Shown here one piece after another: positions 1 through 54,780 of a DNA stretch of 54,780 nucleotides; within the stretch, counting starts at the first letter, position 1, and each line of letters opens with the position of its first letter. This DNA comes from a virus. Where the stretch lies: IMG/VR virus record IMGVR_UViG_3300017830_000022, positions 1 through 54,780 of that record. One strand, written 5' to 3'. Below the pieces are notes generated by a model, which made no database searches, was not told the origin of the DNA, and was given only the letters and a program-made list of their open reading frames with translations. The position numbers and the translations under genes were made by a program.

Positions 1-99
1 GATTCAATTCATGTATTTGGGGGTTATGGCCTAGCGACAGGCGAACTCATCGAAATGGCAACATTTAGCCTAGGAAAACATCATGGCATCTACAGAAGC
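1..99. repeat. Exact 99-bp terminal overlap (1-99 = 54682-54780); circular-assembly signature or short terminal redundancy
   Basis: Compared base by base: first 99 nt identical to last 99 nt. Unique length 54,681 bp. Confidence 0.95.
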
Positions 100-460
100 A
101 GCAAAATCAGTTTCCGCACAACTCACCCCGACAGGGGCTGTCACTAAATATCGATTTCTTGCCCATTCGGCAACCGGTGTCACTCAGAACTCAACCGCCG
201 GGGCGCGATGTCATTACGTGTCGTGCGAAGACGCGAGTGCGACAAAACGTACAATTTCCGCTTGGATTCCAAATGGGGCGACTGTTGTGGTCGAAGCAAG
301 TGCAGCAATTACGAGGGGTTCTCCAGTAGCTTCTGCAAATGACGGCAGAGCTGTGATCGCGACGGGGCCTGCTGCGATTATGGGCTACGCACTTGAAGCG
401 TCCGCTGCGGCTGGAGAAGTGATTCGAGTCCAATTTGGCTATTGGGGGTCGTTGACCTAG
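83..460 (+). CDS. Small head decoration / capsid cement-like protein, paralog 2
   Basis: 125 aa, directly upstream of the major capsid gene. C-terminal ...AIMGYALEASAAAGEVIRVQF pattern resembles DUF2190-type decoration proteins (from memory). Clear paralog of 54326..54715 (shared AWIPNGATV core). Confidence 0.55.
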   Translation: MASTEAAKSVSAQLTPTGAVTKYRFLAHSATGVTQNSTAGARCHYVSCEDASATKRTISAWIPNGATVVVEASAAITRGSPVASANDGRAVIATGPAAIMGYALEASAAAGEVIRVQFGYWGSLT

Positions 461-518
461 GCCCGTAGATCTTTTGCTCACATAAGAGCGCTTTTCATCA
501 ATCACAAGGAAAAAAGAA

Positions 519-1574
519 ATGACCATCGGAACAGAATTTGCGCCGGCGCTCTCGCCCAAACAGTTGAGTTTTGCAAAGAATCTCCCTCCCAATCAAAGCC
601 AGGTTTTCGTTAGCTCTCCGCTAACGAATGTGGCGATCGCGTTTATTCAAGAGGAGTCGAAATTTGTTTGGAATCAAGTATTCCCGACGGTGCTCGTCGA
701 TATGCCCGCTGGGCAATACTACAGTTTGAGCGACGATGACTTCAATCGAGACGAGATGGCGCCTCGTGCTCCTGGAACAGAAGCAGTAGAGATTGGTTGG
801 GATCTAGATCCAAACAACACGTACTCCATAACACCGGACGGTGTTCGCACCAAGATTCCCGACGAAGTCATCGCGTCGCAACAGATGCCGATCGATCTAG
901 ATATGCAAGCTACGGCTCGTTTGAGCCTAGCACACAATATTCGACAAGAGAGGCGTTGGGCGGATAATTTTTTCAATTCGACAACGTGGGGGGCCGGAAA
1001 CACACGTACAGGGGTGGCCGCTGCCCCTACTAATGTACAATTTTTGCAATTCACGAATGATGACGCGGACCCGATAGGCACATTTCGAGCAGCGATGGAC
1101 GCAATTGAAGGTTCAACTGGTTTTCGACCAAATACGCTCACTGTTACGCGTGACGTTGAATCAGCGATCATCGACCATCCGAATGTTATCGCTCGTGTGA
1201 ATCGCGGCCAGACAACTGGACCCGCTCAAGCGAACATGGATGACCTTGCTCGCGTTTTGGGCCTCGACCGCGTCCTTGTGATGTCGAGTGTGGTGAACAC
1301 CGCAAAGAAAGGGGCTGCGACACAAGCCACCGCGTTCACGGCCACCAATTCTGCGCTTCTGACGTATCGCCCGACGAGCCCGGGAATTATGGTCCCAAGC
1401 TCGGGCTACTACTTCAAATGGCGTCGATTCCCAGGCGGGTCGGAGGGCGTTCGTGTGAGTCGTTGGTTTGATCAAAACACGCAGTCGACTTTGCTTCAGC
1501 TGGATTCAGCGATGGTCCCAAAACTGACCGCTGCTAAGTCCGGTATGTTTTTCGCCAACGTTCTCACTACTTAA
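519..1574 (+). CDS. Major capsid protein (HK97-fold, lambda gpE-like)
   Basis: 351 aa, between decoration and neck genes. Length and sequence pattern resemble gpE-type major capsid proteins. AAGGAAAAAAG RBS-like tract upstream. Confidence 0.8.
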   Translation: MTIGTEFAPALSPKQLSFAKNLPPNQSQVFVSSPLTNVAIAFIQEESKFVWNQVFPTVLVDMPAGQYYSLSDDDFNRDEMAPRAPGTEAVEIGWDLDPNNTYSITPDGVRTKIPDEVIASQQMPIDLDMQATARLSLAHNIRQERRWADNFFNSTTWGAGNTRTGVAAAPTNVQFLQFTNDDADPIGTFRAAMDAIEGSTGFRPNTLTVTRDVESAIIDHPNVIARVNRGQTTGPAQANMDDLARVLGLDRVLVMSSVVNTAKKGAATQATAFTATNSALLTYRPTSPGIMVPSSGYYFKWRRFPGGSEGVRVSRWFDQNTQSTLLQLDSAMVPKLTAAKSGMFFANVLTT

Positions 1575-1579
1575 GCCAG

Positions 1580-1936
1580 ATGACGCAAGAGACGAGACGA
1601 GTGGTGGCGGCATTGAGAGAGACCGTTGGACAAGCTGTTCAACGGGTTACTCTCGATATCACCGATCGTCTTATCAAAGCCACGCCTGTCGATACAGGTT
1701 TTGCTCGATCGAACTGGGTCCCCAATATCGGTGGCCCGGCGCAGACGAGTGGAGAGTTCAATGCCTCCCCCGAGCAACAAGCGGGTATTTCTGATGTCAT
1801 CGCGGCTTATCAGATCGAGGACGGACCGATTTACATCTCGAACAATACATCCTATATCGCGGCCTTGAACGCGGGTAGTTCTCCTCAGGCTCCGCCTGGA
1901 TTTGTGGAGGAGGCAATCGATGAGGTGATCGGATGA
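1580..1936 (+). CDS. Neck / tail-completion protein (HK97 gp10-like)
   Basis: 118 aa. DTGFARSNW and ...NNTSYIAALNAGS pattern match my memory of the HK97 gp10 family. Lies 5 nt after the capsid gene. Confidence 0.6.
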   Translation: MTQETRRVVAALRETVGQAVQRVTLDITDRLIKATPVDTGFARSNWVPNIGGPAQTSGEFNASPEQQAGISDVIAAYQIEDGPIYISNNTSYIAALNAGSSPQAPPGFVEEAIDEVIG

Positions 1937-2364
1937 CGGCTGTTCACGAGGCTTCGCTCGCATTTGCAAGACGGATGCAAGCGGAATGGACAGCCACACC
2001 GTTTCAACTCCCCAATGAAACGTTCGCTCCGCGCGAAGGGGAATCGTATGTTCGGCTGTTTTACCAGTACACCATTTCGAGGCAAGATTGCCTGGGCAAG
2101 CGAACGGTTACGCGAAGAGGACGTTTGTTTTTTCAGATCTACACATCGATCGACATCGGTGTTGCGGGCACACGAGCGACGCCCGATTCTCCGGCCGTGC
2201 CCAACAAGATTGATGATCTTACTTCCCTTGCATTGGGTCTTTTCGAACAAGTATCTTTTGATGGGATCAGCACAGAAGCCGCCGTTCCGCAGCAACTAGG
2301 CCGCGAGGGCCGTTGGTACAAGACCAACATCTCAATCCCTTTTACCTTTCAGGACACCAAGTAA
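1933..2364 (+). CDS. Putative tail terminator (gpU / DUF4128-like)
   Basis: 143 aa, ATGA overlap with the previous gene, directly before the tail tube gene. Family call is from memory only. Confidence 0.45.
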   Translation: MTAVHEASLAFARRMQAEWTATPFQLPNETFAPREGESYVRLFYQYTISRQDCLGKRTVTRRGRLFFQIYTSIDIGVAGTRATPDSPAVPNKIDDLTSLALGLFEQVSFDGISTEAAVPQQLGREGRWYKTNISIPFTFQDTK

Positions 2365-3882
2365 ATGGCACAAGTACGCACCAATACTGTAGGACTCTCT
2401 CATGCTGCAGAAGATCCGGCCAACGTCGGCACCGTGGCGACACCACCCATTTGGGTCGTAGATGAGCCAAATGATATTGGCGAGGCTGGTCAACAAAACG
2501 TATTCCTTAATCGTGAGCCGATCAGTGCGACACGCCAGAACAAAAAAGGTAATGTCATTGATGCTACGGCAGCGGTTGGATTTCAGACGGATGCCACGCT
2601 CTATAATCTGCGTGAATATGTGCCGTGCTTCATATTCTCGAAAAGCGCAGTAACGGGTGCGACTTCGTTGTTGGCCGAGCCTGTTCGACGCCCGACGTCG
2701 AATACAGCGACGGAGTTCAATGTGCCCAGCGGTGTGGTGCTTCCTGTCAATACGCTTGTTGTGGGTCGAGGGTTTAACGCCGTTGCGAACAATGGCCTCC
2801 ATGTCGTGAATGGCACGCCGAGCGCAACAACAATTCCAGTCGCAACGACGCTTACCGGTGGCAATGTGGCGCCTGCGGACAACTCAACGGTAGAAGTTGC
2901 GGGCTTTCGAGCAGATAGTGGCGATCTTGCGATTGCCGCCCCGGCGAACGGGCAGGTTGTTCTTTCGTCCACGACACTCGATTTCGAGACACTGGGCCTC
3001 ACAGCTGGACAACAGATCCACATTGGTGGTGTCGAAGCAACGAATCAGTTTGCCTCGGTCAAGGGATTTGCGCGAGTTGTGTCAGTGGAAACTAACGCAC
3101 TTACGCTTGATCGCTTGGATGAAGATCTGGATGGGGCAGATGCGGGCGCAGGAGTTCAAGTTGACCTTTTGTTTGGTGAATTTTTCCGGAATGTGGCCGC
3201 GACGGATGACGATTACGAAGCACGTTCGCTCACGTTTGAGATTGAATACCCAAATCTCATTGCCGAAGGAACGCCGGGCTACGAATACGTTCGTGGTAAC
3301 TTTTGTAACGAGCTGTCGATCAGCCATGAGCTTGAAGATAAAGCGACGATGGATTTGGCATTCGTGGGGACGACTGCGATTGCCACAGGAACACGACTCA
3401 CAGGTGCAGACGCTCCTCGTCGTGTTACCCAGCAGGGTTTTTTCAACAACGCGAATCAGTTTGTGGATATCCAGTTCCTTAATTCTGACGGCGAGGTGAT
3501 CACGGATTGTGTGAAGTCGCTGACGATTACTCTGGGCAACTCGGTCACAGAAGAGAAATGTCTTGGCACACTTGGTGCGGTTTCGACAAACTTCGGCAAC
3601 TTCACCGTCTCTGTTTCGATGGTGGCGTGGTTCGATAGTTTGCGAGGAGTTGATGCTGTCATTAACAACGAGACCGTTTCATTGTCCTATGGTATGCGCA
3701 ACCCTGATGGTGGCTTTTGGCTGGACATCCCATCCATGTCTCTGGGCGATGGTTCGAAGAACTTTCCGCGAGATGAGACAGTGACAGCAAACTACGAAGG
3801 CACCGCCTTCGAAGATCCCATTCTGGGCACATCGATTGGATTTTCGATCTTCCCGATTCTACCAGAACTTGACGTCACGTAG
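2365..3882 (+). CDS. Major tail (tube) protein, unusually long
   Basis: 505 aa. Synteny: immediately upstream of the G/GT chaperones and tape measure. Confidence 0.65.
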   Translation: MAQVRTNTVGLSHAAEDPANVGTVATPPIWVVDEPNDIGEAGQQNVFLNREPISATRQNKKGNVIDATAAVGFQTDATLYNLREYVPCFIFSKSAVTGATSLLAEPVRRPTSNTATEFNVPSGVVLPVNTLVVGRGFNAVANNGLHVVNGTPSATTIPVATTLTGGNVAPADNSTVEVAGFRADSGDLAIAAPANGQVVLSSTTLDFETLGLTAGQQIHIGGVEATNQFASVKGFARVVSVETNALTLDRLDEDLDGADAGAGVQVDLLFGEFFRNVAATDDDYEARSLTFEIEYPNLIAEGTPGYEYVRGNFCNELSISHELEDKATMDLAFVGTTAIATGTRLTGADAPRRVTQQGFFNNANQFVDIQFLNSDGEVITDCVKSLTITLGNSVTEEKCLGTLGAVSTNFGNFTVSVSMVAWFDSLRGVDAVINNETVSLSYGMRNPDGGFWLDIPSMSLGDGSKNFPRDETVTANYEGTAFEDPILGTSIGFSIFPILPELDVT

Positions 3883-3914
3883 AGGGGCGGCATAATCGGG
3901 CCCAGGAAACCCCG

Positions 3915-4370
3915 ATGTTTGAATTTCTACACAAATACGAGATCCCCAAAGACATCACTGCGAAGTTCAAGATTCCTTTCATTGGGAAGGACTTGAACTT
4001 TGTGTTGATCGTTCGTCCAGCAATCGCAGAACACAACTCAGCCTATCTTAATGAGATTGACCGCGTGACGATCAAGCGCTTGAAGGACGTTGACGGTAAA
4101 ACGTCAGACCGTGGCCCATTCCAGATCAAAGTCGAAGAGCATCGGAATCTGATTCCAATTTACGCCAAGACAATCGTCGTTGGGTGGGAAGGTGTGCACG
4201 ATACGGACGGGAATGAAGTCCCGTTCACTGCGCAGCACGCCCAGGAATTGCTTCAGCAGGTCCCGACAGACGCATACAAGCTGCTCGTTCGTTTCTGCGA
4301 ATCCCGTGAAAATTTCTTGCTGCCCGATGTGTTGACTGAAGCGGAAGCGGAGGTCGCGGCAAAAAACTAG
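3915..4370 (+). CDS. Tail assembly chaperone (G-like)
   Basis: 151 aa, upstream of the tape measure. Ends ...EVAAKN* with a slippery heptamer over its last codons. Confidence 0.75.
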   Translation: MFEFLHKYEIPKDITAKFKIPFIGKDLNFVLIVRPAIAEHNSAYLNEIDRVTIKRLKDVDGKTSDRGPFQIKVEEHRNLIPIYAKTIVVGWEGVHDTDGNEVPFTAQHAQELLQQVPTDAYKLLVRFCESRENFLLPDVLTEAEAEVAAKN

Positions 4371-4747
4371 TCAACCGGCTCCGTTACGAAACTTGGTACC
4401 GCAAGCATGCGGCTTGGGTAGTCAAGGAGAAGAAGAAGCGGGGTCGGCCGATACCTCATCACATTCAACGCAAGATCGACGAACAACCTCCGGTACCGCA
4501 AGGCGCCTCGTGGATCTTGTCGGCGTTTGACGATCTGGCGACATGTCGGATCTATCACGGCTATGGACATGGCCCCATTCCGTGGAGCGCTATTTATCAG
4601 TATGCTACAATGCGAGGGATGGAACCGGATCTGATGAGAGCTTTTTCACGGATGATCCGCGTGTTGGATAATCGTTGGCTTGGGGACAACGCTCCTAAAG
4701 CCAAGATGGATTCGAAGGGTGGCGGGAAGAAAGGGGTCGGTAAGTAG
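3915..4747 (+). CDS. Tail assembly chaperone fusion (GT-like) via -1 frameshift, join(3915..4367,4367..4747)
   Basis: Predicted ~277 aa with junction ...EVAAKN|LVNRLRYETWYRK.... This is the conserved G/GT strategy of long-tailed phages. The T frame ends 1 nt into the tape measure start. Confidence 0.65.
4361..4367 (+). promoter_or_regulatory. Programmed -1 ribosomal frameshift slip site A_AAA_AAC
   Basis: Zero-frame codons are AAA 4362-4364, AAC 4365-4367, TAG 4368-4370. The -1 frame, translated by hand, is open from 4367 to the TAG at 4745-4747. Confidence 0.7.
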
Positions 4748-7700
4748 TGGTTGATTTTCCCGTCAATGTTGTCGTTGACCCAGGACGAGCGAATCGTGGT
4801 ATTCGTCAAGTCGATCGTGGGTTAGGTGGGCTAGAAGGCCGCGCTAATCAGCTGGGTGCGGCTTTTACTCGTGCTTTTGGGGCCCTGGCTGGCGGTGTTG
4901 CGCTTGGCGAAACGGTCCGTATCGTTGCGGATTTTTCTCAAGAGCTTTCAACGGTTCGGGCGGTCACAGGCGCGACGGAACAAGAATTTGCCCGTTTGTC
5001 GGCCACTGCCCAAGAGCTGGGGTCGACGACTCGGTTTAGCGCGACACAGGCAGCGGAGGGCTTGACCTTCCTCGCGCGCGCGGGCTTTTCCGCAGAAGAG
5101 GCGATCGACACAATCGATGACACGCTCAACCTTGCCCAGGCGGGGGCGTTGGACTTGGGCCGTGCTGCAGATATCGCGTCGAACGTTCTTACGGCATTTC
5201 GTTTGGACACGGCTGAGGCGGCTCGTGTGGTGGATGTATTGGCGCTTGCGGCCAACTCCGCAAATACTGACGTCAATCAGCTAGGCGACGCGATGCGATT
5301 CGTGGCGCCTGTTGCCGCGGGCCTCGGGGTAGACCTGGAAACGGCGACAGCTGCAGTCGGTGCGCTGTCTGACGCAGGTCTTCAAGCCAGCATGGCAGGC
5401 ACGGGCCTTCGTCGGGTATTGACGGAATTGGAGAGTCCGGCAGCTCGAACGCGAGAGATTCTCGCTTCGCTAGGCGTCAGTACAGAAGAAGTCCGAATTA
5501 GCCAAGTCGGGCTTGTTGACGCTCTGGAAGCGCTAGCTCGTTCTGGAATCGATACTGGCTTGGCGCTCGAGCTCTTTGGGGATCGTGGCGGCCCAGCATT
5601 TGAAGTCTTGCGAACGGCGATTCCGCGTATTCGGGATTTGACCGTTGCGCTCGATAATTCGGAGGGCACTGCGGAAAGCGTCGCACGTATCATGGACGAC
5701 AACCTGAATGGTGCGCTGTTGTCTGTTCGAAGTGCGTTCGAGGGGTTGGTCTTGGCGATTGGGCAAAGTGGCGCAACGGGAGCGTTACGTGATGTTCTCG
5801 AAGCTGTCGCAGATGGGCTTCGTTTTTTGACAGAGAATGCAGGCACACTGGTCAACATTGGCGAGACATTGGCAATCGTGCTCGGCGTTCGTTTGGCAAA
5901 TCAAGTTGTGCCTGCGTTGACGGCTAGGTTTATTGAACTTGGTTCGTCGATTCGGAGGAATCCTCTTGGGGCTATTGCTACTGTAGCCACTGTTGCCAGT
6001 GCGGCTCTGTTTGCGTTTTCTGAAGAAATCACTCTTGTTGAAGGCTCTGTTGAGAGCCTCACCGCGCGAGCGGAAGAGTTCGGTGCTTTTGAGATTCCTG
6101 ATATCGACGTGGATGCGCTTACGTCATCAGTTGATGATGCGTCAAATAGTCTTGATCAGTTTCAATCATCGATTGATGACATCGATGCGGATGCTTTTAC
6201 ATCTCAAGTTGTAGATGACTTGAATATCTTGCGTCGCGCGCTTGTCAATACAGGAACAGATATCACTACTTTGAACCAGTCATTTGCAGATGATTCGGCA
6301 AATCAATTGGTCATGAGACTTCGCGATCTTCGTGTGGCCGTTGAGGGGACGGAGCTTGGTGATCTACGCCAAGCTTTACTTGATGCGGAAGATGGGGCAG
6401 AAGCGCTCAATCGAGCTAATTTCGATTTAATTGGTGGGTTCAGCGAGCTTACAGGTGAGCAGCGTGTGGTACTGCAAGGTCTTGGCTTACTACAGCAGAA
6501 TACTGTGACTCTGGGTGATTTCTTTGCAGCACTGGGGAACACAGCTCCCTTAGCCTTCCAGAATATTTTGACCTCATCGGCGGCAGCCGTCACAGGGACG
6601 ACTCGAGACTTCAACGAGATCTTGACTGAAGGCGCGCGCCTTGTCGATCGACTGTCGGCTGGTTTCATTCTCTTGGGCCGAACAGTGGGCATTGTGACGG
6701 CGGAGATTCTTATTTCATTCCTCCGCCCAATCGAACAGATTGGCGAAGCGTATGAGAACGCTTTCGAAGCAATCCGGTTGGTGGGTGAAGGAGAATTTGC
6801 AGATGCAGGTCGAGCTTGGGCGCGAGCAGCTATCGCTGGGAATACGGCTATCTTTGCGACGGAGCGACCAGACTTTAGCCGGTTGACGGACGCGCTGCTG
6901 GAAGAAGTAGAAGAGCTTAGTGATTTTAGCTTTTTTGGTGATCTTTTCGAACGGACGCAACAAGAAGCGAGAGAGATTGCAGCGTTGCGGATCCAAGCGC
7001 CCGAGGTTCCCGGCATGCCTCGTGGGCCGTCAGCAGAGATTGAGGCGATGGCCGCAATGGAAGCTGCCGCTGCGGATGCTGCCGCTGAACGTGCCCGTGC
7101 ACTACAAGATGTGATTGATGCTCTCGTGCAAGAAGGCGAACTTCTCCAGTTGAATAACCGTGAGCGGGAGATTCAAGCGGAGCTACTTCGTATCATTGAT
7201 GATTTTCGAGAAGAAGGGCGTGAACTTACTGGTGTTGAGCAAGCGGAAATTGAAGGATTGCTACGAGGCAATCAACTTCGAGCAGATCAAGCGATGCTAC
7301 TTGAAGAGATCAACCGTGAAGAAGAGCAGGCCAACATTCGTCGTCGCGCTCGTTTGAATCTACTTCAGCAGAATTTGATCACAGAAGAACAGTTTAACGA
7401 AGTCTTCGAACGTTCGCTTGATGAGCTTGAGCGAGAAGCTCAGCTTCTACGCCAATCAAATCGTGAACGTGAAATCTCGAATCAACTTCGGCAGATCGAA
7501 GCGGACGCCGTTGCAAGCGGGGCGCAGCTTACACAAGGCCAACGCGATGCGTTGGAACTTCGGTTACGAACAAATCAAGCGCTCGAAGATGAGGTTCGGT
7601 TGCGTGATATGGTGGTCGGCTCGCAAGAAGAAGCCGCCCGGCAACAAGCCGCACTTAATCGACTTATCGTTCAGGGTGGGGAGAATGTCGAAGATTATGA

Positions 7701-8403
7701 AGCCGCACTCACCGAGCTCCGCGTTCGCACGGATGAGGACTTAGCCGCAGCGCTCCAGTTGGGTCAGACTCTTTTCTCGAGTTTGACGGAGGAACTCGTC
7801 AGTTTCACCACGACTGGAACTGCGAGCTTCGAACGATTCGTCAACAGCATCATCGCGAGCCTCACGCGACTCGTTGCCCAGCAGGCATTGATCGCTGCCG
7901 CCCAAGCTCTGGGCGGTGAAGGAGCGGGCGGTGTGATTGGGAGCATCATCGCGGGCGCGCGGGCTGAGGGCGGTCCCGTCGGCGGAGGCCGAACGTTCCT
8001 TGTCGGCGAGAAGGGGCCCGAGCTTTTCGTTCCGCAGCGCAGCGGTTTCATCATTCCCCACGACGAGACCGAGCGTTGGCTTCGAGCGACTCCGCGGCAG
8101 ACGGGTGGCCCCGTACAGGCTGGGCGAGATTTCCTCGTCGGCGAAGCAGGCCGGGAACTTTTTGTAAGTCGAGGCACGAATGCAGATCTTGTTGACGAGA
8201 ATTTACGGTCTCGTCGAATAGAGGCCGCGTTAAATCAGCAAGCACCCGTAGTTAATTTACAGCCTCAGAATGTCACGGTGCTTAATGTGACCGATGAGCA
8301 GGCAGCATTGGACGCTATCTCGACTTCCAACGGAGATCGGGTAATCGTGAATTCGATCGCGAAAAATAGCGAATCGATTCGGCGAACACTGGGGATTACT
8401 TGA
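4747..8403 (+). CDS. Tape measure protein
   Basis: 1218 aa, the largest ORF of the tail module. Helical Ala/Leu-rich N-half, E/R/Q-rich coiled-coil repeats, duplicated C-terminal FLVGExGxELFV motif. GTG start. Confidence 0.9.
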   Translation: MVDFPVNVVVDPGRANRGIRQVDRGLGGLEGRANQLGAAFTRAFGALAGGVALGETVRIVADFSQELSTVRAVTGATEQEFARLSATAQELGSTTRFSATQAAEGLTFLARAGFSAEEAIDTIDDTLNLAQAGALDLGRAADIASNVLTAFRLDTAEAARVVDVLALAANSANTDVNQLGDAMRFVAPVAAGLGVDLETATAAVGALSDAGLQASMAGTGLRRVLTELESPAARTREILASLGVSTEEVRISQVGLVDALEALARSGIDTGLALELFGDRGGPAFEVLRTAIPRIRDLTVALDNSEGTAESVARIMDDNLNGALLSVRSAFEGLVLAIGQSGATGALRDVLEAVADGLRFLTENAGTLVNIGETLAIVLGVRLANQVVPALTARFIELGSSIRRNPLGAIATVATVASAALFAFSEEITLVEGSVESLTARAEEFGAFEIPDIDVDALTSSVDDASNSLDQFQSSIDDIDADAFTSQVVDDLNILRRALVNTGTDITTLNQSFADDSANQLVMRLRDLRVAVEGTELGDLRQALLDAEDGAEALNRANFDLIGGFSELTGEQRVVLQGLGLLQQNTVTLGDFFAALGNTAPLAFQNILTSSAAAVTGTTRDFNEILTEGARLVDRLSAGFILLGRTVGIVTAEILISFLRPIEQIGEAYENAFEAIRLVGEGEFADAGRAWARAAIAGNTAIFATERPDFSRLTDALLEEVEELSDFSFFGDLFERTQQEAREIAALRIQAPEVPGMPRGPSAEIEAMAAMEAAAADAAAERARALQDVIDALVQEGELLQLNNREREIQAELLRIIDDFREEGRELTGVEQAEIEGLLRGNQLRADQAMLLEEINREEEQANIRRRARLNLLQQNLITEEQFNEVFERSLDELEREAQLLRQSNREREISNQLRQIEADAVASGAQLTQGQRDALELRLRTNQALEDEVRLRDMVVGSQEEAARQQAALNRLIVQGGENVEDYEAALTELRVRTDEDLAAALQLGQTLFSSLTEELVSFTTTGTASFERFVNSIIASLTRLVAQQALIAAAQALGGEGAGGVIGSIIAGARAEGGPVGGGRTFLVGEKGPELFVPQRSGFIIPHDETERWLRATPRQTGGPVQAGRDFLVGEAGRELFVSRGTNADLVDENLRSRRIEAALNQQAPVVNLQPQNVTVLNVTDEQAALDAISTSNGDRVIVNSIAKNSESIRRTLGIT

Positions 8404-10058
8404 TGCATCAAAACGGAACGGTTGCGGATTTTCGCGCACTAATTACGGCGATCGAAGCCATCGCTGAGGCGCGGCATATGTCGTTTGCAACAATCACGAG
8501 CGGGGGTGTGAATTATGTGGTGGGGGACTTAGTTAGCCCAGCTACCGGATCTACGTCTCGGCCGGCGTTAGTTGAGGTTGTGGCGATTGGCGGAGGCGGG
8601 GCCGCCACTGAAATCCGGATCCGAAACAATGGTGCCTATGTGGCCGACCCAACAAACGGAACGACCACCGGCGGCTCGGGCTCGGGATTGATTCTTGGTA
8701 TCACGATGCGAGATACAGGATGGTCCGTGCTTCGTCGCCCGCGAATGCTGGCTAGCACCGAAGCAACTGGACTTCAAGGCACGGGCTATCAAGTCGGCGA
8801 CATCCTCACACTGACCGGTGGCGTGGTCGGTTCGCTTGGCCGAGCAGCCACCGTCCAAGTCGATTCTCTGGGCACGGGCGGCGGAGTTATGGAAACGTCT
8901 GTCGTAGATGCTGGATATTACGAGGTCCAGCCCGTCCCTGCTTTCACCAATTCGTGGCGCACATCCGGAGGTTCGGGCACAGGAGCTCATGTTCGTGCAA
9001 TTTGGACAAACCGCAATAACGAAGACGGGACATGGGTGTTTCAAGGCCCGCCACTCGGCACAGACCCGACGCTTATGGCAGGCACCCCACCGCCTGTTCC
9101 GCCAGGAGCTCCGATCCCACCGCTGCCCACTCTTCCTGGCCGAGCTCTTGGAGCGATTCGGACATATGTTCAAGGACCTGTCTCGGGTTTTGCATTGGCT
9201 GGTATGATTCATCATGACGATGGGGAAGATGTCGCGACTCTGTCGAATGATTGGAGCCCAGCCTTTCGCGGTGATACGATCGATACTTCAGGTTCATTCG
9301 TCCCGCTCACGGATGGTACAGGTGGAACGAACCCAATCCAATTCTGGCTTTCGATCAGCGAGCGAAGAATTTTTTGCGTAGCCAAATGCTCAGACGCAAC
9401 GACAACACGATACTTGTCTTTCCATCTTGGGTTGCTTGACCCGTATGGCACGAACAATCAACAACCCTATCCGTTCTACGTGTTTGGATCGTGCCCTCGC
9501 CCAGATACAGAATGGGATGCGCCGAAAACAGGCATAACCGCACGTTCAATCACAGGGCCTACCGTTTGCTATGGGGTTGTCTCACGGAACGGGCCCGGAT
9601 GGATTTTCAATCGCACGCAAAACATCTGGCAAGATGTGAAGAACGGGCTGGTGGATGAGATCCGAGCTGATGTCGCTGAACAGCAAGATCGTGTGGTGAT
9701 CCCATTCGGACGACCTGATCTTCCGCTCGTTGAATCGAACGTTACTGCTTCAACGCTCTTCTCAATCTCGCAAATGCGTAGCATTGATAGCCTCACGTCT
9801 CCGCCGATACGCCCTATTATTGGTACTCTAGAGATTGGTGAGCTAAGCCCACATCGCCCGATGTTCCCTGTCTCGATTGCGATTGGAGGCAGCTCGCCTG
9901 AACTCCGTGGCGAAATGAGGAGCATTTTCTGGGCGCCGTTCGATAACTCAGCAAATCCGGAGGACCACATCATTGCAGATGGCGTTCGAATCAACCTATT
10001 CCCTAACGGGTCCACCGATAATCGAACGCATCATTTCTTTGGAATGGAGGAAAGATAG
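8400..10058 (+). CDS. Tail-associated structural protein, function unknown
   Basis: 552 aa, ATGA overlap with the tape measure. The N-half has two ~50-aa G/V-rich modules (VNYVVGDLVSP...; GYQVGDILTLTGG...). No family recognised. Confidence 0.4.
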   Translation: MMHQNGTVADFRALITAIEAIAEARHMSFATITSGGVNYVVGDLVSPATGSTSRPALVEVVAIGGGGAATEIRIRNNGAYVADPTNGTTTGGSGSGLILGITMRDTGWSVLRRPRMLASTEATGLQGTGYQVGDILTLTGGVVGSLGRAATVQVDSLGTGGGVMETSVVDAGYYEVQPVPAFTNSWRTSGGSGTGAHVRAIWTNRNNEDGTWVFQGPPLGTDPTLMAGTPPPVPPGAPIPPLPTLPGRALGAIRTYVQGPVSGFALAGMIHHDDGEDVATLSNDWSPAFRGDTIDTSGSFVPLTDGTGGTNPIQFWLSISERRIFCVAKCSDATTTRYLSFHLGLLDPYGTNNQQPYPFYVFGSCPRPDTEWDAPKTGITARSITGPTVCYGVVSRNGPGWIFNRTQNIWQDVKNGLVDEIRADVAEQQDRVVIPFGRPDLPLVESNVTASTLFSISQMRSIDSLTSPPIRPIIGTLEIGELSPHRPMFPVSIAIGGSSPELRGEMRSIFWAPFDNSANPEDHIIADGVRINLFPNGSTDNRTHHFFGMEER

Positions 10059-11042
10059 GTGCCATTCCAAACAGGACCAGCGACAAACCTGGATTCCTTG
10101 TTCATCGATTTGCTGGATTTCGCAACGGACTTGGGTTGGACGCAAGATGCAGGCGCTGGCCTCAGCCAGCCTGCCTTGCATAAAGGCGATGTCTACGTGC
10201 AGTTTCGTTACGACGGGACAGGAGTTATTTCGGGCGCAGGTCGGTCAGTCGGCATATTCCAGAGCACTGGGTACACAGCCAATCAACCGCCGGGGGAGCA
10301 TCCAGGTGACTCAGGATCGGGCGCTTCTGGGGCATCAGTAACTGACACGGAAATTCGCAATGATCGATGTATCGCGGAGATGGGCGGAGGACCTTTCACA
10401 TATTGGTTCTTTGGGCTTACGCCTCTCGAGGGAGTCAGCTATATCCACGTTGTTGTTCTCGTGCGCCCAAATGTTTATCGTCATTTCGGTTTCGGCGAAT
10501 TGCAAAGATTTGTGGACTGGCCGGGGGGATCCTATGCATATGGGCAAGTCAAAAGCACAGGGGCCAACGCGCTCGATACAGCGGATAGTTGTCTTTTAGA
10601 CGGCCTTCATTTGGGTCTTCAAGGGGCAACACTTCGTATTAACAGTTTCCCTGGACAACCTGCGACATCTGTTTGGGGGGTTGTTGGCGGGAACCCAGCT
10701 GTCGGGAGTGACCGAGATCGAAACGTACGTGTGCCTATTCAAGGTGGGTTTCGAGGCGGCCCGATTGCAGAATCTCGCGGGAATGTTGGACCCACAGTGG
10801 CGCCAGGGAGTCCTTGGCTTGGTCTCTACCCGATCTGCGCTTGGTACATCCGTGCGCTTCCGAATCAAGCTTATTATCTTGGGTCTATGCCGGATGTTCG
10901 CGGTATACATATGCTCAATTTTCAACCGGGGCAGACAGCGGTTGTTTCAGCCGAAGAGTGGGTTGTATTTCCCGCCTCGACAAAAGCGGGACTCGTTCCA
11001 AGCACTACCGGTAACATCGGTATCGCTTACAAGAAGGTGTAG
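10059..11042 (+). CDS. Tail-associated structural protein, function unknown
   Basis: 327 aa. GTG start shortly downstream of GGAGGAAAG. Located in the tail-tip block. No family recognised. Confidence 0.4.
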   Translation: MPFQTGPATNLDSLFIDLLDFATDLGWTQDAGAGLSQPALHKGDVYVQFRYDGTGVISGAGRSVGIFQSTGYTANQPPGEHPGDSGSGASGASVTDTEIRNDRCIAEMGGGPFTYWFFGLTPLEGVSYIHVVVLVRPNVYRHFGFGELQRFVDWPGGSYAYGQVKSTGANALDTADSCLLDGLHLGLQGATLRINSFPGQPATSVWGVVGGNPAVGSDRDRNVRVPIQGGFRGGPIAESRGNVGPTVAPGSPWLGLYPICAWYIRALPNQAYYLGSMPDVRGIHMLNFQPGQTAVVSAEEWVVFPASTKAGLVPSTTGNIGIAYKKV

Positions 11043-11044
11043 CC

Positions 11045-12607
11045 ATGGTCGAGTTTCTTGGGGGCGTAGTTCGTGAAACAGGTGCAGGGTTCGACTTTTA
11101 CGAACGTGCGCATGTTCTTCCGCAATCCGCTATACTCACGGTCGGCAACCCGCGTTTATTTGAGGTGTTCTCTGGGCATCGTTTCGTGGATATCACATGG
11201 ACTGCCGCGACAGTTGCTGGAGTGGATACGGGCGTAACAATCACCACTGTCCCGTTTTCTTACATCATTCGGCCTACAAATTCGAATTACGAAACGATCG
11301 CAGAGGCGACAGAGACCGGCTCTCCTGTCGTGAACACGTTCATTCGCTTTTCGTTTATCGGCGAGACGGTTGATGTGCCGATCACAGTCACACGTTTCAC
11401 GGTGTTTCCGTATCAACCGGAACGAGAAGTGGCGGAAGAGTTTTCATTTCTTACAGATGTGCTGACGACGCTATCAGGGAAAGAAAATCGCCTTGCGCTT
11501 CGGAAGACACCACGTCATCGATTGACCTATGCATACAACGCCAATCATGATCTTGCGAATCGCATTCGCAACATAATGTTCACGAAGCAGGGCCTGAAAC
11601 TTGGCATTGGGATCTGGTCACAGCAAACGCGGCTCACATCTAATTTATTGCCCGGGGCCCTCACAGCATTCGTTGAAGATACGGAAAGCCGTAACTTTTT
11701 TGAAGGAGGCTTTGTGCTGATCTATATGAATGATTCGCACTACGATTTCCTTCAAGTCGAGTCGTTCACGAATAACACCATTACCTTCACATCTGGGCCC
11801 TCTAAAGGGTATACGCAGTACGATCCGATCATGCCGGGGGACCTTGCTATAACGCGGGGACAAGTATCCACGGTGCGCTATCCTGTGAACATGGAGACGA
11901 CGGAGCTCACGTTTGAATCGACGGAAGGCGGGACGGTAAACCCAGACCTACTGGAATTCCCTTCGTTTGTCATGTTGCCCAGCACGGGGACGTTCGCCAT
12001 TGAAGATAAGAATTTCTTGATTGGACCGACGAATCCAAACGCATGGGAGCGTCGCGTTTCCGTGCAAGATAATCTCACGGGAGTCATTTCTTCTATTCAG
12101 ATCGCAGATGTTAACAAACATCAGTGGGAGATCGGCTTTTCTGGACGAGACCTTTTTGAGATATGGCGATTAAAGCAAATCTTTTATGGACTTGTTGGTC
12201 GGCAAAAGGCGTTTTACATCCGAAGCTTCCGTCCGGATTTTATGCCGCTTGAGGGCATCGTCGGAGGGAACTTTACGATGAACGTCGAGAATCGGGGATA
12301 CGCGCGAAACAATGGTGACCAAGCGCCGCGCGAATGGATTCGGATTGGGTTCAACGATGGGTCCTTTCCGATCTATCGTCGCATTACATCGACGGAGGAA
12401 ATCGATGACGATGTCGAACAGATCCGAGTCAGTCCAGGATGGACATTCACGAAAGCGCTTTCGACAATCGATACTATCGAGATCCTTGAATTCACGAGGC
12501 TCGCCTCTGATACGCTTCGCATCGTGCGAGAGGGCGCTCAACGGTGGAGCGCTCGTCTTCCGCTGATTTCACTTAACGACACCGCGGAAATGATTGCGCC
12601 AAGCTGA
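11045..12607 (+). CDS. Putative distal tail protein
   Basis: 520 aa. The segment FSFLTDVLTTLSGKENRLALRKTPRHRLTYAY resembles the core of GTA g12 / TIGR02217-type distal tail proteins (from memory). Precedes the hub gene. Confidence 0.45.
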   Translation: MVEFLGGVVRETGAGFDFYERAHVLPQSAILTVGNPRLFEVFSGHRFVDITWTAATVAGVDTGVTITTVPFSYIIRPTNSNYETIAEATETGSPVVNTFIRFSFIGETVDVPITVTRFTVFPYQPEREVAEEFSFLTDVLTTLSGKENRLALRKTPRHRLTYAYNANHDLANRIRNIMFTKQGLKLGIGIWSQQTRLTSNLLPGALTAFVEDTESRNFFEGGFVLIYMNDSHYDFLQVESFTNNTITFTSGPSKGYTQYDPIMPGDLAITRGQVSTVRYPVNMETTELTFESTEGGTVNPDLLEFPSFVMLPSTGTFAIEDKNFLIGPTNPNAWERRVSVQDNLTGVISSIQIADVNKHQWEIGFSGRDLFEIWRLKQIFYGLVGRQKAFYIRSFRPDFMPLEGIVGGNFTMNVENRGYARNNGDQAPREWIRIGFNDGSFPIYRRITSTEEIDDDVEQIRVSPGWTFTKALSTIDTIEILEFTRLASDTLRIVREGAQRWSARLPLISLNDTAEMIAPS

Positions 12608-13428
12608 TGCCTTTTGAAGATCAGGAAACCTCACGAGACGAAGCGAAGCCGATTGAGCTCTACAAGATTTATCTTGGCGACACCGTTGTCGAAAGATACA
12701 CGTCGTATCAGACCCAGATTTTTCAAGGAGGCAGCGAGTATCTCCCACTTCCTGGGCTGGAGCGAACCCCGGTGACCATTGTTCGGCAAGGGCGATTTTC
12801 GAACATGACGATTCGGATGCCAGCTTCGACACAGATCGTGACGCGCTACATTAATAACGCACCTTCGCAACCGGTTCGCATTGAGATCAGCCGATTCCAC
12901 GCAGACGACCCGGCTCTGGAAGAACGTCTCCTCGTCGTAGGTATGCTTCGCGCCATTTCGATTACGGACGGCGGAAGAAAGGCTCAGCTAGAGGTCAGCC
13001 CACAGAATGGTGGATTTACCAAGACGATTCCTTCTGACCTGTTTTCTTCACAATGCCAAAACGACTTGGGCGATTCGACCTGCCAGTTTGTCCATACTGC
13101 GCCAACGCATATCGCTCAGAACGTACTTGTGACGGAAGAGTCTGCAGAAAACCTCACAATCCCCGGCATCTCAAGTTACAATGATGGTTGGTTTACCGGG
13201 GGATTTGTCGAGACTCCTCAAGGCGATCGTCGTTTGATTCTTTCGCATGAAGGCACAGCGATTCGCATCATGGTCCCATTTGAAGCGCCTGTGCAAGGGA
13301 CGTCAGTTTCTGTTTATTCCGGTTGCGACCATCGTCCAACAACATGCCGCGGGAAATTCCAGAACCTCGTAAACTTTCGGGGATTCCCTTATATCCCAAG
13401 TCGAGACCCGCATACCGGAGGACCTTAA
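12607..13428 (+). CDS. Tail tip hub protein (DUF2163 / BR0599-type, GTA g13-like)
   Basis: 273 aa. C-terminal CDHRPTTCRGKFQNLVNFRGFPYIP matches the BR0599 signature as I recall it, with a second Cys pair CQNDLGDSTC. TGATG overlap. Confidence 0.65.
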   Translation: MPFEDQETSRDEAKPIELYKIYLGDTVVERYTSYQTQIFQGGSEYLPLPGLERTPVTIVRQGRFSNMTIRMPASTQIVTRYINNAPSQPVRIEISRFHADDPALEERLLVVGMLRAISITDGGRKAQLEVSPQNGGFTKTIPSDLFSSQCQNDLGDSTCQFVHTAPTHIAQNVLVTEESAENLTIPGISSYNDGWFTGGFVETPQGDRRLILSHEGTAIRIMVPFEAPVQGTSVSVYSGCDHRPTTCRGKFQNLVNFRGFPYIPSRDPHTGGP

Positions 13429-16395
13429 ATGGCGTGGAACCTTGTCATCAATTTGGCTATCTTGGCCGTGGGCATCGCGGCTCGGATCATCATTGACAAG
13501 CGGCAACGGCTGAAAAATCAACCGCGGCCATCAGGTGAATTTCCCACGCCGACTAGCACAGAGGGCCGTGCGGTACCCATCGTGTGGGGCACGGCTCGTC
13601 TTGATGGACCGAATCTTCTTTGGTATGGCGACTCGCGGCGGGAGGAAATTGTTGCACGAAGCAGGTCAGTAAGGCTTCTTACGAGGCTTATTGATAGATT
13701 CGGGCAAGAAGTTGTCGTAGGGCATCGATATTTTTATGGACTTCAATATGGTCTTTGCGAAGGGCCCATTGAACGAATCACTCGAGTTTGGTTGAACGGT
13801 CGCCGAGTTTTTCAGCCGGACAATACAGGTGGCTCGGGCATGCCAGGCGGCATCATCTCTCAACGGCAAACAAACTTTTACGAGACGGACAACGGAATTG
13901 ATTTCGCGTTCCGTGTTTTCCCGGGCGATCCTGTACAAAGTGCTTCGTCCTATTTACAGCCGTTTCAAGAGATCGCAGGCGAGCAGCTTACATACGCGAA
14001 CACAGCCTACGTGGCGCCGGTAAGTGAGCCGATGTACATCGGCAATTCACGCGAGTCACTTCCTAGCTTTTCGTTTGAAGTTGTTCGGCTTCCGCCACTT
14101 CCGCCAGGTGGCAATATTCTACATCGTCGCGTGAATCCAGGAACGTTGCCGAGTCCTTCGGTGCCGGATGACATCTTCGCTGATGCGAACCCGGCCCATG
14201 TGTTGTATGAAATTCTCACAAACACGAAATGGGGGCACGCGATTCCAAGCAACGATATCGATGTAGCAAGTTTCAATGAAGCCGCTGAGATTCTGTTCGA
14301 CGAAGGGAACGGCTTCTCGTATTTCGTGGACGCACCCACACCGACGGACGAAATCATTGACATTCTTGAGACCCAGATCGACGGCGTGATGTTTCAAGAC
14401 CCGGTCACGACGCTCTGGAAACTTCGCCTGATCCGCGCGGGAGACGGATCCGATGCGATTGGAGGACCGATCGATGACGAGAGCGTGATTGAGTTCACGA
14501 ACTTCTCCCGCACCACTTGGCAAGATACGGTCAATCACCTGTCTCTCGAATTTCAAGATCGAGACGACAACTACAAGACGACCTACGCGGGCGCCCAAGA
14601 TATGGCGAATGTCCGCACCACTGGGCAACGGCGGAGCCAGGCGATTCGCTTTCCCGGCGTGAAGAATCGGGACCTCGCGAACAATCTTGTATGGCGTGAG
14701 CTTGTCCAACTCTCGCGTCCCTTGGCGACGGTCGAGGTGGTCGTCAATCGGACGTTCTACGCTGTACAACCGGGCGACAAGGTTCGAGTCCAGCTCTCCG
14801 CGCTCCGTCTCAACACCTTCAATCAGAATTTCCGAGTGGCATCCGTTGACCAGGGCGATTTGCTGAACGGAAGAATTCGACTCCAGCTTTCGCAAGACAT
14901 CTTCGATAATCAGATTGGCGCCTTTAATCCACCCGATGGAACGCTTTGGGAGCAGCCTGAAGAGACGCTGATCATCCCCGCACCGAATGACGCCTTCATT
15001 CAAGAGGCGCCCAGGAACTTGCAGCCCGTTGGAGAGGAAGATTCCATACGAATCCTTTACGCAACAAGACGAGCCGCGGGAGAAAATCAGATCCGCTTAC
15101 TGACAAACGACACTGCCACGCCAGAGAATTTCATTCTCGCCGGAGTGTCGGGCGGGTCCTTCATGCTCATCGGCACACTGGGCACCGAGATCCGTCCAGT
15201 AGATGGAGGTATCTCGAGTACGGTTACGTTCGAGGTAATCGGCACACCGGACACAACATCCATCATTCGAGACCGGCTTGATTTGGCGTTAGACCCGATA
15301 CCTGGCGTGGAGTTGGGTGAATCCATGAACTCGGTATTGGCAATCGGCAACGAATTCTTTTTGGTGTCGTCCGTCTCTACGGCGGGGCCGAATCTTCAGT
15401 TCACGGCCTTCCGGTCTGTATTGGACTCAGTGCCAGAAATGCACGCTGAGAACACGTTGATCTTCTTACTCTACTCGAAATATTCGGTAACGGACCTCGA
15501 ATACACAGATGGGCAAAACCTCGAGGTCAAAACGCAACCTGTTCTTTCGGACGGGTCGACGTTGCCGGAAGAAACATTACCACTTGTGACGACTATTGAT
15601 ATCGACCAGAGGTCGCAACGGCCCTATCCGCCCTCTGTTCTTTACGCATATAGTCGAGCATCCAACAATGTTTGGCTCGACGATGTCGACCTCGATTTTC
15701 AAGGAACGGACCCCGACAGCGACATCGGCTTCGAGATTTTCATGAATCGCCGTGATTATCGCGAGCGCAATGAAACACCGCAGCTCGCCCAAGATGCGGC
15801 GGTCATAGGCACAGAGACGCCTGCATTCCCTGGGGCAAATAGCACCGAGCATTCGATCTCATTTTTCCGTAACCCCGATACTGCGCCGGAGATCGTTACT
15901 ACGATCGGCGCTGGACAGAATGAGTCTGTTTTCATTCCACGTTCACAGATCTTACAGGGAAATGACGGCGCACTTCCAGCCAGGCTGGAAGTGCGCGTCG
16001 AAGCGACGCACACCGTGACGGGTGTCGGAGTCTTGACGTCTCGCTATTCTACGCGTTGGGTTTTTGACGTCTCTTCTGAACTCGGAGGGTTATTCGCACT
16101 TGGCAACATGACGGTAAATGACGCGAGCAATGCCTATAACGCAGAAGCGAACGATGACTATCGTGTATCTCTCACAGGCACCCCCGTTGGTGGAGATGTC
16201 GAGTATCGGCTAAATGGTGGATCCTGGACGACCTTGATCGATGTGACGAGCAACGGCGTAATCACAGGTGTGCTCGCGTCCGACCAAATTGAACTCCGCC
16301 ACACCGGCGTCGGGGTAGGTTTGCTAGGTTCTCGATTCATTGATATTACTAGGATCGGAACAAGCACGCGGGTCGCATACGGATTGATCGTATGA
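13429..16395 (+). CDS. Central tail fibre / host specificity protein (lambda J-like)
   Basis: 988 aa. ANPAHVLYEILTNTKWGHAIP...FNEAAEILFDEGNGFSYF resembles the conserved J / GTA g15 core. Last gene of the tail block. Confidence 0.7.
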   Translation: MAWNLVINLAILAVGIAARIIIDKRQRLKNQPRPSGEFPTPTSTEGRAVPIVWGTARLDGPNLLWYGDSRREEIVARSRSVRLLTRLIDRFGQEVVVGHRYFYGLQYGLCEGPIERITRVWLNGRRVFQPDNTGGSGMPGGIISQRQTNFYETDNGIDFAFRVFPGDPVQSASSYLQPFQEIAGEQLTYANTAYVAPVSEPMYIGNSRESLPSFSFEVVRLPPLPPGGNILHRRVNPGTLPSPSVPDDIFADANPAHVLYEILTNTKWGHAIPSNDIDVASFNEAAEILFDEGNGFSYFVDAPTPTDEIIDILETQIDGVMFQDPVTTLWKLRLIRAGDGSDAIGGPIDDESVIEFTNFSRTTWQDTVNHLSLEFQDRDDNYKTTYAGAQDMANVRTTGQRRSQAIRFPGVKNRDLANNLVWRELVQLSRPLATVEVVVNRTFYAVQPGDKVRVQLSALRLNTFNQNFRVASVDQGDLLNGRIRLQLSQDIFDNQIGAFNPPDGTLWEQPEETLIIPAPNDAFIQEAPRNLQPVGEEDSIRILYATRRAAGENQIRLLTNDTATPENFILAGVSGGSFMLIGTLGTEIRPVDGGISSTVTFEVIGTPDTTSIIRDRLDLALDPIPGVELGESMNSVLAIGNEFFLVSSVSTAGPNLQFTAFRSVLDSVPEMHAENTLIFLLYSKYSVTDLEYTDGQNLEVKTQPVLSDGSTLPEETLPLVTTIDIDQRSQRPYPPSVLYAYSRASNNVWLDDVDLDFQGTDPDSDIGFEIFMNRRDYRERNETPQLAQDAAVIGTETPAFPGANSTEHSISFFRNPDTAPEIVTTIGAGQNESVFIPRSQILQGNDGALPARLEVRVEATHTVTGVGVLTSRYSTRWVFDVSSELGGLFALGNMTVNDASNAYNAEANDDYRVSLTGTPVGGDVEYRLNGGSWTTLIDVTSNGVITGVLASDQIELRHTGVGVGLLGSRFIDITRIGTSTRVAYGLIV

Positions 16396-16422
16396 AGTCT
16401 CGCGGGTGGAAAAGGGGCAGAC

Positions 16423-16788
16423 ATGACAGCGCCGGTCGCAGCCTTTAGGATCACTCCCAAGCAAATGGATTCCGACACAACCCCTACCCCTACCCCCAAA
16501 CGCATGTCCAACAGCTTCTGGGCGATCGTCGTTCTCATCGTGCTCAATGGAGGCGGCGGCGCGTTCGCTGTTGCCCAGAGCTCGAATGTGGGTGAGCGAT
16601 TGGCTCGCCTTGAAACGGAGATCAAAGCCCAAAACGTTTTGCTCGAGCGGATCACCCAGGCCACCGCCAATGATGTCGCCGCCAACCGAGCTGACATTCT
16701 TGAAGTGCGCATGGAGATCTCTGCGCTTCGGGAACGCATGAAAGGGCTCGAAAACGCTCTAGCCGAACGAAAGCCGCGGCGCCGATAG
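16423..16788 (+). CDS. Membrane-anchored coiled-coil protein (i-spanin-like or holin-like)
   Basis: 121 aa. One TM helix (FWAIVVLIVLNGGGGAFAVA) followed by a heptad-rich helical region. First gene after the tail block. Confidence 0.4.
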   Translation: MTAPVAAFRITPKQMDSDTTPTPTPKRMSNSFWAIVVLIVLNGGGGAFAVAQSSNVGERLARLETEIKAQNVLLERITQATANDVAANRADILEVRMEISALRERMKGLENALAERKPRRR

Positions 16789-16801
16789 CATTCAATATTA
16801 C

Positions 16802-16830
16802 TTGACATGGCCACAATCTGGCCTTATGCC
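16802..16830 (+). promoter_or_regulatory. Candidate promoter giving a leaderless lysis-lipoprotein mRNA
   Basis: TTGACA (16802-16807), 17 bp, TATGCC (16825-16830), 6 nt, ATG 16837. The -35 is perfect; the -10 is weak. Confidence 0.3.
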
Positions 16831-16836
16831 TAGGGC

Positions 16837-17562
16837 ATGAGGATTGCGGTCACGTCAATGCTTGTACTGGCGACCTGCGCCAAGCCCCCGGCCGAGTCGC
16901 CGAAACCACCTGACAAACCGCAGCCAAGCGAGCCGCCACCGGGTGAGCCCTACCCGGTGGTCGACTTTGGTGGGAAGGGCGAGCCCCAGCTCCCGTCTAA
17001 GGAGGATCCAAAACTCTGCGGAGCCAAGCGCTTCACCCACGCACACGCCCGCGATACCCGTCGACGTGTCCGCAGAGCATGTCGTTCTCTGGGCAACGCT
17101 GCGCACGTTTGTGAGGTCTACGACACGATTGTGGTCCGGGAATCCAATGGCAACGCTCAAGCCGTGTGTACGAAAGGACCAGGTGAGGTGGGGTTTGGAC
17201 CTATGTGCCTCTCGGCTCGATGGCAGGGCCCGAAATGGCCAGGTCCGCCGGAAGAATTTTGCATCCCCGAAGTGGCTGCGGTTGTCACGCACGAAATCTT
17301 TTGGCGCGCGGTAACGGCTTACGACGCGGAAACGTTAGCTGATCTACAGGCGATCTTTGGCTTTCACGTCTGGGAGGATGGCCGAGGCGGGCTGATGCCC
17401 GCACAGTACTGGCGGCATCGCCCGGCGTTTTGTCGACGGCTCGCGGACCGGGGTTTGGATTGCAATGCACCGGTGACGCGGAGCGATTTAGGTCGGCGGC
17501 TTCGGAAGGACCAGCGGGCAGCGTTTGTCGATCGCTTGTTGCGGAGTCGGCCCAGTGTCTGA
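16837..17562 (+). CDS. Lipoprotein with SLT-like lytic transglycosylase region (candidate endolysin)
   Basis: 241 aa. MRIAVTSMLVLATC is a short signal peptide plus a lipobox-like LATC. Pro-rich linker. VVRESNGNAQAV...GEVGFGPM resembles the E-S ... G-L-M-Q catalytic region of SLT domains. Confidence 0.5.
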   Translation: MRIAVTSMLVLATCAKPPAESPKPPDKPQPSEPPPGEPYPVVDFGGKGEPQLPSKEDPKLCGAKRFTHAHARDTRRRVRRACRSLGNAAHVCEVYDTIVVRESNGNAQAVCTKGPGEVGFGPMCLSARWQGPKWPGPPEEFCIPEVAAVVTHEIFWRAVTAYDAETLADLQAIFGFHVWEDGRGGLMPAQYWRHRPAFCRRLADRGLDCNAPVTRSDLGRRLRKDQRAAFVDRLLRSRPSV

Positions 17563-17782
17563 CCCCACTGCGGATCATCTCCGCGAGCTGTGGAATCGAG
17601 TTTCCCGCGAATTGCTCGCCCGCAATGTGTCGCAGCGAAAGCTCGCGGATCATCTCGGGATTGATCCGAGCGCGCTGAGTCGCAGCCTTAACGGGCAACG
17701 GGCGTGGCGCGTAACGGAATTACTGGATACATGTGAATTTTTGGAGAAAACCCCGAACGAACTGCTTGGATTTGAGCAGTAA
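17555..17782 (+). CDS. XRE/Cro-type HTH transcriptional regulator
   Basis: GTG 17555, overlapping the previous stop by 8 nt. VSQRKLADHLGIDPSALSRSLNGQR is a typical HTH. Confidence 0.7.
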   Translation: MSDPTADHLRELWNRVSRELLARNVSQRKLADHLGIDPSALSRSLNGQRAWRVTELLDTCEFLEKTPNELLGFEQ

Positions 17783-17910
17783 AAGAGCAAAGGCCCCAAT
17801 GGAAATCATCAAAAAATATCGTGGAAAGGCAACCGAAGCTATCCGAGGCATTACGCTACATCAAAAAGATCCGGAAAGTAAGTCGGCAACGGCAAAGGAG
17901 GAGCAGATCA

Positions 17911-18057
17911 ATGGATAACGAGAAACAAGGGTCATGGCTACAAGCCGTTGTAAACGTCGCTCTTTTTCCTTTTGTTTCGCTTGTCGTCGCCGCCGTTCTT
18001 GTGTGGGCGCTTTCGGCTGGGACGTTTGCTTGGCTGTTTGGGAGGCGTGATGGATAA
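17911..18057 (+). CDS. Small two-segment membrane protein (holin-sized)
   Basis: ATG 17911 preceded by AAAGGAGGAG. 48 aa with two hydrophobic segments. Confidence 0.45.
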   Translation: MDNEKQGSWLQAVVNVALFPFVSLVVAAVLVWALSAGTFAWLFGRRDG

Positions 18058-18301
18058 TCAAATCGATCTTGAAAAAGATTGGCGCGACTTTCTTGGCGAG
18101 TTGGCCAAGAAGAAGCTCGAGCAAGACCCAGATCTTGAAAAGCTTTGTGCCATGTGTAAGGAGAGTATCGCACAGATAGAACATCCACGCATGCGAGCGG
18201 ACATGATAAAAATCGTTAGTAGCATCATGAGTATGGCCGCAGCTATTGGGATAAAGGCGGGGGTAGAAGTAATGATTGAGATGAGGCAGAATGAAAACTA
18301 A
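18050..18301 (+). CDS. Hypothetical protein
   Basis: 83 aa from ATG 18050, with an 8-nt overlap with the previous gene. Helical, with a hydrophobic C-terminal part. Confidence 0.45.
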   Translation: MDNQIDLEKDWRDFLGELAKKKLEQDPDLEKLCAMCKESIAQIEHPRMRADMIKIVSSIMSMAAAIGIKAGVEVMIEMRQNEN

Positions 18302-19721
18302 AGCCTTTCCCCATCAGCAAAAAGACATCGACGAAAACGCTTTCCGTGAACGATGGGGCCTACTATGGGAAATGGGCACCGGCAAGACCCGAACGATCCT
18401 CGGTCACTTCGAGAAGCTTGTGAACGCGGGCAAGGTCACGCGAATCATTGTCGTCGCCCCGACGTCCGTACATCTGGGCTGGGGACGCGACGAGGCGCGC
18501 AAACATCTTGACGACGATCTTTTCCGGCGTCTTGTCGCGCTTTCATGGGTCTCTTCAAAGACCAAAACGAAGGCATTCCAGCGCAAGGCCGACACATTCA
18601 TGCATTCAAAGAATCCGGGACTAATGACATTGGGTTATGACGCCTTGATGAATAAGAATTGCTGGAAGTATGTGAAGACGATCATGAAGGAGCATAAGAC
18701 GCTCTTCGTGCTCGATGAGATGCACTACGTCAAAACACCCAGTGCGGCACGATCTACGCGGGTACACGCGACAGCGAAGTACGCCGCTTACGTCCGCGGA
18801 CTAAGTGGAACGCCGCAACCGAATAGCCCGTTTGATTTGTACATGGTGCTGAAAATTTTAAATCCAGAGATTCTCGCTGCGAATCAAGTACGAACGTCGG
18901 AAGCATTTCGGGCGTACTTTGGTGTGTTTCGTACACGGAATATCAATAATCATACATTCGAGGAGGTGACGGAGTATCGCAATTTAAGGCAACTCAGCTC
19001 GATGCTCAAAACGTGCACGCATCGCTTGTTGAAAGAACACGTTCTCGACCTCCCGCCCAAAATCTACACGCGACGCTACTTCACCATGCCACCCGAATGG
19101 AATGCTGCGTATAACAGCATCAAAGATTTACACGAACATATCTTCGAAGACGGTGAGCTTCTGACGACACCGCTTGCCATTCAAAGAATCACTCGACTGC
19201 AACAAGTTACGAGCGGCTACATCCCCACGGATGAATGTTCGTGGCCGCGACCCATCACGGGAGACAAAAATCCACGGCTCGATTTGCTAGAAGACATCCT
19301 TGCGGATACGACCGATAACGTCATTGTCTGGGCAAAGTACAAGAACGATCGCATTCGTATCTTCTCTCGGTTGGAGAAACTAGGTATCTCTTATGCAATC
19401 GTGCAAGGCGGCATGACAGATGAACAACGACGCAGCCAGGTTGCACGATTTCGTGAGGGCCGAGCTCGTGTTTTTATTGGGTCTGAGGCAGCAGCCGGAG
19501 CAGGAATCGATGGGTTTCAAGAACGTTGCGCAACGGTTGTCTATTACAACACAACCTACAACGGCGGCAATCGCCAACAATCGGAAGACCGCGCCCATCG
19601 AATTGGCCAAAAAAGAGCCGTCACTTATATTGACCTGATAGCATTGAATACTATAGATTCAGCGGTAGTGCAGAATCTCGAAGACAAGCGACGCCTGGCA
19701 AAGGAAGTGATTGACTCATGA
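18291..19721 (+). CDS. SNF2/Rad54-family helicase
   Basis: 476 aa. Motifs VLDEMHYVK (DExH), SGTPQPNS, QQSEDRAHRIGQKRAV. Confidence 0.85.
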   Translation: MKTKAFPHQQKDIDENAFRERWGLLWEMGTGKTRTILGHFEKLVNAGKVTRIIVVAPTSVHLGWGRDEARKHLDDDLFRRLVALSWVSSKTKTKAFQRKADTFMHSKNPGLMTLGYDALMNKNCWKYVKTIMKEHKTLFVLDEMHYVKTPSAARSTRVHATAKYAAYVRGLSGTPQPNSPFDLYMVLKILNPEILAANQVRTSEAFRAYFGVFRTRNINNHTFEEVTEYRNLRQLSSMLKTCTHRLLKEHVLDLPPKIYTRRYFTMPPEWNAAYNSIKDLHEHIFEDGELLTTPLAIQRITRLQQVTSGYIPTDECSWPRPITGDKNPRLDLLEDILADTTDNVIVWAKYKNDRIRIFSRLEKLGISYAIVQGGMTDEQRRSQVARFREGRARVFIGSEAAAGAGIDGFQERCATVVYYNTTYNGGNRQQSEDRAHRIGQKRAVTYIDLIALNTIDSAVVQNLEDKRRLAKEVIDS

Positions 19722-20272
19722 ATGCGGATATAAAAGAAATACTAGAGCAGCACGTGGCGTGGCTACGTGACCCGAAATCAGGGAGACAAGCAAACCTTCG
19801 CTACGCAAATCTCCACGGCGCAAACCTCCGCGACGCAGACCTCCACAAAGCGGATCTCCACAGAGTAGACCTCCGCGACGCAAACCTCCGCGACGCAAAC
19901 CTCTGCGACGCAAACCTCTGCGACGCAAACCTCTACGGGGCAAACCTCTGCGACGCAAACCTCCGCGACGCAAACCTTATCGGTGCAGACCTCCGCGACG
20001 CAAACCTCTGCGACGCAAACCTTATCGACGCAAACCTCCGCGACGCAAACCTTATCGGCGCAAACCTCCGCGACGCAAACCTCTACGGCGCAAATCTCCA
20101 CGGCGCAAACCTCCGCAGTGCAAACCTCCTGAGAGCCTCGTTGTGTCGCGCTACAATTGACGGAGCTAAATTAGCCTTCGAGGATATCGGAGGGCCTGGA
20201 CATATCCTTTGCGCCCTTACTGATCAGGAGTGGGAGCAAATTAAAGCTCAACGCGAGAAAGAAACCCCATGA
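19718..20272 (+). CDS. Pentapeptide-repeat protein 1
   Basis: 184 aa, ATGA-coupled to the SNF2 gene. ~25 consecutive A(N/D)Lxx pentapeptides followed by a ~45-aa non-repeat tail. Confidence 0.9.
   Translation: MNADIKEILEQHVAWLRDPKSGRQANLRYANLHGANLRDADLHKADLHRVDLRDANLRDANLCDANLCDANLYGANLCDANLRDANLIGADLRDANLCDANLIDANLRDANLIGANLRDANLYGANLHGANLRSANLLRASLCRATIDGAKLAFEDIGGPGHILCALTDQEWEQIKAQREKETP
19790..20135 (+). repeat. 15-nt periodic coding repeat array (GCAAACCTCCGCGAC-like)
   Basis: Visible tandem 15-nt units encoding ANLRD-type pentapeptides. They generate spurious antisense ORFs. Confidence 0.9.
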
Positions 20273-20802
20273 CCCAAGACCCCTATCATCAATTCCGTGT
20301 CCACGACACAAGTAAAATGAAAGAGCTGTCCGAATTATGCGACAGGCTCGAACGCGCTCGGCAAGTTGTCGAAGATTACGAGCAACAACTCGAAGACGCG
20401 ATGGACGTTGTCAAGGCGTTAGAGAGCCGGGAGATCCCCGATTTGATGCGCGAGCTCGACATGACCGAGGTCACCTTCGGCAATGGTCGCAAAGTGGCGG
20501 TGTCTGTCAAATATAAAGGCGGCATCGCCAAGGAAAATCGCGCCGCTGCGTTTGTCGTCCTTCGCGAGATGGATGAGGCCGGCATGATTAAAGGAGAAGT
20601 CAGAGCTAAGTTTGGTGCTGGAGATGAAAAGGCACAGAAGTTATATAAACAGCTCCAGGCTCGTGGCATAGATGTCGCGTATGACGAAAATGTCCACCAC
20701 AGCACCATCAGCTCCTGGGCAAACAAGCGGATGAAAGCCGGCGAAGTCGTACCGCCCGAGCTTGGTCTTTTCCCCCATACAACGGTGAAAATTACGCCAT
20801 GA
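20269..20802 (+). CDS. Hypothetical protein flanked by the two pentapeptide genes
   Basis: 177 aa, ATGA-coupled on both sides. N-terminal coiled-coil. No family recognised. Confidence 0.7.
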
Positions 20803-21278
20803 GTGCGGATATAGAAAAAACATTAAAGCAACACGTGGCGTGGTTACGTGACCCAAGTCTAGGGAGACAAGCAAACCTTCGCTACGCAAACCTCCGCAAC
20901 GCAAACCTCCACGGCGCAAACCTCCGCGACGCAGACCTCCACAAAGCGGATCTCTGCGGTGCAAACCTCCACGGCGCAAACCTCCGCGACGCAGACCTCC
21001 ACAAAGCGGATCTCCACAGAGTAGACCTCCGCAACGCAAACCTCCGCAACGCAAACCTCCGCGACGCAAACCTCCACGATGCAGACCTCCGCAACGCAAA
21101 CCTCCACGATGCAGACCTCCGCAACGCAAACCTCCACAGAGTAGACCTCCGCGACGCAAACCTCTACGGGGCAAACCTCTGCGACGCAAACCTCCGCGGG
21201 GCAAACCTTATCGGTGCAGACCTCCGCGACGCAAACCTCATCAACGCAGACCCCCATGATGTGTCGCGCTACAGTTGA
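20799..21278 (+). CDS. Pentapeptide-repeat protein 2 (C-terminally truncated relative to paralog 1)
   Basis: 159 aa with ~26 A(N/D)Lxx units. The 5' ~100 nt are highly similar to 19718... It stops inside a region homologous, out of frame, to the paralog 1 cap. Confidence 0.85.
20871..21255 (+). repeat. 15-nt periodic coding repeat array
   Basis: Same unit family as 19790..20135. Confidence 0.9.
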
Positions 21279-21367
21279 CGGAGCTAAATTAGCCTTGACG
21301 AAGCACAACGCAACCTAGATCGATTTCTTTTAAATTAATTCCAAAAAGCAAACAGAAAGATCAAGCA

Positions 21368-22222
21368 ATGCCCGAAAAAAAGAAAAAGAAGATCAAGAAG
21401 AAAAAAGATGACGCTCTGGCCACCACTGGCGAGACTGCCCTTGCTCAAAGTGGCGGCGAGGATTGGGGGGAGTACGCCGATCAAGGCAACGAGAACCTTG
21501 GTCAAGACGACCTCGCCACACCATTCCTGGGCCTTGCACAGAGCAAGAGCCCGGAGATCGAAGACCCGGAAAAGAAAATCCCTGGCCTCGAGCTTGGAGA
21601 TATCTTCAACCCCATCACACAGGAGATCTACGAGCGGCCCCTTACTTTCGTGCCTGTGACCTTCCGAACCCGCTGGTGCCTCTGGGCGGACCAGAAGGCG
21701 GGAGGCGGATTCAAAGGCGATTTCGGCCCGAATGATAAATTCGTCCGAGACGCATTGCAAAATCACATGGGCGACTCACCGAGTCCGATACTTCCAGACG
21801 GGTCAACGCTACTCGAAACGAAAGAACTATTCGCAATTCTTAACCCATTTGAGAAGCCCGAGATCGTATTGATCAGCCACGCAAAGACGAAAATCAAAGT
21901 CTTCAAGCGACTGATGACCGCATTGAACACGCCCTACATGATGCGCCCAGCAAGCAAACGACCGCCTATGTTTGCGAAGGTTTGCCAGATGGATACGTTC
22001 CACACGAAGAGCGCCGCGGGGCATATTTACTACAACTACAACTACACGCCCGAGATGATTGAAGGCCGGATCCGATTACTGCTGCCTTCTCATGAGATCA
22101 TGTCCATCGCTGCTGAGCTCTGCAAGAGCGTTAACGACGGTACTGTGAAGACACAGGCACCGTCTGCCGACGGCCCCATGGACGTTGAAGTGATGGACCC
22201 CGACGACATTCCGTTCGATTAA
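21368..22222 (+). CDS. Putative ssDNA-binding/annealing protein with SSB-like acidic C-terminal tip
   Basis: 284 aa. Poly-Lys N-terminus. C-terminus ...VMDPDDIPFD resembles the bacterial SSB tip DDDIPF. Located in the replication module. Confidence 0.35.
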   Translation: MPEKKKKKIKKKKDDALATTGETALAQSGGEDWGEYADQGNENLGQDDLATPFLGLAQSKSPEIEDPEKKIPGLELGDIFNPITQEIYERPLTFVPVTFRTRWCLWADQKAGGGFKGDFGPNDKFVRDALQNHMGDSPSPILPDGSTLLETKELFAILNPFEKPEIVLISHAKTKIKVFKRLMTALNTPYMMRPASKRPPMFAKVCQMDTFHTKSAAGHIYYNYNYTPEMIEGRIRLLLPSHEIMSIAAELCKSVNDGTVKTQAPSADGPMDVEVMDPDDIPFD

Positions 22223-22304
22223 GTCGAAACGGAATTTGCCTCACGGCGAGGCTGACCGGCCGCGGCCCGTGCGATTCGGGCCATCTTTTTCGGAGAAACC
22301 CAAA

Positions 22305-23522
22305 ATGCCTTTCACCCCCAAACAAATCGCCGCCATCGAAGCCGCTTGCGCCTTCACCGAAAGCGGCGAGCTCGACCGACCCTTTCTTCTCAGCGGCGAG
22401 GCGGGTACCGGAAAGACTTATGTCGCCCGTGAAATCGCCAAGCAGGCCGGAGGCCACGTCGGATTCGCGGCGTTCACTGGTAAGGCGGCCCAGATGTTGC
22501 ATTCGAAGGGGTGTATGGGGGCACAGACAATACACAGCCTGATCTACGCGCCAACGATGCGCTGCCAAAAACGACTTCGCGCGCTGAAAAAGCAACGAGC
22601 CGAAATGCTTGAAAAAGGCATTCCCGAGAATCACACGCAGGTCCAGGGCATCGATAAGGCCATCTCTGATGAAGAGAAGAACGTCGCCCGACCCAATTTC
22701 AAGCTGCAACTCGATTCCGTCCTCGAAGAGATGAGCACATTGATTGTTGACGAAGCCTCCATGGTCGGTGATCAAGTCTGGGAAGACCTGTTCACGTTCC
22801 GCAAACCGATCATTGCGCTGGGCGACCCGTACCAGCTACCGCCAGTGATGGCCAAATGCTCCATCATCAATCGCAAACCTGACTTCCTTTTGACTGAAAT
22901 CCACAGGCAGAAGAAAGGATCTGCAATCCTCGACATGGCTGGGCAAGTACGTCGAGGGAAATTCAATCCCAACGATTTTCCAAAATTCGAAGATCGCCCA
23001 GATGCGGAAGCCTCAGTTACGCCATGGAAGGGGCTCAAGCTTGAGGATGCGGCCAAGTTTGACCAGATCCTTTGCGGCGCCAACAAAACACGACGCGCAA
23101 TCAACAAGGCGTATCGCGAGCGCGTGTTGAACATCACCGACCCTCTTCCGCAAGTCGGAGATCGTCTCGTCTGCCTGCGCAATTCCAGCGAGTACGGCAT
23201 CATGAACGGGCAGCAATGGGTTGCGACAGAAGTTGTCGAAGAACCAGGCTTTCTTTACTTGTCTCTCGAAAATGACGACGGCAAGAAGGTAGCATGCCCC
23301 GTACATGCAGCCCCTTTCCTTGGCCATGACATCCCGCATTACGAACGGCGGGACGCGGAAGAATTTGACTATGCTTATGCGATTACTGTGCACAAAGCAC
23401 AGGGGTCGCAATGGGATCGTGTCGTCGTTGTGGATCAAAGCGCTATGTTCAGAAATGACCGACACAAGTGGCTTTACACCGCGGTCACGCGAGCGGCCGA
23501 ACAAGTCTTGCTCGTGAAATAG
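22305..23522 (+). CDS. SF1 helicase, RecD/Dda-like
   Basis: ATG 22305 chosen. Motifs GEAGTGKT (Walker A), IVDEASMV (Walker B), ITVHKAQGSQWD, LYTAVTRA. Confidence 0.8.
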   Translation: MPFTPKQIAAIEAACAFTESGELDRPFLLSGEAGTGKTYVAREIAKQAGGHVGFAAFTGKAAQMLHSKGCMGAQTIHSLIYAPTMRCQKRLRALKKQRAEMLEKGIPENHTQVQGIDKAISDEEKNVARPNFKLQLDSVLEEMSTLIVDEASMVGDQVWEDLFTFRKPIIALGDPYQLPPVMAKCSIINRKPDFLLTEIHRQKKGSAILDMAGQVRRGKFNPNDFPKFEDRPDAEASVTPWKGLKLEDAAKFDQILCGANKTRRAINKAYRERVLNITDPLPQVGDRLVCLRNSSEYGIMNGQQWVATEVVEEPGFLYLSLENDDGKKVACPVHAAPFLGHDIPHYERRDAEEFDYAYAITVHKAQGSQWDRVVVVDQSAMFRNDRHKWLYTAVTRAAEQVLLVK

Positions 23523-23535
23523 ACAGGATAGAACA

Positions 23536-23766
23536 ATGAACAAAGACGAACGACATTGCCCCGAAAACAATTGGGTTTCGGGGTTTCTCTATATTTTGGC
23601 CCAAGATCATATACCTTTCGGCAAGATCGAAGAGATCATGCTGCGAATGCGATCCTCTAATGGGGCACCGCAAAGAATTGATTTTGACAAAAACGACCCG
23701 CTGGGCAAGTGGGCTGAAGAAGCCGCAAAGGAGCTTGTGCAAAATGGCGAGAAGAAAGCGGTTTGA
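23536..23766 (+). CDS. Hypothetical protein
   Basis: 76 aa. Overlaps the polymerase start by 23 nt. Confidence 0.45.
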   Translation: MNKDERHCPENNWVSGFLYILAQDHIPFGKIEEIMLRMRSSNGAPQRIDFDKNDPLGKWAEEAAKELVQNGEKKAV

Positions 23767-25663
23767 AAACGCCGTTGGCCAAACGTGGATGTTTGGCCCC
23801 GAGTCGGATTGGAAGCCGCCCGACCTTTCTTCCCTCCCAAGCTGGCCCACTACTGGGCGAGTGGGGCTCGACATTGAGGCTCGCGACCCGCATCTCGACA
23901 AAAAGAAAGGCGGAGGGATCTCCGTTCGCCGAGGCGGGTATGTGACGGGGGTGTCTTTTGGATTCACGGACGGTTTCGCCAAATACACCCCTACCGCTCA
24001 GCTGGGAGGCGGGAATCTCCCCGCCGACAAAGTCTACCAATATTACCGCGATCAAGCCGCTCGGTTCGAAGGCGAGCTCGTACTTGCCAATGCCTCATTC
24101 GACCTCGACTATCTTGCCGAACTCGGCATCGTTTTCAAGCGGGCCAAAATTCGAGACGTTCTCAACGCGGCGCCCCTTCTTTGGGAGCATCACGATAGTT
24201 ATCGTCTTGACGCTGTCGCTAAGCGAGCCGGACTCGAAGGGAAGAACGAAACGCTACTCCGCCAGGCTGCTGAGATGGCTAACATCGACCCGAAGAAAGA
24301 TTTGTGGCAACTGCCCGCATCCGTTGTCGGGCCCTATGCGGAACAAGATGCTTTGGAGCCCCTCAAAGTCTACACAACTCAATACCCGCAACTCGAAAAA
24401 GAACGCCTCCTAGATATCTGGAATCTCGAAAGCGAACTTCTGCCCATCCTCATCAAGATGCGGAGGCGCGGCGTGAAAGTCGATTTCGACCAGCTCGATC
24501 GCGTCGAAGCATGGGCCCTAGCCAAATGTGACGACCATCTCGCCGAGATCGCCCACCTCACTGGACATCGTCTCAGCCGAAAAGATTTGAACAAGTCTGC
24601 CGCCAAAGCTCGTCCTCTCGAACACGTGGGCATACGTGTCCCCCTCACCGATGCGGGAAACCCCTCCGTCTCCAAAGAGTTGCTGGAATCTATCGACCAT
24701 CCCGTCGGTCTCGCGCTTCGCAAGGCATCCGGATATCTAAAAACGTCGCAAACATTTGCGACGTCCGTGCGAATCTATGCCGTCAAAGGACGGGTCCATC
24801 CCGAGTTCGTGCAAGTTCGCCGCACCAAAGACGACGGCACAGCTCAAGGCGCGACGCCAGGACGACTGAGTTGCGTCTCCCCCAATCTGCAGCAACAGCC
24901 TTCTGGTCGACCACCCTTCGAGGAGCTCGGTCCCATGTGGCGCGCCATCTACGTCCCCGACGACCCAGATTCGCAATGGGGCTGTTTCGATTACAGCCAA
25001 CAAGAGCCGCGAATGATGGCGGCCGACGCCGAGCGACTCGGCTGTACGGGCGGGGCCGCGATCGCCGAACGATACCGCCAGGACCCGAACACCGACAATC
25101 ACACCATGATGGCCGAGATCACCGGCCTGCCCAGGAAAATCGCCAAGAATATTTTTCTGGGCAAGTGCTACGCGATGGGCGGGGCTCGATTCGCCCAGCA
25201 AGTGGGGCTCCCGATCAAGGTGATCACCAAACGAAGCGGCAAGAAATTCGAAGCGGCTGGCGATGAGGCGGCAGAGATGCTCCGGATCTTCGACGAAAAG
25301 GTGCCTTACGTTCGTGAGCTCGCTAAGAAAGCCGAAGCGCAGGCCAACAAACTAGGGTACATCCGCACGATACTCGGCCGCAAGTGTCGTTTCACGCCTG
25401 CGCAGCTACGTGCGGGAAAGGCCTACAAGGCACTCAATCGTCGCATCCAAGGATCGTCTGCGGACCAGATGAAAAAAGCCATGATTCTTGCGGAACAAGC
25501 GGGGTTTAAACTACGGTTACAAGTCCATGACGAAGTCGACAAGGACATCTTGCCGGGAGAAGACCCGCGCGAACTAGCGCAGATCATGATGGATGCCGTG
25601 CCCAGTACGGTGCCGTTCTGGGTGGATGTAGAGACAGGCCCAAATTGGGGGGAGATCTCGTGA
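23744..25663 (+). CDS. Family A DNA polymerase with 3'-5' exonuclease domain
   Basis: Exonuclease motifs GLDIEA, NASFDLDYL, YAEQDA. Polymerase motifs DYSQQEPRMMA (A), RKIAKNIFLGKCYAMG (B), LQVHDEV (C). Confidence 0.9.
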   Translation: MARRKRFENAVGQTWMFGPESDWKPPDLSSLPSWPTTGRVGLDIEARDPHLDKKKGGGISVRRGGYVTGVSFGFTDGFAKYTPTAQLGGGNLPADKVYQYYRDQAARFEGELVLANASFDLDYLAELGIVFKRAKIRDVLNAAPLLWEHHDSYRLDAVAKRAGLEGKNETLLRQAAEMANIDPKKDLWQLPASVVGPYAEQDALEPLKVYTTQYPQLEKERLLDIWNLESELLPILIKMRRRGVKVDFDQLDRVEAWALAKCDDHLAEIAHLTGHRLSRKDLNKSAAKARPLEHVGIRVPLTDAGNPSVSKELLESIDHPVGLALRKASGYLKTSQTFATSVRIYAVKGRVHPEFVQVRRTKDDGTAQGATPGRLSCVSPNLQQQPSGRPPFEELGPMWRAIYVPDDPDSQWGCFDYSQQEPRMMAADAERLGCTGGAAIAERYRQDPNTDNHTMMAEITGLPRKIAKNIFLGKCYAMGGARFAQQVGLPIKVITKRSGKKFEAAGDEAAEMLRIFDEKVPYVRELAKKAEAQANKLGYIRTILGRKCRFTPAQLRAGKAYKALNRRIQGSSADQMKKAMILAEQAGFKLRLQVHDEVDKDILPGEDPRELAQIMMDAVPSTVPFWVDVETGPNWGEIS

Positions 25664-26064
25664 AGGAAAAGACAGCCCGAAAAAATATCGTCGCTGCGAT
25701 CGCGACCTACCGCCATGCGATGGCGGTAGAAAATCCTGCCCATCCCGGCACGCCAGACATCAATTTCGCAGGCGGCTGGATTGAGGTCAAGTCCCGCGAC
25801 GAATGGCCGGCACGGGCAACGACTCCCGTACGTCCTCGGCATCCGCTCATGATGGAGCAAATTCGGTGGATCCGGACAAGAGTGGGGACGGGAAGAGATA
25901 AGGTCTATATCGCTTTTGTCGTGGGAAAACAGTACATGTTTTTCGATGGGCTGAAAGGCATTGAGATCATCGGCTTGGCTAATCGAAAAGATCTGGAGGC
26001 TGCGGCACTTTTAAGTTGTACACGCCCGGCATTAGAATCGAACCTTCGTCAGCTTCTTGGCTAA
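25660..26064 (+). CDS. VRR-NUC-like PD-(D/E)xK nuclease
   Basis: GTG 25660 (GTGA overlap with the polymerase stop). GTPDINFAGGWIEVKS is the PD...ExK core. Confidence 0.6.
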   Translation: MKEKTARKNIVAAIATYRHAMAVENPAHPGTPDINFAGGWIEVKSRDEWPARATTPVRPRHPLMMEQIRWIRTRVGTGRDKVYIAFVVGKQYMFFDGLKGIEIIGLANRKDLEAAALLSCTRPALESNLRQLLG

Positions 26065-26081
26065 TTGACAGGCCCACTGCA

Positions 26082-28595
26082 ATGCAGCCGAACTACGAAG
26101 AAACCTTTACCTTCCTTAAAAAACATTCACCAAAAAATCATTGGGTTCTTGTTGGCATCTCTCCTGAAGACCGGAGCATTGTAGGCGCGTCATTTGACGT
26201 CAATCAGCAAAAAGAAACGATCCATTGGCTGGAGACGCGGAATCAGCAGCAACGGCTGAACGTTTACTTCTGCGTCAACCCCACGATCAAACCGATCATG
26301 AAGAAACCCAAGCGCACGGACATCGCTCGTGTCACGCATCTTCATCTGGATCTTGACCCTGCCCCCATGCCGAACGATTTTGAGGGAACGAAGGAAGCGT
26401 GGATCGATGATGAGCAGCAGCGAATTTATGGCGTCCTGACATCCGCTCGTCCAGAACCTACAACGGTTTTGTTTAGCGGCGGGGGCTATCAGGCGTTTTG
26501 GAAACTAGAGATCCCTATCGAGATCGACGGCGACGTAGAGGCAGCCGAAGAAGCGCGTCTTTACAACATGGGCCTCGAACAGAGATACGGTGGCGACCAA
26601 TGCCACAACATCGATCGGGTCATGCGGCTGCCCGGCACAATCAACTGGCCCGACGCAAAGAAGCGAAAGAAGGGACGGGAGCCCTGTCTATCTTCCATCA
26701 TCTGGCATAACGATAATGTTTACGAACTAAGCCAATTCGTTCCGGGTGTGACGAAAACGACGAAGAAGTCTTCTGCGAAAGATCGCGCGGCCCAGCAAGA
26801 GAAGCTTACGAACGCAGCGCTTAATCGCAATATGCCCGCGTCGCTGAAATACATCATCAAAAATGGAGAAGACCCCGACAAACCCGATCGTTGGGATGGC
26901 GATCGTTCGGCTATGGTCTGGTTCGTCACGTGCGAGATGTTCCGTTATTCCGCGTCAGAAGAGCAAGTCGTTTCCGTCTTGACCAATCCGCTCCTTCGAA
27001 TTTCTGGGCACGTTCTCGACCAGAACGACCCCGAAGACTATGCCCGTCGTCAGTGGGCCCGAGCAGAAGAAAATGCGGTCGACCCCAAACTTGTCGAGCT
27101 CAACGACCGCCATGCCATACTGCTCGAAAAAGGCATGATTCTCACAGAAAAACCCGGCCATCCGCCCATCATCCAAAGTCGCGCTGATTTCCATTTGCGC
27201 TATATGAATCGCTACGTTGAAGTGCCCGAAGGAGACGGAACGAAAATAAAAAAGATTGACCTGGCCCAGTGGTGGTTGAGACACCCGCAGCGAAGAGAGT
27301 ACGAGGACATGCATTACGCTCCCTTCGATAAGGACCCCCGTCGGTACAACCGTTGGTGCGGCTTTGCGGTCGAGCCCAAAGAAGGCGACTGTTCCATGTT
27401 TCTTGAACACGCCAAAGATGTGATCTGTGCGGGCAACGACGACCATTTCGAGTATCTTGTCCGGTGGATGGCGCATTGCATCCAAAACCCACACAGGCTG
27501 GGCGAAGTGGCGGTCGTTATTCATGGTGACCAAGGCACGGGCAAATCGTTATTCTGCAAAGAGATCTGCCACATCTTTGGGTTGGGCAAGCACGCGATCT
27601 CGGTGGCAAACGTTGAACACGTAGTTGGTCGGTTCAACGCCCACCTGTCACAGTGCTCGTTGCTTTTAATCGAAGAAGCCAACTTCACGCGCGATAAGAA
27701 GAGTATCCCGATTCTCAAAACGCTGGTCACGGAAAGTGACATGGCGATCGAGATGAAATACCAAGACCTCACGTATGGTAAGAACCATATGCATGTCATG
27801 ATGACATCGAACGATACGTGGGTCGTGCCGGCGGAGATCAACGAGCGCCGGTTTTTTGTACTGCGGGCTTCGTCCACGCATCGCCAGAACCCAAAGTATT
27901 TCGCACGATTCGTCAAGACAATGGAAGAAGGAGGTCGTGAAGCGTTGCTCCAATTTTTGATGAAGGTTGATTTGACAAATTTCAACATCCGGATCTTCCC
28001 GCATTCGGATTCGCTTCAAACCCAGAAGATGCAATCGCTTAGTGTGGAACAGGCATGGTGGTACGAGAAGTTGGATTCAGGCGAACTGTTCGAGGGAGAG
28101 GTCTGGCCGGACAACAAAAATCTCCACGCTTGGTGCAAACATGTTCGGAGTTCGTTTATCGCCCATACCCGACGATGGGGGTCGAAAGAACGGATCAGCC
28201 AACAGAAGCTCAATCAGTATCTACGCACGTTCATGCCCAGCGGTGTGGCTGAGCGTCGCCGTCTTACCAAAAGCGTGGATCATAAAAATCCAGAGACAGG
28301 CGAAATGGAAAGACTTGACCGCCCGCATTACTATCGATTGCCCACCCTTCGAGAATGCCGCGAATGGTGGGACAGAAACTTTGGCGGCCCCTACGAGTGG
28401 GTCGCGCCAGAAGGCATACAAGAGGAACTACCCATATGGAAGAAAAAAAGACCCCGACCCAAGAACCCCGAACTACCGCCACTGATTCCGCTCGAACTAC
28501 CGCCAGCAATGAAAGAAAGGGAGGAGGAGAGGAAGAGACAAGAGGAAGAGAAGAAAGCGAAGGAGATGGCAAATCCCGATATACCGACATCATGA
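26082..28595 (+). CDS. Primase-polymerase / SF3 (P4-D5-type) helicase
   Basis: ATG 26082 chosen. Prim-pol-like HLHLDLD and FSGGGYQAFW. GDQGTGKS Walker A and LLLIEEA Walker B. Highly charged C-terminal tail. Confidence 0.8.
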   Translation: MQPNYEETFTFLKKHSPKNHWVLVGISPEDRSIVGASFDVNQQKETIHWLETRNQQQRLNVYFCVNPTIKPIMKKPKRTDIARVTHLHLDLDPAPMPNDFEGTKEAWIDDEQQRIYGVLTSARPEPTTVLFSGGGYQAFWKLEIPIEIDGDVEAAEEARLYNMGLEQRYGGDQCHNIDRVMRLPGTINWPDAKKRKKGREPCLSSIIWHNDNVYELSQFVPGVTKTTKKSSAKDRAAQQEKLTNAALNRNMPASLKYIIKNGEDPDKPDRWDGDRSAMVWFVTCEMFRYSASEEQVVSVLTNPLLRISGHVLDQNDPEDYARRQWARAEENAVDPKLVELNDRHAILLEKGMILTEKPGHPPIIQSRADFHLRYMNRYVEVPEGDGTKIKKIDLAQWWLRHPQRREYEDMHYAPFDKDPRRYNRWCGFAVEPKEGDCSMFLEHAKDVICAGNDDHFEYLVRWMAHCIQNPHRLGEVAVVIHGDQGTGKSLFCKEICHIFGLGKHAISVANVEHVVGRFNAHLSQCSLLLIEEANFTRDKKSIPILKTLVTESDMAIEMKYQDLTYGKNHMHVMMTSNDTWVVPAEINERRFFVLRASSTHRQNPKYFARFVKTMEEGGREALLQFLMKVDLTNFNIRIFPHSDSLQTQKMQSLSVEQAWWYEKLDSGELFEGEVWPDNKNLHAWCKHVRSSFIAHTRRWGSKERISQQKLNQYLRTFMPSGVAERRRLTKSVDHKNPETGEMERLDRPHYYRLPTLRECREWWDRNFGGPYEWVAPEGIQEELPIWKKKRPRPKNPELPPLIPLELPPAMKEREEERKRQEEEKKAKEMANPDIPTS

Positions 28596-29188
28596 TCGAT
28601 ATCGAAACGTTGGGAACGCAACCCGACTCAACCATTTTGAGCATCGGCGCGCATCCATTTTGGTTTTATGCGCCTATGGAATATAGTGAATATTGGGACG
28701 GCGACCGGATGACCAGGAGAAAAAAGAAACTTCCTGCGGTCGGTCCCATTGAAGACGGATTCTATCGACGTATAGATATTTATTTGAGCGAACCGCTTCG
28801 CGTAAGCCCAGGGACGCTGCTCTTCTGGGCACGCCAACCGCCTGAAAGTTTTCGGGATCTTCTCGACCCCGAGGGCGCGGTGCACCTCGGCACCGCGCTC
28901 ATCGATCTGGCAACCTGGATCGGCCACAAAGGATTCCGTGGCACTGCGCCACGAATCTGGGCAAACGACCCGAGCTTTGATCTGGTCATGCTTACCCGGG
29001 CGTATCACAGCCAAAGTCTAAAGCTTCCGTGGGAATTTCGACAAGAACGGAGCTACCGAACAATTAAAAATCACGTCGACCTAAATGACATTGGTCGAAA
29101 TCTTCCTCACCACCATGCCCATTTTGATGCGATGCATCAAGCAAGGGAATTGGCCGGGATTGGGGATCTGATTGAGGGGAAGGAATAA
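28592..29188 (+). CDS. DnaQ-like 3'-5' exonuclease
   Basis: ATG 28592 (ATGA overlap). MIDIETLG (Exo I), NDPSFDLVML (Exo II), HHAHFDAMHQA (Exo III). Confidence 0.75.
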   Translation: MIDIETLGTQPDSTILSIGAHPFWFYAPMEYSEYWDGDRMTRRKKKLPAVGPIEDGFYRRIDIYLSEPLRVSPGTLLFWARQPPESFRDLLDPEGAVHLGTALIDLATWIGHKGFRGTAPRIWANDPSFDLVMLTRAYHSQSLKLPWEFRQERSYRTIKNHVDLNDIGRNLPHHHAHFDAMHQARELAGIGDLIEGKE

Positions 29189-29191
29189 GCA

Positions 29192-29479
29192 ATGGATGAC
29201 GAACAGCTCAAAATGGCGCTCAGAGTTGAGCGGCAAAAGTATATTTACCGCGACTGCGCATTGGATGAGATCAAAAAAGAACGAAAGCTCCAAGAGCGAA
29301 AATACAGCCTAAAGCACGACGCCGAACATTCGTATGAAGAGTTCGTTGCACTCATTGTACATTATGCAGGAAGAGGTGTTTACGCGAACTCGAATCCGCC
29401 GACTCTACCCAAACGCCATGCAATGGTGAAAGTCGCCGCACTTGCTCTAGCGTACCTTGAGCAAAACAGACAGGAATAA
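29192..29479 (+). CDS. Hypothetical protein (possibly small all-alpha NTP-pyrophosphohydrolase-like)
   Basis: 95 aa in the nucleotide-metabolism neighbourhood. The functional guess is weak. Confidence 0.4.
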   Translation: MDDEQLKMALRVERQKYIYRDCALDEIKKERKLQERKYSLKHDAEHSYEEFVALIVHYAGRGVYANSNPPTLPKRHAMVKVAALALAYLEQNRQE

Positions 29480-29484
29480 AAACA

Positions 29485-30354
29485 ATGCTAACTCACGACA
29501 AAACCTATCTCAACCTCGTTCAAAAAGTTCTTACCCAAGGAACGTGGCACGATGACCGCACCGGTACGGGGACACGAGCGCTATTCATCGAGCAGATGAG
29601 ATTCGATTTACGGCAATGTTTCCCACTGCTTACCACGAAGAAAATCTTTTGGAAGGGAGTCGTGGCGGAGTTGCTTTGGATGATCAGCGGGTCGTGTAAT
29701 GTCAAGCCGTTGCAAGCACAAGGCGTACATATTTGGGATGAATGGGCGGATGAAAATGGGGAACTTGGTCCGGTGTATGGGGCGCAGTGGAGAAGATGGG
29801 TCGCCTGGGAAATGGATCAATATGGATACGCAGATGGAGAAGGTGAAATTGACCAACTCAAAAATCTGATTGAAGGGCTGAGAGAAAATCCCGACTCTCG
29901 CCGCCATATTATCACGGCATGGCAACCTTCGGTATTGCACAAGCAAAAACTCCCGCCCTGCCACTGCTTCATGCAGCTCAACACATGCGTAACCGATGAG
30001 CCCGCAGACCCACATCGCTACCTTGACCTTCACTGGTACATGCGCAGCGCTGATCTGTTTCTGGGCGTGCCGTTCAATATCGCAAGTTACGCGCTGCTCC
30101 TCACAATGGTCGCCCAAGAAGTGGATATGATCCCCCGCCACCTGGGCGTATCTTTTGGAAATGTCCACATCTACTCGAATCACTTCGCCCAGTGTGAGGA
30201 GCAGCTCGCGCGGAAGGGGCAAGGTGGGTCGAACAAGGCGGGACCGCAAGTGAAGCTTGCGGGGGACAAATCATTCTTCGATATGACGATCGACGATATC
30301 TATTTGCACAACTACTTCCCCGACCCGGCGGTCAAAGGGGAGGTGAGCGTCTGA
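29485..30354 (+). CDS. thyA: Thymidylate synthase (ThyA-type)
   Basis: 289 aa. Motifs DRTGTGT, IWDEWADENGELGPVYGAQWR, catalytic PPCH, RSADLFLGVPFNIASY, GNVHIYSNH. Confidence 0.9.
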   Translation: MLTHDKTYLNLVQKVLTQGTWHDDRTGTGTRALFIEQMRFDLRQCFPLLTTKKIFWKGVVAELLWMISGSCNVKPLQAQGVHIWDEWADENGELGPVYGAQWRRWVAWEMDQYGYADGEGEIDQLKNLIEGLRENPDSRRHIITAWQPSVLHKQKLPPCHCFMQLNTCVTDEPADPHRYLDLHWYMRSADLFLGVPFNIASYALLLTMVAQEVDMIPRHLGVSFGNVHIYSNHFAQCEEQLARKGQGGSNKAGPQVKLAGDKSFFDMTIDDIYLHNYFPDPAVKGEVSV

Positions 30355-30358
30355 TTGT

Positions 30359-30387
30359 TTGCCGTTCGCGGCGTCCTGATATATAGT
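30359..30387 (+). promoter_or_regulatory. Candidate sigma70-type promoter for the RHH gene
   Basis: TTGCCG (30359-30364), 17 bp, TATAGT (30382-30387). ATG at 30398, so the predicted leader is only ~3-4 nt. Confidence 0.45.
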
Positions 30388-30397
30388 ATTGAACACT

Positions 30398-30583
30398 ATG
30401 CCCAGGACTCCGTCCCACAATCCGCGCACAAGCGTGAGTTTTTCGATCCCCGTCTCTGTTCGCAGCGAACTTTGTCGCCTCGCGGATGAGGACGGGGAAC
30501 CCTACTCCAAACTGATCCGAGACGCCTTAATGGCTTATTTCAAGAAGCGTGGAGCGGCAGTCAAACCATCCGATTGGCGCTAG
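30398..30583 (+). CDS. Ribbon-helix-helix (CopG/Arc-like) DNA-binding protein
   Basis: 61 aa. TSVSFSIPVSVRSELCRLADEDGEPYSKLIRDALMAYF fits a strand plus two helices. 4-nt stop/stop overlap with the convergent gene. Confidence 0.55.
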   Translation: MPRTPSHNPRTSVSFSIPVSVRSELCRLADEDGEPYSKLIRDALMAYFKKRGAAVKPSDWR

Positions 30584-31155
30584 AGCCTCTTCGTCATGAG
30601 GTCGATCTCTTCGTATAAGTCCGAGAGTGCTCCGGCGTTCGTAATCGTGTAGTCCGCTTTGAATGAGTGCGATCGTTCAGACGCATGATCGTCACTCAAA
30701 TCGATATCTGGACGAGAGACGCGGATGATTTTTCCGCCAAGTTTGCGGATGGCTTTCTCTTCATTTTCGAAACGTAAATCGTCTACAACGATGCCCGTCG
30801 TAGTGTGGGGATTTGTGGATGTCCGGGCCTCCCGGCCCCACAGCGCGCGTATTTGATTTTCCCAGACGCGTACCCAAAAATCTGGATGGATCATGTCGCG
30901 GCCCCACTCGGTGCCCAGAGTTTGCATTGCTTTTCGTGGGGTGGTGCCGCATAACAGTTCGCTTGGTACTTGTTTCTGGTCGCTGTAAAGCTGTCGGTCG
31001 GTGAGACCCAGTGAGCGGAGCATTCCCTTTATCGGTCCGGCGAATGGTGCGACTCGCCAAAGTCGAAAATCAGGGCACGTCTCTGTGATTCGTTTGGCGC
31101 AGGTGGATTTTCCCGAGGAGATCGGGCCGAAGAATGCAAGGAGTTGAGTATTCAT
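30580..31155 (-). CDS. dNMP kinase-like P-loop kinase
   Basis: 191 aa. FFGPISSGKST P-loop. Overall pattern resembles phage deoxynucleotide monophosphate kinases (from memory). Confidence 0.6.
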   Translation of the reverse strand: MNTQLLAFFGPISSGKSTCAKRITETCPDFRLWRVAPFAGPIKGMLRSLGLTDRQLYSDQKQVPSELLCGTTPRKAMQTLGTEWGRDMIHPDFWVRVWENQIRALWGREARTSTNPHTTTGIVVDDLRFENEEKAIRKLGGKIIRVSRPDIDLSDDHASERSHSFKADYTITNAGALSDLYEEIDLMTKRL

Positions 31156-31158
31156 GGG

Positions 31159-31668
31159 TTAGCCGTACGGGCGAAAATTAGGTTGGTGGGCGTATTCATC
31201 GGACTCGTTGGGGCGCTGGAACTCGAAATCGAAGTCGTGTTCGCTTTTGTTTGATTTGATATTGTCGAATGCGATCTCTTCGACTTGCCGCACGCGCTCG
31301 CGTGTGCATTGGATGAACTCTCCGATCGACGCCAACGTCATGCCGGACGGGTTGGCTTCGATCAAGTCAAGCAAACAGCTCTTTTCCGCGGGCACTTCCC
31401 ACGGCTCAAGCGGCCCCCACGGGAAACGAATCGTGCCGTTCGTCGTGACGGTGAGATAGTTGTTCCAATAGCAGCTCACGTACGGGCAAGGACGGCAGCC
31501 ACCTCGGCATTCGCTGCGCTTTTCTGGGCGGCCTTCAACCTTTTCCGGATAGAGAAATCTCTGGACCACCTGCTCCTGGGCAGGTGCACGGCGGACACAT
31601 AAAGCTAATTTTGGGCTGCGGCGGATAGTAGACATGCGAGACTTTCTTGCGACAGCGGGTCCATGCAC
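31159..31668 (-). CDS. Sigma-70 region-4-type HTH protein with N-terminal Cys cluster
   Basis: 169 aa (alternative start 31635). CRGGCRPCPYVSC is followed by MTLASIGEFIQCTRERVRQVEEIAFDNIK, which resembles sigma region 4.2. Confidence 0.55.
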   Translation of the reverse strand: MHGPAVARKSRMSTIRRSPKLALCVRRAPAQEQVVQRFLYPEKVEGRPEKRSECRGGCRPCPYVSCYWNNYLTVTTNGTIRFPWGPLEPWEVPAEKSCLLDLIEANPSGMTLASIGEFIQCTRERVRQVEEIAFDNIKSNKSEHDFDFEFQRPNESDEYAHQPNFRPYG

Positions 31669-32093
31669 GCAACGATAGCTGCCACATTTTCCAATCCATT
31701 GGGCCGATTACCGTCTGCTGTGAAAACGGCAGGGCCCGACCGTGACTCTGCCCAGGCGATGGCATGGTCCGTTAGCTGAAGAGCGTAAAGATAATCTTCG
31801 AACACCGACATGACTCCGCCCACTTCGCATGTGTACAGCTGCGCGCGTCGATATCGGAACAGGGAGAAGCGGAACGGAAACGAAGCCTTTTTTACAGCAT
31901 CTGCGATACCCGGGGCGGCTGTGGAAGATGACTCAACCCAACCGACTCTCGTGTGATTGAACTCTAAAGAGTTCACTGCACTTTCGTAATAAGCCCGCTT
32001 GGACAAAAACCAATCTTTGTGGAGAAGACCTTCGGGATGCTCCATTGCTTTTATCCCACGCGAGAATAGCCGGCCGTCTAAGATCTGAATCAT
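31605..32093 (-). CDS. Hypothetical protein
   Basis: 162 aa. Its 3' end overlaps the next gene; no family recognised. Confidence 0.45.
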   Translation of the reverse strand: MIQILDGRLFSRGIKAMEHPEGLLHKDWFLSKRAYYESAVNSLEFNHTRVGWVESSSTAAPGIADAVKKASFPFRFSLFRYRRAQLYTCEVGGVMSVFEDYLYALQLTDHAIAWAESRSGPAVFTADGNRPNGLENVAAIVACMDPLSQESLACLLSAAAQN

Positions 32094-32344
32094 TTGACCA
32101 GCCTCCGATACTTTCTTCGGTCCGGAAGGAAGTAACCTACACTGAGGTCAAGGGCATCCGCCGTATAAAACAAGATGCCCAGAGATGTGGCAACTTCGTT
32201 CCGCTCGCGCTGTGCGATGATTTTGGGGTCGGATTCAAGCAGTTCCGCGAGCTCGCGGCGAGAGTAGCCGCGCATTTCTCGACCCATTTTCAGGCGACTC
32301 GCGATGTAGGGACGGCATTGGTATGGGATGGGGATAGCGGCCAT
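32090..32344 (-). CDS. XRE-type HTH protein (Aca-like position)
   Basis: 84 aa. YSRRELAELLESDPKIIAQRERNE is an HTH. Third gene behind a promoter-like gap. Confidence 0.6.
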   Translation of the reverse strand: MAAIPIPYQCRPYIASRLKMGREMRGYSRRELAELLESDPKIIAQRERNEVATSLGILFYTADALDLSVGYFLPDRRKYRRLVK

Positions 32345-32350
32345 GATGGA

Positions 32351-32623
32351 TTAGGCGGTACGACATTCGTCGCCGTGTTGGATGATCTTGATCGTTTCGA
32401 ATTGAGGATCGTATCGGAATTCTTCTTTCGCATCTTTCCACCCCTGATCGTAGCCAGCGCTGTGTACATGATGAAGTTGTTCGAAATGAGGATCGCTATC
32501 CTCAATCCATTGCTCAACATGCCGAAGGATGAGTTCCGTAGCGAGCAGAGCATCGGGCTCGGAAAGAAGAGCCACGCGTAATTCGACGGCTCGTTTTCGG
32601 TGAAGGGAATCAAAATCGTGCAT
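32351..32623 (-). CDS. Small acidic hypothetical protein
   Basis: 90 aa, roughly one fifth Asp/Glu by eye. Confidence 0.5.
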   Translation of the reverse strand: MHDFDSLHRKRAVELRVALLSEPDALLATELILRHVEQWIEDSDPHFEQLHHVHSAGYDQGWKDAKEEFRYDPQFETIKIIQHGDECRTA

Positions 32624-32626
32624 GGG

Positions 32627-32911
32627 TCATGATGGGGTGAGGGGCAGTGCAGCGATGACATCGGCGACGACCTGGCCGTCTTCCTGCCCGCCGGAGGTGT
32701 GCCATGCCTGGTTAAGGGGCATCGCCCGATCGATGGTGGGGCGGTTGGCCGCGAGCCGCTCGGCGTCTTCACGCGAATACACGCCAGCTTGCACTAGATT
32801 GTTTGTGTACCCGGACGCTTTGGCGCGCCACCAAAGGGGGCAAGCGCCACTGCTATTGTTGTAGATCACGAAGAGATCTTCGCGGAAAAGATCAGGCCTA
32901 ATACGGGACAT
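32627..32911 (-). CDS. Hypothetical protein
   Basis: 94 aa. First ORF after the 187-bp gap 32912-33098. Confidence 0.5.
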   Translation of the reverse strand: MSRIRPDLFREDLFVIYNNSSGACPLWWRAKASGYTNNLVQAGVYSREDAERLAANRPTIDRAMPLNQAWHTSGGQEDGQVVADVIAALPLTPS

Positions 32912-32942
32912 TTCAGCTCAAGTGAAAAAGGTGGCTCCTTTT

Positions 32943-32971
32943 GGGTTAGCATGACGCGGTCATCGTGCCAA
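32943..32971 (-). promoter_or_regulatory. Weak candidate promoter with palindrome in the spacer
   Basis: Minus strand: TTGGCA (32971-32966), 17 bp, TAACCC (32948-32943). ATGAC-GCG-GTCAT palindrome at 32951-32963. Confidence 0.25.
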
Positions 32972-33066
32972 GAGTTTTATGATTTTTGTTGCCATCGGCA
33001 GCAACGAGCGTTATGGAAGGTTCGAGGGTGAGGGGCCGCCCTCGAACTGAGTCGGAGCGAGCAGTC

Positions 33067-33100
33067 CGCCCGGCCCTCTGCATGGGGGCCGGGCGTTTTT
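33067..33100 (+). terminator. Hairpin plus T5, intrinsic-terminator geometry on the + strand
   Basis: CGCCCGGCCC (33067-33076) pairs with GGGCCGGGCG (33086-33095), 9-nt loop, TTTTT 33096-33100. Lies directly after the stop of the minus-strand gene 33099..33392. Confidence 0.5.
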
Positions 33101-33392
33101 ACGCCGCTCGCTCAAGGTCAAGCTTATCGGCGATCCGTGATCGAATGTGGCAATTTGTCCCACGTTCGATCATTTTTCGCACATGGGCCCCGTCCCCGGC
33201 TTCGGCCGCGTGCTTCAGATCGGCAATCCGGTCCACTGCGACTTGGGTGCGTTGCTTCATCCGCAGCCACGTCGTACGCAGAATTGGGTTGCTTGGGCGG
33301 GTCGCAGCGAGTACTTCCAGCTCCTCTTCTGCCTCGGTAAGACTTTCGGTGAGCGCGATAATGACCTGTTCGTCGTGAATAGATTGCGTCAA
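33099..33392 (-). CDS. Hypothetical protein
   Basis: TTG 33392 chosen (TTGA overlap with the upstream stop). 97 aa, helical. The longer ORF to 33500 overlaps the neighbour by 112 nt. Confidence 0.35.
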   Translation of the reverse strand: MTQSIHDEQVIIALTESLTEAEEELEVLAATRPSNPILRTTWLRMKQRTQVAVDRIADLKHAAEAGDGAHVRKMIERGTNCHIRSRIADKLDLERAA

Positions 33393-33586
33393 TTCGATAC
33401 TTTCTTCGTAGTTGGTGGAGCAAATACGCACATCTCTGCACGGGCCTGGCGGATGGCGGCGGTCAAAGCGGCGCGCGCAGACACACCCGCGCCCACCCAC
33501 TGGCGCCCACGACCGTCGAAGACCGCAGCCCAGTGACGGCCGCGGGCGGTGCCGGTGATGTATTCGATGAGGTCACTACTCCACAT
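33389..33586 (-). CDS. Hypothetical protein
   Basis: 65 aa from ATG 33586 (MWSSDLIEY...). Start is uncertain. Confidence 0.35.
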   Translation of the reverse strand: MWSSDLIEYITGTARGRHWAAVFDGRGRQWVGAGVSARAALTAAIRQARAEMCVFAPPTTKKVSN

Positions 33587-33743
33587 ACCACCGACCATTG
33601 CGCAGTTGCTCAAATGTGAGATTTGGATGCCCCGCCGCGCCGCGAAACTTTTGTGGATGTTTCGTTGTTACGCCCGCCCACATCCCGTGCCCGCCCAGTG
33701 AGAGCCAGATTTTGATGTTGGGTGGCAGGGGCTCGTCGATCAT
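33576..33743 (-). CDS. Hypothetical protein
   Basis: 55 aa from ATG 33743 (ATGA overlap with the upstream gene). Confidence 0.35.
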   Translation of the reverse strand: MIDEPLPPNIKIWLSLGGHGMWAGVTTKHPQKFRGAAGHPNLTFEQLRNGRWYVE

Positions 33744-34096
33744 CGGGACAAGACTTCTTCGATATTTTCGACGGCCCAGCAAGTAGGGAGATTCCAGCGC
33801 TGAAGCCAGCTTGCGATCAAATAATCGAGCTCGGCTTCGGCTTCCCCGGACGGGTCCATGTTTCCGTCGACGGCCTCGCCTACCTTCTCCCAGAGTCGGT
33901 CTCTCATCCATTCAGCGAGAAGTTTCGCCGAGCCGCTTGCGAGCCATGGCTGGTCGATGTGTTTTTGCTGTCCGATCCAGAATTGACAGCATTCATCATA
34001 TTCGTTTCTGCCCGCTTCAATGGCAAGTTCTTTTGTTGTGTGGGGTCCGTTGCTTCCGGACCAACGTTCTTCATTATCAGAATAGTACCAGCTCAT
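33740..34096 (-). CDS. Hypothetical protein
   Basis: 118 aa. 3-nt gap after the upstream stop. Confidence 0.5.
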   Translation of the reverse strand: MSWYYSDNEERWSGSNGPHTTKELAIEAGRNEYDECCQFWIGQQKHIDQPWLASGSAKLLAEWMRDRLWEKVGEAVDGNMDPSGEAEAELDYLIASWLQRWNLPTCWAVENIEEVLSR

Positions 34097-34099
34097 GGC

Positions 34100-34918
34100 T
34101 TACTCACTATTCACTTCGCGCAGGAGTTCAAGATACCTCGCCGCGTCGGGGCTGATCGCGTAGGCACGTTTAATGGACGGGGGCGAAATGTAGTAGCGCA
34201 TTTCGCCGGTGAGATTCGCGTTGCAGAGAAGGGCCCAAGCCGCGTCTCCAGTGTCAATGCAATCACGGCCCCGATAAATTGACCAATCGCCATCACTAGA
34301 CACGATTAGTGTGATGTTGGAATCTGCGCAGACCCAAACTGTGGAGTGGTCAAGTGCACCTTCAAGGTCTTCGGAGAACTGTCGGGCGAATTCGATAACT
34401 TCTTCTCCTGGCTGGAGGTTTCGTTTGGTGAATAATCGTTCGATGTATTCGGCACGAAGTTTCTTACCCAGAATGTCGAGTTGGTGGTCGATGTCCGTAG
34501 GGGCGGGGATGATCTCGTCTTCTTTGGAGACGACTGCCCATTTCACTGTCTCTCCGCGGACTTGCTTGGATTGCGTTTCTACTTGTGCGACGGGCTCGTT
34601 TTTCGCAATGGGGCTGGCGGCCGCCTTGCTTGCTGGGCCGACATGCTGTTCTTCATGCGGCGATACGTCGATCGTCCATTCGACGCTATACGAGACATCG
34701 AACGCGAGGATGCCGACGATAGGCTGAGAGGGGCAAGATACGTGGACCGTGATCTTTTCGGCATCGCCGTCGACGAGACCTTTGATCTCTTGCAGTGCGA
34801 AAGACGATGCAGCTTTCGCTGCATCGGCGGCTCGCAATGTTCGCATGACTTCGACGACGCCGCTCGGGTCGAGGATCCATGCGATGTATTCAAATTCGGA
34901 TTGGGTTGGCTTGTTCAT
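34100..34918 (-). CDS. Hypothetical protein with DGxW motif shared with the 540-aa protein
   Basis: 272 aa. LIVSSDGDWSI resembles LIVQSDGSWAT and IIHVTDDGSWAI of 40001..41623. Confidence 0.55.
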   Translation of the reverse strand: MNKPTQSEFEYIAWILDPSGVVEVMRTLRAADAAKAASSFALQEIKGLVDGDAEKITVHVSCPSQPIVGILAFDVSYSVEWTIDVSPHEEQHVGPASKAAASPIAKNEPVAQVETQSKQVRGETVKWAVVSKEDEIIPAPTDIDHQLDILGKKLRAEYIERLFTKRNLQPGEEVIEFARQFSEDLEGALDHSTVWVCADSNITLIVSSDGDWSIYRGRDCIDTGDAAWALLCNANLTGEMRYYISPPSIKRAYAISPDAARYLELLREVNSE

Positions 34919-35244
34919 TTTTCAATATGATTCTCTATTTGAGCCAGAGCTCGTGCAGCCGCCTGCTGCTGGAGCAAAGATTCATGGCTTACAGAATCTT
35001 CTAGAAGACCAAGATAAGATGCGGCTGAAATGCGGTCTCGGAGGGGCGCGGATGTAATGGGTGTTTCTATTTGCTCATATTCCGTGGGCTCTGTGATCAA
35101 AAACAAGCCCCATTTATTGTTGTGTTTTTGATATCGTAAAAATTTTGAGGGGGTTATGTTTATTTGCGCAGGCGCGCAATATTTTTTCTCCCAACATTGT
35201 GCGAGTTTTTCGAATGCTTCATTTATTTGATCATAAATACTCAT
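34915..35244 (-). CDS. Hypothetical protein
   Basis: 109 aa. ATGA overlap downstream. Confidence 0.5.
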   Translation of the reverse strand: MSIYDQINEAFEKLAQCWEKKYCAPAQINITPSKFLRYQKHNNKWGLFLITEPTEYEQIETPITSAPLRDRISAASYLGLLEDSVSHESLLQQQAAARALAQIENHIEK

Positions 35245-35246
35245 GG

Positions 35247-35864
35247 CTACTCGATATCAAAGTACGTGAAGGTCACACACGCTTCGGTGGCGTAGAGATT
35301 GGTAAAACTCATTGTCCACAAACCGTACGCCGTGCCGCCGTAGAACATTTCGAATGAAGGGATATTGTCGAGCGTATATGTTCGAAAAGGAACAACGTCG
35401 TGTGTCTCTCGCATCGAAATGAAATACTCTTCGTCTCGACCAAACATAAAGTACGGGGCCGCATCTCCTGGGCGCATGTGCGTCCATTTGACATCGACGC
35501 GAATCGACTTCACCTGGGCGTTTTGCGTTTCGACGGGCCACCCGAAGCTGGATTGCGGATTATCGGGGTCGACTTCGTAATCTAGGGTTTTCTCGTCCGA
35601 GCAGTACGTTTCCGTGAATTCGGTAGGCTCGGGCAAGTCGTCCTCAGAAATAGATTCGGACGCGTCGGACTCGTGGACGGACGGGCCCGACTGGGTAGTG
35701 TCGGTGGTGCCCGTAGTGTCCGTGGTGTCGCCGAGTTCGTGTTCGCTCAGCGACTGCAAATCGGGCTTGCCCTCGGTGTAGCAGCCCGAGGGAAACATAG
35801 CGAATTGGATGAGACAGACCACGGTGAGCGATCGGCAAAATATTTTGTGGTTTCGGTCGTTCAT
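35247..35864 (-). CDS. Exported (possibly lipo-)protein with C-terminal beta-sandwich-like domain
   Basis: 205 aa. Hydrophobic N-terminus ending FPSGC, Thr/Asp-rich linker. C-terminal VDVKWTHMRPGD...GLWTMSF is reminiscent of a convertase P-domain (weak). Confidence 0.45.
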   Translation of the reverse strand: MNDRNHKIFCRSLTVVCLIQFAMFPSGCYTEGKPDLQSLSEHELGDTTDTTGTTDTTQSGPSVHESDASESISEDDLPEPTEFTETYCSDEKTLDYEVDPDNPQSSFGWPVETQNAQVKSIRVDVKWTHMRPGDAAPYFMFGRDEEYFISMRETHDVVPFRTYTLDNIPSFEMFYGGTAYGLWTMSFTNLYATEACVTFTYFDIE

Positions 35865-35921
35865 GATTCATCCGGTCCTGGGCACCTCTTTGCAGGAAAA
35901 TGCCAATTGTAGCTGCCGCAT

Positions 35922-36317
35922 TCAAAATGGTCTCGTGTATGGCCTTCGGTGCGTCGTCTGTGTACGCCTGCATGGCTTATTTCCAGATCCGCGGGCGGGA
36001 AGATCGACGGGTGGAATAGTGGTGGGTCGGTAAACGCGACGGTCGTTGCGATCTCGGACGAGCTCCCCTTGGGCGATCAGTACATCGAGCGCGAACTTGC
36101 GCGCACGCATCGTGCCGAGGCAATGAGCGTATCCAGGACCGGCCCAGGTGGCCGTGCCTCGGTCGGCGACTTCGCCTCGGATGGCTTTGGCCTGCTCACG
36201 TACGAGACCCGTGAGGTAGGCGGAGGCTTTGACCTCGGCGACCGTGTAGGTGTCCATGTCTGCGTCGGTGACGAGTTCGGCAGGCGGGGCGGGGGTGGCG
36301 TAGTTCGTTGCGACCAT
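35922..36317 (-). CDS. Hypothetical protein, leaderless start predicted
   Basis: ATG 36317 (MVATNYATPAPP...) chosen because module copy A places a -10 box exactly 6 nt upstream. 131 aa. Confidence 0.5.
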   Translation of the reverse strand: MVATNYATPAPPAELVTDADMDTYTVAEVKASAYLTGLVREQAKAIRGEVADRGTATWAGPGYAHCLGTMRARKFALDVLIAQGELVRDRNDRRVYRPTTIPPVDLPARGSGNKPCRRTQTTHRRPYTRPF

Positions 36318-36374
36318 GGATTTAATATAGCCGTATGATGCGGCCATGGCAAGTGAGTGGAGATATTTTTTTTT
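36318..36374 (-). promoter_or_regulatory. Promoter module copy A (stem degenerated)
   Basis: Minus strand: A9 tract (36374-36366), TTGCCA (36352-36347), 17 bp, TATATT (36329-36324), 6 nt, ATG 36317. Confidence 0.55.
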
Positions 36375-36399
36375 GCGAATAAGGGGCGGATGGCGCCCA

Positions 36400-36753
36400 T
36401 TAGTCGATACTGTCTCGATCAATCTCGTAACATTCCGCAGCGCGGAATGCGTCGAGGGCTCGCTGCGAAACGATGCGGTACGTGGTGTGGGCGCGCCCAA
36501 ATACATCAGCATCCGCGTACCGTACGATATCGCCCATCAGAGAATCGACGCCGCGATCTCCTGGCGCCTCGTCGGCGTCCCAGTCATAGTTGTCGGCATC
36601 CACGATTTCCAGGTTGCCGAGGGCCACCTCGGCAACCTGGACCTCGCCGGACTGATCAGCGTACGCATCCGCGCTTTTCACCTCGGGCGTCCAGCACTGC
36701 CCGAGGTGGAGGGCGAATCGAGTGTGAGCACCGTGGTAGAGCGTCGTGGTCAT
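36400..36753 (-). CDS. Small strongly acidic protein
   Basis: 117 aa with ~23 Asp/Glu (counted by eye). Leaderless start predicted from module copy B. Confidence 0.6.
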   Translation of the reverse strand: MTTTLYHGAHTRFALHLGQCWTPEVKSADAYADQSGEVQVAEVALGNLEIVDADNYDWDADEAPGDRGVDSLMGDIVRYADADVFGRAHTTYRIVSQRALDAFRAAECYEIDRDSID

Positions 36754-36811
36754 AAGTAGAGGATAGCCGTGTCATACGGGCGGCGCAAGTATGACACGGC
36801 TATTTTTTTTT
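36754..36811 (-). promoter_or_regulatory. Promoter/hairpin module copy B
   Basis: Minus strand: A9 (36811-36803). 13-bp stem TAGCCGTGTCATA/TATGACACGGCTA (36764-36776 with 36790-36802). TTGCGC (36788-36783) in the loop, 17 bp, TATCCT (36765-36760), 6 nt, ATG 36753. On the + strand it reads as hairpin plus T9. Confidence 0.6.
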
Positions 36812-36823
36812 GCAGAGGTGCGG

Positions 36824-37093
36824 CTATGCCGCTTTTTGCTTTTTCCAGAAGGTGTGCACGGCCTGGGCGATGACGGGCTCGTTCCCGCCCGCGTAGATGA
36901 GCTCGCTCATTCCGCTGCACCAATTCACGGCTGATTTGGTGCAGATCAGCTCCGTGGGCACGCCTCGGACGCGGATGTCGGCCTGGAGCGAAACCGTCTT
37001 GCCGTCATCCCATTCGCTCCACACAGCAGCGGAGAGGACTTCGACCTCATCGGAGGTGATCGGGGTGATCGGGGAAATTTTGGAATTTGTCAT
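36824..37093 (-). CDS. Hypothetical protein
   Basis: 89 aa. Preceded by a 52-nt leader holding a partial module copy and a mini-ORF. Confidence 0.5.
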   Translation of the reverse strand: MTNSKISPITPITSDEVEVLSAAVWSEWDDGKTVSLQADIRVRGVPTELICTKSAVNWCSGMSELIYAGGNEPVIAQAVHTFWKKQKAA

Positions 37094-37154
37094 GATTGGC
37101 CCTTTGGGCGGGGTTTATGGGGGGTTTAGTGTTTGTTTCGGTCATGATTAGAGG

Positions 37155-37376
37155 TTAGCCGCGCGCATGATGCGGCAGGTCTATCGTGCGCTCCGAGAGC
37201 TGCCCCTCAGGAGCGTCCAGCCAATAGATGGTGAGCGGGCCCCAGTACTCACCACAGCTACGCATGATGTCCTCTAACGCGGACATCACTTCTGCTCCAG
37301 CGGGGATATCAACTTCGAAAGGGACATTGCCCATGGCAATGTCCTGGGATGTGGTTGTCATTACGGATGTGGTCAT
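37155..37376 (-). CDS. Hypothetical protein, leaderless start predicted
   Basis: 73 aa. ATG 37376 lies 6 nt after the -10 box of module copy C. Confidence 0.55.
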   Translation of the reverse strand: MTTSVMTTTSQDIAMGNVPFEVDIPAGAEVMSALEDIMRSCGEYWGPLTIYWLDAPEGQLSERTIDLPHHARG

Positions 37377-37434
37377 GATTAGAGGATAGCCGCATCATAC
37401 GGGCGGCGCAAGGGCGATGCGGTTGTTTTTTTTT
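37377..37434 (-). promoter_or_regulatory. Promoter/hairpin module copy C
   Basis: Minus strand: A9 (37434-37426). Stem AGCCGCATC/GATGCGGTT (37388-37396 with 37416-37424, one G-T pair). TTGCGC (37411-37406), 17 bp, TATCCT (37388-37383), 6 nt, ATG 37376. Confidence 0.6.
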
Positions 37435-37656
37435 GGAGCGTTATGAGATTCGGCGTTGACCCGCAGCGGTCCGCCTCCGCTGCGGGCGAGTCTCGGACTC
37501 TCTGACTCTCGCCAAGGTGATGTTATATGAGGGCGATGCCAGGACGCGTACTTCGGGCGACCTTGCCGTGGCGGGACGGCGGCCCGTTCGGAGCTCTCCT
37601 CCGAGTCTAGTTCACCTTGCCGTGCGCGGAATTGAACCGCGCACGGACTTGTGGCT
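37435..37656 (-). ncRNA. Candidate structured non-coding RNA region with T-arm-like hairpin
   Basis: 222-nt GC-rich gap. Hairpins on the minus strand: CCGTGCGCGG-TTCAATT-CCGCGCACGG (37620-37646), TCGGAG-GAGAG-CTCCGA (37588-37604), CCCGCAGCGG-AGGCGGA-CCGCTGCGGG (37460-37486). Possible long-range pair CAAGGTGA (37612-37619) with TCACCTTG (37513-37520). Confidence 0.3.
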
Positions 37657-38133
37657 CTACCAGTCGACCTTTCCGTGGCCGTAGGAACCGAGCGCCGCGT
37701 TCGGTTCGGCTCGGGCGCTGGACCCCCAGCGCAAAAGTTGGCGGCAGCCGATAATTTTTCCACTGTCGTCGCGGACAAAATCCGCGGGAGTGACGAGATC
37801 ATCGCGATGAGGGCACTGCTGCGCGACGATCGTTGCTACGATATATATGTTCCACTGCCCCCTCGGGGGCAGTCCCTCGGGGTCACCAAGGCGGGCCTCG
37901 GCGATGTTGATGTGGATTTCAGAGAGCCCCTCGGGGCCCTCGAGATAAAAGGGGTCCACACTCTCAGAGTGTGTCTCTGTTTTGATGCGCGCGACATCCC
38001 CTGATGGAGGGATGTTCACGGTCTCCCCGTTGGGGAGATGTAGAGATACGGTGTGCGGGGTCAGGTTTATTAACATCTTTTTCGGGTCTCCGGACGCCTC
38101 TCGGCGTTTCGGCCCACCCCCGTGGGCCATCAT
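37657..38133 (-). CDS. Hypothetical protein
   Basis: 158 aa (alternative start ATG 38076, MLINLTPHTV...). 3 nt after the upstream stop. Confidence 0.5.
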   Translation of the reverse strand: MMAHGGGPKRREASGDPKKMLINLTPHTVSLHLPNGETVNIPPSGDVARIKTETHSESVDPFYLEGPEGLSEIHINIAEARLGDPEGLPPRGQWNIYIVATIVAQQCPHRDDLVTPADFVRDDSGKIIGCRQLLRWGSSARAEPNAALGSYGHGKVDW

Positions 38134-38136
38134 CAG

Positions 38137-38409
38137 TTATGCGGGGCTGTATCGGTCGGCGACACGCTCCTCGTCGAGGACGATCTGGTCGAGCTGGCAT
38201 CCGCCATGCTCATCCGCGGCGTAGATGTCGATGATGACTGCATCCAACCGGCGCGCCTTGTTGCGCGCCTTGTTGCGGACGCGAGCTCGGACCTCGTCGA
38301 GCTGACCTCCGCCCGGTAAACCGGCCCAGGTCTCGGAGTCCGTGCCACTCAACGTCACGAAGAGAGTGGTGCCGGTGTTGGAGAGTTCGAATGTGTTTGT
38401 TTCGCTCAT
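38137..38409 (-). CDS. Hypothetical protein, leaderless start predicted
   Basis: ATG 38409 (MSETNTFELS...) lies 6 nt after the -10 box of module copy D. The ORF track start 38415 would sit inside the promoter. Confidence 0.55.
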   Translation of the reverse strand: MSETNTFELSNTGTTLFVTLSGTDSETWAGLPGGGQLDEVRARVRNKARNKARRLDAVIIDIYAADEHGGCQLDQIVLDEERVADRYSPA

Positions 38410-38464
38410 GAACATACTATAGCCGCATGATACGGGCAGCGCAAGTGGGATGCGGCTATTTTTT
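38410..38464 (-). promoter_or_regulatory. Promoter/hairpin module copy D
   Basis: Minus strand: A6 (38464-38459). Stem ATAGCCGCAT/ATGCGGCTAT (38419-38428 with 38450-38459). TTGCGC (38444-38439), 17 bp, TATAGT (38421-38416), 6 nt, ATG 38409. Confidence 0.6.
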
Positions 38465-38622
38465 ACAGGGGTGCGGCGAATGCGCTACGGAATGGGCGCA
38501 GCACTGATGATCTCAAGGAGTCTGTCGCGATACAGACAGCTTATTTTGCGGCGCAAACCTGCCTCAGCCACATCCGCAGCCGCAGACGTAGCCTCAACCA
38601 CAGCCACATGCCAAGCTGTGGA

Positions 38623-39174
38623 TCATCTTCCGTACTCCAGATTGAGCAGTGCTATTTGGGCGAATTGGTATAGTTCTGGGTCATCCGTGGGCGTGCGGGC
38701 TTGCACGATGTCGATCATCGGGCCGACACGTTCGTCGAGCTGCTCCTCGGTCGCTCCCATAACGTCGTACATAAATTGCAACGTATGTGCAATGCATTCG
38801 ATCTCCACGGCAAAGGGGCCGTCGTTGGCAAGATGCATGTCGCCGCGTAGATGCTGCTCGTAATGGCACCCCTCATGCACCAAAACAAGCGCCCGGTCGC
38901 ACACCTCCTGGGCATGGAAATCCTCTTGCAAATAGACTGTATCCGCGAACGTGTTATAGCAGGAACCGTCTGTCCAACACTCCGTACTTTTTCCCTTTCT
39001 GATCTTGATGCTCGGAATATTCTTCGTGTATTCCGCTTCCGCGGAGGTACACGTGTGCCCAGTGAATGAGGGGCGGTCGTAGGCGGCCAAGACCAAGGCG
39101 GTTGTGTCGGGACCAGCTTGCCCACACGAGGATAGGGCAAGAAGAAGGGGTAATAATTGTGATGAGGTTTTCAT
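38623..39174 (-). CDS. Lipoprotein with HExxH zinc-metalloprotease motif
   Basis: 183 aa. MKTSSQLLPLLLALSSC is a signal peptide plus lipobox LSSC. Six further Cys. LVHEGCHYEQH contains HExxH. Confidence 0.6.
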   Translation of the reverse strand: MKTSSQLLPLLLALSSCGQAGPDTTALVLAAYDRPSFTGHTCTSAEAEYTKNIPSIKIRKGKSTECWTDGSCYNTFADTVYLQEDFHAQEVCDRALVLVHEGCHYEQHLRGDMHLANDGPFAVEIECIAHTLQFMYDVMGATEEQLDERVGPMIDIVQARTPTDDPELYQFAQIALLNLEYGR

Positions 39175-39557
39175 TGTGCTTCTTCATTTTGTGGGCAGAA
39201 GAGTTTTTCGGTCAGCTCATAACAAGCATGGATTGTTTGGGTCGGGTGGTGGTTCCAACTGCCACCCAAGTGCTCGATGCATTGCAGCGCCCAGTCAGCG
39301 GCATCTGCCGAAAGTTGGCATTGGGGCGTGTCGTGGCGGTCAAGAGTGGAGGGCGTGCAGATGCAGGCGCCGAAAAGGATAAGTAGGCCAATCAGGAAAC
39401 CGGCGACGAATGGGCCGGGTGGATTAGGTGGGGAGTGCATTGGGATTTGATTCCTTTTCGCTTGTAAGGATGCGTTGCTGCTCGGTCTGGGATACTTCTC
39501 GCGCCAGAGCTTGGTGAGGGTTTTGATTTTTTCGAAGATGGGTTCGGGGGATTTCAT
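39171..39557 (-). CDS. Membrane-anchored or lipo-protein, Cys-rich
   Basis: 128 aa (alternative start ATG 39440). Hydrophobic PFVAGFLIGLLILFGAC followed by a Cys-containing soluble part. ATGA overlap with the HExxH gene. Confidence 0.5.
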   Translation of the reverse strand: MKSPEPIFEKIKTLTKLWREKYPRPSSNASLQAKRNQIPMHSPPNPPGPFVAGFLIGLLILFGACICTPSTLDRHDTPQCQLSADAADWALQCIEHLGGSWNHHPTQTIHACYELTEKLFCPQNEEAQ

Positions 39558-39646
39558 GACAAGTTCTTTGAGTTTTCGTCCATCCGCGGCAAGTCCGGAA
39601 TAGGGAAGCTCGTTGGATAGTTCGGTTATTGTGGATTGTTTTGGGC

Positions 39647-39997
39647 TCAGCGGCGCAGCGACTGGGGTTCGCTTCCGCGTTGCTCTAGCAACTTCTGGGC
39701 GTAGCTGATCTCGTTGTGAAGAATGTCATAAGGGTCTTGTGACCCAGGGGAGGGATACGTGACGCGGTCGTTGGGGCGTTCGAGCTGAAGGCGAAGGGGT
39801 GTCAAGGCTCGGCAAATAACACCGAACGCTTCGTCCGGCTGAAGCGCGAGAAATTCAAGCGACTTGCCCAGGAAAGAGTCTCCGTCGAATTTGACGTGGT
39901 ACTTGTCTTCGACAAGGACCTCTGTCTGTAGGTTGGGAAATAACTCCGCCCAGTGGGCAGAGAGGTTCTCGAGGTCGAGGATGCGTTTGTGGGTCAT
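39647..39997 (-). CDS. Hypothetical protein
   Basis: 116 aa. 3 nt after the stop of the 540-aa gene. Confidence 0.5.
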   Translation of the reverse strand: MTHKRILDLENLSAHWAELFPNLQTEVLVEDKYHVKFDGDSFLGKSLEFLALQPDEAFGVICRALTPLRLQLERPNDRVTYPSPGSQDPYDILHNEISYAQKLLEQRGSEPQSLRR

Positions 39998-40000
39998 GGG

Positions 40001-41623
40001 TCATTTCTCCGAGAGGCCTAATATTTTTTCAATCTTGCGACGGTCCTCTGCCGTGCATTTAAAAACGGTCTGTTCTTTTTTCGAGGATCGGTAAAGCCAC
40101 TCGCCCTTCAAGCAATCGACTAAAGCCTCGCCGTCCGCTGTTCCACGGCAAACGATCTGATGTGTGTCGCTATGCACGACAAGCCATTCGGGGAATGGTC
40201 CCGCGTTCCTTTTTACGAACAGCGTTCGAATGCGCATCGCGTCGTAGAATGAGTGCCATTCGAAAGACGGATAAGGAGCGAGGGATTTGATCCACTTCGC
40301 GTCCTTTTCTTTAAGACGGAAATTAGTGCCGTCATGAAGACGGAAAAGATTGCTGCGATTGAGGCGGTGGGCCGGAGCGTGGTGAGTGTCGATCTGGTCG
40401 TACGCCTTGCTGGGCTGGATGAGGAGGTCGTGGGCGATCGCCCACGACCCGTCGTCAGTGACGTGGATAATGGAGGCAAGGTCGGGGCGGCGCGTGGGGT
40501 GTGAGACGATGAGGCGAACGTCGGTGCCCAGCTCGAAGATGTAGCGGGGGTCGGAGGTCGCCTCACACTCTTTGCGGGCTCGATCGAAACTCTCAGAATC
40601 GACGCCGGCGGGGTTTGCGTGAAGGACGTCCACGGGATTTTGGTCCGCCACAAACTCCTGGCTAAGATGTGGCGAAGTTGTGGATTGTGTGGATTTCGGG
40701 GGATTTTGGTCCGCCACAAACTCCTGGCTAAGATGTGGCGAAGTTGTGGATTGTGTGGATTTCGGGGGATTTAGGGGGGCTACGATGGGTTCGGGGTAGG
40801 GCGGAAAGAGGGCGAGAATGGCGTCGCCGTCCGCGCCCGTGAGGGTGAAGTCGGGATAAGGCGTGTCGGGGCGACGGACCTTATAGACGGGGTCCTTGCC
40901 GAAATCCTTTTGGGCGCATAATGCGGATCGGATATCCGATCCGGTCGCGGGGAGAGGCGTGAGGTGACGAGTCGCCCAGGAGCCGTCAGACTGGACGATG
41001 AGGCGGGCGACATCGTCGGGGTGCGTGGCGTGGAGATATTCTTTGGGCCAGTTGGGGTCGGTGGGGTCGATGAATCTGAGGTCGGTGGGGTCGGTGGGGT
41101 CGATGAATCTGAGGTCGAGGGATTCGACGAATTTGTCGGCAGCGGCAATGGCGGTGTCGGTGTCGGTGGGAGTGCGGACGGGTCCTGGATCCGGGGGACT
41201 AGAGGGTTGTGTCTCGTGGATCTTGGGTGGTGGGTTCGTGGCGGGGAGTGGGCTATCGGGAAGGAGAGAGTCGAGAGTGTCGAGTGTGGTTTGGAGACGG
41301 TCGAGCGCGGCGCGCTCTTCGGCCGTCTCGGTCTCAAGGGAATCGCGGAGAAGGCTGAGGGCGGGGAGACAGCGCTGGATGGTGAGGAGATCGCAGGAGG
41401 AGAGCTGCCTATGACCGGAGGCCTCGTCATCGAGCTCGAGCTCGATCCGTGGGGGGTCAGTGCGCGCCCAGTGCAGGGCGCGGGCCTGTGCCTCTATATA
41501 GAGGTGGCACCGCGAGTACGCCTGGGACCAGGCTTCTTCGAGGGCTTTGATGGCGATCTGCCAAGAAGACGGGGCCGCGGAGGGGCATTGGGGGTCGGAC
41601 GGAGGTGGGCTATCACTGGGCAT
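40001..41623 (-). CDS. Large early protein with in-frame tandem duplications, function unknown
   Basis: 540 aa, first gene of the leftward block. Helical N-terminus, Pro/Thr-rich linker, two DGSWA-containing domains. No family recognised. Confidence 0.65.
   Translation of the reverse strand: MPSDSPPPSDPQCPSAAPSSWQIAIKALEEAWSQAYSRCHLYIEAQARALHWARTDPPRIELELDDEASGHRQLSSCDLLTIQRCLPALSLLRDSLETETAEERAALDRLQTTLDTLDSLLPDSPLPATNPPPKIHETQPSSPPDPGPVRTPTDTDTAIAAADKFVESLDLRFIDPTDPTDLRFIDPTDPNWPKEYLHATHPDDVARLIVQSDGSWATRHLTPLPATGSDIRSALCAQKDFGKDPVYKVRRPDTPYPDFTLTGADGDAILALFPPYPEPIVAPLNPPKSTQSTTSPHLSQEFVADQNPPKSTQSTTSPHLSQEFVADQNPVDVLHANPAGVDSESFDRARKECEATSDPRYIFELGTDVRLIVSHPTRRPDLASIIHVTDDGSWAIAHDLLIQPSKAYDQIDTHHAPAHRLNRSNLFRLHDGTNFRLKEKDAKWIKSLAPYPSFEWHSFYDAMRIRTLFVKRNAGPFPEWLVVHSDTHQIVCRGTADGEALVDCLKGEWLYRSSKKEQTVFKCTAEDRRKIEKILGLSEK
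40634..40772. repeat. 66-bp perfect tandem duplication (about 2.1 copies), in frame
   Basis: Units 40634-40699 and 40700-40765 are identical by eye. They encode NPPKSTQSTTSPHLSQEFVADQ twice. Confidence 0.9.
41054..41119. repeat. 33-bp tandem duplication (2 copies, 31/33 identical), in frame
   Basis: 41054-41086 versus 41087-41119. Encodes DLRFIDPTDPT twice. Confidence 0.85.
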
Positions 41624-41632
41624 CGTGAGGGC

Positions 41633-41661
41633 AGTATCACACGGGCATCGGCAGATAGCAA
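41633..41661 (-). promoter_or_regulatory. Candidate leftward early promoter (P_L)
   Basis: Minus strand: TTGCTA (41661-41656), 17 bp, GATACT (41638-41633), 9 nt, ATG 41623 (near-leaderless). Confidence 0.45.
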
Positions 41662-41756
41662 TGAATCATATCGAAAAAGTGAAGGGTGGGCGTAGTATTC
41701 GCGGAGAATGCCCAGTCGGGGCGGTCGCGAACGTGAAGTGGGCCCGGGCGATTTGT

Positions 41757-41785
41757 TTGACTGGGCCATGAGGCGGAGGTAATCT
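41757..41785 (+). promoter_or_regulatory. Candidate rightward promoter (P_R)
   Basis: TTGACT (41757-41762), 17 bp, TAATCT (41780-41785). Back-to-back with P_L, ~95 bp between the -35 boxes. Confidence 0.45.
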
Positions 41786-41840
41786 GAGTGCTCGACCGCT
41801 ACTCATGGTTGACCTCAGACGTCACGCATCTACCGCCGAC

Positions 41841-41875
41841 AAAGGCCCGCTCATCCAGCGGGCCTTTGTCGTTTG
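41841..41875 (+). terminator. Hairpin with short T-rich tail
   Basis: AAAGGCCCGC (41841-41850) pairs with GCGGGCCTTT (41858-41867), 7-nt loop, then GTCGTTTGG. Confidence 0.5.
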
Positions 41876-41954
41876 GGGCTTAGCATTTTTTGCTATTAGC
41901 GTCATTTGGGCGCTTTGTGTGATTTCCACCCACGTTCTGGAGAAAGGTAACGAG

Positions 41955-42080
41955 ATGTCCTACATTGCGAGTGCTGAAAACGACCGCGTCGAGCGGCTGA
42001 AAATGGGGGCCAATTGGGGGACGGGGGTGGGGGTGCGCCACAAAGTCAGAGGGTGGTTGCCGCAAACTCGACCCGGCTAA
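41955..42080 (+). CDS. Possible 41-aa peptide gene in the control region
   Basis: ATG 41955 preceded by GGAGAAAGG. The stop is followed at once by a small hairpin plus TTTT. Could equally be non-coding. Confidence 0.25.
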   Translation: MSYIASAENDRVERLKMGANWGTGVGVRHKVRGWLPQTRPG

Positions 42081-42082
42081 GT

Positions 42083-42103
42083 GCCTGAAATGGCAGGCGT
42101 TTT
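42083..42103 (+). terminator. Weak hairpin-T element
   Basis: GCCTG-AAATGG-CAGGC followed by GTTTT. Confidence 0.25.
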
Positions 42104-42190
42104 CCAGAACCTAGCCATTTACTCCACAAAATCCTGGATGGCGTAAGTATGCGGAATCATTGAGATCCGCACAAACATGACGCGAAGCCA

Positions 42191-42241
42191 CGAAAAAAGG
42201 GCGCAGGAAAGTTTTGTAAATTTTCTGGCGTCCTTTTTTCG
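42191..42241. terminator. Long imperfect inverted repeat flanked by A6 and T6 (bidirectional-terminator geometry)
   Basis: CGAAAAAAGGGCGCAGGAAA ... TTTTCTGGCGTCCTTTTTTCG. The outer 10 bp are perfect, the inner part has a bulge. Confidence 0.4.
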
Positions 42242-42330
42242 TGAAAAACCGTGGGGGATTTTCGGCCCTCCTTCTTTTCTACTTGTTTCCTAATAAAAAA
42301 AAGAGAGAAAAAGAGAGGTGGTTCGACGGG

Positions 42331-42422
42331 ATTTCAGGTACTTACGGCGAAGCCACCCTCTGCTGGGCCGGTGGTCAAGTGTGGCGGTTGCCTATAATTT
42401 CAGGTACTTACAGCGCAGCCAC
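42331..42422 (+). repeat. Two 26-nt direct repeats 66 bp apart (24/26 identical)
   Basis: ATTTCAGGTACTTACGGCGAAGCCAC (42331-42356) and ATTTCAGGTACTTACAGCGCAGCCAC (42397-42422). Each ends in GCCAC that can pair with an upstream GTGG(T/C). The second overlaps a perfect TATAAT (42393-42398). Confidence 0.8.
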
Positions 42423-42513
42423 GAATTTAAGGTTGTGGCTGGATTGGGTGGTTTTTTTTGCCATGCGCGCGACGCGCATCGGCCACTGGATGCCGTATAC
42501 AGGCAGCTACAGC

Positions 42514-42567
42514 GTTTATGCATGTTTTATGTTTATGCATATTTTGAAATTGGCACGAGCCATGCAT
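42514..42567. promoter_or_regulatory. AT-rich segment with repeated GTTTATGCAT and three ATGCAT palindromes (candidate operators)
   Basis: GTTTATGCAT at 42514-42523 and 42531-42540. Third ATGCAT at 42562-42567. Confidence 0.3.
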
Positions 42568-42615
42568 AGCCACGGAATCTTGCCGACTGGGCTGCCGGGT
42601 GCGAGGGTCCTTGGC

Positions 42616-42900
42616 ATGTCACGTGACCTTGCTCGACCGATCACTCTCGTAGGCGCATTCTATGCCCTCCTGAAGGGCGTTGATCGCCCCGGGGGGTCCC
42701 CTAGGGACGGAGGCGTTTTGCTTCGTCTGGGGCAAGATGGGGACGTTCTCGAGATCGTTTACTGCGACCCTGAAGATCAGTCTGGAATTTCGGTGAAGAT
42801 GCCCCGTCAGGCGGTACGAGTCGGCGGGGATGTCGCTGCTCTCAAGAAAGTGCGTGAGTTGCGTGATGAAGTACGCCTGGCTGAGAGGGCGGACGCATGA
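42616..42900 (+). CDS. Hypothetical early protein
   Basis: 94 aa from ATG 42616. An alternative upstream start (42463) is possible. The ORF-track start 42241 runs through repeats and T-tracts. Confidence 0.45.
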   Translation: MSRDLARPITLVGAFYALLKGVDRPGGSPRDGGVLLRLGQDGDVLEIVYCDPEDQSGISVKMPRQAVRVGGDVAALKKVRELRDEVRLAERADA

Positions 42901-43142
42901 CTCGTTTTCGCGCCGATGCGCGTCGGAACGAGCCTCAGGGCCTTGTCGCAGTGACGATCCGTGCATTCGGCCGCACGACGCTCAAGGCTGTGCAGGTCCA
43001 GATCCGCGAGCAGTGGTACTGGGTCCCGCGGAGCGTGATCGCGAACGAGCGTATGCTGAAGGGCCAGCGTGACGGTAAGTCGGTCGAGGTGACGGAGTAC
43101 CAACTGCCGGCTTGGTTCGCGATCAAAGAGGGCATTATTTAA
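42897..43142 (+). CDS. Hypothetical early protein
   Basis: 81 aa, ATGA overlap with the previous gene. Confidence 0.5.
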   Translation: MTRFRADARRNEPQGLVAVTIRAFGRTTLKAVQVQIREQWYWVPRSVIANERMLKGQRDGKSVEVTEYQLPAWFAIKEGII

Positions 43143-43268
43143 TGCTATTCAACATTATTAGATGCTATCTTAAATAGTCGTGATTTTGGTTGCTTAGCCT
43201 GCACGTGATACGCTTTGCGCGTGACGGGGATTTACCTACATTTCGGGGTTGGGTTTCTCCTTGGCCGT

Positions 43269-43313
43269 GCTCGTGCCGGTTCCGGTGGGCCTGGGACCGG
43301 CACGAGCTTTTTT
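43269..43313 (+). terminator. Strong intrinsic terminator 12 nt upstream of the first late gene
   Basis: 12-bp stem GCTCGTGCCGGT (43269-43280) with ACCGGCACGAGC (43296-43307), 15-nt loop, T6 at 43308-43313. Confidence 0.7.
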
Positions 43314-43324
43314 GGGGGCAGCCT

Positions 43325-44191
43325 ATGAGCGACGTTCTTGCGGCACTTAGCTCGAGTGGGCTCGATATCTGGGTGCGCCGTGGTGATAACCTGGATGCGG
43401 TCTGGACGATTGTGGATAGCGGCGGGCAAGCAGTTGCATTGCCTGATTTTGCTGTCACAATTGAAAAGTCAGGCGTGCCCGGAGCCACTCTCGAAGTGCC
43501 GCCCACGCTTACGCCGAGCGCGGCAACGGTTGGCGACACAGTAGGCCAGGTTCGTTTCCAGCTTGGTGGCGGCGTTGCGGGCGTGAGCGATACTGAACCT
43601 CGCGTTCAACGATACCAGTTAGTGCTGGCAACTCCGTCGTTTCGTCGTGTCGTGCTGCAAGGTGAGTACATCGTCAACACGAACGGCCAGACGGGGCTTT
43701 TCAGCAATGCGGCCTCTGGGGCCCCCGCGGCCCCAACACAAGGCGCTCCGGGTCCTACGGGACCTCGGGGCCCTGCTGGTCCACCCGGCCCCGCCGGTCC
43801 AGTGGGGCCCACACAAGTACCGGCGGGGACGAATTTGGCGCTTGGAGGCCTTGTGGCGTTCAATACAAGCGGCCACGCGGCATTAGCAAATGCTGCTCTT
43901 GCTAGCAATTTATACCGAGCTGTTGGTGTGAGCACGACGGAAGTGCTCGGCGGTGCGCAAGCGCAGGTCCAGTTCACTCATGCGTTGGTGCCCGTTCTCA
44001 TGGATGCGGCCCCTGCTGCCACGGAGAATGGTAAATACATTTGGCTATCAGATATTGATGGCACGGCTTCTCTCGCCCCGCCTGTCTCAGCAGGCAATGC
44101 TCGTTTTCGAGTCGGCGTGCTCTCAGGAGCGAACGGGGCGACACTTACTCCTGAGGTACTCTTCCAACCTCAGTTCGTGGCGGCAGCGTAA
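43325..44191 (+). CDS. Collagen-like repeat fibre protein
   Basis: 288 aa from ATG 43325. Gly-X-Y run GAPGPTGPRGPAGPPGPAGPVGP between beta-rich N- and C-terminal parts. Confidence 0.65.
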   Translation: MSDVLAALSSSGLDIWVRRGDNLDAVWTIVDSGGQAVALPDFAVTIEKSGVPGATLEVPPTLTPSAATVGDTVGQVRFQLGGGVAGVSDTEPRVQRYQLVLATPSFRRVVLQGEYIVNTNGQTGLFSNAASGAPAAPTQGAPGPTGPRGPAGPPGPAGPVGPTQVPAGTNLALGGLVAFNTSGHAALANAALASNLYRAVGVSTTEVLGGAQAQVQFTHALVPVLMDAAPAATENGKYIWLSDIDGTASLAPPVSAGNARFRVGVLSGANGATLTPEVLFQPQFVAAA

Positions 44192-44898
44192 TGGCAGATC
44201 AGACCGACAACATTTTGCTCTTGCCGAATGAGGCGCCTTATGAGCCACGTGTTCCGAAGGGTGATGATACGATCGTCTTGTCTAAGGCGATGCGTATCAT
44301 GAACAATCTTACGGTCACGGGAATATTGCAGGCCGAGCAGTTGAATTCTGTTCAGACGGATACCATCCGTACGAGTGATCGATTCATATCGTTGAATGAC
44401 GGCTATCGATCGATGGTCCCGCACTCAACAGGCATCGTTGCAATCCATAGTGCGGCGGACGTGGCACATCCCATCACTCAGGTTCTTTTCGAGCATGGAG
44501 AGGGTTTGCAAGGTGCCTGCGTATTTTTTACTCGTCAGGATGGTGGCGAGCCTTTTGCGCCTGGAGATATTTTTGCTGTCTCGGGCACAGAGCATAATGA
44601 CGGTATCTACGAGACTGAAGACGAGGATGAGGATGGTATTCTGCTCTGTATTGAACAGAATCCACAGGGCCCGTGGATTCAAGATAATTTTGTTCAGGAG
44701 CTTGTGACAGGCCAAGGATACATCACTAAGGTGAATATATTTGTGATGGTGTTTGGCGATAACGGAGAGATTCGGGTTGGTTTTGGTAATCAATCACCTA
44801 TTTCATTTAAGACGATTGCGGATATTGAAGATGAGCCTCTCTCAATTTACAGCTCGGCTGGTCAGCTTTTTGGCGGCGGAAAGCGTTTAGTTCGATGA
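44191..44898 (+). CDS. Hypothetical structural protein (fibre module)
   Basis: 235 aa. The start overlaps the previous stop by 1 nt. ATGA overlap downstream. Confidence 0.45.
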   Translation: MADQTDNILLLPNEAPYEPRVPKGDDTIVLSKAMRIMNNLTVTGILQAEQLNSVQTDTIRTSDRFISLNDGYRSMVPHSTGIVAIHSAADVAHPITQVLFEHGEGLQGACVFFTRQDGGEPFAPGDIFAVSGTEHNDGIYETEDEDEDGILLCIEQNPQGPWIQDNFVQELVTGQGYITKVNIFVMVFGDNGEIRVGFGNQSPISFKTIADIEDEPLSIYSSAGQLFGGGKRLVR

Positions 44899-47438
44899 CT
44901 TCTACTGGCGACCATCAATTCCAACTAGCTGACGACGGCATCCATAGTTTCGTTTTTGCCACATACACAAGCGCAGCCGCACGAGAAGCGGACACAAGAA
45001 CGTCAGGTCCTCGCGTGGTTCCGGGGAATTCGAATGGCGCTTTTCGGCAACTTGTTGCGGATGATTTAAACAAGATTGCTCTGCAAACGGATGATGATTC
45101 TTTATGGCGATTGCATTCCATATCTCCGTTGGAATGGCACCCAATTAGCCATGGACACACTGCGACTCTTGGTCGTAATGCTCATACAGAGGTCGCTTTT
45201 TCTTTGGAGGATTCGGATTCAGGTGGAGTGCTTTTGAGCCAAAATACGGGGGCAGTTGTTGTCACTATTCCAACGGGATTGGCTAGTGGATTTTGGTCGT
45301 ATGTGCGTTCAAATAGCTCTGTCGCTAGCAACGCTATGTCGTTTGTTGCGGCTTCTGGCGTGACATTGTCGGGCAGCTTGTCCGGTTACCGGTCTGGGGA
45401 TCTTGCTTTTGTTTTTCAGATCTCTCCAAACGTCTACGAGGTCTTTCGGATTTCTCCAGAAATCCTTTTGTCTCCAGTTCAGGACCTTCAGATCCGTTTC
45501 CCCAATTATGTGGGCGATTGGCAGGACATCAGTGTGTCTAATCGAAAAGGATCGTTGCTCGTAGTAGACCCGTCGCACATCCAGCAGATGACGCTACAAA
45601 TAGGTCCACCAGGAGGCACATTTTCGAGTATCACAACGATCGATAACCCAAGCCAAGCGAACACTGTCGTTGAGTTTGATTTTTCTATCAGCGTTTCTGT
45701 TACGGCAGGTTATGTTAACGAGGACATCGTTCAGTTTCGTGTTTTAGTTCGAACGTCTGATGGTGTGGACCGCGTTGCGGCTATTCAGGATTTTTTGCGG
45801 GTACCGATTCCAGATAGCCCTAGTACAAACACGGGGACGTTTACCGACCAGTTTTCCGATGTGTTCGTTGGACAGGCACAGGATGGTCTGGCGCTTGACG
45901 TTGGGGACTTCGTTGTAGTCGACCCCGACACAAATCGTTTGATCAAGTATGAATCTAATTCGGTGTTCGCGGACCATCCGTACCCCGAAGGGATCGTCAT
46001 ATTTTCACATAACCCTCAGCCTGGCGGCCGATATCGCATCTTACGTAACGGGCTGGTCACCAATTTTGTTTTGTCATCGGGTCAGACTGGCGGGTCCAAT
46101 GGAGATCATGTTTATTGGATCATTGAATCAGGTGTATTCAAGCTTCAGTTGAATCCACCTATTCAGAACCAAAAAGGTGGGATTGTTGGCTATATCACAG
46201 ACGACTCTAACGCGAATTCAAGCACTTACGATGTCGTTATAAATTCTGCTCGATTCTCCGATCGTCCGAGCGCTGATGCAGGTGTTGGCGTGGTACATGA
46301 CTTCACTGCGGCAATCGACAATGTCCCTCGTTATGAAAGTCTGATAGGCACTCATTTGGGGTGGGTAGAGGTTGAGGACTACACCCAAATTTTATCGATG
46401 CGCGTTATTGGCTCGGGGAATAGAGTTCTTGATGCGGTGGTGGCTTTGCCTACGCAAAACGGCGCGCATGCTGTGTCTTTTACGGTAACACAGGCTGACG
46501 TAGATGCGTGGGTGGCTTTGAACCTAACGGCAGTACTTGTTTGGCTGGAAGTGACCACTATCCATGGGATACGGGAAGGCGGGTTCATTGTACTTGCCTT
46601 GAACGACAATGGATTTGAGGATGAAGTTTATGCTCGCAATTTAGCGGGCCAGGAACTTCAAGTGGGCGAGCTCGTCTCTGTTCGGGGCCAAAGCACAACC
46701 AATAGGCAGGCGGAGGTCGCTCGTTTCGATCCTGAAGTTGACGACGCTCCTTCAGCGATCATGATGACAACCCATGGCACGAACGCGTCGCGGGGGACGG
46801 CCTTGATCCGAGGGGTTACGAGCTACACAGGACCAAGTGGAGAGGACCCCGGGATAGGCGACCCCATCTACTGGGCAGTGACGAGCACAGGGGCGGTCGA
46901 TATTCAGCACACTCCGCCTATTGCAGGGCAATTGGGCGGATATGTTGGACATGTTCGACAGATCATAAGTCAGTCGCTCCGGACGTATTTCGGGTATTTT
47001 AATTTTAATGCGTCGAACTCACGTCCCGTTCCGAGGATAAGTGAAGATGCTTTTTGGTCGACGGCCAGGAACAGCATCACGGAGTCGGCATTGGTGGCGC
47101 CCGATCTGGCTAATAATGGGGTGCGGAGCAATGACTCTGACTCGGTTTATTTTTTAGGATACCCGATAGGTATTGCTCCGTTCCCTGTTGCTGTAGGAGA
47201 GGGAGGAAAGTTTTTACGTCGTGGGTATCTTCGTGTCACTATATCCGATACCACTCCATTTGCTGCAGGATCTCCTGTTTATTGGGAAAGAACAACTTCT
47301 CCGAATGGCTATCGACTCAGAACAACACAGCCCACCTCTAATGGATGGGGGATAGTGGGAGAGGTCCATAGAGTAGACGCTACAACTCGTGGCGACGTTT
47401 ATTTCGATTTTAGTTGGGCACCGATTCAGCCAGCATAA
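44895..47438 (+). CDS. Large fibre / receptor-binding-like protein with three related internal domains
   Basis: 847 aa. Three segments share the pattern G(D/E)xVxV ... G(D/S)P(V/I)YW ... (I/V)G. No enzymatic motif recognised. Confidence 0.5.
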   Translation: MTSTGDHQFQLADDGIHSFVFATYTSAAAREADTRTSGPRVVPGNSNGAFRQLVADDLNKIALQTDDDSLWRLHSISPLEWHPISHGHTATLGRNAHTEVAFSLEDSDSGGVLLSQNTGAVVVTIPTGLASGFWSYVRSNSSVASNAMSFVAASGVTLSGSLSGYRSGDLAFVFQISPNVYEVFRISPEILLSPVQDLQIRFPNYVGDWQDISVSNRKGSLLVVDPSHIQQMTLQIGPPGGTFSSITTIDNPSQANTVVEFDFSISVSVTAGYVNEDIVQFRVLVRTSDGVDRVAAIQDFLRVPIPDSPSTNTGTFTDQFSDVFVGQAQDGLALDVGDFVVVDPDTNRLIKYESNSVFADHPYPEGIVIFSHNPQPGGRYRILRNGLVTNFVLSSGQTGGSNGDHVYWIIESGVFKLQLNPPIQNQKGGIVGYITDDSNANSSTYDVVINSARFSDRPSADAGVGVVHDFTAAIDNVPRYESLIGTHLGWVEVEDYTQILSMRVIGSGNRVLDAVVALPTQNGAHAVSFTVTQADVDAWVALNLTAVLVWLEVTTIHGIREGGFIVLALNDNGFEDEVYARNLAGQELQVGELVSVRGQSTTNRQAEVARFDPEVDDAPSAIMMTTHGTNASRGTALIRGVTSYTGPSGEDPGIGDPIYWAVTSTGAVDIQHTPPIAGQLGGYVGHVRQIISQSLRTYFGYFNFNASNSRPVPRISEDAFWSTARNSITESALVAPDLANNGVRSNDSDSVYFLGYPIGIAPFPVAVGEGGKFLRRGYLRVTISDTTPFAAGSPVYWERTTSPNGYRLRTTQPTSNGWGIVGEVHRVDATTRGDVYFDFSWAPIQPA

Positions 47439-47476
47439 GGTGAAGATGTATTCAATAAGCAAAAAGGAATCCGCCG

Positions 47477-47962
47477 ATGGCTGAATTCGACGAACAAAAG
47501 AAGCGAGAGATCGTTGAGCTCTATGCTGAGATGAACGTGCCGAATATTGCAGAGATTGCGCGAATATTTGGCACGACGCCGGAGATGATTCAATCTCTTC
47601 GCAGCATCAATCATGACATGGATATCCAGATGCGGCATACGGAACTGCTTTTGGCGTATCGTCTTGAGAATAAACTGTATGAGCGGGCGGTGAAAGGATG
47701 GAAAGAGCCTGTCTATCAGAGCGGAGCGATGGTCGGATATAAGGAGCGATTCTGCTCGAAGAGCCTGCATTTGATGGTCAAGAGGTACAATCCGGAGTAT
47801 CGCAATACGGATTACGTGCCGCCCAAACCCGCAGATAATCCGTCGGCAACCCGAGCCCTGTTGGAAAACGCTCCAGTTGAAGATGTGCTTTCGTTGCGCC
47901 GTACACTTGAGCGCATGGCAAAGCAAAAAGAGGAAGCCGAGAATCGGGCGGTAAGGCACTGA
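47477..47962 (+). CDS. Terminase small subunit
   Basis: 161 aa. N-terminal HTH-like NVPNIAEIARIFGTTPEMIQ. Directly upstream of the large terminase. Confidence 0.6.
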   Translation: MAEFDEQKKREIVELYAEMNVPNIAEIARIFGTTPEMIQSLRSINHDMDIQMRHTELLLAYRLENKLYERAVKGWKEPVYQSGAMVGYKERFCSKSLHLMVKRYNPEYRNTDYVPPKPADNPSATRALLENAPVEDVLSLRRTLERMAKQKEEAENRAVRH

Positions 47963-47963
47963 T

Positions 47964-49475
47964 ATGGATTACGTCCAAGGCCTACATGATTTCGATCTCG
48001 AGCGTGTTCTTCGAAACTTCGTCGAAGACCCTCAAGCGGGCCTTGATCTTATCGATAAGACGCAATCGAAGAAGAGCCTTCTTGCGTTTAGCGAAGTGAT
48101 GTGGTCTGTCCATCATCCCGCTCAACCGTTCGTACGTGGGTGGGCAATCGAAGCGATTGCGGACCATCTCGCAGCCATCACAGCTGGACATATTCGGAAG
48201 CTGATCATCAACGTCCCGCCCGGATTCATGAAGAGCTTGCTCGCGAACGTATACTGGCCAGCATGGGAATGGGGTCCGCTTGAGCAGCCATGGCTCAAGC
48301 ATATCGTTGCAAGCTACGCAGATAAGTTGTCTGCGGACCACAACGAGAAGTTGCGCAAGTTGGTCAAAGACGAGCGGTATAAACGATTATGGCCACATGT
48401 GCAGATCGACCGAGGCAACGACCAGAAGACGCACTTTGAGAATATTCGAACGGGCTTTTCGTCGACTGTCTCGATCCGCGGCGCAACGACGGGTAAACGC
48501 GCGAATCGATTCAAGGGAGATGACATCCACAACCCGATTGGAGTGGAGTCAACCTCAATCCGCGAGGAAGCGTTGACCTGGGCGACCGAAGTTGTGCCCA
48601 CACGACTTTGTGACCAGACAAAGGACGCTATTATTTGGATTATGCAGCGCACGCATTTGAGTGACGTGTCTGGGCATTTTCTTTCGAAAGACCTTGGATA
48701 TGAGCATCTGTGCATTCCGATGCGATATGAAAAGGATCACCCGCATCCATCAAAGACATTTATCTATTTCGTGGACCCGCGAACAGAAGAGGGTGAGCTT
48801 GCATTTCCAGAACGGTTTCCTGAGGAAGAGGTGGAAAGTGTCGAAAAGACAATGATGTCAAAGGGCGGCGAGTATTCGGTTCTCGGACAGATGCAGCAGA
48901 AGCCGATCTCACGTGAAGGTGGGTTCTTTAAGAGAGATTGGTGGAAAGAGGTTGACGCTCCTCCTGAGATGGTCATTGCTCGCGTGCGGGGTTGGGACTT
49001 GGCTGCGAGCAAGGCAAACAAGAATGCAACCAACGCACGCACGGCGGGTGTGATTGTTTCTATTGGACATGATCGCAAGGTGTATATCGAACACGCGTGT
49101 GCTGCCCATAAGAGCCCAGGAGCTATGGAGAATTGGCTTTGTGAGATCGCAAAAGCGGATGGCTCGGGCGTGGTGCAAGACATTCCGCAAGACCCGGGCC
49201 AGGCAGGCAAGACTCAGGCACGTGAGTTCATTCGTCGCTTGCAAGGTCTTCGTGTTCACACAAGCCCTGAGTCAGGCGAGAAGGAGATCCGTCTTTTACC
49301 CGTGGCGATTCAAGCGGAGATCGGCAACCTCTATCTTGTGCGCGGTCCATGGAATGAAGAATTCATGGATGAGCTTGAGAAGCTTCGCCCGGGTGACGGG
49401 ACGCGAAAAGATCTTGCGGACGCATGCTCGCGGGCCTACGCACGGGCTAGCGCTACGGAATGGATTCAACACTGA
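47964..49475 (+). CDS. Terminase large subunit
   Basis: 503 aa. VPPGFMKS (Walker A-like), KGDDIHNP (Walker B-like), C-terminal nuclease-like region. Typical TerL layout and position. Confidence 0.85.
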   Translation: MDYVQGLHDFDLERVLRNFVEDPQAGLDLIDKTQSKKSLLAFSEVMWSVHHPAQPFVRGWAIEAIADHLAAITAGHIRKLIINVPPGFMKSLLANVYWPAWEWGPLEQPWLKHIVASYADKLSADHNEKLRKLVKDERYKRLWPHVQIDRGNDQKTHFENIRTGFSSTVSIRGATTGKRANRFKGDDIHNPIGVESTSIREEALTWATEVVPTRLCDQTKDAIIWIMQRTHLSDVSGHFLSKDLGYEHLCIPMRYEKDHPHPSKTFIYFVDPRTEEGELAFPERFPEEEVESVEKTMMSKGGEYSVLGQMQQKPISREGGFFKRDWWKEVDAPPEMVIARVRGWDLAASKANKNATNARTAGVIVSIGHDRKVYIEHACAAHKSPGAMENWLCEIAKADGSGVVQDIPQDPGQAGKTQAREFIRRLQGLRVHTSPESGEKEIRLLPVAIQAEIGNLYLVRGPWNEEFMDELEKLRPGDGTRKDLADACSRAYARASATEWIQH

Positions 49476-50848
49476 TGGGCGTTTTCCAGAAATTCCTTGG
49501 ATTCACCGGCCTTACCGGTTTCTTTTCTCGGCCGACGGGACCTGTCGATCCTATGCAGGCGATCGGAACGGGCGGCACGACAAGTTCCGGCGGCTATTTG
49601 GAGGAGAAGGACACCACTCGAGAGCTTCAGGGGTTACAGAAGTTTGTCACGTTCTCGAACACTCTTGCGGACCTGGATATCGTTTCGGCGAGTGTCCTCA
49701 TTTATGAGCATGCGATTGGTCGCGCGGGGTGGAGGTTTCAGCCGCCCGACGAATCGCCTGAGGCACAGCGTGTTGCGGACTTGATGTTTGACGTGGCCAA
49801 CGACATGGAGACGGGTTGGACGGATGTCATCGCCCGCATGGCAATGTTTTCGATGTATGGGTATTCGATTCAGGAGTGGACAGCGAAGATGCGGCCAGAC
49901 GGGGCGATTGGCTTTTTAGATATTGAGCCGCGCTCACAGAAATCGATTGAGCAGTGGGACGAGGACGACTCGGGCCGAATTATTGGCGTAGTACAGCGGA
50001 CGAAAAATCAACGAAAAGTTTATTTGCCGCGAGAAAAGTTGGTGTATGCGGTGGATAAGGTCATCGACGACAGCCCCGCGGGCGTCGGTATTTTTCGATT
50101 TATTCATCGAACAGCACAGCAGCTTCGCGCTTTGGAGCGTCTCGAGATTATTGGCTATGAACGGGATTTGCGGGGCGTTCCGATTGCTCGTTTCCCGTAC
50201 GGTCGAAAAGAAATGGCGAAGAAGGCAGGTCAGCTGAGCGACAAAGAAATCAAGGAGCAAGAGAAGGAGTTCAAGGATTTCGTTTCCAAGGGAATGAATT
50301 CCACGGGCACGGGGTTTGTGCTTGAATCTGCACCGTACCAAACAACGGGCGATTCGCCTTCGCTATCGACCACGCCGCTCTATGATATTCAGTTGCTTCG
50401 TGGTGACAGCAAAGCGCACGAGCCTATTGGCGGCGCGATCATGCGAAAGCAACGACAGATGGCTCGCGTATTCGGCACAGAGGAAATGCTCTTGGGCGAC
50501 AGTTCGAGCGGAAGCTTTGCACTGTCCGAAGCAAAAGCGGCTAAGCTTTTGCTCAAGATCAATGCCATTTTGCGCAAAACAGGCGAAGTTGTGAATCGGG
50601 ATATCATTAAACCGTGGGGCGAACTCAACGGCATTCCACCTGCCTTATTGCCTAAGGCTAAGCACGACAAAGTCAGCTTCCGTGACTTGGAGGCCGTGGC
50701 GGAAGTCGTGGGCACGTTGGCTCGGTCGGGTATTGTGCTTACTCGTGAAGACGAGGCAGTCGGTGAGCTCTACGACAACATGGGCCTCACGCGTCCGAAA
50801 GTGATCGACGAGGGCGGGCTCGACTTATCGAATCCGGAGGATGAATAG
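49460..50848 (+). CDS. Portal protein
   Basis: 462 aa (alternative start ATG 49475). Follows TerL. The pattern recalls Mu gp29 / DUF935-type portals (from memory). Confidence 0.7.
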   Translation: MDSTLMGVFQKFLGFTGLTGFFSRPTGPVDPMQAIGTGGTTSSGGYLEEKDTTRELQGLQKFVTFSNTLADLDIVSASVLIYEHAIGRAGWRFQPPDESPEAQRVADLMFDVANDMETGWTDVIARMAMFSMYGYSIQEWTAKMRPDGAIGFLDIEPRSQKSIEQWDEDDSGRIIGVVQRTKNQRKVYLPREKLVYAVDKVIDDSPAGVGIFRFIHRTAQQLRALERLEIIGYERDLRGVPIARFPYGRKEMAKKAGQLSDKEIKEQEKEFKDFVSKGMNSTGTGFVLESAPYQTTGDSPSLSTTPLYDIQLLRGDSKAHEPIGGAIMRKQRQMARVFGTEEMLLGDSSSGSFALSEAKAAKLLLKINAILRKTGEVVNRDIIKPWGELNGIPPALLPKAKHDKVSFRDLEAVAEVVGTLARSGIVLTREDEAVGELYDNMGLTRPKVIDEGGLDLSNPEDE

Positions 50849-51394
50849 ATGAGCGTCATTATTGAGATCGGCGTCAATTCTTATGTCACTGTCGCCGAGG
50901 CTAACACCTACATGGCTGCCTCGTTCCGCGGCGCCGACTTCTGGGCAGCGCTCACGGAAGAGCAGAAGCTTCGCGCACTCATCACTGCATTTCGGATCTT
51001 CGAGACGATTCGATGGGTGGGCCAGCCTACGGAAGAAGATCAGGATGCGGCTTGGCCCCGAACCGGCACGTTAACTCCGGATGGTCGGCCGTTGCCCAGC
51101 GATGTGGTGCCGCAGGAAATAAAGGACGCGCAGATCGAATTCGCGTTTGAGATTGCCAGCAACTCTACCGTTGAGACGACAACGTCCACGTCGAGCAACA
51201 TCAAAAGGGTGCAAGCGGGCGACGCTGTAGTTGAGTTCTTTGCGCCTGGGACTGGACAAGTCATTCCTGAACCCGCGTTTCGCCCAATCGCACATCTTAT
51301 CGGCGGTACTACGATCGTCGGCGCATGTGCGTTCGGTACGGACGGGACGACGGCCAGTGACAACGAGGGAACTCTCGTGGAGCCATACGGATGA
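50849..51394 (+). CDS. Putative head-tail adaptor
   Basis: 181 aa. N-terminal NSYVTVAEANTYMA...AWPRTG pattern is typical of gp6-like connector proteins (from memory). Confidence 0.45.
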   Translation: MSVIIEIGVNSYVTVAEANTYMAASFRGADFWAALTEEQKLRALITAFRIFETIRWVGQPTEEDQDAAWPRTGTLTPDGRPLPSDVVPQEIKDAQIEFAFEIASNSTVETTTSTSSNIKRVQAGDAVVEFFAPGTGQVIPEPAFRPIAHLIGGTTIVGACAFGTDGTTASDNEGTLVEPYG

Positions 51395-51783
51395 GCCAAG
51401 ATCTTTTCAAGAATCTGGGCGTCAATGTTGCCCAGCTGGTGAACACCAATATCGGTCCTTCGTTATTGCCGATGGTGATTACGATGCGAACGTTTGGCGA
51501 TCGTGACCAACAGAATCCCGCGGGTGGGCGCACGTCAGCAGAGATTACTCGCACGGCGCGGGGCTTTATCGGACGGCTGTCAACGTATGAGATTGCCAAT
51601 CGGTCGCGAGCGCGTGAGGGCGACGTACGACTTGAAGTCCTGGGCGACTCAATTCAGGGCGGCGTTCCGCCGGACGAGAACGATTTCATCACGGTCGAGG
51701 GCAAGCGTTATCAGATCCTTGAGCTTATGAGGCGCGACCCGGCGTCGGCGAAGTATACTTATCTCGCACGCGGAAATGGCTGA
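51391..51783 (+). CDS. Putative head closure / head-tail joining protein
   Basis: 130 aa, ATGA overlap. C-terminal DFITVEGKRYQILEL pattern is typical of this class (from memory). Confidence 0.4.
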   Translation: MSQDLFKNLGVNVAQLVNTNIGPSLLPMVITMRTFGDRDQQNPAGGRTSAEITRTARGFIGRLSTYEIANRSRAREGDVRLEVLGDSIQGGVPPDENDFITVEGKRYQILELMRRDPASAKYTYLARGNG

Positions 51784-52741
51784 GTTTACCGAAGCACAAA
51801 TGATCGCTCTGCTCGACCGGGCAGAGCCTCGTTTGCGTCGCCGGTTTTTGTCCGCCATCCAGTTGATGAACGACGCGGCTCCGTTGTCCGCGATTGAGTC
51901 AGCCCTTACGACAGGAACAACGGATCAGATCCTGGATGCGCTTGATGACATTTGGTCGGAGACGTTTCCTGAGACATGGAATGGCGTATTCATCGAAGCC
52001 GGTTCGACTACGTCCGCTGCCATTGGCGAGGGAACGGGAGCGATCGTCTCGTTCAATCAGGTCAACAGTCGTGCGGTAGCCACAATGCAGGACGCGGACT
52101 TGCGGCTCATTCGCGAGTTTTCTCAGCAGCAGCGACAGGCGTCGCGGCAAGCCCTGGTGCGAGGAGCATCCGAGGGCCTGAATCCACGCGAAACAGCGAG
52201 ACGTTTTCGGGACAGCATTGGGCTCACCGCAAGACAAGAGGAAGCTGTCAGCAACTATCGGCGGCTTTTGCGTGAAAATCCCCGCGAGGCGTTAGCACGC
52301 AGACTTCGAGATCGTCGGTTTGATGGCCGTATTACACGGGCAGCTGCTGGCGAAATCGAGTTGACGGATGCCGAAATCGAGCGGATGGTGACGCGGTATC
52401 GTGAAAGGTACGTCCGTCACAGATCCGAGGTTATTGCTCGTACAGAGGCACTTAGGGCGGTTCATGAGGCAAATGAGGAATCGTTCGCCCAGGCGATTGA
52501 GGCGGGTCGCGTTGACCCGACCACATTGCGACGGGAGTGGATCCCCGCGAATGATGAACGTGTCCGGGACTCGCATGACGCGATGCGTGGCCAGGTACGA
52601 ATGTTCGGTGAACTCTTCGTCACTGGGCAAGGAAATCTTTTGCGATACCCAGGTGATTCTAGCGCGCCGGCGGAAGAGACGGTATTATGCCGTTGCGTGA
52701 TCTCTACAACTTTTTTGCCTCCCGTTGCGATAGCCGCATGA
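51776..52741 (+). CDS. Minor head protein (Mu gpF / SPP1 gp7-like)
   Basis: 321 aa. WIPANDERVRDSHDAMRGQV matches the Mu-F motif. Confidence 0.75.
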   Translation: MAEFTEAQMIALLDRAEPRLRRRFLSAIQLMNDAAPLSAIESALTTGTTDQILDALDDIWSETFPETWNGVFIEAGSTTSAAIGEGTGAIVSFNQVNSRAVATMQDADLRLIREFSQQQRQASRQALVRGASEGLNPRETARRFRDSIGLTARQEEAVSNYRRLLRENPREALARRLRDRRFDGRITRAAAGEIELTDAEIERMVTRYRERYVRHRSEVIARTEALRAVHEANEESFAQAIEAGRVDPTTLRREWIPANDERVRDSHDAMRGQVRMFGELFVTGQGNLLRYPGDSSAPAEETVLCRCVISTTFLPPVAIAA

Positions 52742-53145
52742 AGACTAAATTTTGCAATATTCCCGTCCGAGTCCAAAAAGTCGACAAAGATTATGGGCTG
52801 GTATTTGGGATTGCCTGCGTATGCACAGAAGACGGGGAGCCGTATGTTGATCTTCAGCATCAGCATGTGACGGAAGAAGCTATGCTCGGGGCCGCGATTG
52901 ATTTTGCGAAATCAGAACGCCCTATTCTCGAGATGCATGAAGGTGAACCGCGAGGGGAAGCGATCTTTAGTTTTCCAGTTACACAAGACGTCGCGGATGC
53001 TTTTGGCATCAGCCCTCGACAGACTGGACTTTGGATTGGAGCTCAAGTGGACGAAGAGATGGCGAAAAAATTTGATTCGGGTGAGCTGACCTCTTTCAGT
53101 ATCGCTGGACGAATGAAGAAATACGAGAGAGTGACGATCGAATGA
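52738..53145 (+). CDS. XkdF-like prohead protease domain protein
   Basis: ATG 52738 (ATGA overlap). KVDKDYGLVFGIACV...DLQHQHV...GELTSFSIAGR matches my memory of the XkdF-type domain. Confidence 0.55.
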   Translation: MKTKFCNIPVRVQKVDKDYGLVFGIACVCTEDGEPYVDLQHQHVTEEAMLGAAIDFAKSERPILEMHEGEPRGEAIFSFPVTQDVADAFGISPRQTGLWIGAQVDEEMAKKFDSGELTSFSIAGRMKKYERVTIE

Positions 53146-54260
53146 CCACACCTAAGATCAAAAAAAGCGATATTGGCAAGAATGTCATTGTTATCCATGA
53201 AATGGAATTGTCTGAGACGAGTGGTGTGGATGTGCCGGCTCAAGAAGGAGCACGAGTACTTATCCGGAAACGAGGTTCTGGCGACACTTCAACTGAAGTG
53301 AAGAAGTCAGATGATCGAGATCAGATCGATCGGGATAATGAAGAATTCGCTAAGGCGATTTACATCACGACTGAAACTGATGGCCATCAGCACACGTTTT
53401 CGGATCGCGGGGGTGAGGTTGTTTGGGGCGACACAGATTTCGTGGAAGGTCGGGAGTCCGACTACCACTCACATCCATGGGTTCGAAGCGACAACGGTGA
53501 AATTGTGCTTGCCGCAGCTGAGGACCATACGCATGAAGTTTCTGAGCCTCTGCGAAAGCAAGCACAAGAACGAATTGAGGCAAACATGTCTAAGAAAAAC
53601 GACACCAATGTTGAGACCAATACTGAACTTGAGGATCTGAAGAAGGGACTTGAGGAGACCAAGAAAGAACTCACTTTTGCAAAAGCATGGGGTGAGCTCA
53701 CAGATGCGGAGAAAACTTTCGCTAAGACGCTCTCTGAAGATGATCGAAAAACGTTCGCTACATTGGAGCTGGCGAAGCGAAATGAGATGATGAGCAAAGC
53801 TCCGGATCCAGACCCGGTGGTATTCACAGCTCATGACGGGACTGAGTTCCGCAAGTCGGCTGGTTCCGCGATGATCAATATTGCTAAGCAAAACGATCTT
53901 CTGATTCGTCAGAATCGTGAGATGACGTTTCGCAAGCGAGCAGAGACCGAATTACCAAAACTACCTGGCGAAGACATTACTAAGATGGCGTTGCTCGAGG
54001 CGGTAGAGAGTATCGAAGACGAAGCGATTCGAAAGTCTATTGGCGAGATGTTGGCGGCGGCAAATACTTCGATGTCCAAAGCTTTTGTTCGTGCTGGCGA
54101 GAATCCGACTGGCAATGAAAGCAATGGCGATGCTTTTGTGAAGCAGGCAATGGAATTTGCCAAGTCCAATAAAGTTTCGCTTGCCGAGGCGTATCGGCAG
54201 TTGGTGCACACAGATGAAGGAGCTGCGGCGTATCAGCAAGATACGTCAACTACTCACTAG
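53142..54260 (+). CDS. Scaffolding protein
   Basis: 372 aa, ATGA overlap. ELSETSGVDVPAQEGA segment, three HxH motifs, long charged helical C-half. Sits between the protease and the decoration/capsid genes. Confidence 0.55.
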   Translation: MTTPKIKKSDIGKNVIVIHEMELSETSGVDVPAQEGARVLIRKRGSGDTSTEVKKSDDRDQIDRDNEEFAKAIYITTETDGHQHTFSDRGGEVVWGDTDFVEGRESDYHSHPWVRSDNGEIVLAAAEDHTHEVSEPLRKQAQERIEANMSKKNDTNVETNTELEDLKKGLEETKKELTFAKAWGELTDAEKTFAKTLSEDDRKTFATLELAKRNEMMSKAPDPDPVVFTAHDGTEFRKSAGSAMINIAKQNDLLIRQNREMTFRKRAETELPKLPGEDITKMALLEAVESIEDEAIRKSIGEMLAAANTSMSKAFVRAGENPTGNESNGDAFVKQAMEFAKSNKVSLAEAYRQLVHTDEGAAAYQQDTSTTH

Positions 54261-54325
54261 CCCATTTTTCGCTTGAGTCGCCCAGGGAGGGCGCTTCGGT
54301 TTCTTTTGATCTAGAGGAAAGAAAA

Positions 54326-54715
54326 ATGGCTTCCACTGACGCTGCCAAAACTGTCACTGTCCCGATCTCGCCTGATGCAGGCACGTCGATTTTTCGCTAT
54401 CGCTTCATGCAGTATACGTCGAACGGCGCACGAATATTTGGGGCATTGACGACTGGCGCACGCGCTAATTACATCACAACTGAAACAATCGTGACTGGGC
54501 AAACTCACGTGGCCGCATGGATCCCAAACGGTGCGACTGTGTTAGGTGAAGTTGGCGCACCGATTGCTTCAGCGGGGGTGCAAATCACCACGCTTGCCAA
54601 TGGTCGTGTAGCTACGGCTTCCGCAGGGCATGCAATTCTTGGCGTTTCGCTGGCAGCTGGTGCGGCCGGAGAGACGATTCCGATTCAATTCATGTATTTG
54701 GGGGTTATGGCCTAG
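54326..54715 (+). CDS. Small head decoration / capsid cement-like protein, paralog 1
   Basis: 129 aa. GAGGAAAG RBS. Paralog of 83..460, which follows 48 nt downstream once the circle is closed. Confidence 0.55.
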   Translation: MASTDAAKTVTVPISPDAGTSIFRYRFMQYTSNGARIFGALTTGARANYITTETIVTGQTHVAAWIPNGATVLGEVGAPIASAGVQITTLANGRVATASAGHAILGVSLAAGAAGETIPIQFMYLGVMA

Positions 54716-54780
54716 CGACAGGCGAACTCATCGAAATGGCAACATTTAGCCTAGGAAAACATCATGGCATCTACAGAAGC
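54682..54780. repeat. Second copy of the 99-bp terminal overlap
   Basis: Identical to 1-99. Confidence 0.95.

Follow-up and report, generated by a model that had tools for sequence, protein, structure and literature searches.

Two pentapeptide-repeat genes flank a conserved gene of a phage replication module and are probably lineage-specific insertions

Results

Gene Order and Translational Coupling at the Locus

The window, i.e., the whole stretch of 54,780 nucleotides analyzed here (IMG/VR record IMGVR_UViG_3300017830_000022), is a tailed-phage genome. On its plus strand, at 18291-19721, lies a gene for an SNF2-family helicase of 476 residues (Pfam SNF2-rel_dom, 4.6e-17; Helicase_C, 5.5e-12; phrog_62 DNA helicase, 4.4e-103), the opening gene of a conserved replication module. 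It is followed on the same strand by genes for a pentapeptide-repeat protein, PRP1 (184 residues; 19718-20272; PF00805, 8.7e-39); a DUF7307 protein resembling gp33 of phage Pam3 (177 residues; 20269-20802; PF23984, 1.8e-22; phrog_2378, 5.2e-35); a second pentapeptide-repeat protein, PRP2 (159 residues; 20799-21278; PF00805, 2.6e-54); a Pam3 gp34-like protein (284 residues; 21368-22222; PF23977, 2.7e-42; phrog_2402); a Dda/RecD-like SF1 helicase (428 residues; 22236-23522; AAA_30, 4.7e-23; UvrD_C_2, 1.4e-18; phrog_325 Dda-like helicase, 8.3e-92); and a family A DNA polymerase, PolA (667 residues; 23660-25663; PF00476, 3e-36).

The TGA stop of the SNF2 gene overlaps the ATG of PRP1, and ATGA overlaps at 19718-19721, 20269-20272 and 20799-20802 join the SNF2, PRP1, gp33-like and PRP2 genes, in agreement with a preliminary description in which four consecutive genes were linked in this way. 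Its placement of these genes in a phage replication module also holds, with the SNF2 and Dda-like helicases, PolA and a primase close by, and terminase, portal and tail genes elsewhere in the window. The overlaps are nothing special in this genome, because the window has 12 such junctions on the plus strand between open reading frames of at least 80 residues. Promoter- or terminator-like sites exceeding those in shuffled sequences were not found between the four genes. We also rejected the possibility that the repeat arrays contain, or are followed by, a terminator or RNA element, as Rfam gave no RNA element anywhere in the whole window and RNA folding downstream of PRP2 was no better than that of shuffled sequence (z = 0.95). 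Long antisense reading frames span the arrays (e.g., 20641-21204 on the minus strand), but are by-products, because the repeat contains no stop codons.

PRP1 and PRP2 Differ in Their Ends and Net Charge

Both proteins belong to Pfam family PF00805 by virtue of tandem A(D/N)LXX units, scoring 131 bits (PRP1) and 181 bits (PRP2) against a Pfam gathering cut-off of 20.2. Tandem Repeats Finder identified plus-strand arrays of near-identical 15-nt repeats at 19790-20129 in PRP1 (22.7 copies, consensus GCAAACCTCCGCGAC, encoding ANLRD) and at 20871-21252 in PRP2 (25.5 copies). Counting in register gives PRP1 23 canonical (A/V)(N/D)L units and three degenerate ones, and PRP2 25 units, all A/V-(N/D)-L, although these counts come from two 350-nt arrays of 15-nt repeats in a metagenome assembly and could be affected by mis-assembly. 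Previous estimates, of about 25 and 26 units, were close. When the codons of PRP1 were tabulated by position, A, N/D and L were nearly fixed and positions 4 and 5 variable; in the geometry of the array, A and L face inward and the two variable positions face outward. The idea that the arrays are non-coding iterons was rejected, because they are in frame with a PRP-family cap and their variation tracks codon positions. PRP2 also contains exact internal duplications of 54 nt at an offset of 60 (one whole coil) and of 44 nt at an offset of 30, and its whole-coil duplications are fresh.

PRP1 comprises an N-terminal helical cap (residues 1-24), the array, and a tail of 30 residues in which a C-terminal helix is predicted. 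PRP2 has the same N-terminal cap and 25 units, but ends within the array, with no C-terminal tail. An AlphaFold2 model of PRP1 has a helix at residues 3-17 and a β bridge every five residues from 26 to 141 (pLDDT 84-98), followed by residues 140-167 with pLDDT below 50 and a helix at 169-182 at low confidence (pLDDT ~50-60). PRP1 is thus predicted to form a right-handed quadrilateral β-helix of about six coils. In Foldseek searches the matches of this model were solved structures of PRPs, MfpA, QnrB1 and AlbG among them (1e-11 to 1e-5, the best at 1.7e-11), bearing out the initial assignment of a pentapeptide-repeat β-helix. PRP1 is mildly acidic (pI 5.3, net charge -7). PRP2, in which outward position 4 is often R or H, is close to neutral (pI 6.8, net charge -1).

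Comparison with Qnr, MfpA and DNA Mimics

With Qnr, MfpA, AlbG and McbG, the PRPs share the predicted right-handed quadrilateral β-helix (Foldseek 1e-7 to 1e-4) and a similar size. However, they fall far below the curated cut-offs, both for the Qnr NCBIfam equivalog (50.1 bits for PRP1 and 70.7 for PRP2, against 240) and for the MfpA NCBIfam model (43 and 52 bits, against 360), and their net charge is much weaker. In Qnr-type proteins two loops interrupt the β-helix, as in the QnrB1 and AhQnr structures; the PRP arrays have no such loops, and the periodicity of the PRP1 model is regular at five residues. The C-terminal helix of Qnr and MfpA mediates tail-to-tail dimerization, whereas a corresponding helix is predicted only at low confidence for PRP1, and PRP2 has none. 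The genomic context differs as well: rather than the mfp conservon (the MfpB GTPase and its partners), the neighbors of the PRPs are phage replication genes.

The best matches were instead to cyanobacterial PRPs of the consensus type (Np275/Np276, HetL/All3740, Alr5209, Rfr23) and to designed "β1" solenoids (2e-46 to 3e-14 by sequence, 2e-11 to 1e-7 by Foldseek), which, like the PRPs here, are built of near-perfect A(D/N)LXX units behind an N-terminal helical cap. These matches are driven by the repeat consensus, and imply neither a shared function nor a cyanobacterial origin; both PRPs score below the curated cut-offs for Alr5209 (95-108 bits against 125) and HetL (92-108 bits against 260). 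Ocr and ArdA are likewise small early proteins of phages or mobile elements, and are proposed to fill the sites at which host enzymes bind DNA. Their mimicry depends on densely packed acidic residues. Their fold is unrelated, and the net charge of the PRPs is only -7 (PRP1) and -1 (PRP2). Judged from sequence, a pair of DNA mimics, as first proposed, is a weak candidate, because scores for Qnr, MfpA and HetL are all below the cut-offs, Qnr loops are missing and PRP2 is nearly neutral.

A further possibility is that the PRPs act as Qnr and MfpA do, binding host gyrase or topoisomerase IV and either shielding it from poisoning by a toxin, microcin or abortive-infection effector, or damping host supercoiling for phage replication. 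The fold shared with MfpA, QnrB1 and AlbG, chain lengths of 159-184 residues, similar to MfpA, and the location of the genes among replication genes would all be consistent with this, and small phage proteins that target gyrase are known, e.g., Igy and Gip (PMC10886550). We nevertheless consider it unlikely, given the sub-threshold Qnr (50-71 bits) and MfpA (43-52 bits) scores, the missing loops, the doubtful or absent dimerization helix and weak acidity, and the fact that the nearest matches, whether cyanobacterial PRPs of the consensus type or designed ones, are unconnected with gyrase.

PRP1 and PRP2 Are Paralogs, and PRP2 Ends in a Changed Frame

The first 96 nt of PRP1 and PRP2 are 85% identical, 25 of their first 32 residues match, and the two arrays have exact stretches of 48-66 nt in common; they look homogenized. 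A repeat search and frame check also revealed a 37-nt block after each array on the plus strand. Copy 1 (20142-20178) lies in the PRP1 reading frame, where it encodes (L)CRATIDGAKLAF, while copy 2 (21260-21296), identical at 36 of 37 positions, is in another frame in PRP2. Because the block is read in this different frame, PRP2 stops six codons into it, at 21276-21278. Just 5' of copy 2 is a run of five C residues (21251-21255). Translation of an alternative plus-strand frame (21261-21318) yields PRP1-like C-terminal units (18 residues), which can be reached only via a 1-nt frame change; the TAG of this frame (21316-21318) coincides with the end coordinate, 21318, of the preliminary description. 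The paralogy claimed there is borne out by the 96 nt at 85%, the shared stretches and the 37-nt block, but its description as recent holds only in part, with dS between the cap regions at ~0.33.

Since the frame change leaves PRP2 without C-terminal units and tail, PRP2 could be decaying. In the extreme case the duplication would have no adaptive value, the arrays and second copy being products of recombination-prone DNA and the 3'-frameshifted PRP2 becoming a pseudogene. The fresh internal duplications in PRP2, as well as its reading of the 37-nt block in the wrong frame with loss of C-terminal units and tail, would fit with this, as would documented changes in unit number: phages L and ST64T are >99.9% identical, yet their early-left gene orf232 differs by a 15-bp loss, i.e., one pentapeptide unit (PMC8022706). 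We regard this explanation as improbable. PRP2 has 159 uninterrupted codons, with 25/25 units of the form A/V-(N/D)-L and variation only at outward-facing positions, and it retains an ATGA-coupled start; dN/dS for the caps is ~0.37, although estimated from only 32 codons. This ratio, together with two intact arrays, argues that both copies have been maintained.

The Gene between the PRPs Belongs to a Conserved Module

The order SNF2, (gp32), gp33/DUF7307, gp34, Dda-like helicase and PolA is conserved and widespread in phages, and the window matches it, with SNF2, gp33, gp34 and the Dda-like helicase in sequence on a single strand. The same order is found in the Pam3-type module (Pam3 gp31-gp36, Ab18 ORF01-05, PB1-like and many uncultured phages), and in Pam3 and Ab18 the gene after SNF2 is also coupled by ATGA or a short overlap. 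Compared with that module, the window has no gp32, and has PRP genes flanking gp33.

We tabulated synteny for 43 loci from 38 distinct related contigs, the profile-based locus search being made with a 6-sequence alignment. In the 38 contigs gp33 lies between gp34, its conserved partner directly 3', and either SNF2 or gp32, with a flanking PRP in none (0/38). Only one related contig (L006; 1/38) has a PRP, placed after gp34, and the modules of Pam3, Ab18 and L004 are examples without PRPs. In the relatives whose SNF2 matches best (L025 and L022), SNF2, gp33 and gp34 follow one another directly, with nothing between them and no PRPs. Identity to the SNF2 of the window is 37% in the closest relative, L025, and 114 gp33-like homologs are all ≤34% identical. 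Searching for close relatives at the DNA level with 18291-23522 against 50,697 phage records gave only repeat-level and helicase-level matches, and an IMG/VR single-protein locus search with gp33 gave no matches.

PRP1 occupies the position of gp32 in many relatives, and PRP2 lies between gp33 and gp34. We rejected the idea of a remnant of gp32 (PF23992), as neither the window at large nor the tail of PRP1 yielded one: a six-frame search of the window with an HMM derived from gp32 sequences gave a best E value of 2.9. Many members of the module have gp32 but not all, and three relatives (L017, L022 and L025) likewise have none.

The 177-residue protein between the PRPs had been described as an unknown coiled-coil protein. 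It is more than a coiled coil: it matches DUF7307/Pam3 gp33, and its AlphaFold2 model (pLDDT 89) consists of a 49-residue N-terminal helix plus an α/β domain. With this confident model Foldseek matched nothing in the PDB (best E 0.45), a profile search against PDB sequences picked up only coiled-coil noise, and the matches in BFVD were uncharacterized phage proteins only. We found the annotation of Pam3 gp33 as a Mu Gam-like "host-nuclease inhibitor" to be unsupported. The gp34-like protein has an acidic C-terminal tail ending in DDIPFD, and the tails of its homologs almost all end in PF or F. This C-terminal tip is SSB-like, and the gp33 and gp34 families are both widespread.

These results bear on the proposal that PRP1, the gp33-like protein and PRP2 form a functional three-protein unit, in which DNA-mimic rods would work with the middle protein or regulate SNF2, as a decoy for nucleases or restriction. 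The four genes are tightly coupled translationally, PRP1 sits in the gp32 slot of many relatives in a window without gp32, and two unrelated contigs, L006 and L047, have a PRP close to an early module led by SNF2 (in L047 in the order SNF2, a 60-residue gene, PRP). However, a cassette built around an unknown partner does not describe the locus well, the middle gene being a conserved core gene that is never flanked by PRPs in the 38 distinct contigs. With direct SNF2-gp33-gp34 runs in the relatives that match best in SNF2, ATGA coupling general in this genome, related PRPs in unrelated contexts elsewhere, and a nearly neutral PRP2 that fits a DNA mimic poorly, we think it quite improbable that the three proteins form such a unit.

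A Family of Stand-Alone Phage PRPs

Both PRPs belong to PHROG 7713/923 by profile match (phrog_7713: 7.4e-55 for PRP1, 1e-52 to 1.2e-51 for PRP2) and by their homologous cap. Although the preliminary description implied that phage PRPs of this kind were undescribed, they are annotated and common: small stand-alone PRPs with a homologous N-terminal cap are present in at least 481 phage records (PHROG 7713/923), and there are 1741 homologs at E≤1e-20. The exact PRP/gp33/PRP triplet, on the other hand, was found nowhere else, as had been suspected. The best full-length homologs are from Salmonella enterica genome records, and P22-like phages carry the same PRP gene. An alignment of homologs shows an invariant cap, with residues D4, L9, H12 and W15 the same in all of 20 sequences, and an invariant C-terminal domain, while array length and surface vary.

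The stand-alone PRPs of P22-like phages (ST64T/L orf232, epsilon34 gp42, ST104 ORF19) and of other phages (PHROG 7713/923) have the homologous cap, MNxxD..ILExH..W, then an uninterrupted A(N/D)LXX array, and are 45-58% identical to PRP1 over 96-99% of its length. They are encoded in early operons and vary in unit number. They differ in having a conserved C-terminal domain of ~80 residues, of which PRP1 has only the start (GGPGH..TDQEWEQI versus GCQNHTVEEWRKY) and PRP2 nothing, and in being single-copy, whereas in the window two copies flank a replication gene. In phages, stand-alone PRPs are mostly encoded among early, replication or recombination genes. In epsilon34 the N gene of the PL operon is immediately followed by the PRP, and in another contig (L048) PRP and ERF are in one early cluster, the PRP ~600 bp and two small genes downstream. 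The contexts are not uniform, one PRP (L049) following a terminase gene. Our literature search returned no characterized stand-alone phage PRP and no functional data.

A PRP domain forms part of the effector of the Hailong defense system (PMC13586616), and hypervariable arrays with conserved termini in homologs from Salmonella genomes would fit an arms race; yet it is very unlikely that these PRPs serve in phage-borne exclusion of, or defense against, competing phages (cf. Hailong HalA) rather than in counter-defense against the host, since PADLOC models match neither PRP, Pfam finds no channel or membrane domain in them, the genes are in a lytic replication operon rather than a prophage-expressed locus, and the epsilon34 homolog is in the PL early lytic operon. 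The combination that defines HalA, i.e., a PRP domain with a potassium-channel membrane domain, alongside a nucleotidyltransferase, is not found here. PADLOC gave no defense-system match for the PRPs, gp33 or gp34 either, and we rejected all of these as parts of known defense systems; its matches to the SNF2 and Dda-like genes represent generic helicase similarity.

Discussion

The related contigs without PRPs around gp33, and the SNF2-gp33-gp34 order in the best relatives, lead us to infer that the PRP genes are lineage-specific insertions at two gene junctions, one probably copied from the other. With moderate confidence, we favor a history in which an accessory PRP gene was acquired and duplicated across gp33, its products being made early and binding a host DNA-handling enzyme. 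One PRP gene would have been gained as an accessory gene and later copied into the second junction; this insertion-then-duplication history is purely an argument from parsimony, because the closest relatives are distant (37% identity for SNF2, at most 34% for gp33). Because both copies are packed by ATGA overlaps, like many genes here, they would be made early, with the replication proteins. The PRPs would most likely be rigid rods that bind a host DNA-handling enzyme, candidate targets being a topoisomerase (such as gyrase), a nuclease, or a component of restriction or another defense, and two copies with different surfaces would broaden the range of targets. Binding of such targets is proposed by analogy, the precedents being Qnr, MfpA and AlbG. 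On this analogy the PRPs would most likely be accessory proteins, made early, that attach to a host enzyme, and a role in anti-defense or as a decoy of a host enzyme is plausible. A partnership with gp33 or the SNF2 helicase is not required by any evidence.

A bolder version of this proposal is possible, although we hold it to be doubtful. Stand-alone phage PRPs may represent a widespread, programmable class of counter-defense or host-takeover proteins, in which gain, loss and conversion of 15-nt units retune a rigid β-helix; this phage would then field two surfaces, one acidic and the other near-neutral and rich in His and Arg, against two host DNA-handling or defense targets as replication starts.

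The arrangement itself is a one-off, and looks like a local duplication within a well-conserved replication operon. The weight of the finding lies rather in the gene family, which extends over hundreds of sequenced phages and thousands of metagenomic contigs, and two diverged PRP copies beside helicase genes would make this locus a convenient place to address the question of host-enzyme decoys.

Gene Organization of the Locus

Four consecutive plus-strand genes are joined by ATGA junctions at 19718, 20269 and 20799, and the ORF listing and direct reading of the sequence agreed on this arrangement. The genes encode an SNF2 helicase (18291-19721; SNF2-rel_dom and Helicase_C), a pentapeptide-repeat protein, i.e., PRP1 (19718-20272; Pentapeptide, PF00805, 8.7e-39), a 177-residue protein matching DUF7307 ("Pam3 gp33-like"; 20269-20802, 1.8e-22), and a second pentapeptide-repeat protein, PRP2 (20799-21278; PF00805, 2.6e-54). 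The next gene, also on the plus strand (21368-22222), matches Pam3_Gp34 (2.7e-42), and is followed by genes that Pfam identifies as a Dda/RecD-like helicase and PolA. The locus is real and the preliminary description of it was accurate, except as to what kind of protein the middle gene encodes and how PRP2 ends. Because ATGA junctions are frequent in this genome (12 on the plus strand of the window, between ORFs of at least 80 residues), three in succession reflect dense packing and carry no special signal. No convincing promoter or terminator was found among the SNF2, PRP1, gp33 and PRP2 genes.

Minus-strand ORFs of 107-187 residues cross both repeat arrays (19778-20101, 20641-21204 and 20859-21308), and their translations contain repeats, VCVAEVC and GGLRRRGL among them. 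These ORFs owe their existence to a 15-nt repeat unit that is stop-free in several frames, and should not be called genes. Just upstream of the replication operon, an 85-residue Cro/CI-type helix-turn-helix protein (17525-17782; HTH_26, 1.6e-06; HTH_3, 3.1e-06), whose ORF overlaps the 3' end of a preceding 241-residue ORF (16837-17562), may be the early regulator.

Taken as a whole, the window resembles the genome of a tailed phage, complete or nearly so. Besides PolA, it encodes terminase (47964-49475), a Mu-like portal (49460-50848), tail tube (2365-3882) and Phage-tail_3 (13429-16395) proteins, and a primase/DUF5906 protein (26016-28595) whose gene is joined by ATGA to that of a 3'-5' exonuclease (28592-29188). 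The window contained no tRNA genes and no Rfam matches, and no close relative of it was found in any collection searched (phage records, IMG/VR, protein homologs).

Paralogy and Array Structure of PRP1 and PRP2

The 15-nt unit GCAAACCTCCGCGAC is present in 22.7 copies in PRP1 and 25.5 in PRP2 (Tandem Repeats Finder). Read in register, PRP1 has a 24-residue N-terminal helical segment (the cap), 23 canonical units, three degenerate ones (ASLCR, ATIDG and AKLAF) and a 30-residue tail, and PRP2 has the same cap followed by 25 units. Across both arrays, the first position of the unit is alanine in 45 of 48 cases, while the second (asparagine or aspartate) and third (leucine) follow the pattern in all 48. 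The fourth (R, H, C, I, Y or L) and fifth (D, G, N, R, K, Y or S) differ mostly by single-base substitution. Thus, inward-facing residues are fixed and outward-facing residues vary.

The two genes had been described as recent paralogs. Their paralogy is clear, with 85% identity over the first 96 nt and 25 of the first 32 residues matching, but its recency is only partly upheld: the caps differ at five synonymous and seven non-synonymous sites, and the resulting dS of about 0.33 (dN/dS about 0.37; a small sample) argues that the split was not very recent. Even so, stretches of 48-66 nt are exactly alike in the two arrays, and the PRP2 array contains an exact 54-nt duplication at offset 60, i.e., one whole 20-residue coil, and a further 44-nt duplication at offset 30. 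These shared runs and internal duplications point to ongoing gain of units and conversion between the copies.

After the array, a 37-nt block is 36/37 identical between PRP1 (20142-20178) and PRP2 (21260-21296). The frame of PRP2 through this block differs from that of PRP1, and a stop occurs six codons in. A run of five cytosines (21251-21255) lies just upstream of the block and the frame change; a 1-nt change, such as four cytosines in place of five, would yield a 172-residue PRP2 with PRP1-like terminal units, ending at the TAG at 21316-21318, the position at which the preliminary description ends the locus. The short 3' end could reflect genuine truncation of the gene, or else a homopolymer or assembly mistake. 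PRP2, which has no part of the C-terminal domain found in its homologs, may be a decaying duplicate.

The Middle Gene Belongs to a Conserved Replication Module

The middle protein had been regarded as an unknown partner bracketed by the two PRPs, a view that comparison with related phages did not bear out. The order SNF2, gp32 (PF23992), gp33, gp34, Dda-like helicase is found in cyanophage Pam3 and Pseudomonas phage Ab18, and recurs in two of the contigs compared (L004 and L006). By tblastn, 441 phage records carry gp33 and 500 carry gp34, and in a comparison set of 43 gp33 loci from 38 distinct contigs, SNF2, gp33 and gp34 were syntenic almost everywhere. The best SNF2 matches to the window came from contigs L022 and L025 (SNF2 of the latter is 37% identical), where the order is tail protein, SNF2, gp33, gp34, Dda, PolA, and gp33 directly adjoins both SNF2 and gp34. 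No gp32 homolog was found in any frame of the window. The middle gene forms part of the conserved core of the module and is not an orphan partner.

A scan of all the gp33 loci for pentapeptide arrays found none outside L006, where a 143-residue PRP lies just downstream of gp34, and the PRP-gp33-PRP triplet was absent from these relatives. The proposal that the three genes form a novel functional cassette, based on their coupled arrangement in the window, is not supported: it is weakened by these comparative data, in which gp33 is never flanked by PRPs. The PRP family itself is already annotated. By parsimony, the PRP genes would instead be insertions at both junctions flanking gp33, specific to the lineage of the window, one having been copied from the other.

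A confident AlphaFold2 model of gp33 (63-sequence alignment; pLDDT 89) places a 49-residue helix at the N-terminus, ahead of an alpha/beta domain. Foldseek found no analogue of this fold in the PDB (best E 0.45) and nothing but uncharacterised phage proteins in BFVD, and a profile search of PDB sequences returned coiled-coil noise only. The GenBank label of Pam3 gp33 (L001, 5914-6471), "host-nuclease inhibitor", is unsupported by these sequence and fold searches.

The gp34-like protein of the window ends in an acidic tail (...MDPDDIPFD, at about 22160-22219). Of about 35 gp34 homologs (loci L001-L046), almost all terminate in PF or F, preceded by a tail that is acidic or rich in glycine; the ends include DDPPF, KAPF, DEVPF, DDTVF and EDTPF. 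The tip of bacterial SSB is DDDIPF, and T7 gp2.5 has an acidic, aromatic C-terminal end. By analogy with these two proteins, which its tail resembles, the uncharacterised Pam3_Gp34 (phrog_2402) family may supply the module with its single-stranded DNA-binding or hub protein.

The PRPs Belong to a Widespread Phage Family

Both PRPs match phrog_7713 (7e-55 and about 1e-52) and phrog_923, families without an assigned function. PRP1-like genes occur in at least 481 phage records (tblastn), with hosts including Mycobacterium, Rheinheimera, Staphylococcus, Listeria, Salmonella, Ralstonia and Caulobacter, and many are already annotated as pentapeptide-repeat proteins. A large protein collection yielded 1741 homologs at E<=1e-20; the best full-length matches were in Salmonella enterica genome records, the same gene being present in P22-like phages. 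In the alignment the cap is homologous, with D4, L9, H12 and W15 invariant, and a C-terminal domain is conserved, to whose start (GCQNHTVEEWRKY) the PRP1 tail (GGPGH..TDQEWEQI) aligns; strains differ in array length and outward-facing residues.

Within this alignment (P0115-P0226; Salmonella and Yersinia records), near-identical Salmonella enterica PRPs share invariant caps and C-terminal domains of about 80 residues, and vary in unit number (199-239 residues in all) and outward-facing residues. Judged from these sequences, this looks like rapid diversification of a binding surface. Array instability is confirmed by the literature: phages L and ST64T share >99.9% identity and differ at two points, at one of which 15 bp, i.e., one pentapeptide unit, have been lost from the early-left gene orf232 (PMC8022706).

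For PRP1, AlphaFold2 predicts a cap helix (residues 3-17), beta bridges spaced five residues apart between 26 and 141 (pLDDT 84-98), a disordered segment (140-167) and a low-confidence helix (169-182). The best Foldseek matches of this model were designed consensus solenoids, Np275/276, HetL and Rfr23; MfpA, QnrB1 and AlbG matched more weakly, and sequence searches ranked them alike. Both PRPs scored below every curated NCBIfam cut-off, i.e., 50-71 bits against 240 for Qnr, 43-52 against 360 for MfpA, 92-108 against 260 for HetL, and 95-108 against 125 for Alr5209, and neither matched a PADLOC defence model. Qnr-type loops are absent, and acidity is weak (pI 5.3 and net charge -7 for PRP1; pI 6.8 and -1 for PRP2). 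The strict claim of DNA mimicry is weakened on these grounds, as is the idea that the PRPs act on gyrase in the manner of Qnr or MfpA, despite the shared fold. Known phage inhibitors of gyrase, namely Igy and Gip, are small peptides unrelated to PRPs.

The neighbourhoods of PRP genes in other phages are varied. In epsilon34 the gene directly follows N within the early PL operon, and cIII, kil, erf, ssb and abc2 lie downstream of it; in contig L048 it lies in an early cluster, about 600 bp and two small genes downstream of an ERF recombinase gene; in Caulobacter phage RW and contig MW202665 it is among small early genes; and in L049 it follows the terminase gene. The temperate-phage contig L047 (3659-5852) carries SNF2, a 60-residue gene, a PRP with DUF5758, then PDDEXK/AAA_24 and DUF669. 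Phage PRPs thus behave as mobile accessory genes that lean to early, replication or recombination regions without a fixed partner. A PRP in an SNF2-led early operon also occurs in two unrelated uncultured phage contigs, L047 and L006 (2922-7309; SNF2, gp32, gp33, gp34, then PRP), two cases that may be due to chance.

Discussion

The PRPs of the window would be made early, together with the replication proteins, because their genes are contiguous with no convincing promoter or terminator among them. Most likely they would serve as stiff rods that bind a host enzyme of DNA handling or defence, and diversification of surface and length, here accompanied by duplication, would keep pace with changes in the target. 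In the Hailong defence effector a PRP domain is fused to an ion channel, whereas the PRPs of the window carry no such fusion. The literature searched reports no function for a stand-alone phage PRP. PRP1 and PRP2 add to a family of phage accessory PRPs that is already annotated but uncharacterised; what is unusual about them is their duplicated arrangement, inserted in a conserved replication module. The locus itself is of modest weight; the greater question is a family-wide one, i.e., the role of PRPs in phages.

Follow-up and report, generated by a model that had tools for sequence, protein, structure and literature searches.

The closest described relatives of the element reported here are the PeSLs of T4-type phages, which combine an AT-rich tract, sigma70 boxes, and an overlapping stem-loop with flanking ORFans (Arbiol et al. 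2010, PMC2839356; Comeau et al. 2014, PMC4122927), and whose crossovers map to the loop or to the stretch separating the -10 box from the ATG (PMC2839356). PeSL stands for promoter-early stem-loop; the class is marked by promoters and terminators of proven activity, by a location in hyperplastic regions that vary from one close relative to the next, and by recombination among copies, seen as mini-circles and chimeric motifs. The window that we analyzed is a whole stretch of 54,780 nucleotides, the circular 54.7-kb metagenomic genome of a tailed phage, in which four small genes are each headed by a module of about 60 bases. This module is a leaderless version of the already known PeSLs and not a new kind of element. 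In both, an intergenic motif of about 50-60 nt is repeated, an AT-rich tract precedes the -35 box, and the spacer is 17 bp; both have a stem-loop between or overlapping the boxes, which here brackets the -35 box in copies B, C, and D and is a spacer hairpin in copy A. Both also flank small ORFans, insulation of transcription and shuffling are the roles proposed for both, and the PeSL crossover places resemble the breakpoint of a half-copy (E) of the module in this genome. They differ in that a PeSL has at its end a Shine-Dalgarno sequence with a start codon some distance behind it, while the ATG of the modules here coincides with the predicted +1, in that this phage, with its RcGTA-like tail genes, is of the siphovirus type rather than a T4-type myovirus, and in that a T-run would here complete a canonical terminator on the antisense strand.

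All four copies are on the minus strand and have the same order of elements, which is A-tract, TTGC(GC/CA), 17 nt, TATNNT, 6 nt, and ATG, with the ATGs at 36317 (A), 36753 (B), 37376 (C), and 38409 (D).

Module A, 36315-36374, minus strand: A9 at 36366-36374, -35 box TTGCCA at 36347-36352, -10 box TATATT at 36324-36329, ATG at 36315-36317.
Module B, 36751-36811, minus strand: A9 at 36803-36811, -35 box TTGCGC at 36783-36788, -10 box TATCCT at 36760-36765, ATG at 36751-36753.
Module C, 37374-37434, minus strand: A9 at 37426-37434 (A10 in an independent assembly), -35 box TTGCGC at 37406-37411, -10 box TATCCT at 37383-37388, ATG at 37374-37376.
Module D, 38407-38464, minus strand: A6 at 38459-38464, -35 box TTGCGC at 38439-38444, -10 box TATAGT at 38416-38421, ATG at 38407-38409.

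The A-tract lies upstream of the -35 box, at a distance of 13 nt in A and of 14 nt in the other three copies, and the 17-nt spacer and 6-nt gap are exact in each copy, the gap varying in sequence while its length stays constant. The preliminary description had proposed this four-module architecture, with A9 in A, B, and C and A6 in D, exact 17-nt and 6-nt spacing, and no Shine-Dalgarno sequence at the four genes. When the minus strand is read, every element is found at the position given for it, the spacing holds in 4/4 copies, and no Shine-Dalgarno sequence occurs in the 6-nt gaps or just upstream in any of them. Four elements do not vary among the copies, namely the A-tract, CTTGC, CGGCTAT..T, and the ATG, and these are the promoter determinants; B and C also share an identical 16-nt core, CTTGCGCYGCCCGTAT, from which D deviates at one position.

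The pattern TTGCSM-N17-TATNNT-N6-ATG has four matches against 0.00 expected from 100 shuffles, and when the pattern is relaxed to TTGNNN-17-TANNNT-6-ATG with an ORF of 40 aa or more behind it, the whole genome yields the same four sites only, with 0.1 expected. Within the 12-kb minus-strand gene block, TTGNNN-16..18-TANNNT occurs on the minus strand only at the four module sites and at 30420. The copies are paralogues, forming a 70-nt repeat family of 69-83% identity clustered within 2.1 kb, so they are not four independent events, and the constancy of the spacing could in part reflect common descent instead of selection. The module was not found in any other sequence searched, no close relative of the phage turned up in any collection searched, and Rfam covariance models run on 35500-39000 gave nothing better than E = 0.27 and no match on the modules.

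The modules and their surroundings contain the following genes and a structured spacer.

Gene A, 35922-36317, minus strand: 131 aa, from a family of 80-96 aa proteins with the motif G.GYHR…RDFAFRVLVAKGEL.
Gene B, 36400-36753, minus strand: 117 aa, conserved phage ORF family, MTTTLYHGAHT…HLGQC…APGD….
Gene C, 37155-37376, minus strand: 73 aa from the module ATG, ORFan.
89-aa ORF, 36824-37093, minus strand: second gene behind module C, with a weak AAGGG 6 nt before its ATG.
Gene D, 38137-38409, minus strand: 90 aa, ORFan, publicly called from the module ATG.
158-aa ORF, 37657-38133, minus strand: second gene behind module D, matching phrog_21731 and phrog_30542 (unknown function).
Structured spacer of 220 nt, 37436-37656, minus strand: upstream of module C.

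Genes A and B have few and distant homologues. Those of gene A (80-96 aa) align from residue 8 or 24 on, which is consistent with the module ATG; gene A has a 31-aa C-terminal extension beyond its family, and some gene callers choose an in-frame upstream ATG. Three homologues of gene B have the common N-terminus M-(T/S)-x-(T/S)-L-Y-H-G-A-H-T and share nothing upstream; these coinciding N-termini confirm the start codon of gene B, and the homologues confirm its strand as well. No homologues of genes C and D were found among 5.8 billion proteins. The start of gene C at the module ATG is uncertain; the public gene call starts at Met15 (59 aa), behind AGGA. The 158-aa ORF probably starts at ATG 38076, behind GGAG. 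At 36820-36832 a small hairpin, in which GCGGCTAT recurs, contains the stop of the 89-aa ORF, and a T-run comes after this hairpin on the + strand. The spacer contains two hairpins of 10 bp each, at 37620-37646 (with a loop like a tRNA T-loop) and 37460-37486, with no T-run after either.

Because the -10 box ends 6 nt before the ATG, the predicted transcription start falls on the A of the start codon, as had been proposed earlier, and this prediction is supported by the geometry, the lack of a Shine-Dalgarno sequence, the start codons, and the homologous loci. [quoted passage not shown] Compared with the E. coli sigma70 consensus, module A scores 10/12 (and 65.6 bits against a covariance model of the module), B, C, and D score a weak 7-8/12, and only A passed a generic promoter scan. 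At 5/9 independent loci, homologues of gene B lie 6-9 nt behind a different motif, TTGCNN-16/17-(T/C)A…T.

Gene-B homologue at locus L170: TTGCTT-17-CATAAT-6-ATG.
Gene-B homologue at locus L188: TTGCGT-16-TACTAT-6-GTG.
Gene-B homologue at locus L172: TTGCAT-17-CATAGT-9-ATG.
Gene-B homologues at loci L183 and L184: TTGCAA-17-TATAAT-9-ATG.

L183 and L184 have 6-7 tandem cassettes of the form TTGCAA-17-TA...(T/C)-7..10-ATG, each with an ORF of 66-113 aa. The tail genes of the phage resemble those of RcGTA, the Rhodobacter gene transfer agent, and its nearest capsid protein is that of Roseobacter phage RDJL Phi1, from which the host is likely alphaproteobacterial, and Shine-Dalgarno use is weak genome-wide. 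Leaderless mRNAs are common and efficiently translated in Alphaproteobacteria, with 375 in Caulobacter that are translated as well as leadered ones and 171 in S. meliloti (PMC4117421, PMC3616915). The phage also encodes an HTH_3 protein (32090-32344) and has a weak Sigma70_r4 match at 31159-31668, which at 22.3 bits is under the Pfam cutoff of 24.1. The preliminary description had suggested that the hairpin may be a regulatory switch or may be recognized by sigma-4-like or HTH proteins of the phage.

The preliminary description had also placed an inverted repeat with a TTGC loop at all four starts and had called it a covarying hairpin. The repeat is present in B, C, and D, where its arms bracket the -35 box and adjoin the -10 box, and it is absent from A, which, as had been noticed, has lost the stem and kept both boxes and the A-tract; no stem brackets the -35 box there, and only a 7-bp hairpin within the spacer is found.

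Module B arms, left 36790-36802 and right 36764-36776, minus strand: the last two bases of the right arm are the start of the -10 box.
Module C arms, left 37416-37424 and right 37388-37396, minus strand.
Module D arms, 38450-38459 and 38419-38428, minus strand: 10 bp.

The stem is 13-14 bp long in B, 10 bp in D, and 7 bp plus an A·C mismatch in C (a G·U on the + strand); the letters originally quoted for the arms of C come from the + strand. B folds at -27.6 kcal/mol with z = -9.0 on the minus strand and at -34.7 on the + strand (range about -24 to -35). Only B is far better than shuffled sequence, since z is about -2 for C and about -1 for D, and the + strand RNA is slightly more stable than the minus-strand RNA in all three. 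Two adjacent compensatory pairs, U-A and G-C in B versus C-G and A-U in C and D, fit covariation, but there are only three paralogous copies, and 36/500 shuffles reach the observed number of double changes, which is not significant with 3-4 sequences, so the covariation of the hairpin is only suggestive. Conservation is uneven: B and C differ at 0/16 positions in the core versus 7/14 in the left arm (Fisher p ~0.002, calculated by hand), the arms on either side of the core vary at 4-7 of 14 positions among these copies and D, and CGCCCGTAT, the 9 bases of the spacer next to the -35 box, shows the same degree of conservation as the -35 box itself. A plain sigma70 promoter does not explain this extra conservation of CGCCCGTAT and the core relative to the arms. 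Because copy A keeps all promoter features while the stem and the loop conservation are gone, promoter and hairpin are separable.

On the + strand, the stems (8-14 bp) of B, C, and D are followed directly by T9, T9, and T6, and together with these T-runs the hairpins are predicted to be canonical terminators for the + strand only. The earlier proposal of + strand intrinsic terminators thus keeps its stem and T-run, but the loops of 11-21 nt are oversized against the 3-8 nt criterion, which is why a generic terminator scan reported none of the hairpins. The orientation relative to the genes makes little sense, because no + strand gene was called in the block around the modules and the one + strand promoter-like site that points into it lies at its far end (30359-30387). 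In relatives, hairpin and T-run are in the sense orientation. Bidirectional or antisense-facing intrinsic terminators have an A-tract, a hairpin, and a U-tract. The hairpins resemble these in having a GC-rich stem that on the + strand runs directly into T6-T9 and has an A-run at its opposite side, and differ in that the run is on one side only here, that the 11-21-nt loops hold the -35 box, and that there is no convergent gene.

Part of a fifth copy lies at the end of gene C.

Half-copy E, 37143-37187, minus strand: right half of the module, from the middle of the loop and spacer on.

Its sequence is CCGCATCATGCG(+CGC)GGCTAaCCTCTAATC-ATG, and gene C takes its final codons and its stop from it. 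It is without the -35 box, the left arm, and the A-tract, its spacing is lost, and it scores 13.7 bits against the module covariance model. From -23 to +6, 22/23 positions are those of C, and from +7 to +17 (GAAACAAACAC) it is identical to D, so that E is one mosaic scar, C-like up to +6 and then D-like, with its break in the loop. A break at this place hints at recombination between modules.

We favor the reading that the modules are paralogous composite promoter-hairpin cassette boundaries, each starting its own leaderless transcription unit, and we give this a probability of about 55%. That the modules drive transcription, where it starts, and that they terminate it and recombine are what we infer here; the geometry, the lack of Shine-Dalgarno sequences, the stems, the uneven conservation, and the recurrence of the geometry at homologous loci are seen in the sequence. 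Each module would start a transcription unit of its own in an accessory-gene, probably early, arm, acting as a host sigma70-type promoter with a TTGCxx -35 box, a 17-bp spacer, and a (GGC)TATxxT -10 box, and with the A-tract in an UP-element-like position at about -58 to -50. The mRNA would be leaderless and would be translated without a Shine-Dalgarno sequence by 70S initiation, which is plausible in an alphaproteobacterial host. In B, C, and D, the hairpin with its A/T-run may be a factor-independent terminator for RNA polymerase on the + strand, and by stopping that polymerase it would insulate neighboring cassettes from each other; for sense read-through it would be at most a weak attenuator or a 3′-end stabilizer. 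The repeats of about 60 nt may provide recombination homology by which small genes are duplicated, swapped, or lost, and half-copy E would be the scar of such an event.

Morons of lambdoid prophages consist of a promoter, a gene, and a terminator that follows the gene in the sense orientation. The modules were initially described as insulated, moron-like cassettes, and the self-contained units and the ORFan status of C and D fit this, as do small accessory genes with their own promoter and hairpins that set them off from their neighbors. The strict label misfits because the terminator of a moron is in the sense orientation, and they differ further in that no lysogeny genes were found in this phage and no conserved flanking genes define an insertion. 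Lambda PRM-cI is an example of a leaderless promoter. Predicted leaderless promoters are also described in Cluster O mycobacteriophages (PL1, PR2, and PL2; PMC4351075). All of these differ from the modules here in being single operon-head promoters without a repeated hairpin-fused module, and in other hosts.

The conserved core can also be read as belonging to the phage's own regulation, with B, C, and D as phage-regulated middle-class promoters, CTTGCGCYGCCCGTAT as a putative activator or sigma-region-4-like site comparable to the T4 MotA box, copy A as a plain host-sigma70 early version, and the hairpin as secondary. Conservation of the core beyond the -35 box (0-1 changes in 16 nt, against the diverged arms) points this way, as do the fact that A is the best sigma70 match and is without the box, the phage's Sigma70_r4 match and HTH_3 protein, and the promoter-middle stem-loops (PmSLs) known in T4-type phages (PMC4122927). 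Middle promoters of the T4 MotA type and PmSLs likewise have a stem-loop and, at a fixed distance to TAnnnT, a conserved box in place of the -35 box or as its extension (PMC2988021, PMC4122927), but this phage has no homologue of MotA or AsiA, and its box is unrelated in sequence. Such regulation would leave the complementarity of the arms unexplained, the Sigma70_r4 score is below the cutoff, and recent gene conversion could give three paralogues one core, and we consider it unlikely. Somewhat harder to credit is a double-stranded DNA operator, in which a dimeric repressor binds half-sites TAGCCG…CGGCTA flanking the -35 box and turns the promoters off. The outer 6 bp of both arms are identical in B and D (TAGCCG/CGGCTA), and the site overlaps the -35 and -10 boxes, as operators do, in a phage that encodes an HTH_3 regulator. 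The half-sites are, however, about 33 bp apart, the left one deviates in C (CAACCG), and the inner stem changes are compensatory, and recognition of half-sites by a protein would not call for this; all four copies share one right half-site, but the -10 region already accounts for that.

Nor does it seem at all likely that the repeats are functionless relics of recent local duplication along one long leftward transcript from near 41.6 kb. The copies are indeed paralogous and within 2.1 kb, the module is absent from all other sequences searched, and a candidate leftward promoter, TTGCTA-17-GATACT, lies 9 nt before ATG 41623, with which the block's first gene begins. From such a transcript, however, translation of internal genes that have no Shine-Dalgarno sequence would be poor, conservation sits exactly on the promoter determinants while neighboring bases have diverged by up to 50%, the decayed copy E did lose its spacing and -35 box, and other phages with gene B have the same promoter-to-ATG geometry in unrelated sequences. 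Structure-specific recombination sites like integron attC, mobilizing ORFan cassettes, would be suggested by stems that differ in sequence yet stay paired, by elements that separate small ORFan cassettes, and by the break of half-copy E in the loop. Integron attC sites have R/L core boxes in the stem, a variable center, and a tyrosine recombinase; here the loop is conserved and the stem variable, Pfam scans of about 55 ORFs found no integrase or other recombinase, and every conserved position is explained by the promoter features, which makes this reading very improbable.

A further joint proposal is that the hairpin and the conserved 16-nt loop are functional apart from the promoter and that the modules form a general ORFan shuffling system, and we regard this combination as unlikely. 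If it is true, a phage factor might recognize the hairpin, either in its RNA form or as extruded DNA, and the module would be a switchable promoter/terminator and at the same time a preferred crossover point. Cassettes in which the promoter is fused to the ATG without a ribosome-binding site would then be the smallest self-sufficient expression units, and ORFan shuffling would operate in non-T4 phages in a so far undescribed form, at which the arrays of 6-7 cassettes at L183 and L184 hint.

Four ATGs on the minus strand, at 36317, 36753, 37376 and 38409, are headed by copies of an approximately 60-nt module (modules A to D, in front of genes A to D). Each copy consists of an A-tract, a −35 box, a 17-nt spacer, a −10 box, 6 nt and the ATG, with an inverted repeat bracketing the −35 box in B, C and D. 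The four-copy architecture given in the preliminary description (A-tract, TTGC boxes, exactly 17 nt, TATNNT, exactly 6 nt, ATG) is confirmed on the minus strand, as follows.

Module A, ATG 36317, minus strand: AAAAAAAAA, 13 nt, TTGCCA, 17 nt, TATATT, AAATCC, ATG
Module B, ATG 36753, minus strand: AAAAAAAAA, 14 nt, TTGCGC, 17 nt, TATCCT, CTACTT, ATG
Module C, ATG 37376, minus strand: AAAAAAAAA, 14 nt, TTGCGC, 17 nt, TATCCT, CTAATC, ATG
Module D, ATG 38409, minus strand: AAAAAA, 14 nt, TTGCGC, 17 nt, TATAGT, ATGTTC, ATG

The specific module pattern is matched 4 times against 0.00 expected, and, when an ORF is required downstream, the generic pattern TTGNNN-17-TANNNT-6-ATG is confined in the whole genome to these 4 sites (0.1 expected). 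On the minus strand of the 12-kb block, TTGNNN-16..18-TANNNT is found in the four modules and once more at 30420. The modules make up a single 70-nt repeat family with 69–83% identity, in which the A-tract, CTTGC, CGGCTAT..T and ATG are invariant in 4/4 copies and the gap before the ATG is constant in length and variable in sequence. Judged by their sequences, they are paralogues rather than independent inventions. Over 14.3 kb, an independent Logan assembly (SRR10406138) departs from the window at one place only, the module C A-tract (37426–37434), with A9 in the window versus A10 in the assembly, a discrepancy that could reflect either a homopolymer assembly error or true slippage.

Assembled as a circle, the window represents a complete phage genome of ~54,681 bp, with positions 1–99 a perfect 99-nt direct repeat of 54682–54780. 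It encodes a lambda-like tape-measure protein, a tail tube, a Mu-type portal, a large terminase and an E-family capsid protein, along with a family-A DNA polymerase, a primase/helicase, a thymidylate synthase and a dNMP kinase. The plus-strand genes extend from 41.8 kb across the circular junction to 30.5 kb, and the small genes between 41.6 and 30.5 kb form a minus-strand block, which holds all four modules. In the divergent control region (41624–41660 and 41757–41785), TTGCTA-17-GATACT stands 9 nt before the first leftward ATG, a near-leaderless arrangement, and TTGACT-17-TAATCT stands 19 nt before the first rightward ATG, which has no Shine-Dalgarno. Where the rightward genes begin (42189–42243), a 26-nt inverted repeat between A6 and T6 resembles a bidirectional terminator.

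Even the nearest cultured relatives are distant: the capsid protein is 37% identical to that of Roseobacter phage RDJL Phi1/2, the terminase 38% to those of Shewanella and Rhizobium phages, and the polymerase 47% to those of Pseudomonas PaMx11-like phages. Single-protein scans with the terminase, the 540-aa protein (first gene of the minus block) and the 158-aa protein (second ORF behind module D) returned no relatives of the phage, and blastn found nothing similar to the module region among 50,697 phage records. Family alignments run against 185,579 genomes turned up no prophage copy, so the host had to be inferred. The distal tail genes (DUF2460, Phage_BR0599, phiJL001_Gp84_N, Phage-tail_3) are of the RcGTA type, and therefore a putative alphaproteobacterial host is likely.

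The codon statistics could not separate sense from same-frame antisense ORFs, and the coding strand was assigned as minus because homology, including that of gene B, decides the question. Homologues of gene B, ~50% identical to it, begin at exactly the same N-terminus (MTTTLYHGAHT / MSISLYHGAHT), and the similarity does not reach upstream of that point. The gene-A family consists of 80–96-aa proteins whose alignment begins at residue 8 or 24, which favours ATG 36317 over an in-frame ATG 30 nt upstream. Genes D and C are ORFans, as the preliminary description had held for all the small genes, but B and A belong to homologue families. A public gene call for gene D starts at the module ATG, and the start of gene C is uncertain because one gene call uses Met15, which lies behind AGGA. 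Genome-wide, a Shine-Dalgarno precedes some genes and is missing ahead of many.

Gene-B homologues in other metagenomic contigs are preceded by the following motifs.

L170: TTGCTT-17-CATAAT-6-ATG
L188: TTGCGT-16-TACTAT-6-GTG
L172: TTGCAT-17-CATAGT-9-ATG
L183 and L184: TTGCAA-17-TATAAT-9-ATG

Two further gene-B loci (L181; L186/L187) are leadered with GGAG, and in two others (L182, L185) the arrangement is ambiguous. The repeated module differs per genome, with 2 copies in L170 and 2 in L172. In L183 (2500–4450) and L184 (2070–4750), 6–7 cassettes stand in tandem, each made up of a ~75-nt module (T-rich tract, TTGCAA-17-TA...(T/C), 7–10 nt, ATG) and an ORF of 66–113 aa; many of these ORFs start MTN… or MNN…, and one is the gene-B homologue. 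Thus, promoter-at-ATG cassettes recur around the gene-B family with modules unlike those of the window in L170, L172, L183 and L184. The contigs with a gene-B homologue are the strongest independent support for the leaderless reading, and the arrays suggest a design more general than one phage. Module-like hairpins in L170, L183 and L184 were considered and rejected, as only weak, non-conserved 5–6-bp repeats are present. L170 also carries a 15-nt periodic repeat gene, as does the window.

From the homologue-defined starts of B and A and the recurrence of the geometry in other contigs, we consider the earlier proposal of leaderless mRNAs beginning at the module ATGs well supported, and the four ATG-fused modules are predicted to be leaderless promoters. 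Such a design would be workable in the likely host group. In Caulobacter, 375 leaderless mRNAs account for 9.6% of coding sequences and equal the leadered ones in translation; a Shine-Dalgarno is present at only 24.6% of start sites (PMC4117421). In S. meliloti, 171 leaderless mRNAs all start with AUG (PMC3616915).

The stem arms flank the −35 box, and the right arm extends into the −10 box. The B stem is 13–14 bp long (−27.6 kcal/mol, z = −9, as minus-strand RNA; −34.7 as plus-strand RNA), D has 10 perfect pairs, and C has 7 pairs and an A.C mismatch, for which the plus-strand RNA has a G.U pair. Between B and both C and D there are two adjacent compensatory changes (U-A, G-C vs C-G, A-U), so the covariation noted previously is present, but 36/500 shuffles reach the observed level, which is not significant with so few sequences and leaves it suggestive and unproven. 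It is the loop that is conserved above the stem: B and C differ at 0/16 positions of the core, a conserved stretch of B, C and D that includes the −35 box, and at 7/14 positions of the left arm (hand-computed Fisher p ~0.002). Copy A was described as having lost the stem and kept the boxes and A-tract, and this is borne out: the stem is gone together with much of the core, yet every promoter feature is retained. Copy A thus suggests that the promoter and the hairpin are separable within the module. The regulatory switch suggested earlier is, for its part, a hypothesis.

Half-copy E is a decayed right half of a module.

Half-copy E, 37143–37187, minus strand: supplies the last codons and stop of gene C

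It matches C at 22/23 positions from −23 to +6 (GCGGCTAaCCTCTAATCATGACC) and is identical to D from +7 to +17 (GAAACAAACAC). It carries a 3-nt spacer insertion and a −10 altered to TAACCT, has no −35, left arm or A-tract, and its similarity ends in the loop/spacer. For the promoter-early stem-loops (PeSLs) of T4-type phages, the mapped crossover points between copies fall in the loop or in the stretch separating the −10 from the ATG (PMC2839356). E fits recombination between modules, as one scar rather than a mechanism.

Searches elsewhere were negative. The 16-nt core gave only single chance matches inside coding sequence in the viral and genome collections, and a longer 20-nt pattern gave 0 matches in metagenome contigs and 1 chance match in viral contigs. 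The covariance-model search that had been proposed, run with a four-copy model, returned those copies and half-copy E only, with none in 12 related loci, and Rfam has no family match on the modules.

Read on the plus strand, the hairpins had been taken for intrinsic terminators, and several features of the block bear on this reading.

33067–33095, plus strand: strongest classical terminator of the minus block, a 12-bp stem with 11 GC pairs and then T5, between two minus-strand ORFs
36820–36832, plus-strand reading: small hairpin, GCGGCTATGCCGC then T5GCT5, adjoining module B and holding the stop codon of the 89-aa ORF (second behind module C)
30359–30387, plus strand: promoter-like site, TTGCCG-17-TATAGT, with the same −10 as module D, just after thymidylate synthase

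The form agrees, as T9, T9 or T6 directly follows each stem, and the hairpin alone is more stable as plus-strand RNA by 1.6–4.5 kcal/mol; but the loops are 11–21 nt and no plus-strand genes are called within the minus block. The strong terminators inside the block (33067–33095, 36820–36832 and modules B, C and D) all face the plus strand. The only promoter-like site pointing into the block is at its far end, 30359–30387, which points into the 3′ end, is followed by a weak hairpin and T-run at 30423–30436 and could drive a short antisense RNA. The hairpin at 36820–36832 re-uses module arm sequence (GCGGCTAT / ATAGCCGC) and may be what is left of a further module. In the sense direction, an A-run precedes the module hairpin and only UAUCCUCU… follows, so that it would be at best a weak attenuator or a 3′ hairpin stabilising the upstream message. 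Classical sense-orientation hairpin-plus-T terminators serve the plus-strand genes of the phage. One example, at 43269–43307 (17-bp stem, T6), sits inside the predicted ORF 43190–44191, and the TTG start of that ORF is doubtful for this reason. Related contigs have the opposite orientation to the window: L179 has a sense hairpin with T7 directly abutting the −35, and L183 and L184 have a T-rich tract directly upstream of it. Because of the terminator orientation, facing the antisense strand, the earlier idea of moron-like cassettes fails in the strict sense.

Other readings of the hairpin were rejected as well. An attC-like site does not agree with a conserved loop rather than stem, and Pfam scans of about 55 ORFs showed no recombinase; an N4-type hairpin promoter would call for a virion RNA polymerase, which is absent, and the loops are far above 3 nt; in an F-plasmid-type single-strand promoter, the boxes would lie in the stem rather than in the loop. 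The stems are too short for an RNase III site, RNA from divergent transcription at a symmetric −10 could not include the two arms together, and the only upstream plus-strand promoter-like site that might yield a small antisense RNA terminating at the T-runs is a weak one at 37104–37132. The closest described system is the PeSL, in which sigma70 boxes spaced 17 bp apart follow an AT-rich tract and a stem-loop lies between or over the boxes; PeSLs flank ORFans, their promoter and terminator activity has been shown, and copies recombine (PMC2839356, PMC4122927). The window modules share three defining features with PeSLs, but PeSLs have a Shine-Dalgarno and the modules have none. Two further PeSL features, an ORFan setting that varies among relatives and recombination between copies, call for comparison with close relatives, of which this phage has none. 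Predicted leaderless promoters are known in phages such as the Cluster O mycobacteriophages (PMC4351075), and each ingredient of the design has precedent. By analogy, we regard the modules as a leaderless, hairpin-around-the-−35 version of a PeSL-kind element in a different phage lineage.

Profile searches of the cassette proteins against Pfam, PHROGs and PDB returned nothing except unknown-function PHROGs for the 158-aa ORF. Among the gene-A family proteins P0006–P0013, 5/8 small homologues end …AA; gene A of the window instead has a 31-aa Arg/Pro/Thr-rich tail overlapping another ORF, which may represent a frame change at the 3′ end. Gene B is unusually rich in inverted repeats over 36424–36715, including a 20-nt, 90% complementary hairpin (36603–36646) that encodes EVQVAEVALGNLEIV, and its opposite strand has a weak, sub-threshold radC RNA match (E = 0.27). 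A tRNA-like fragment (37615–37668, minus strand) overlaps the end of the 158-aa ORF; it has a D-arm-like CTGGTAGAGC, then a 10-bp hairpin with a T-loop-like loop GGTTCAATTCC, and no anticodon arm. Neither ARAGORN, which finds no tRNA here, nor Rfam calls it, and no exact copy of its T-arm-like 23-mer exists in 185,579 genomes. Within the 540-aa gene (40634–40765, 41053–41142) lie a 66-nt stretch duplicated perfectly in tandem and tandem repeats of 33 nt. Two stretches of 15-nt periodic repeats (19702–20272, encoding a pentapeptide-repeat protein, Pfam E = 9e-39, and 20798–21277) are each followed by the same 37-nt sequence (20142 and 21260).

In practical terms, the analysis corrects the start codons of several ORFs and offers a search pattern that can be reused in annotating similar phages, arrays of TTGCNN-17-TAnnnT-6..10-ATG. 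The module is compact and well defined, with its −35 in a hairpin loop and its −10 abutting the stem, and so is a convenient test object; it bears on the overlap of structure and promoter, on leaderless expression in phage infection and on the antisense-facing terminators of an early-gene block. If confirmed, it would carry the PeSL idea, that accessory genes are both insulated and shuffled by small composite promoter/stem-loop motifs, from T4-type phages to a siphovirus of a probable alphaproteobacterial host, and would mean that such cassettes can dispense with a ribosome-binding site, ~60 nt of control sequence being enough wherever the gene lands.
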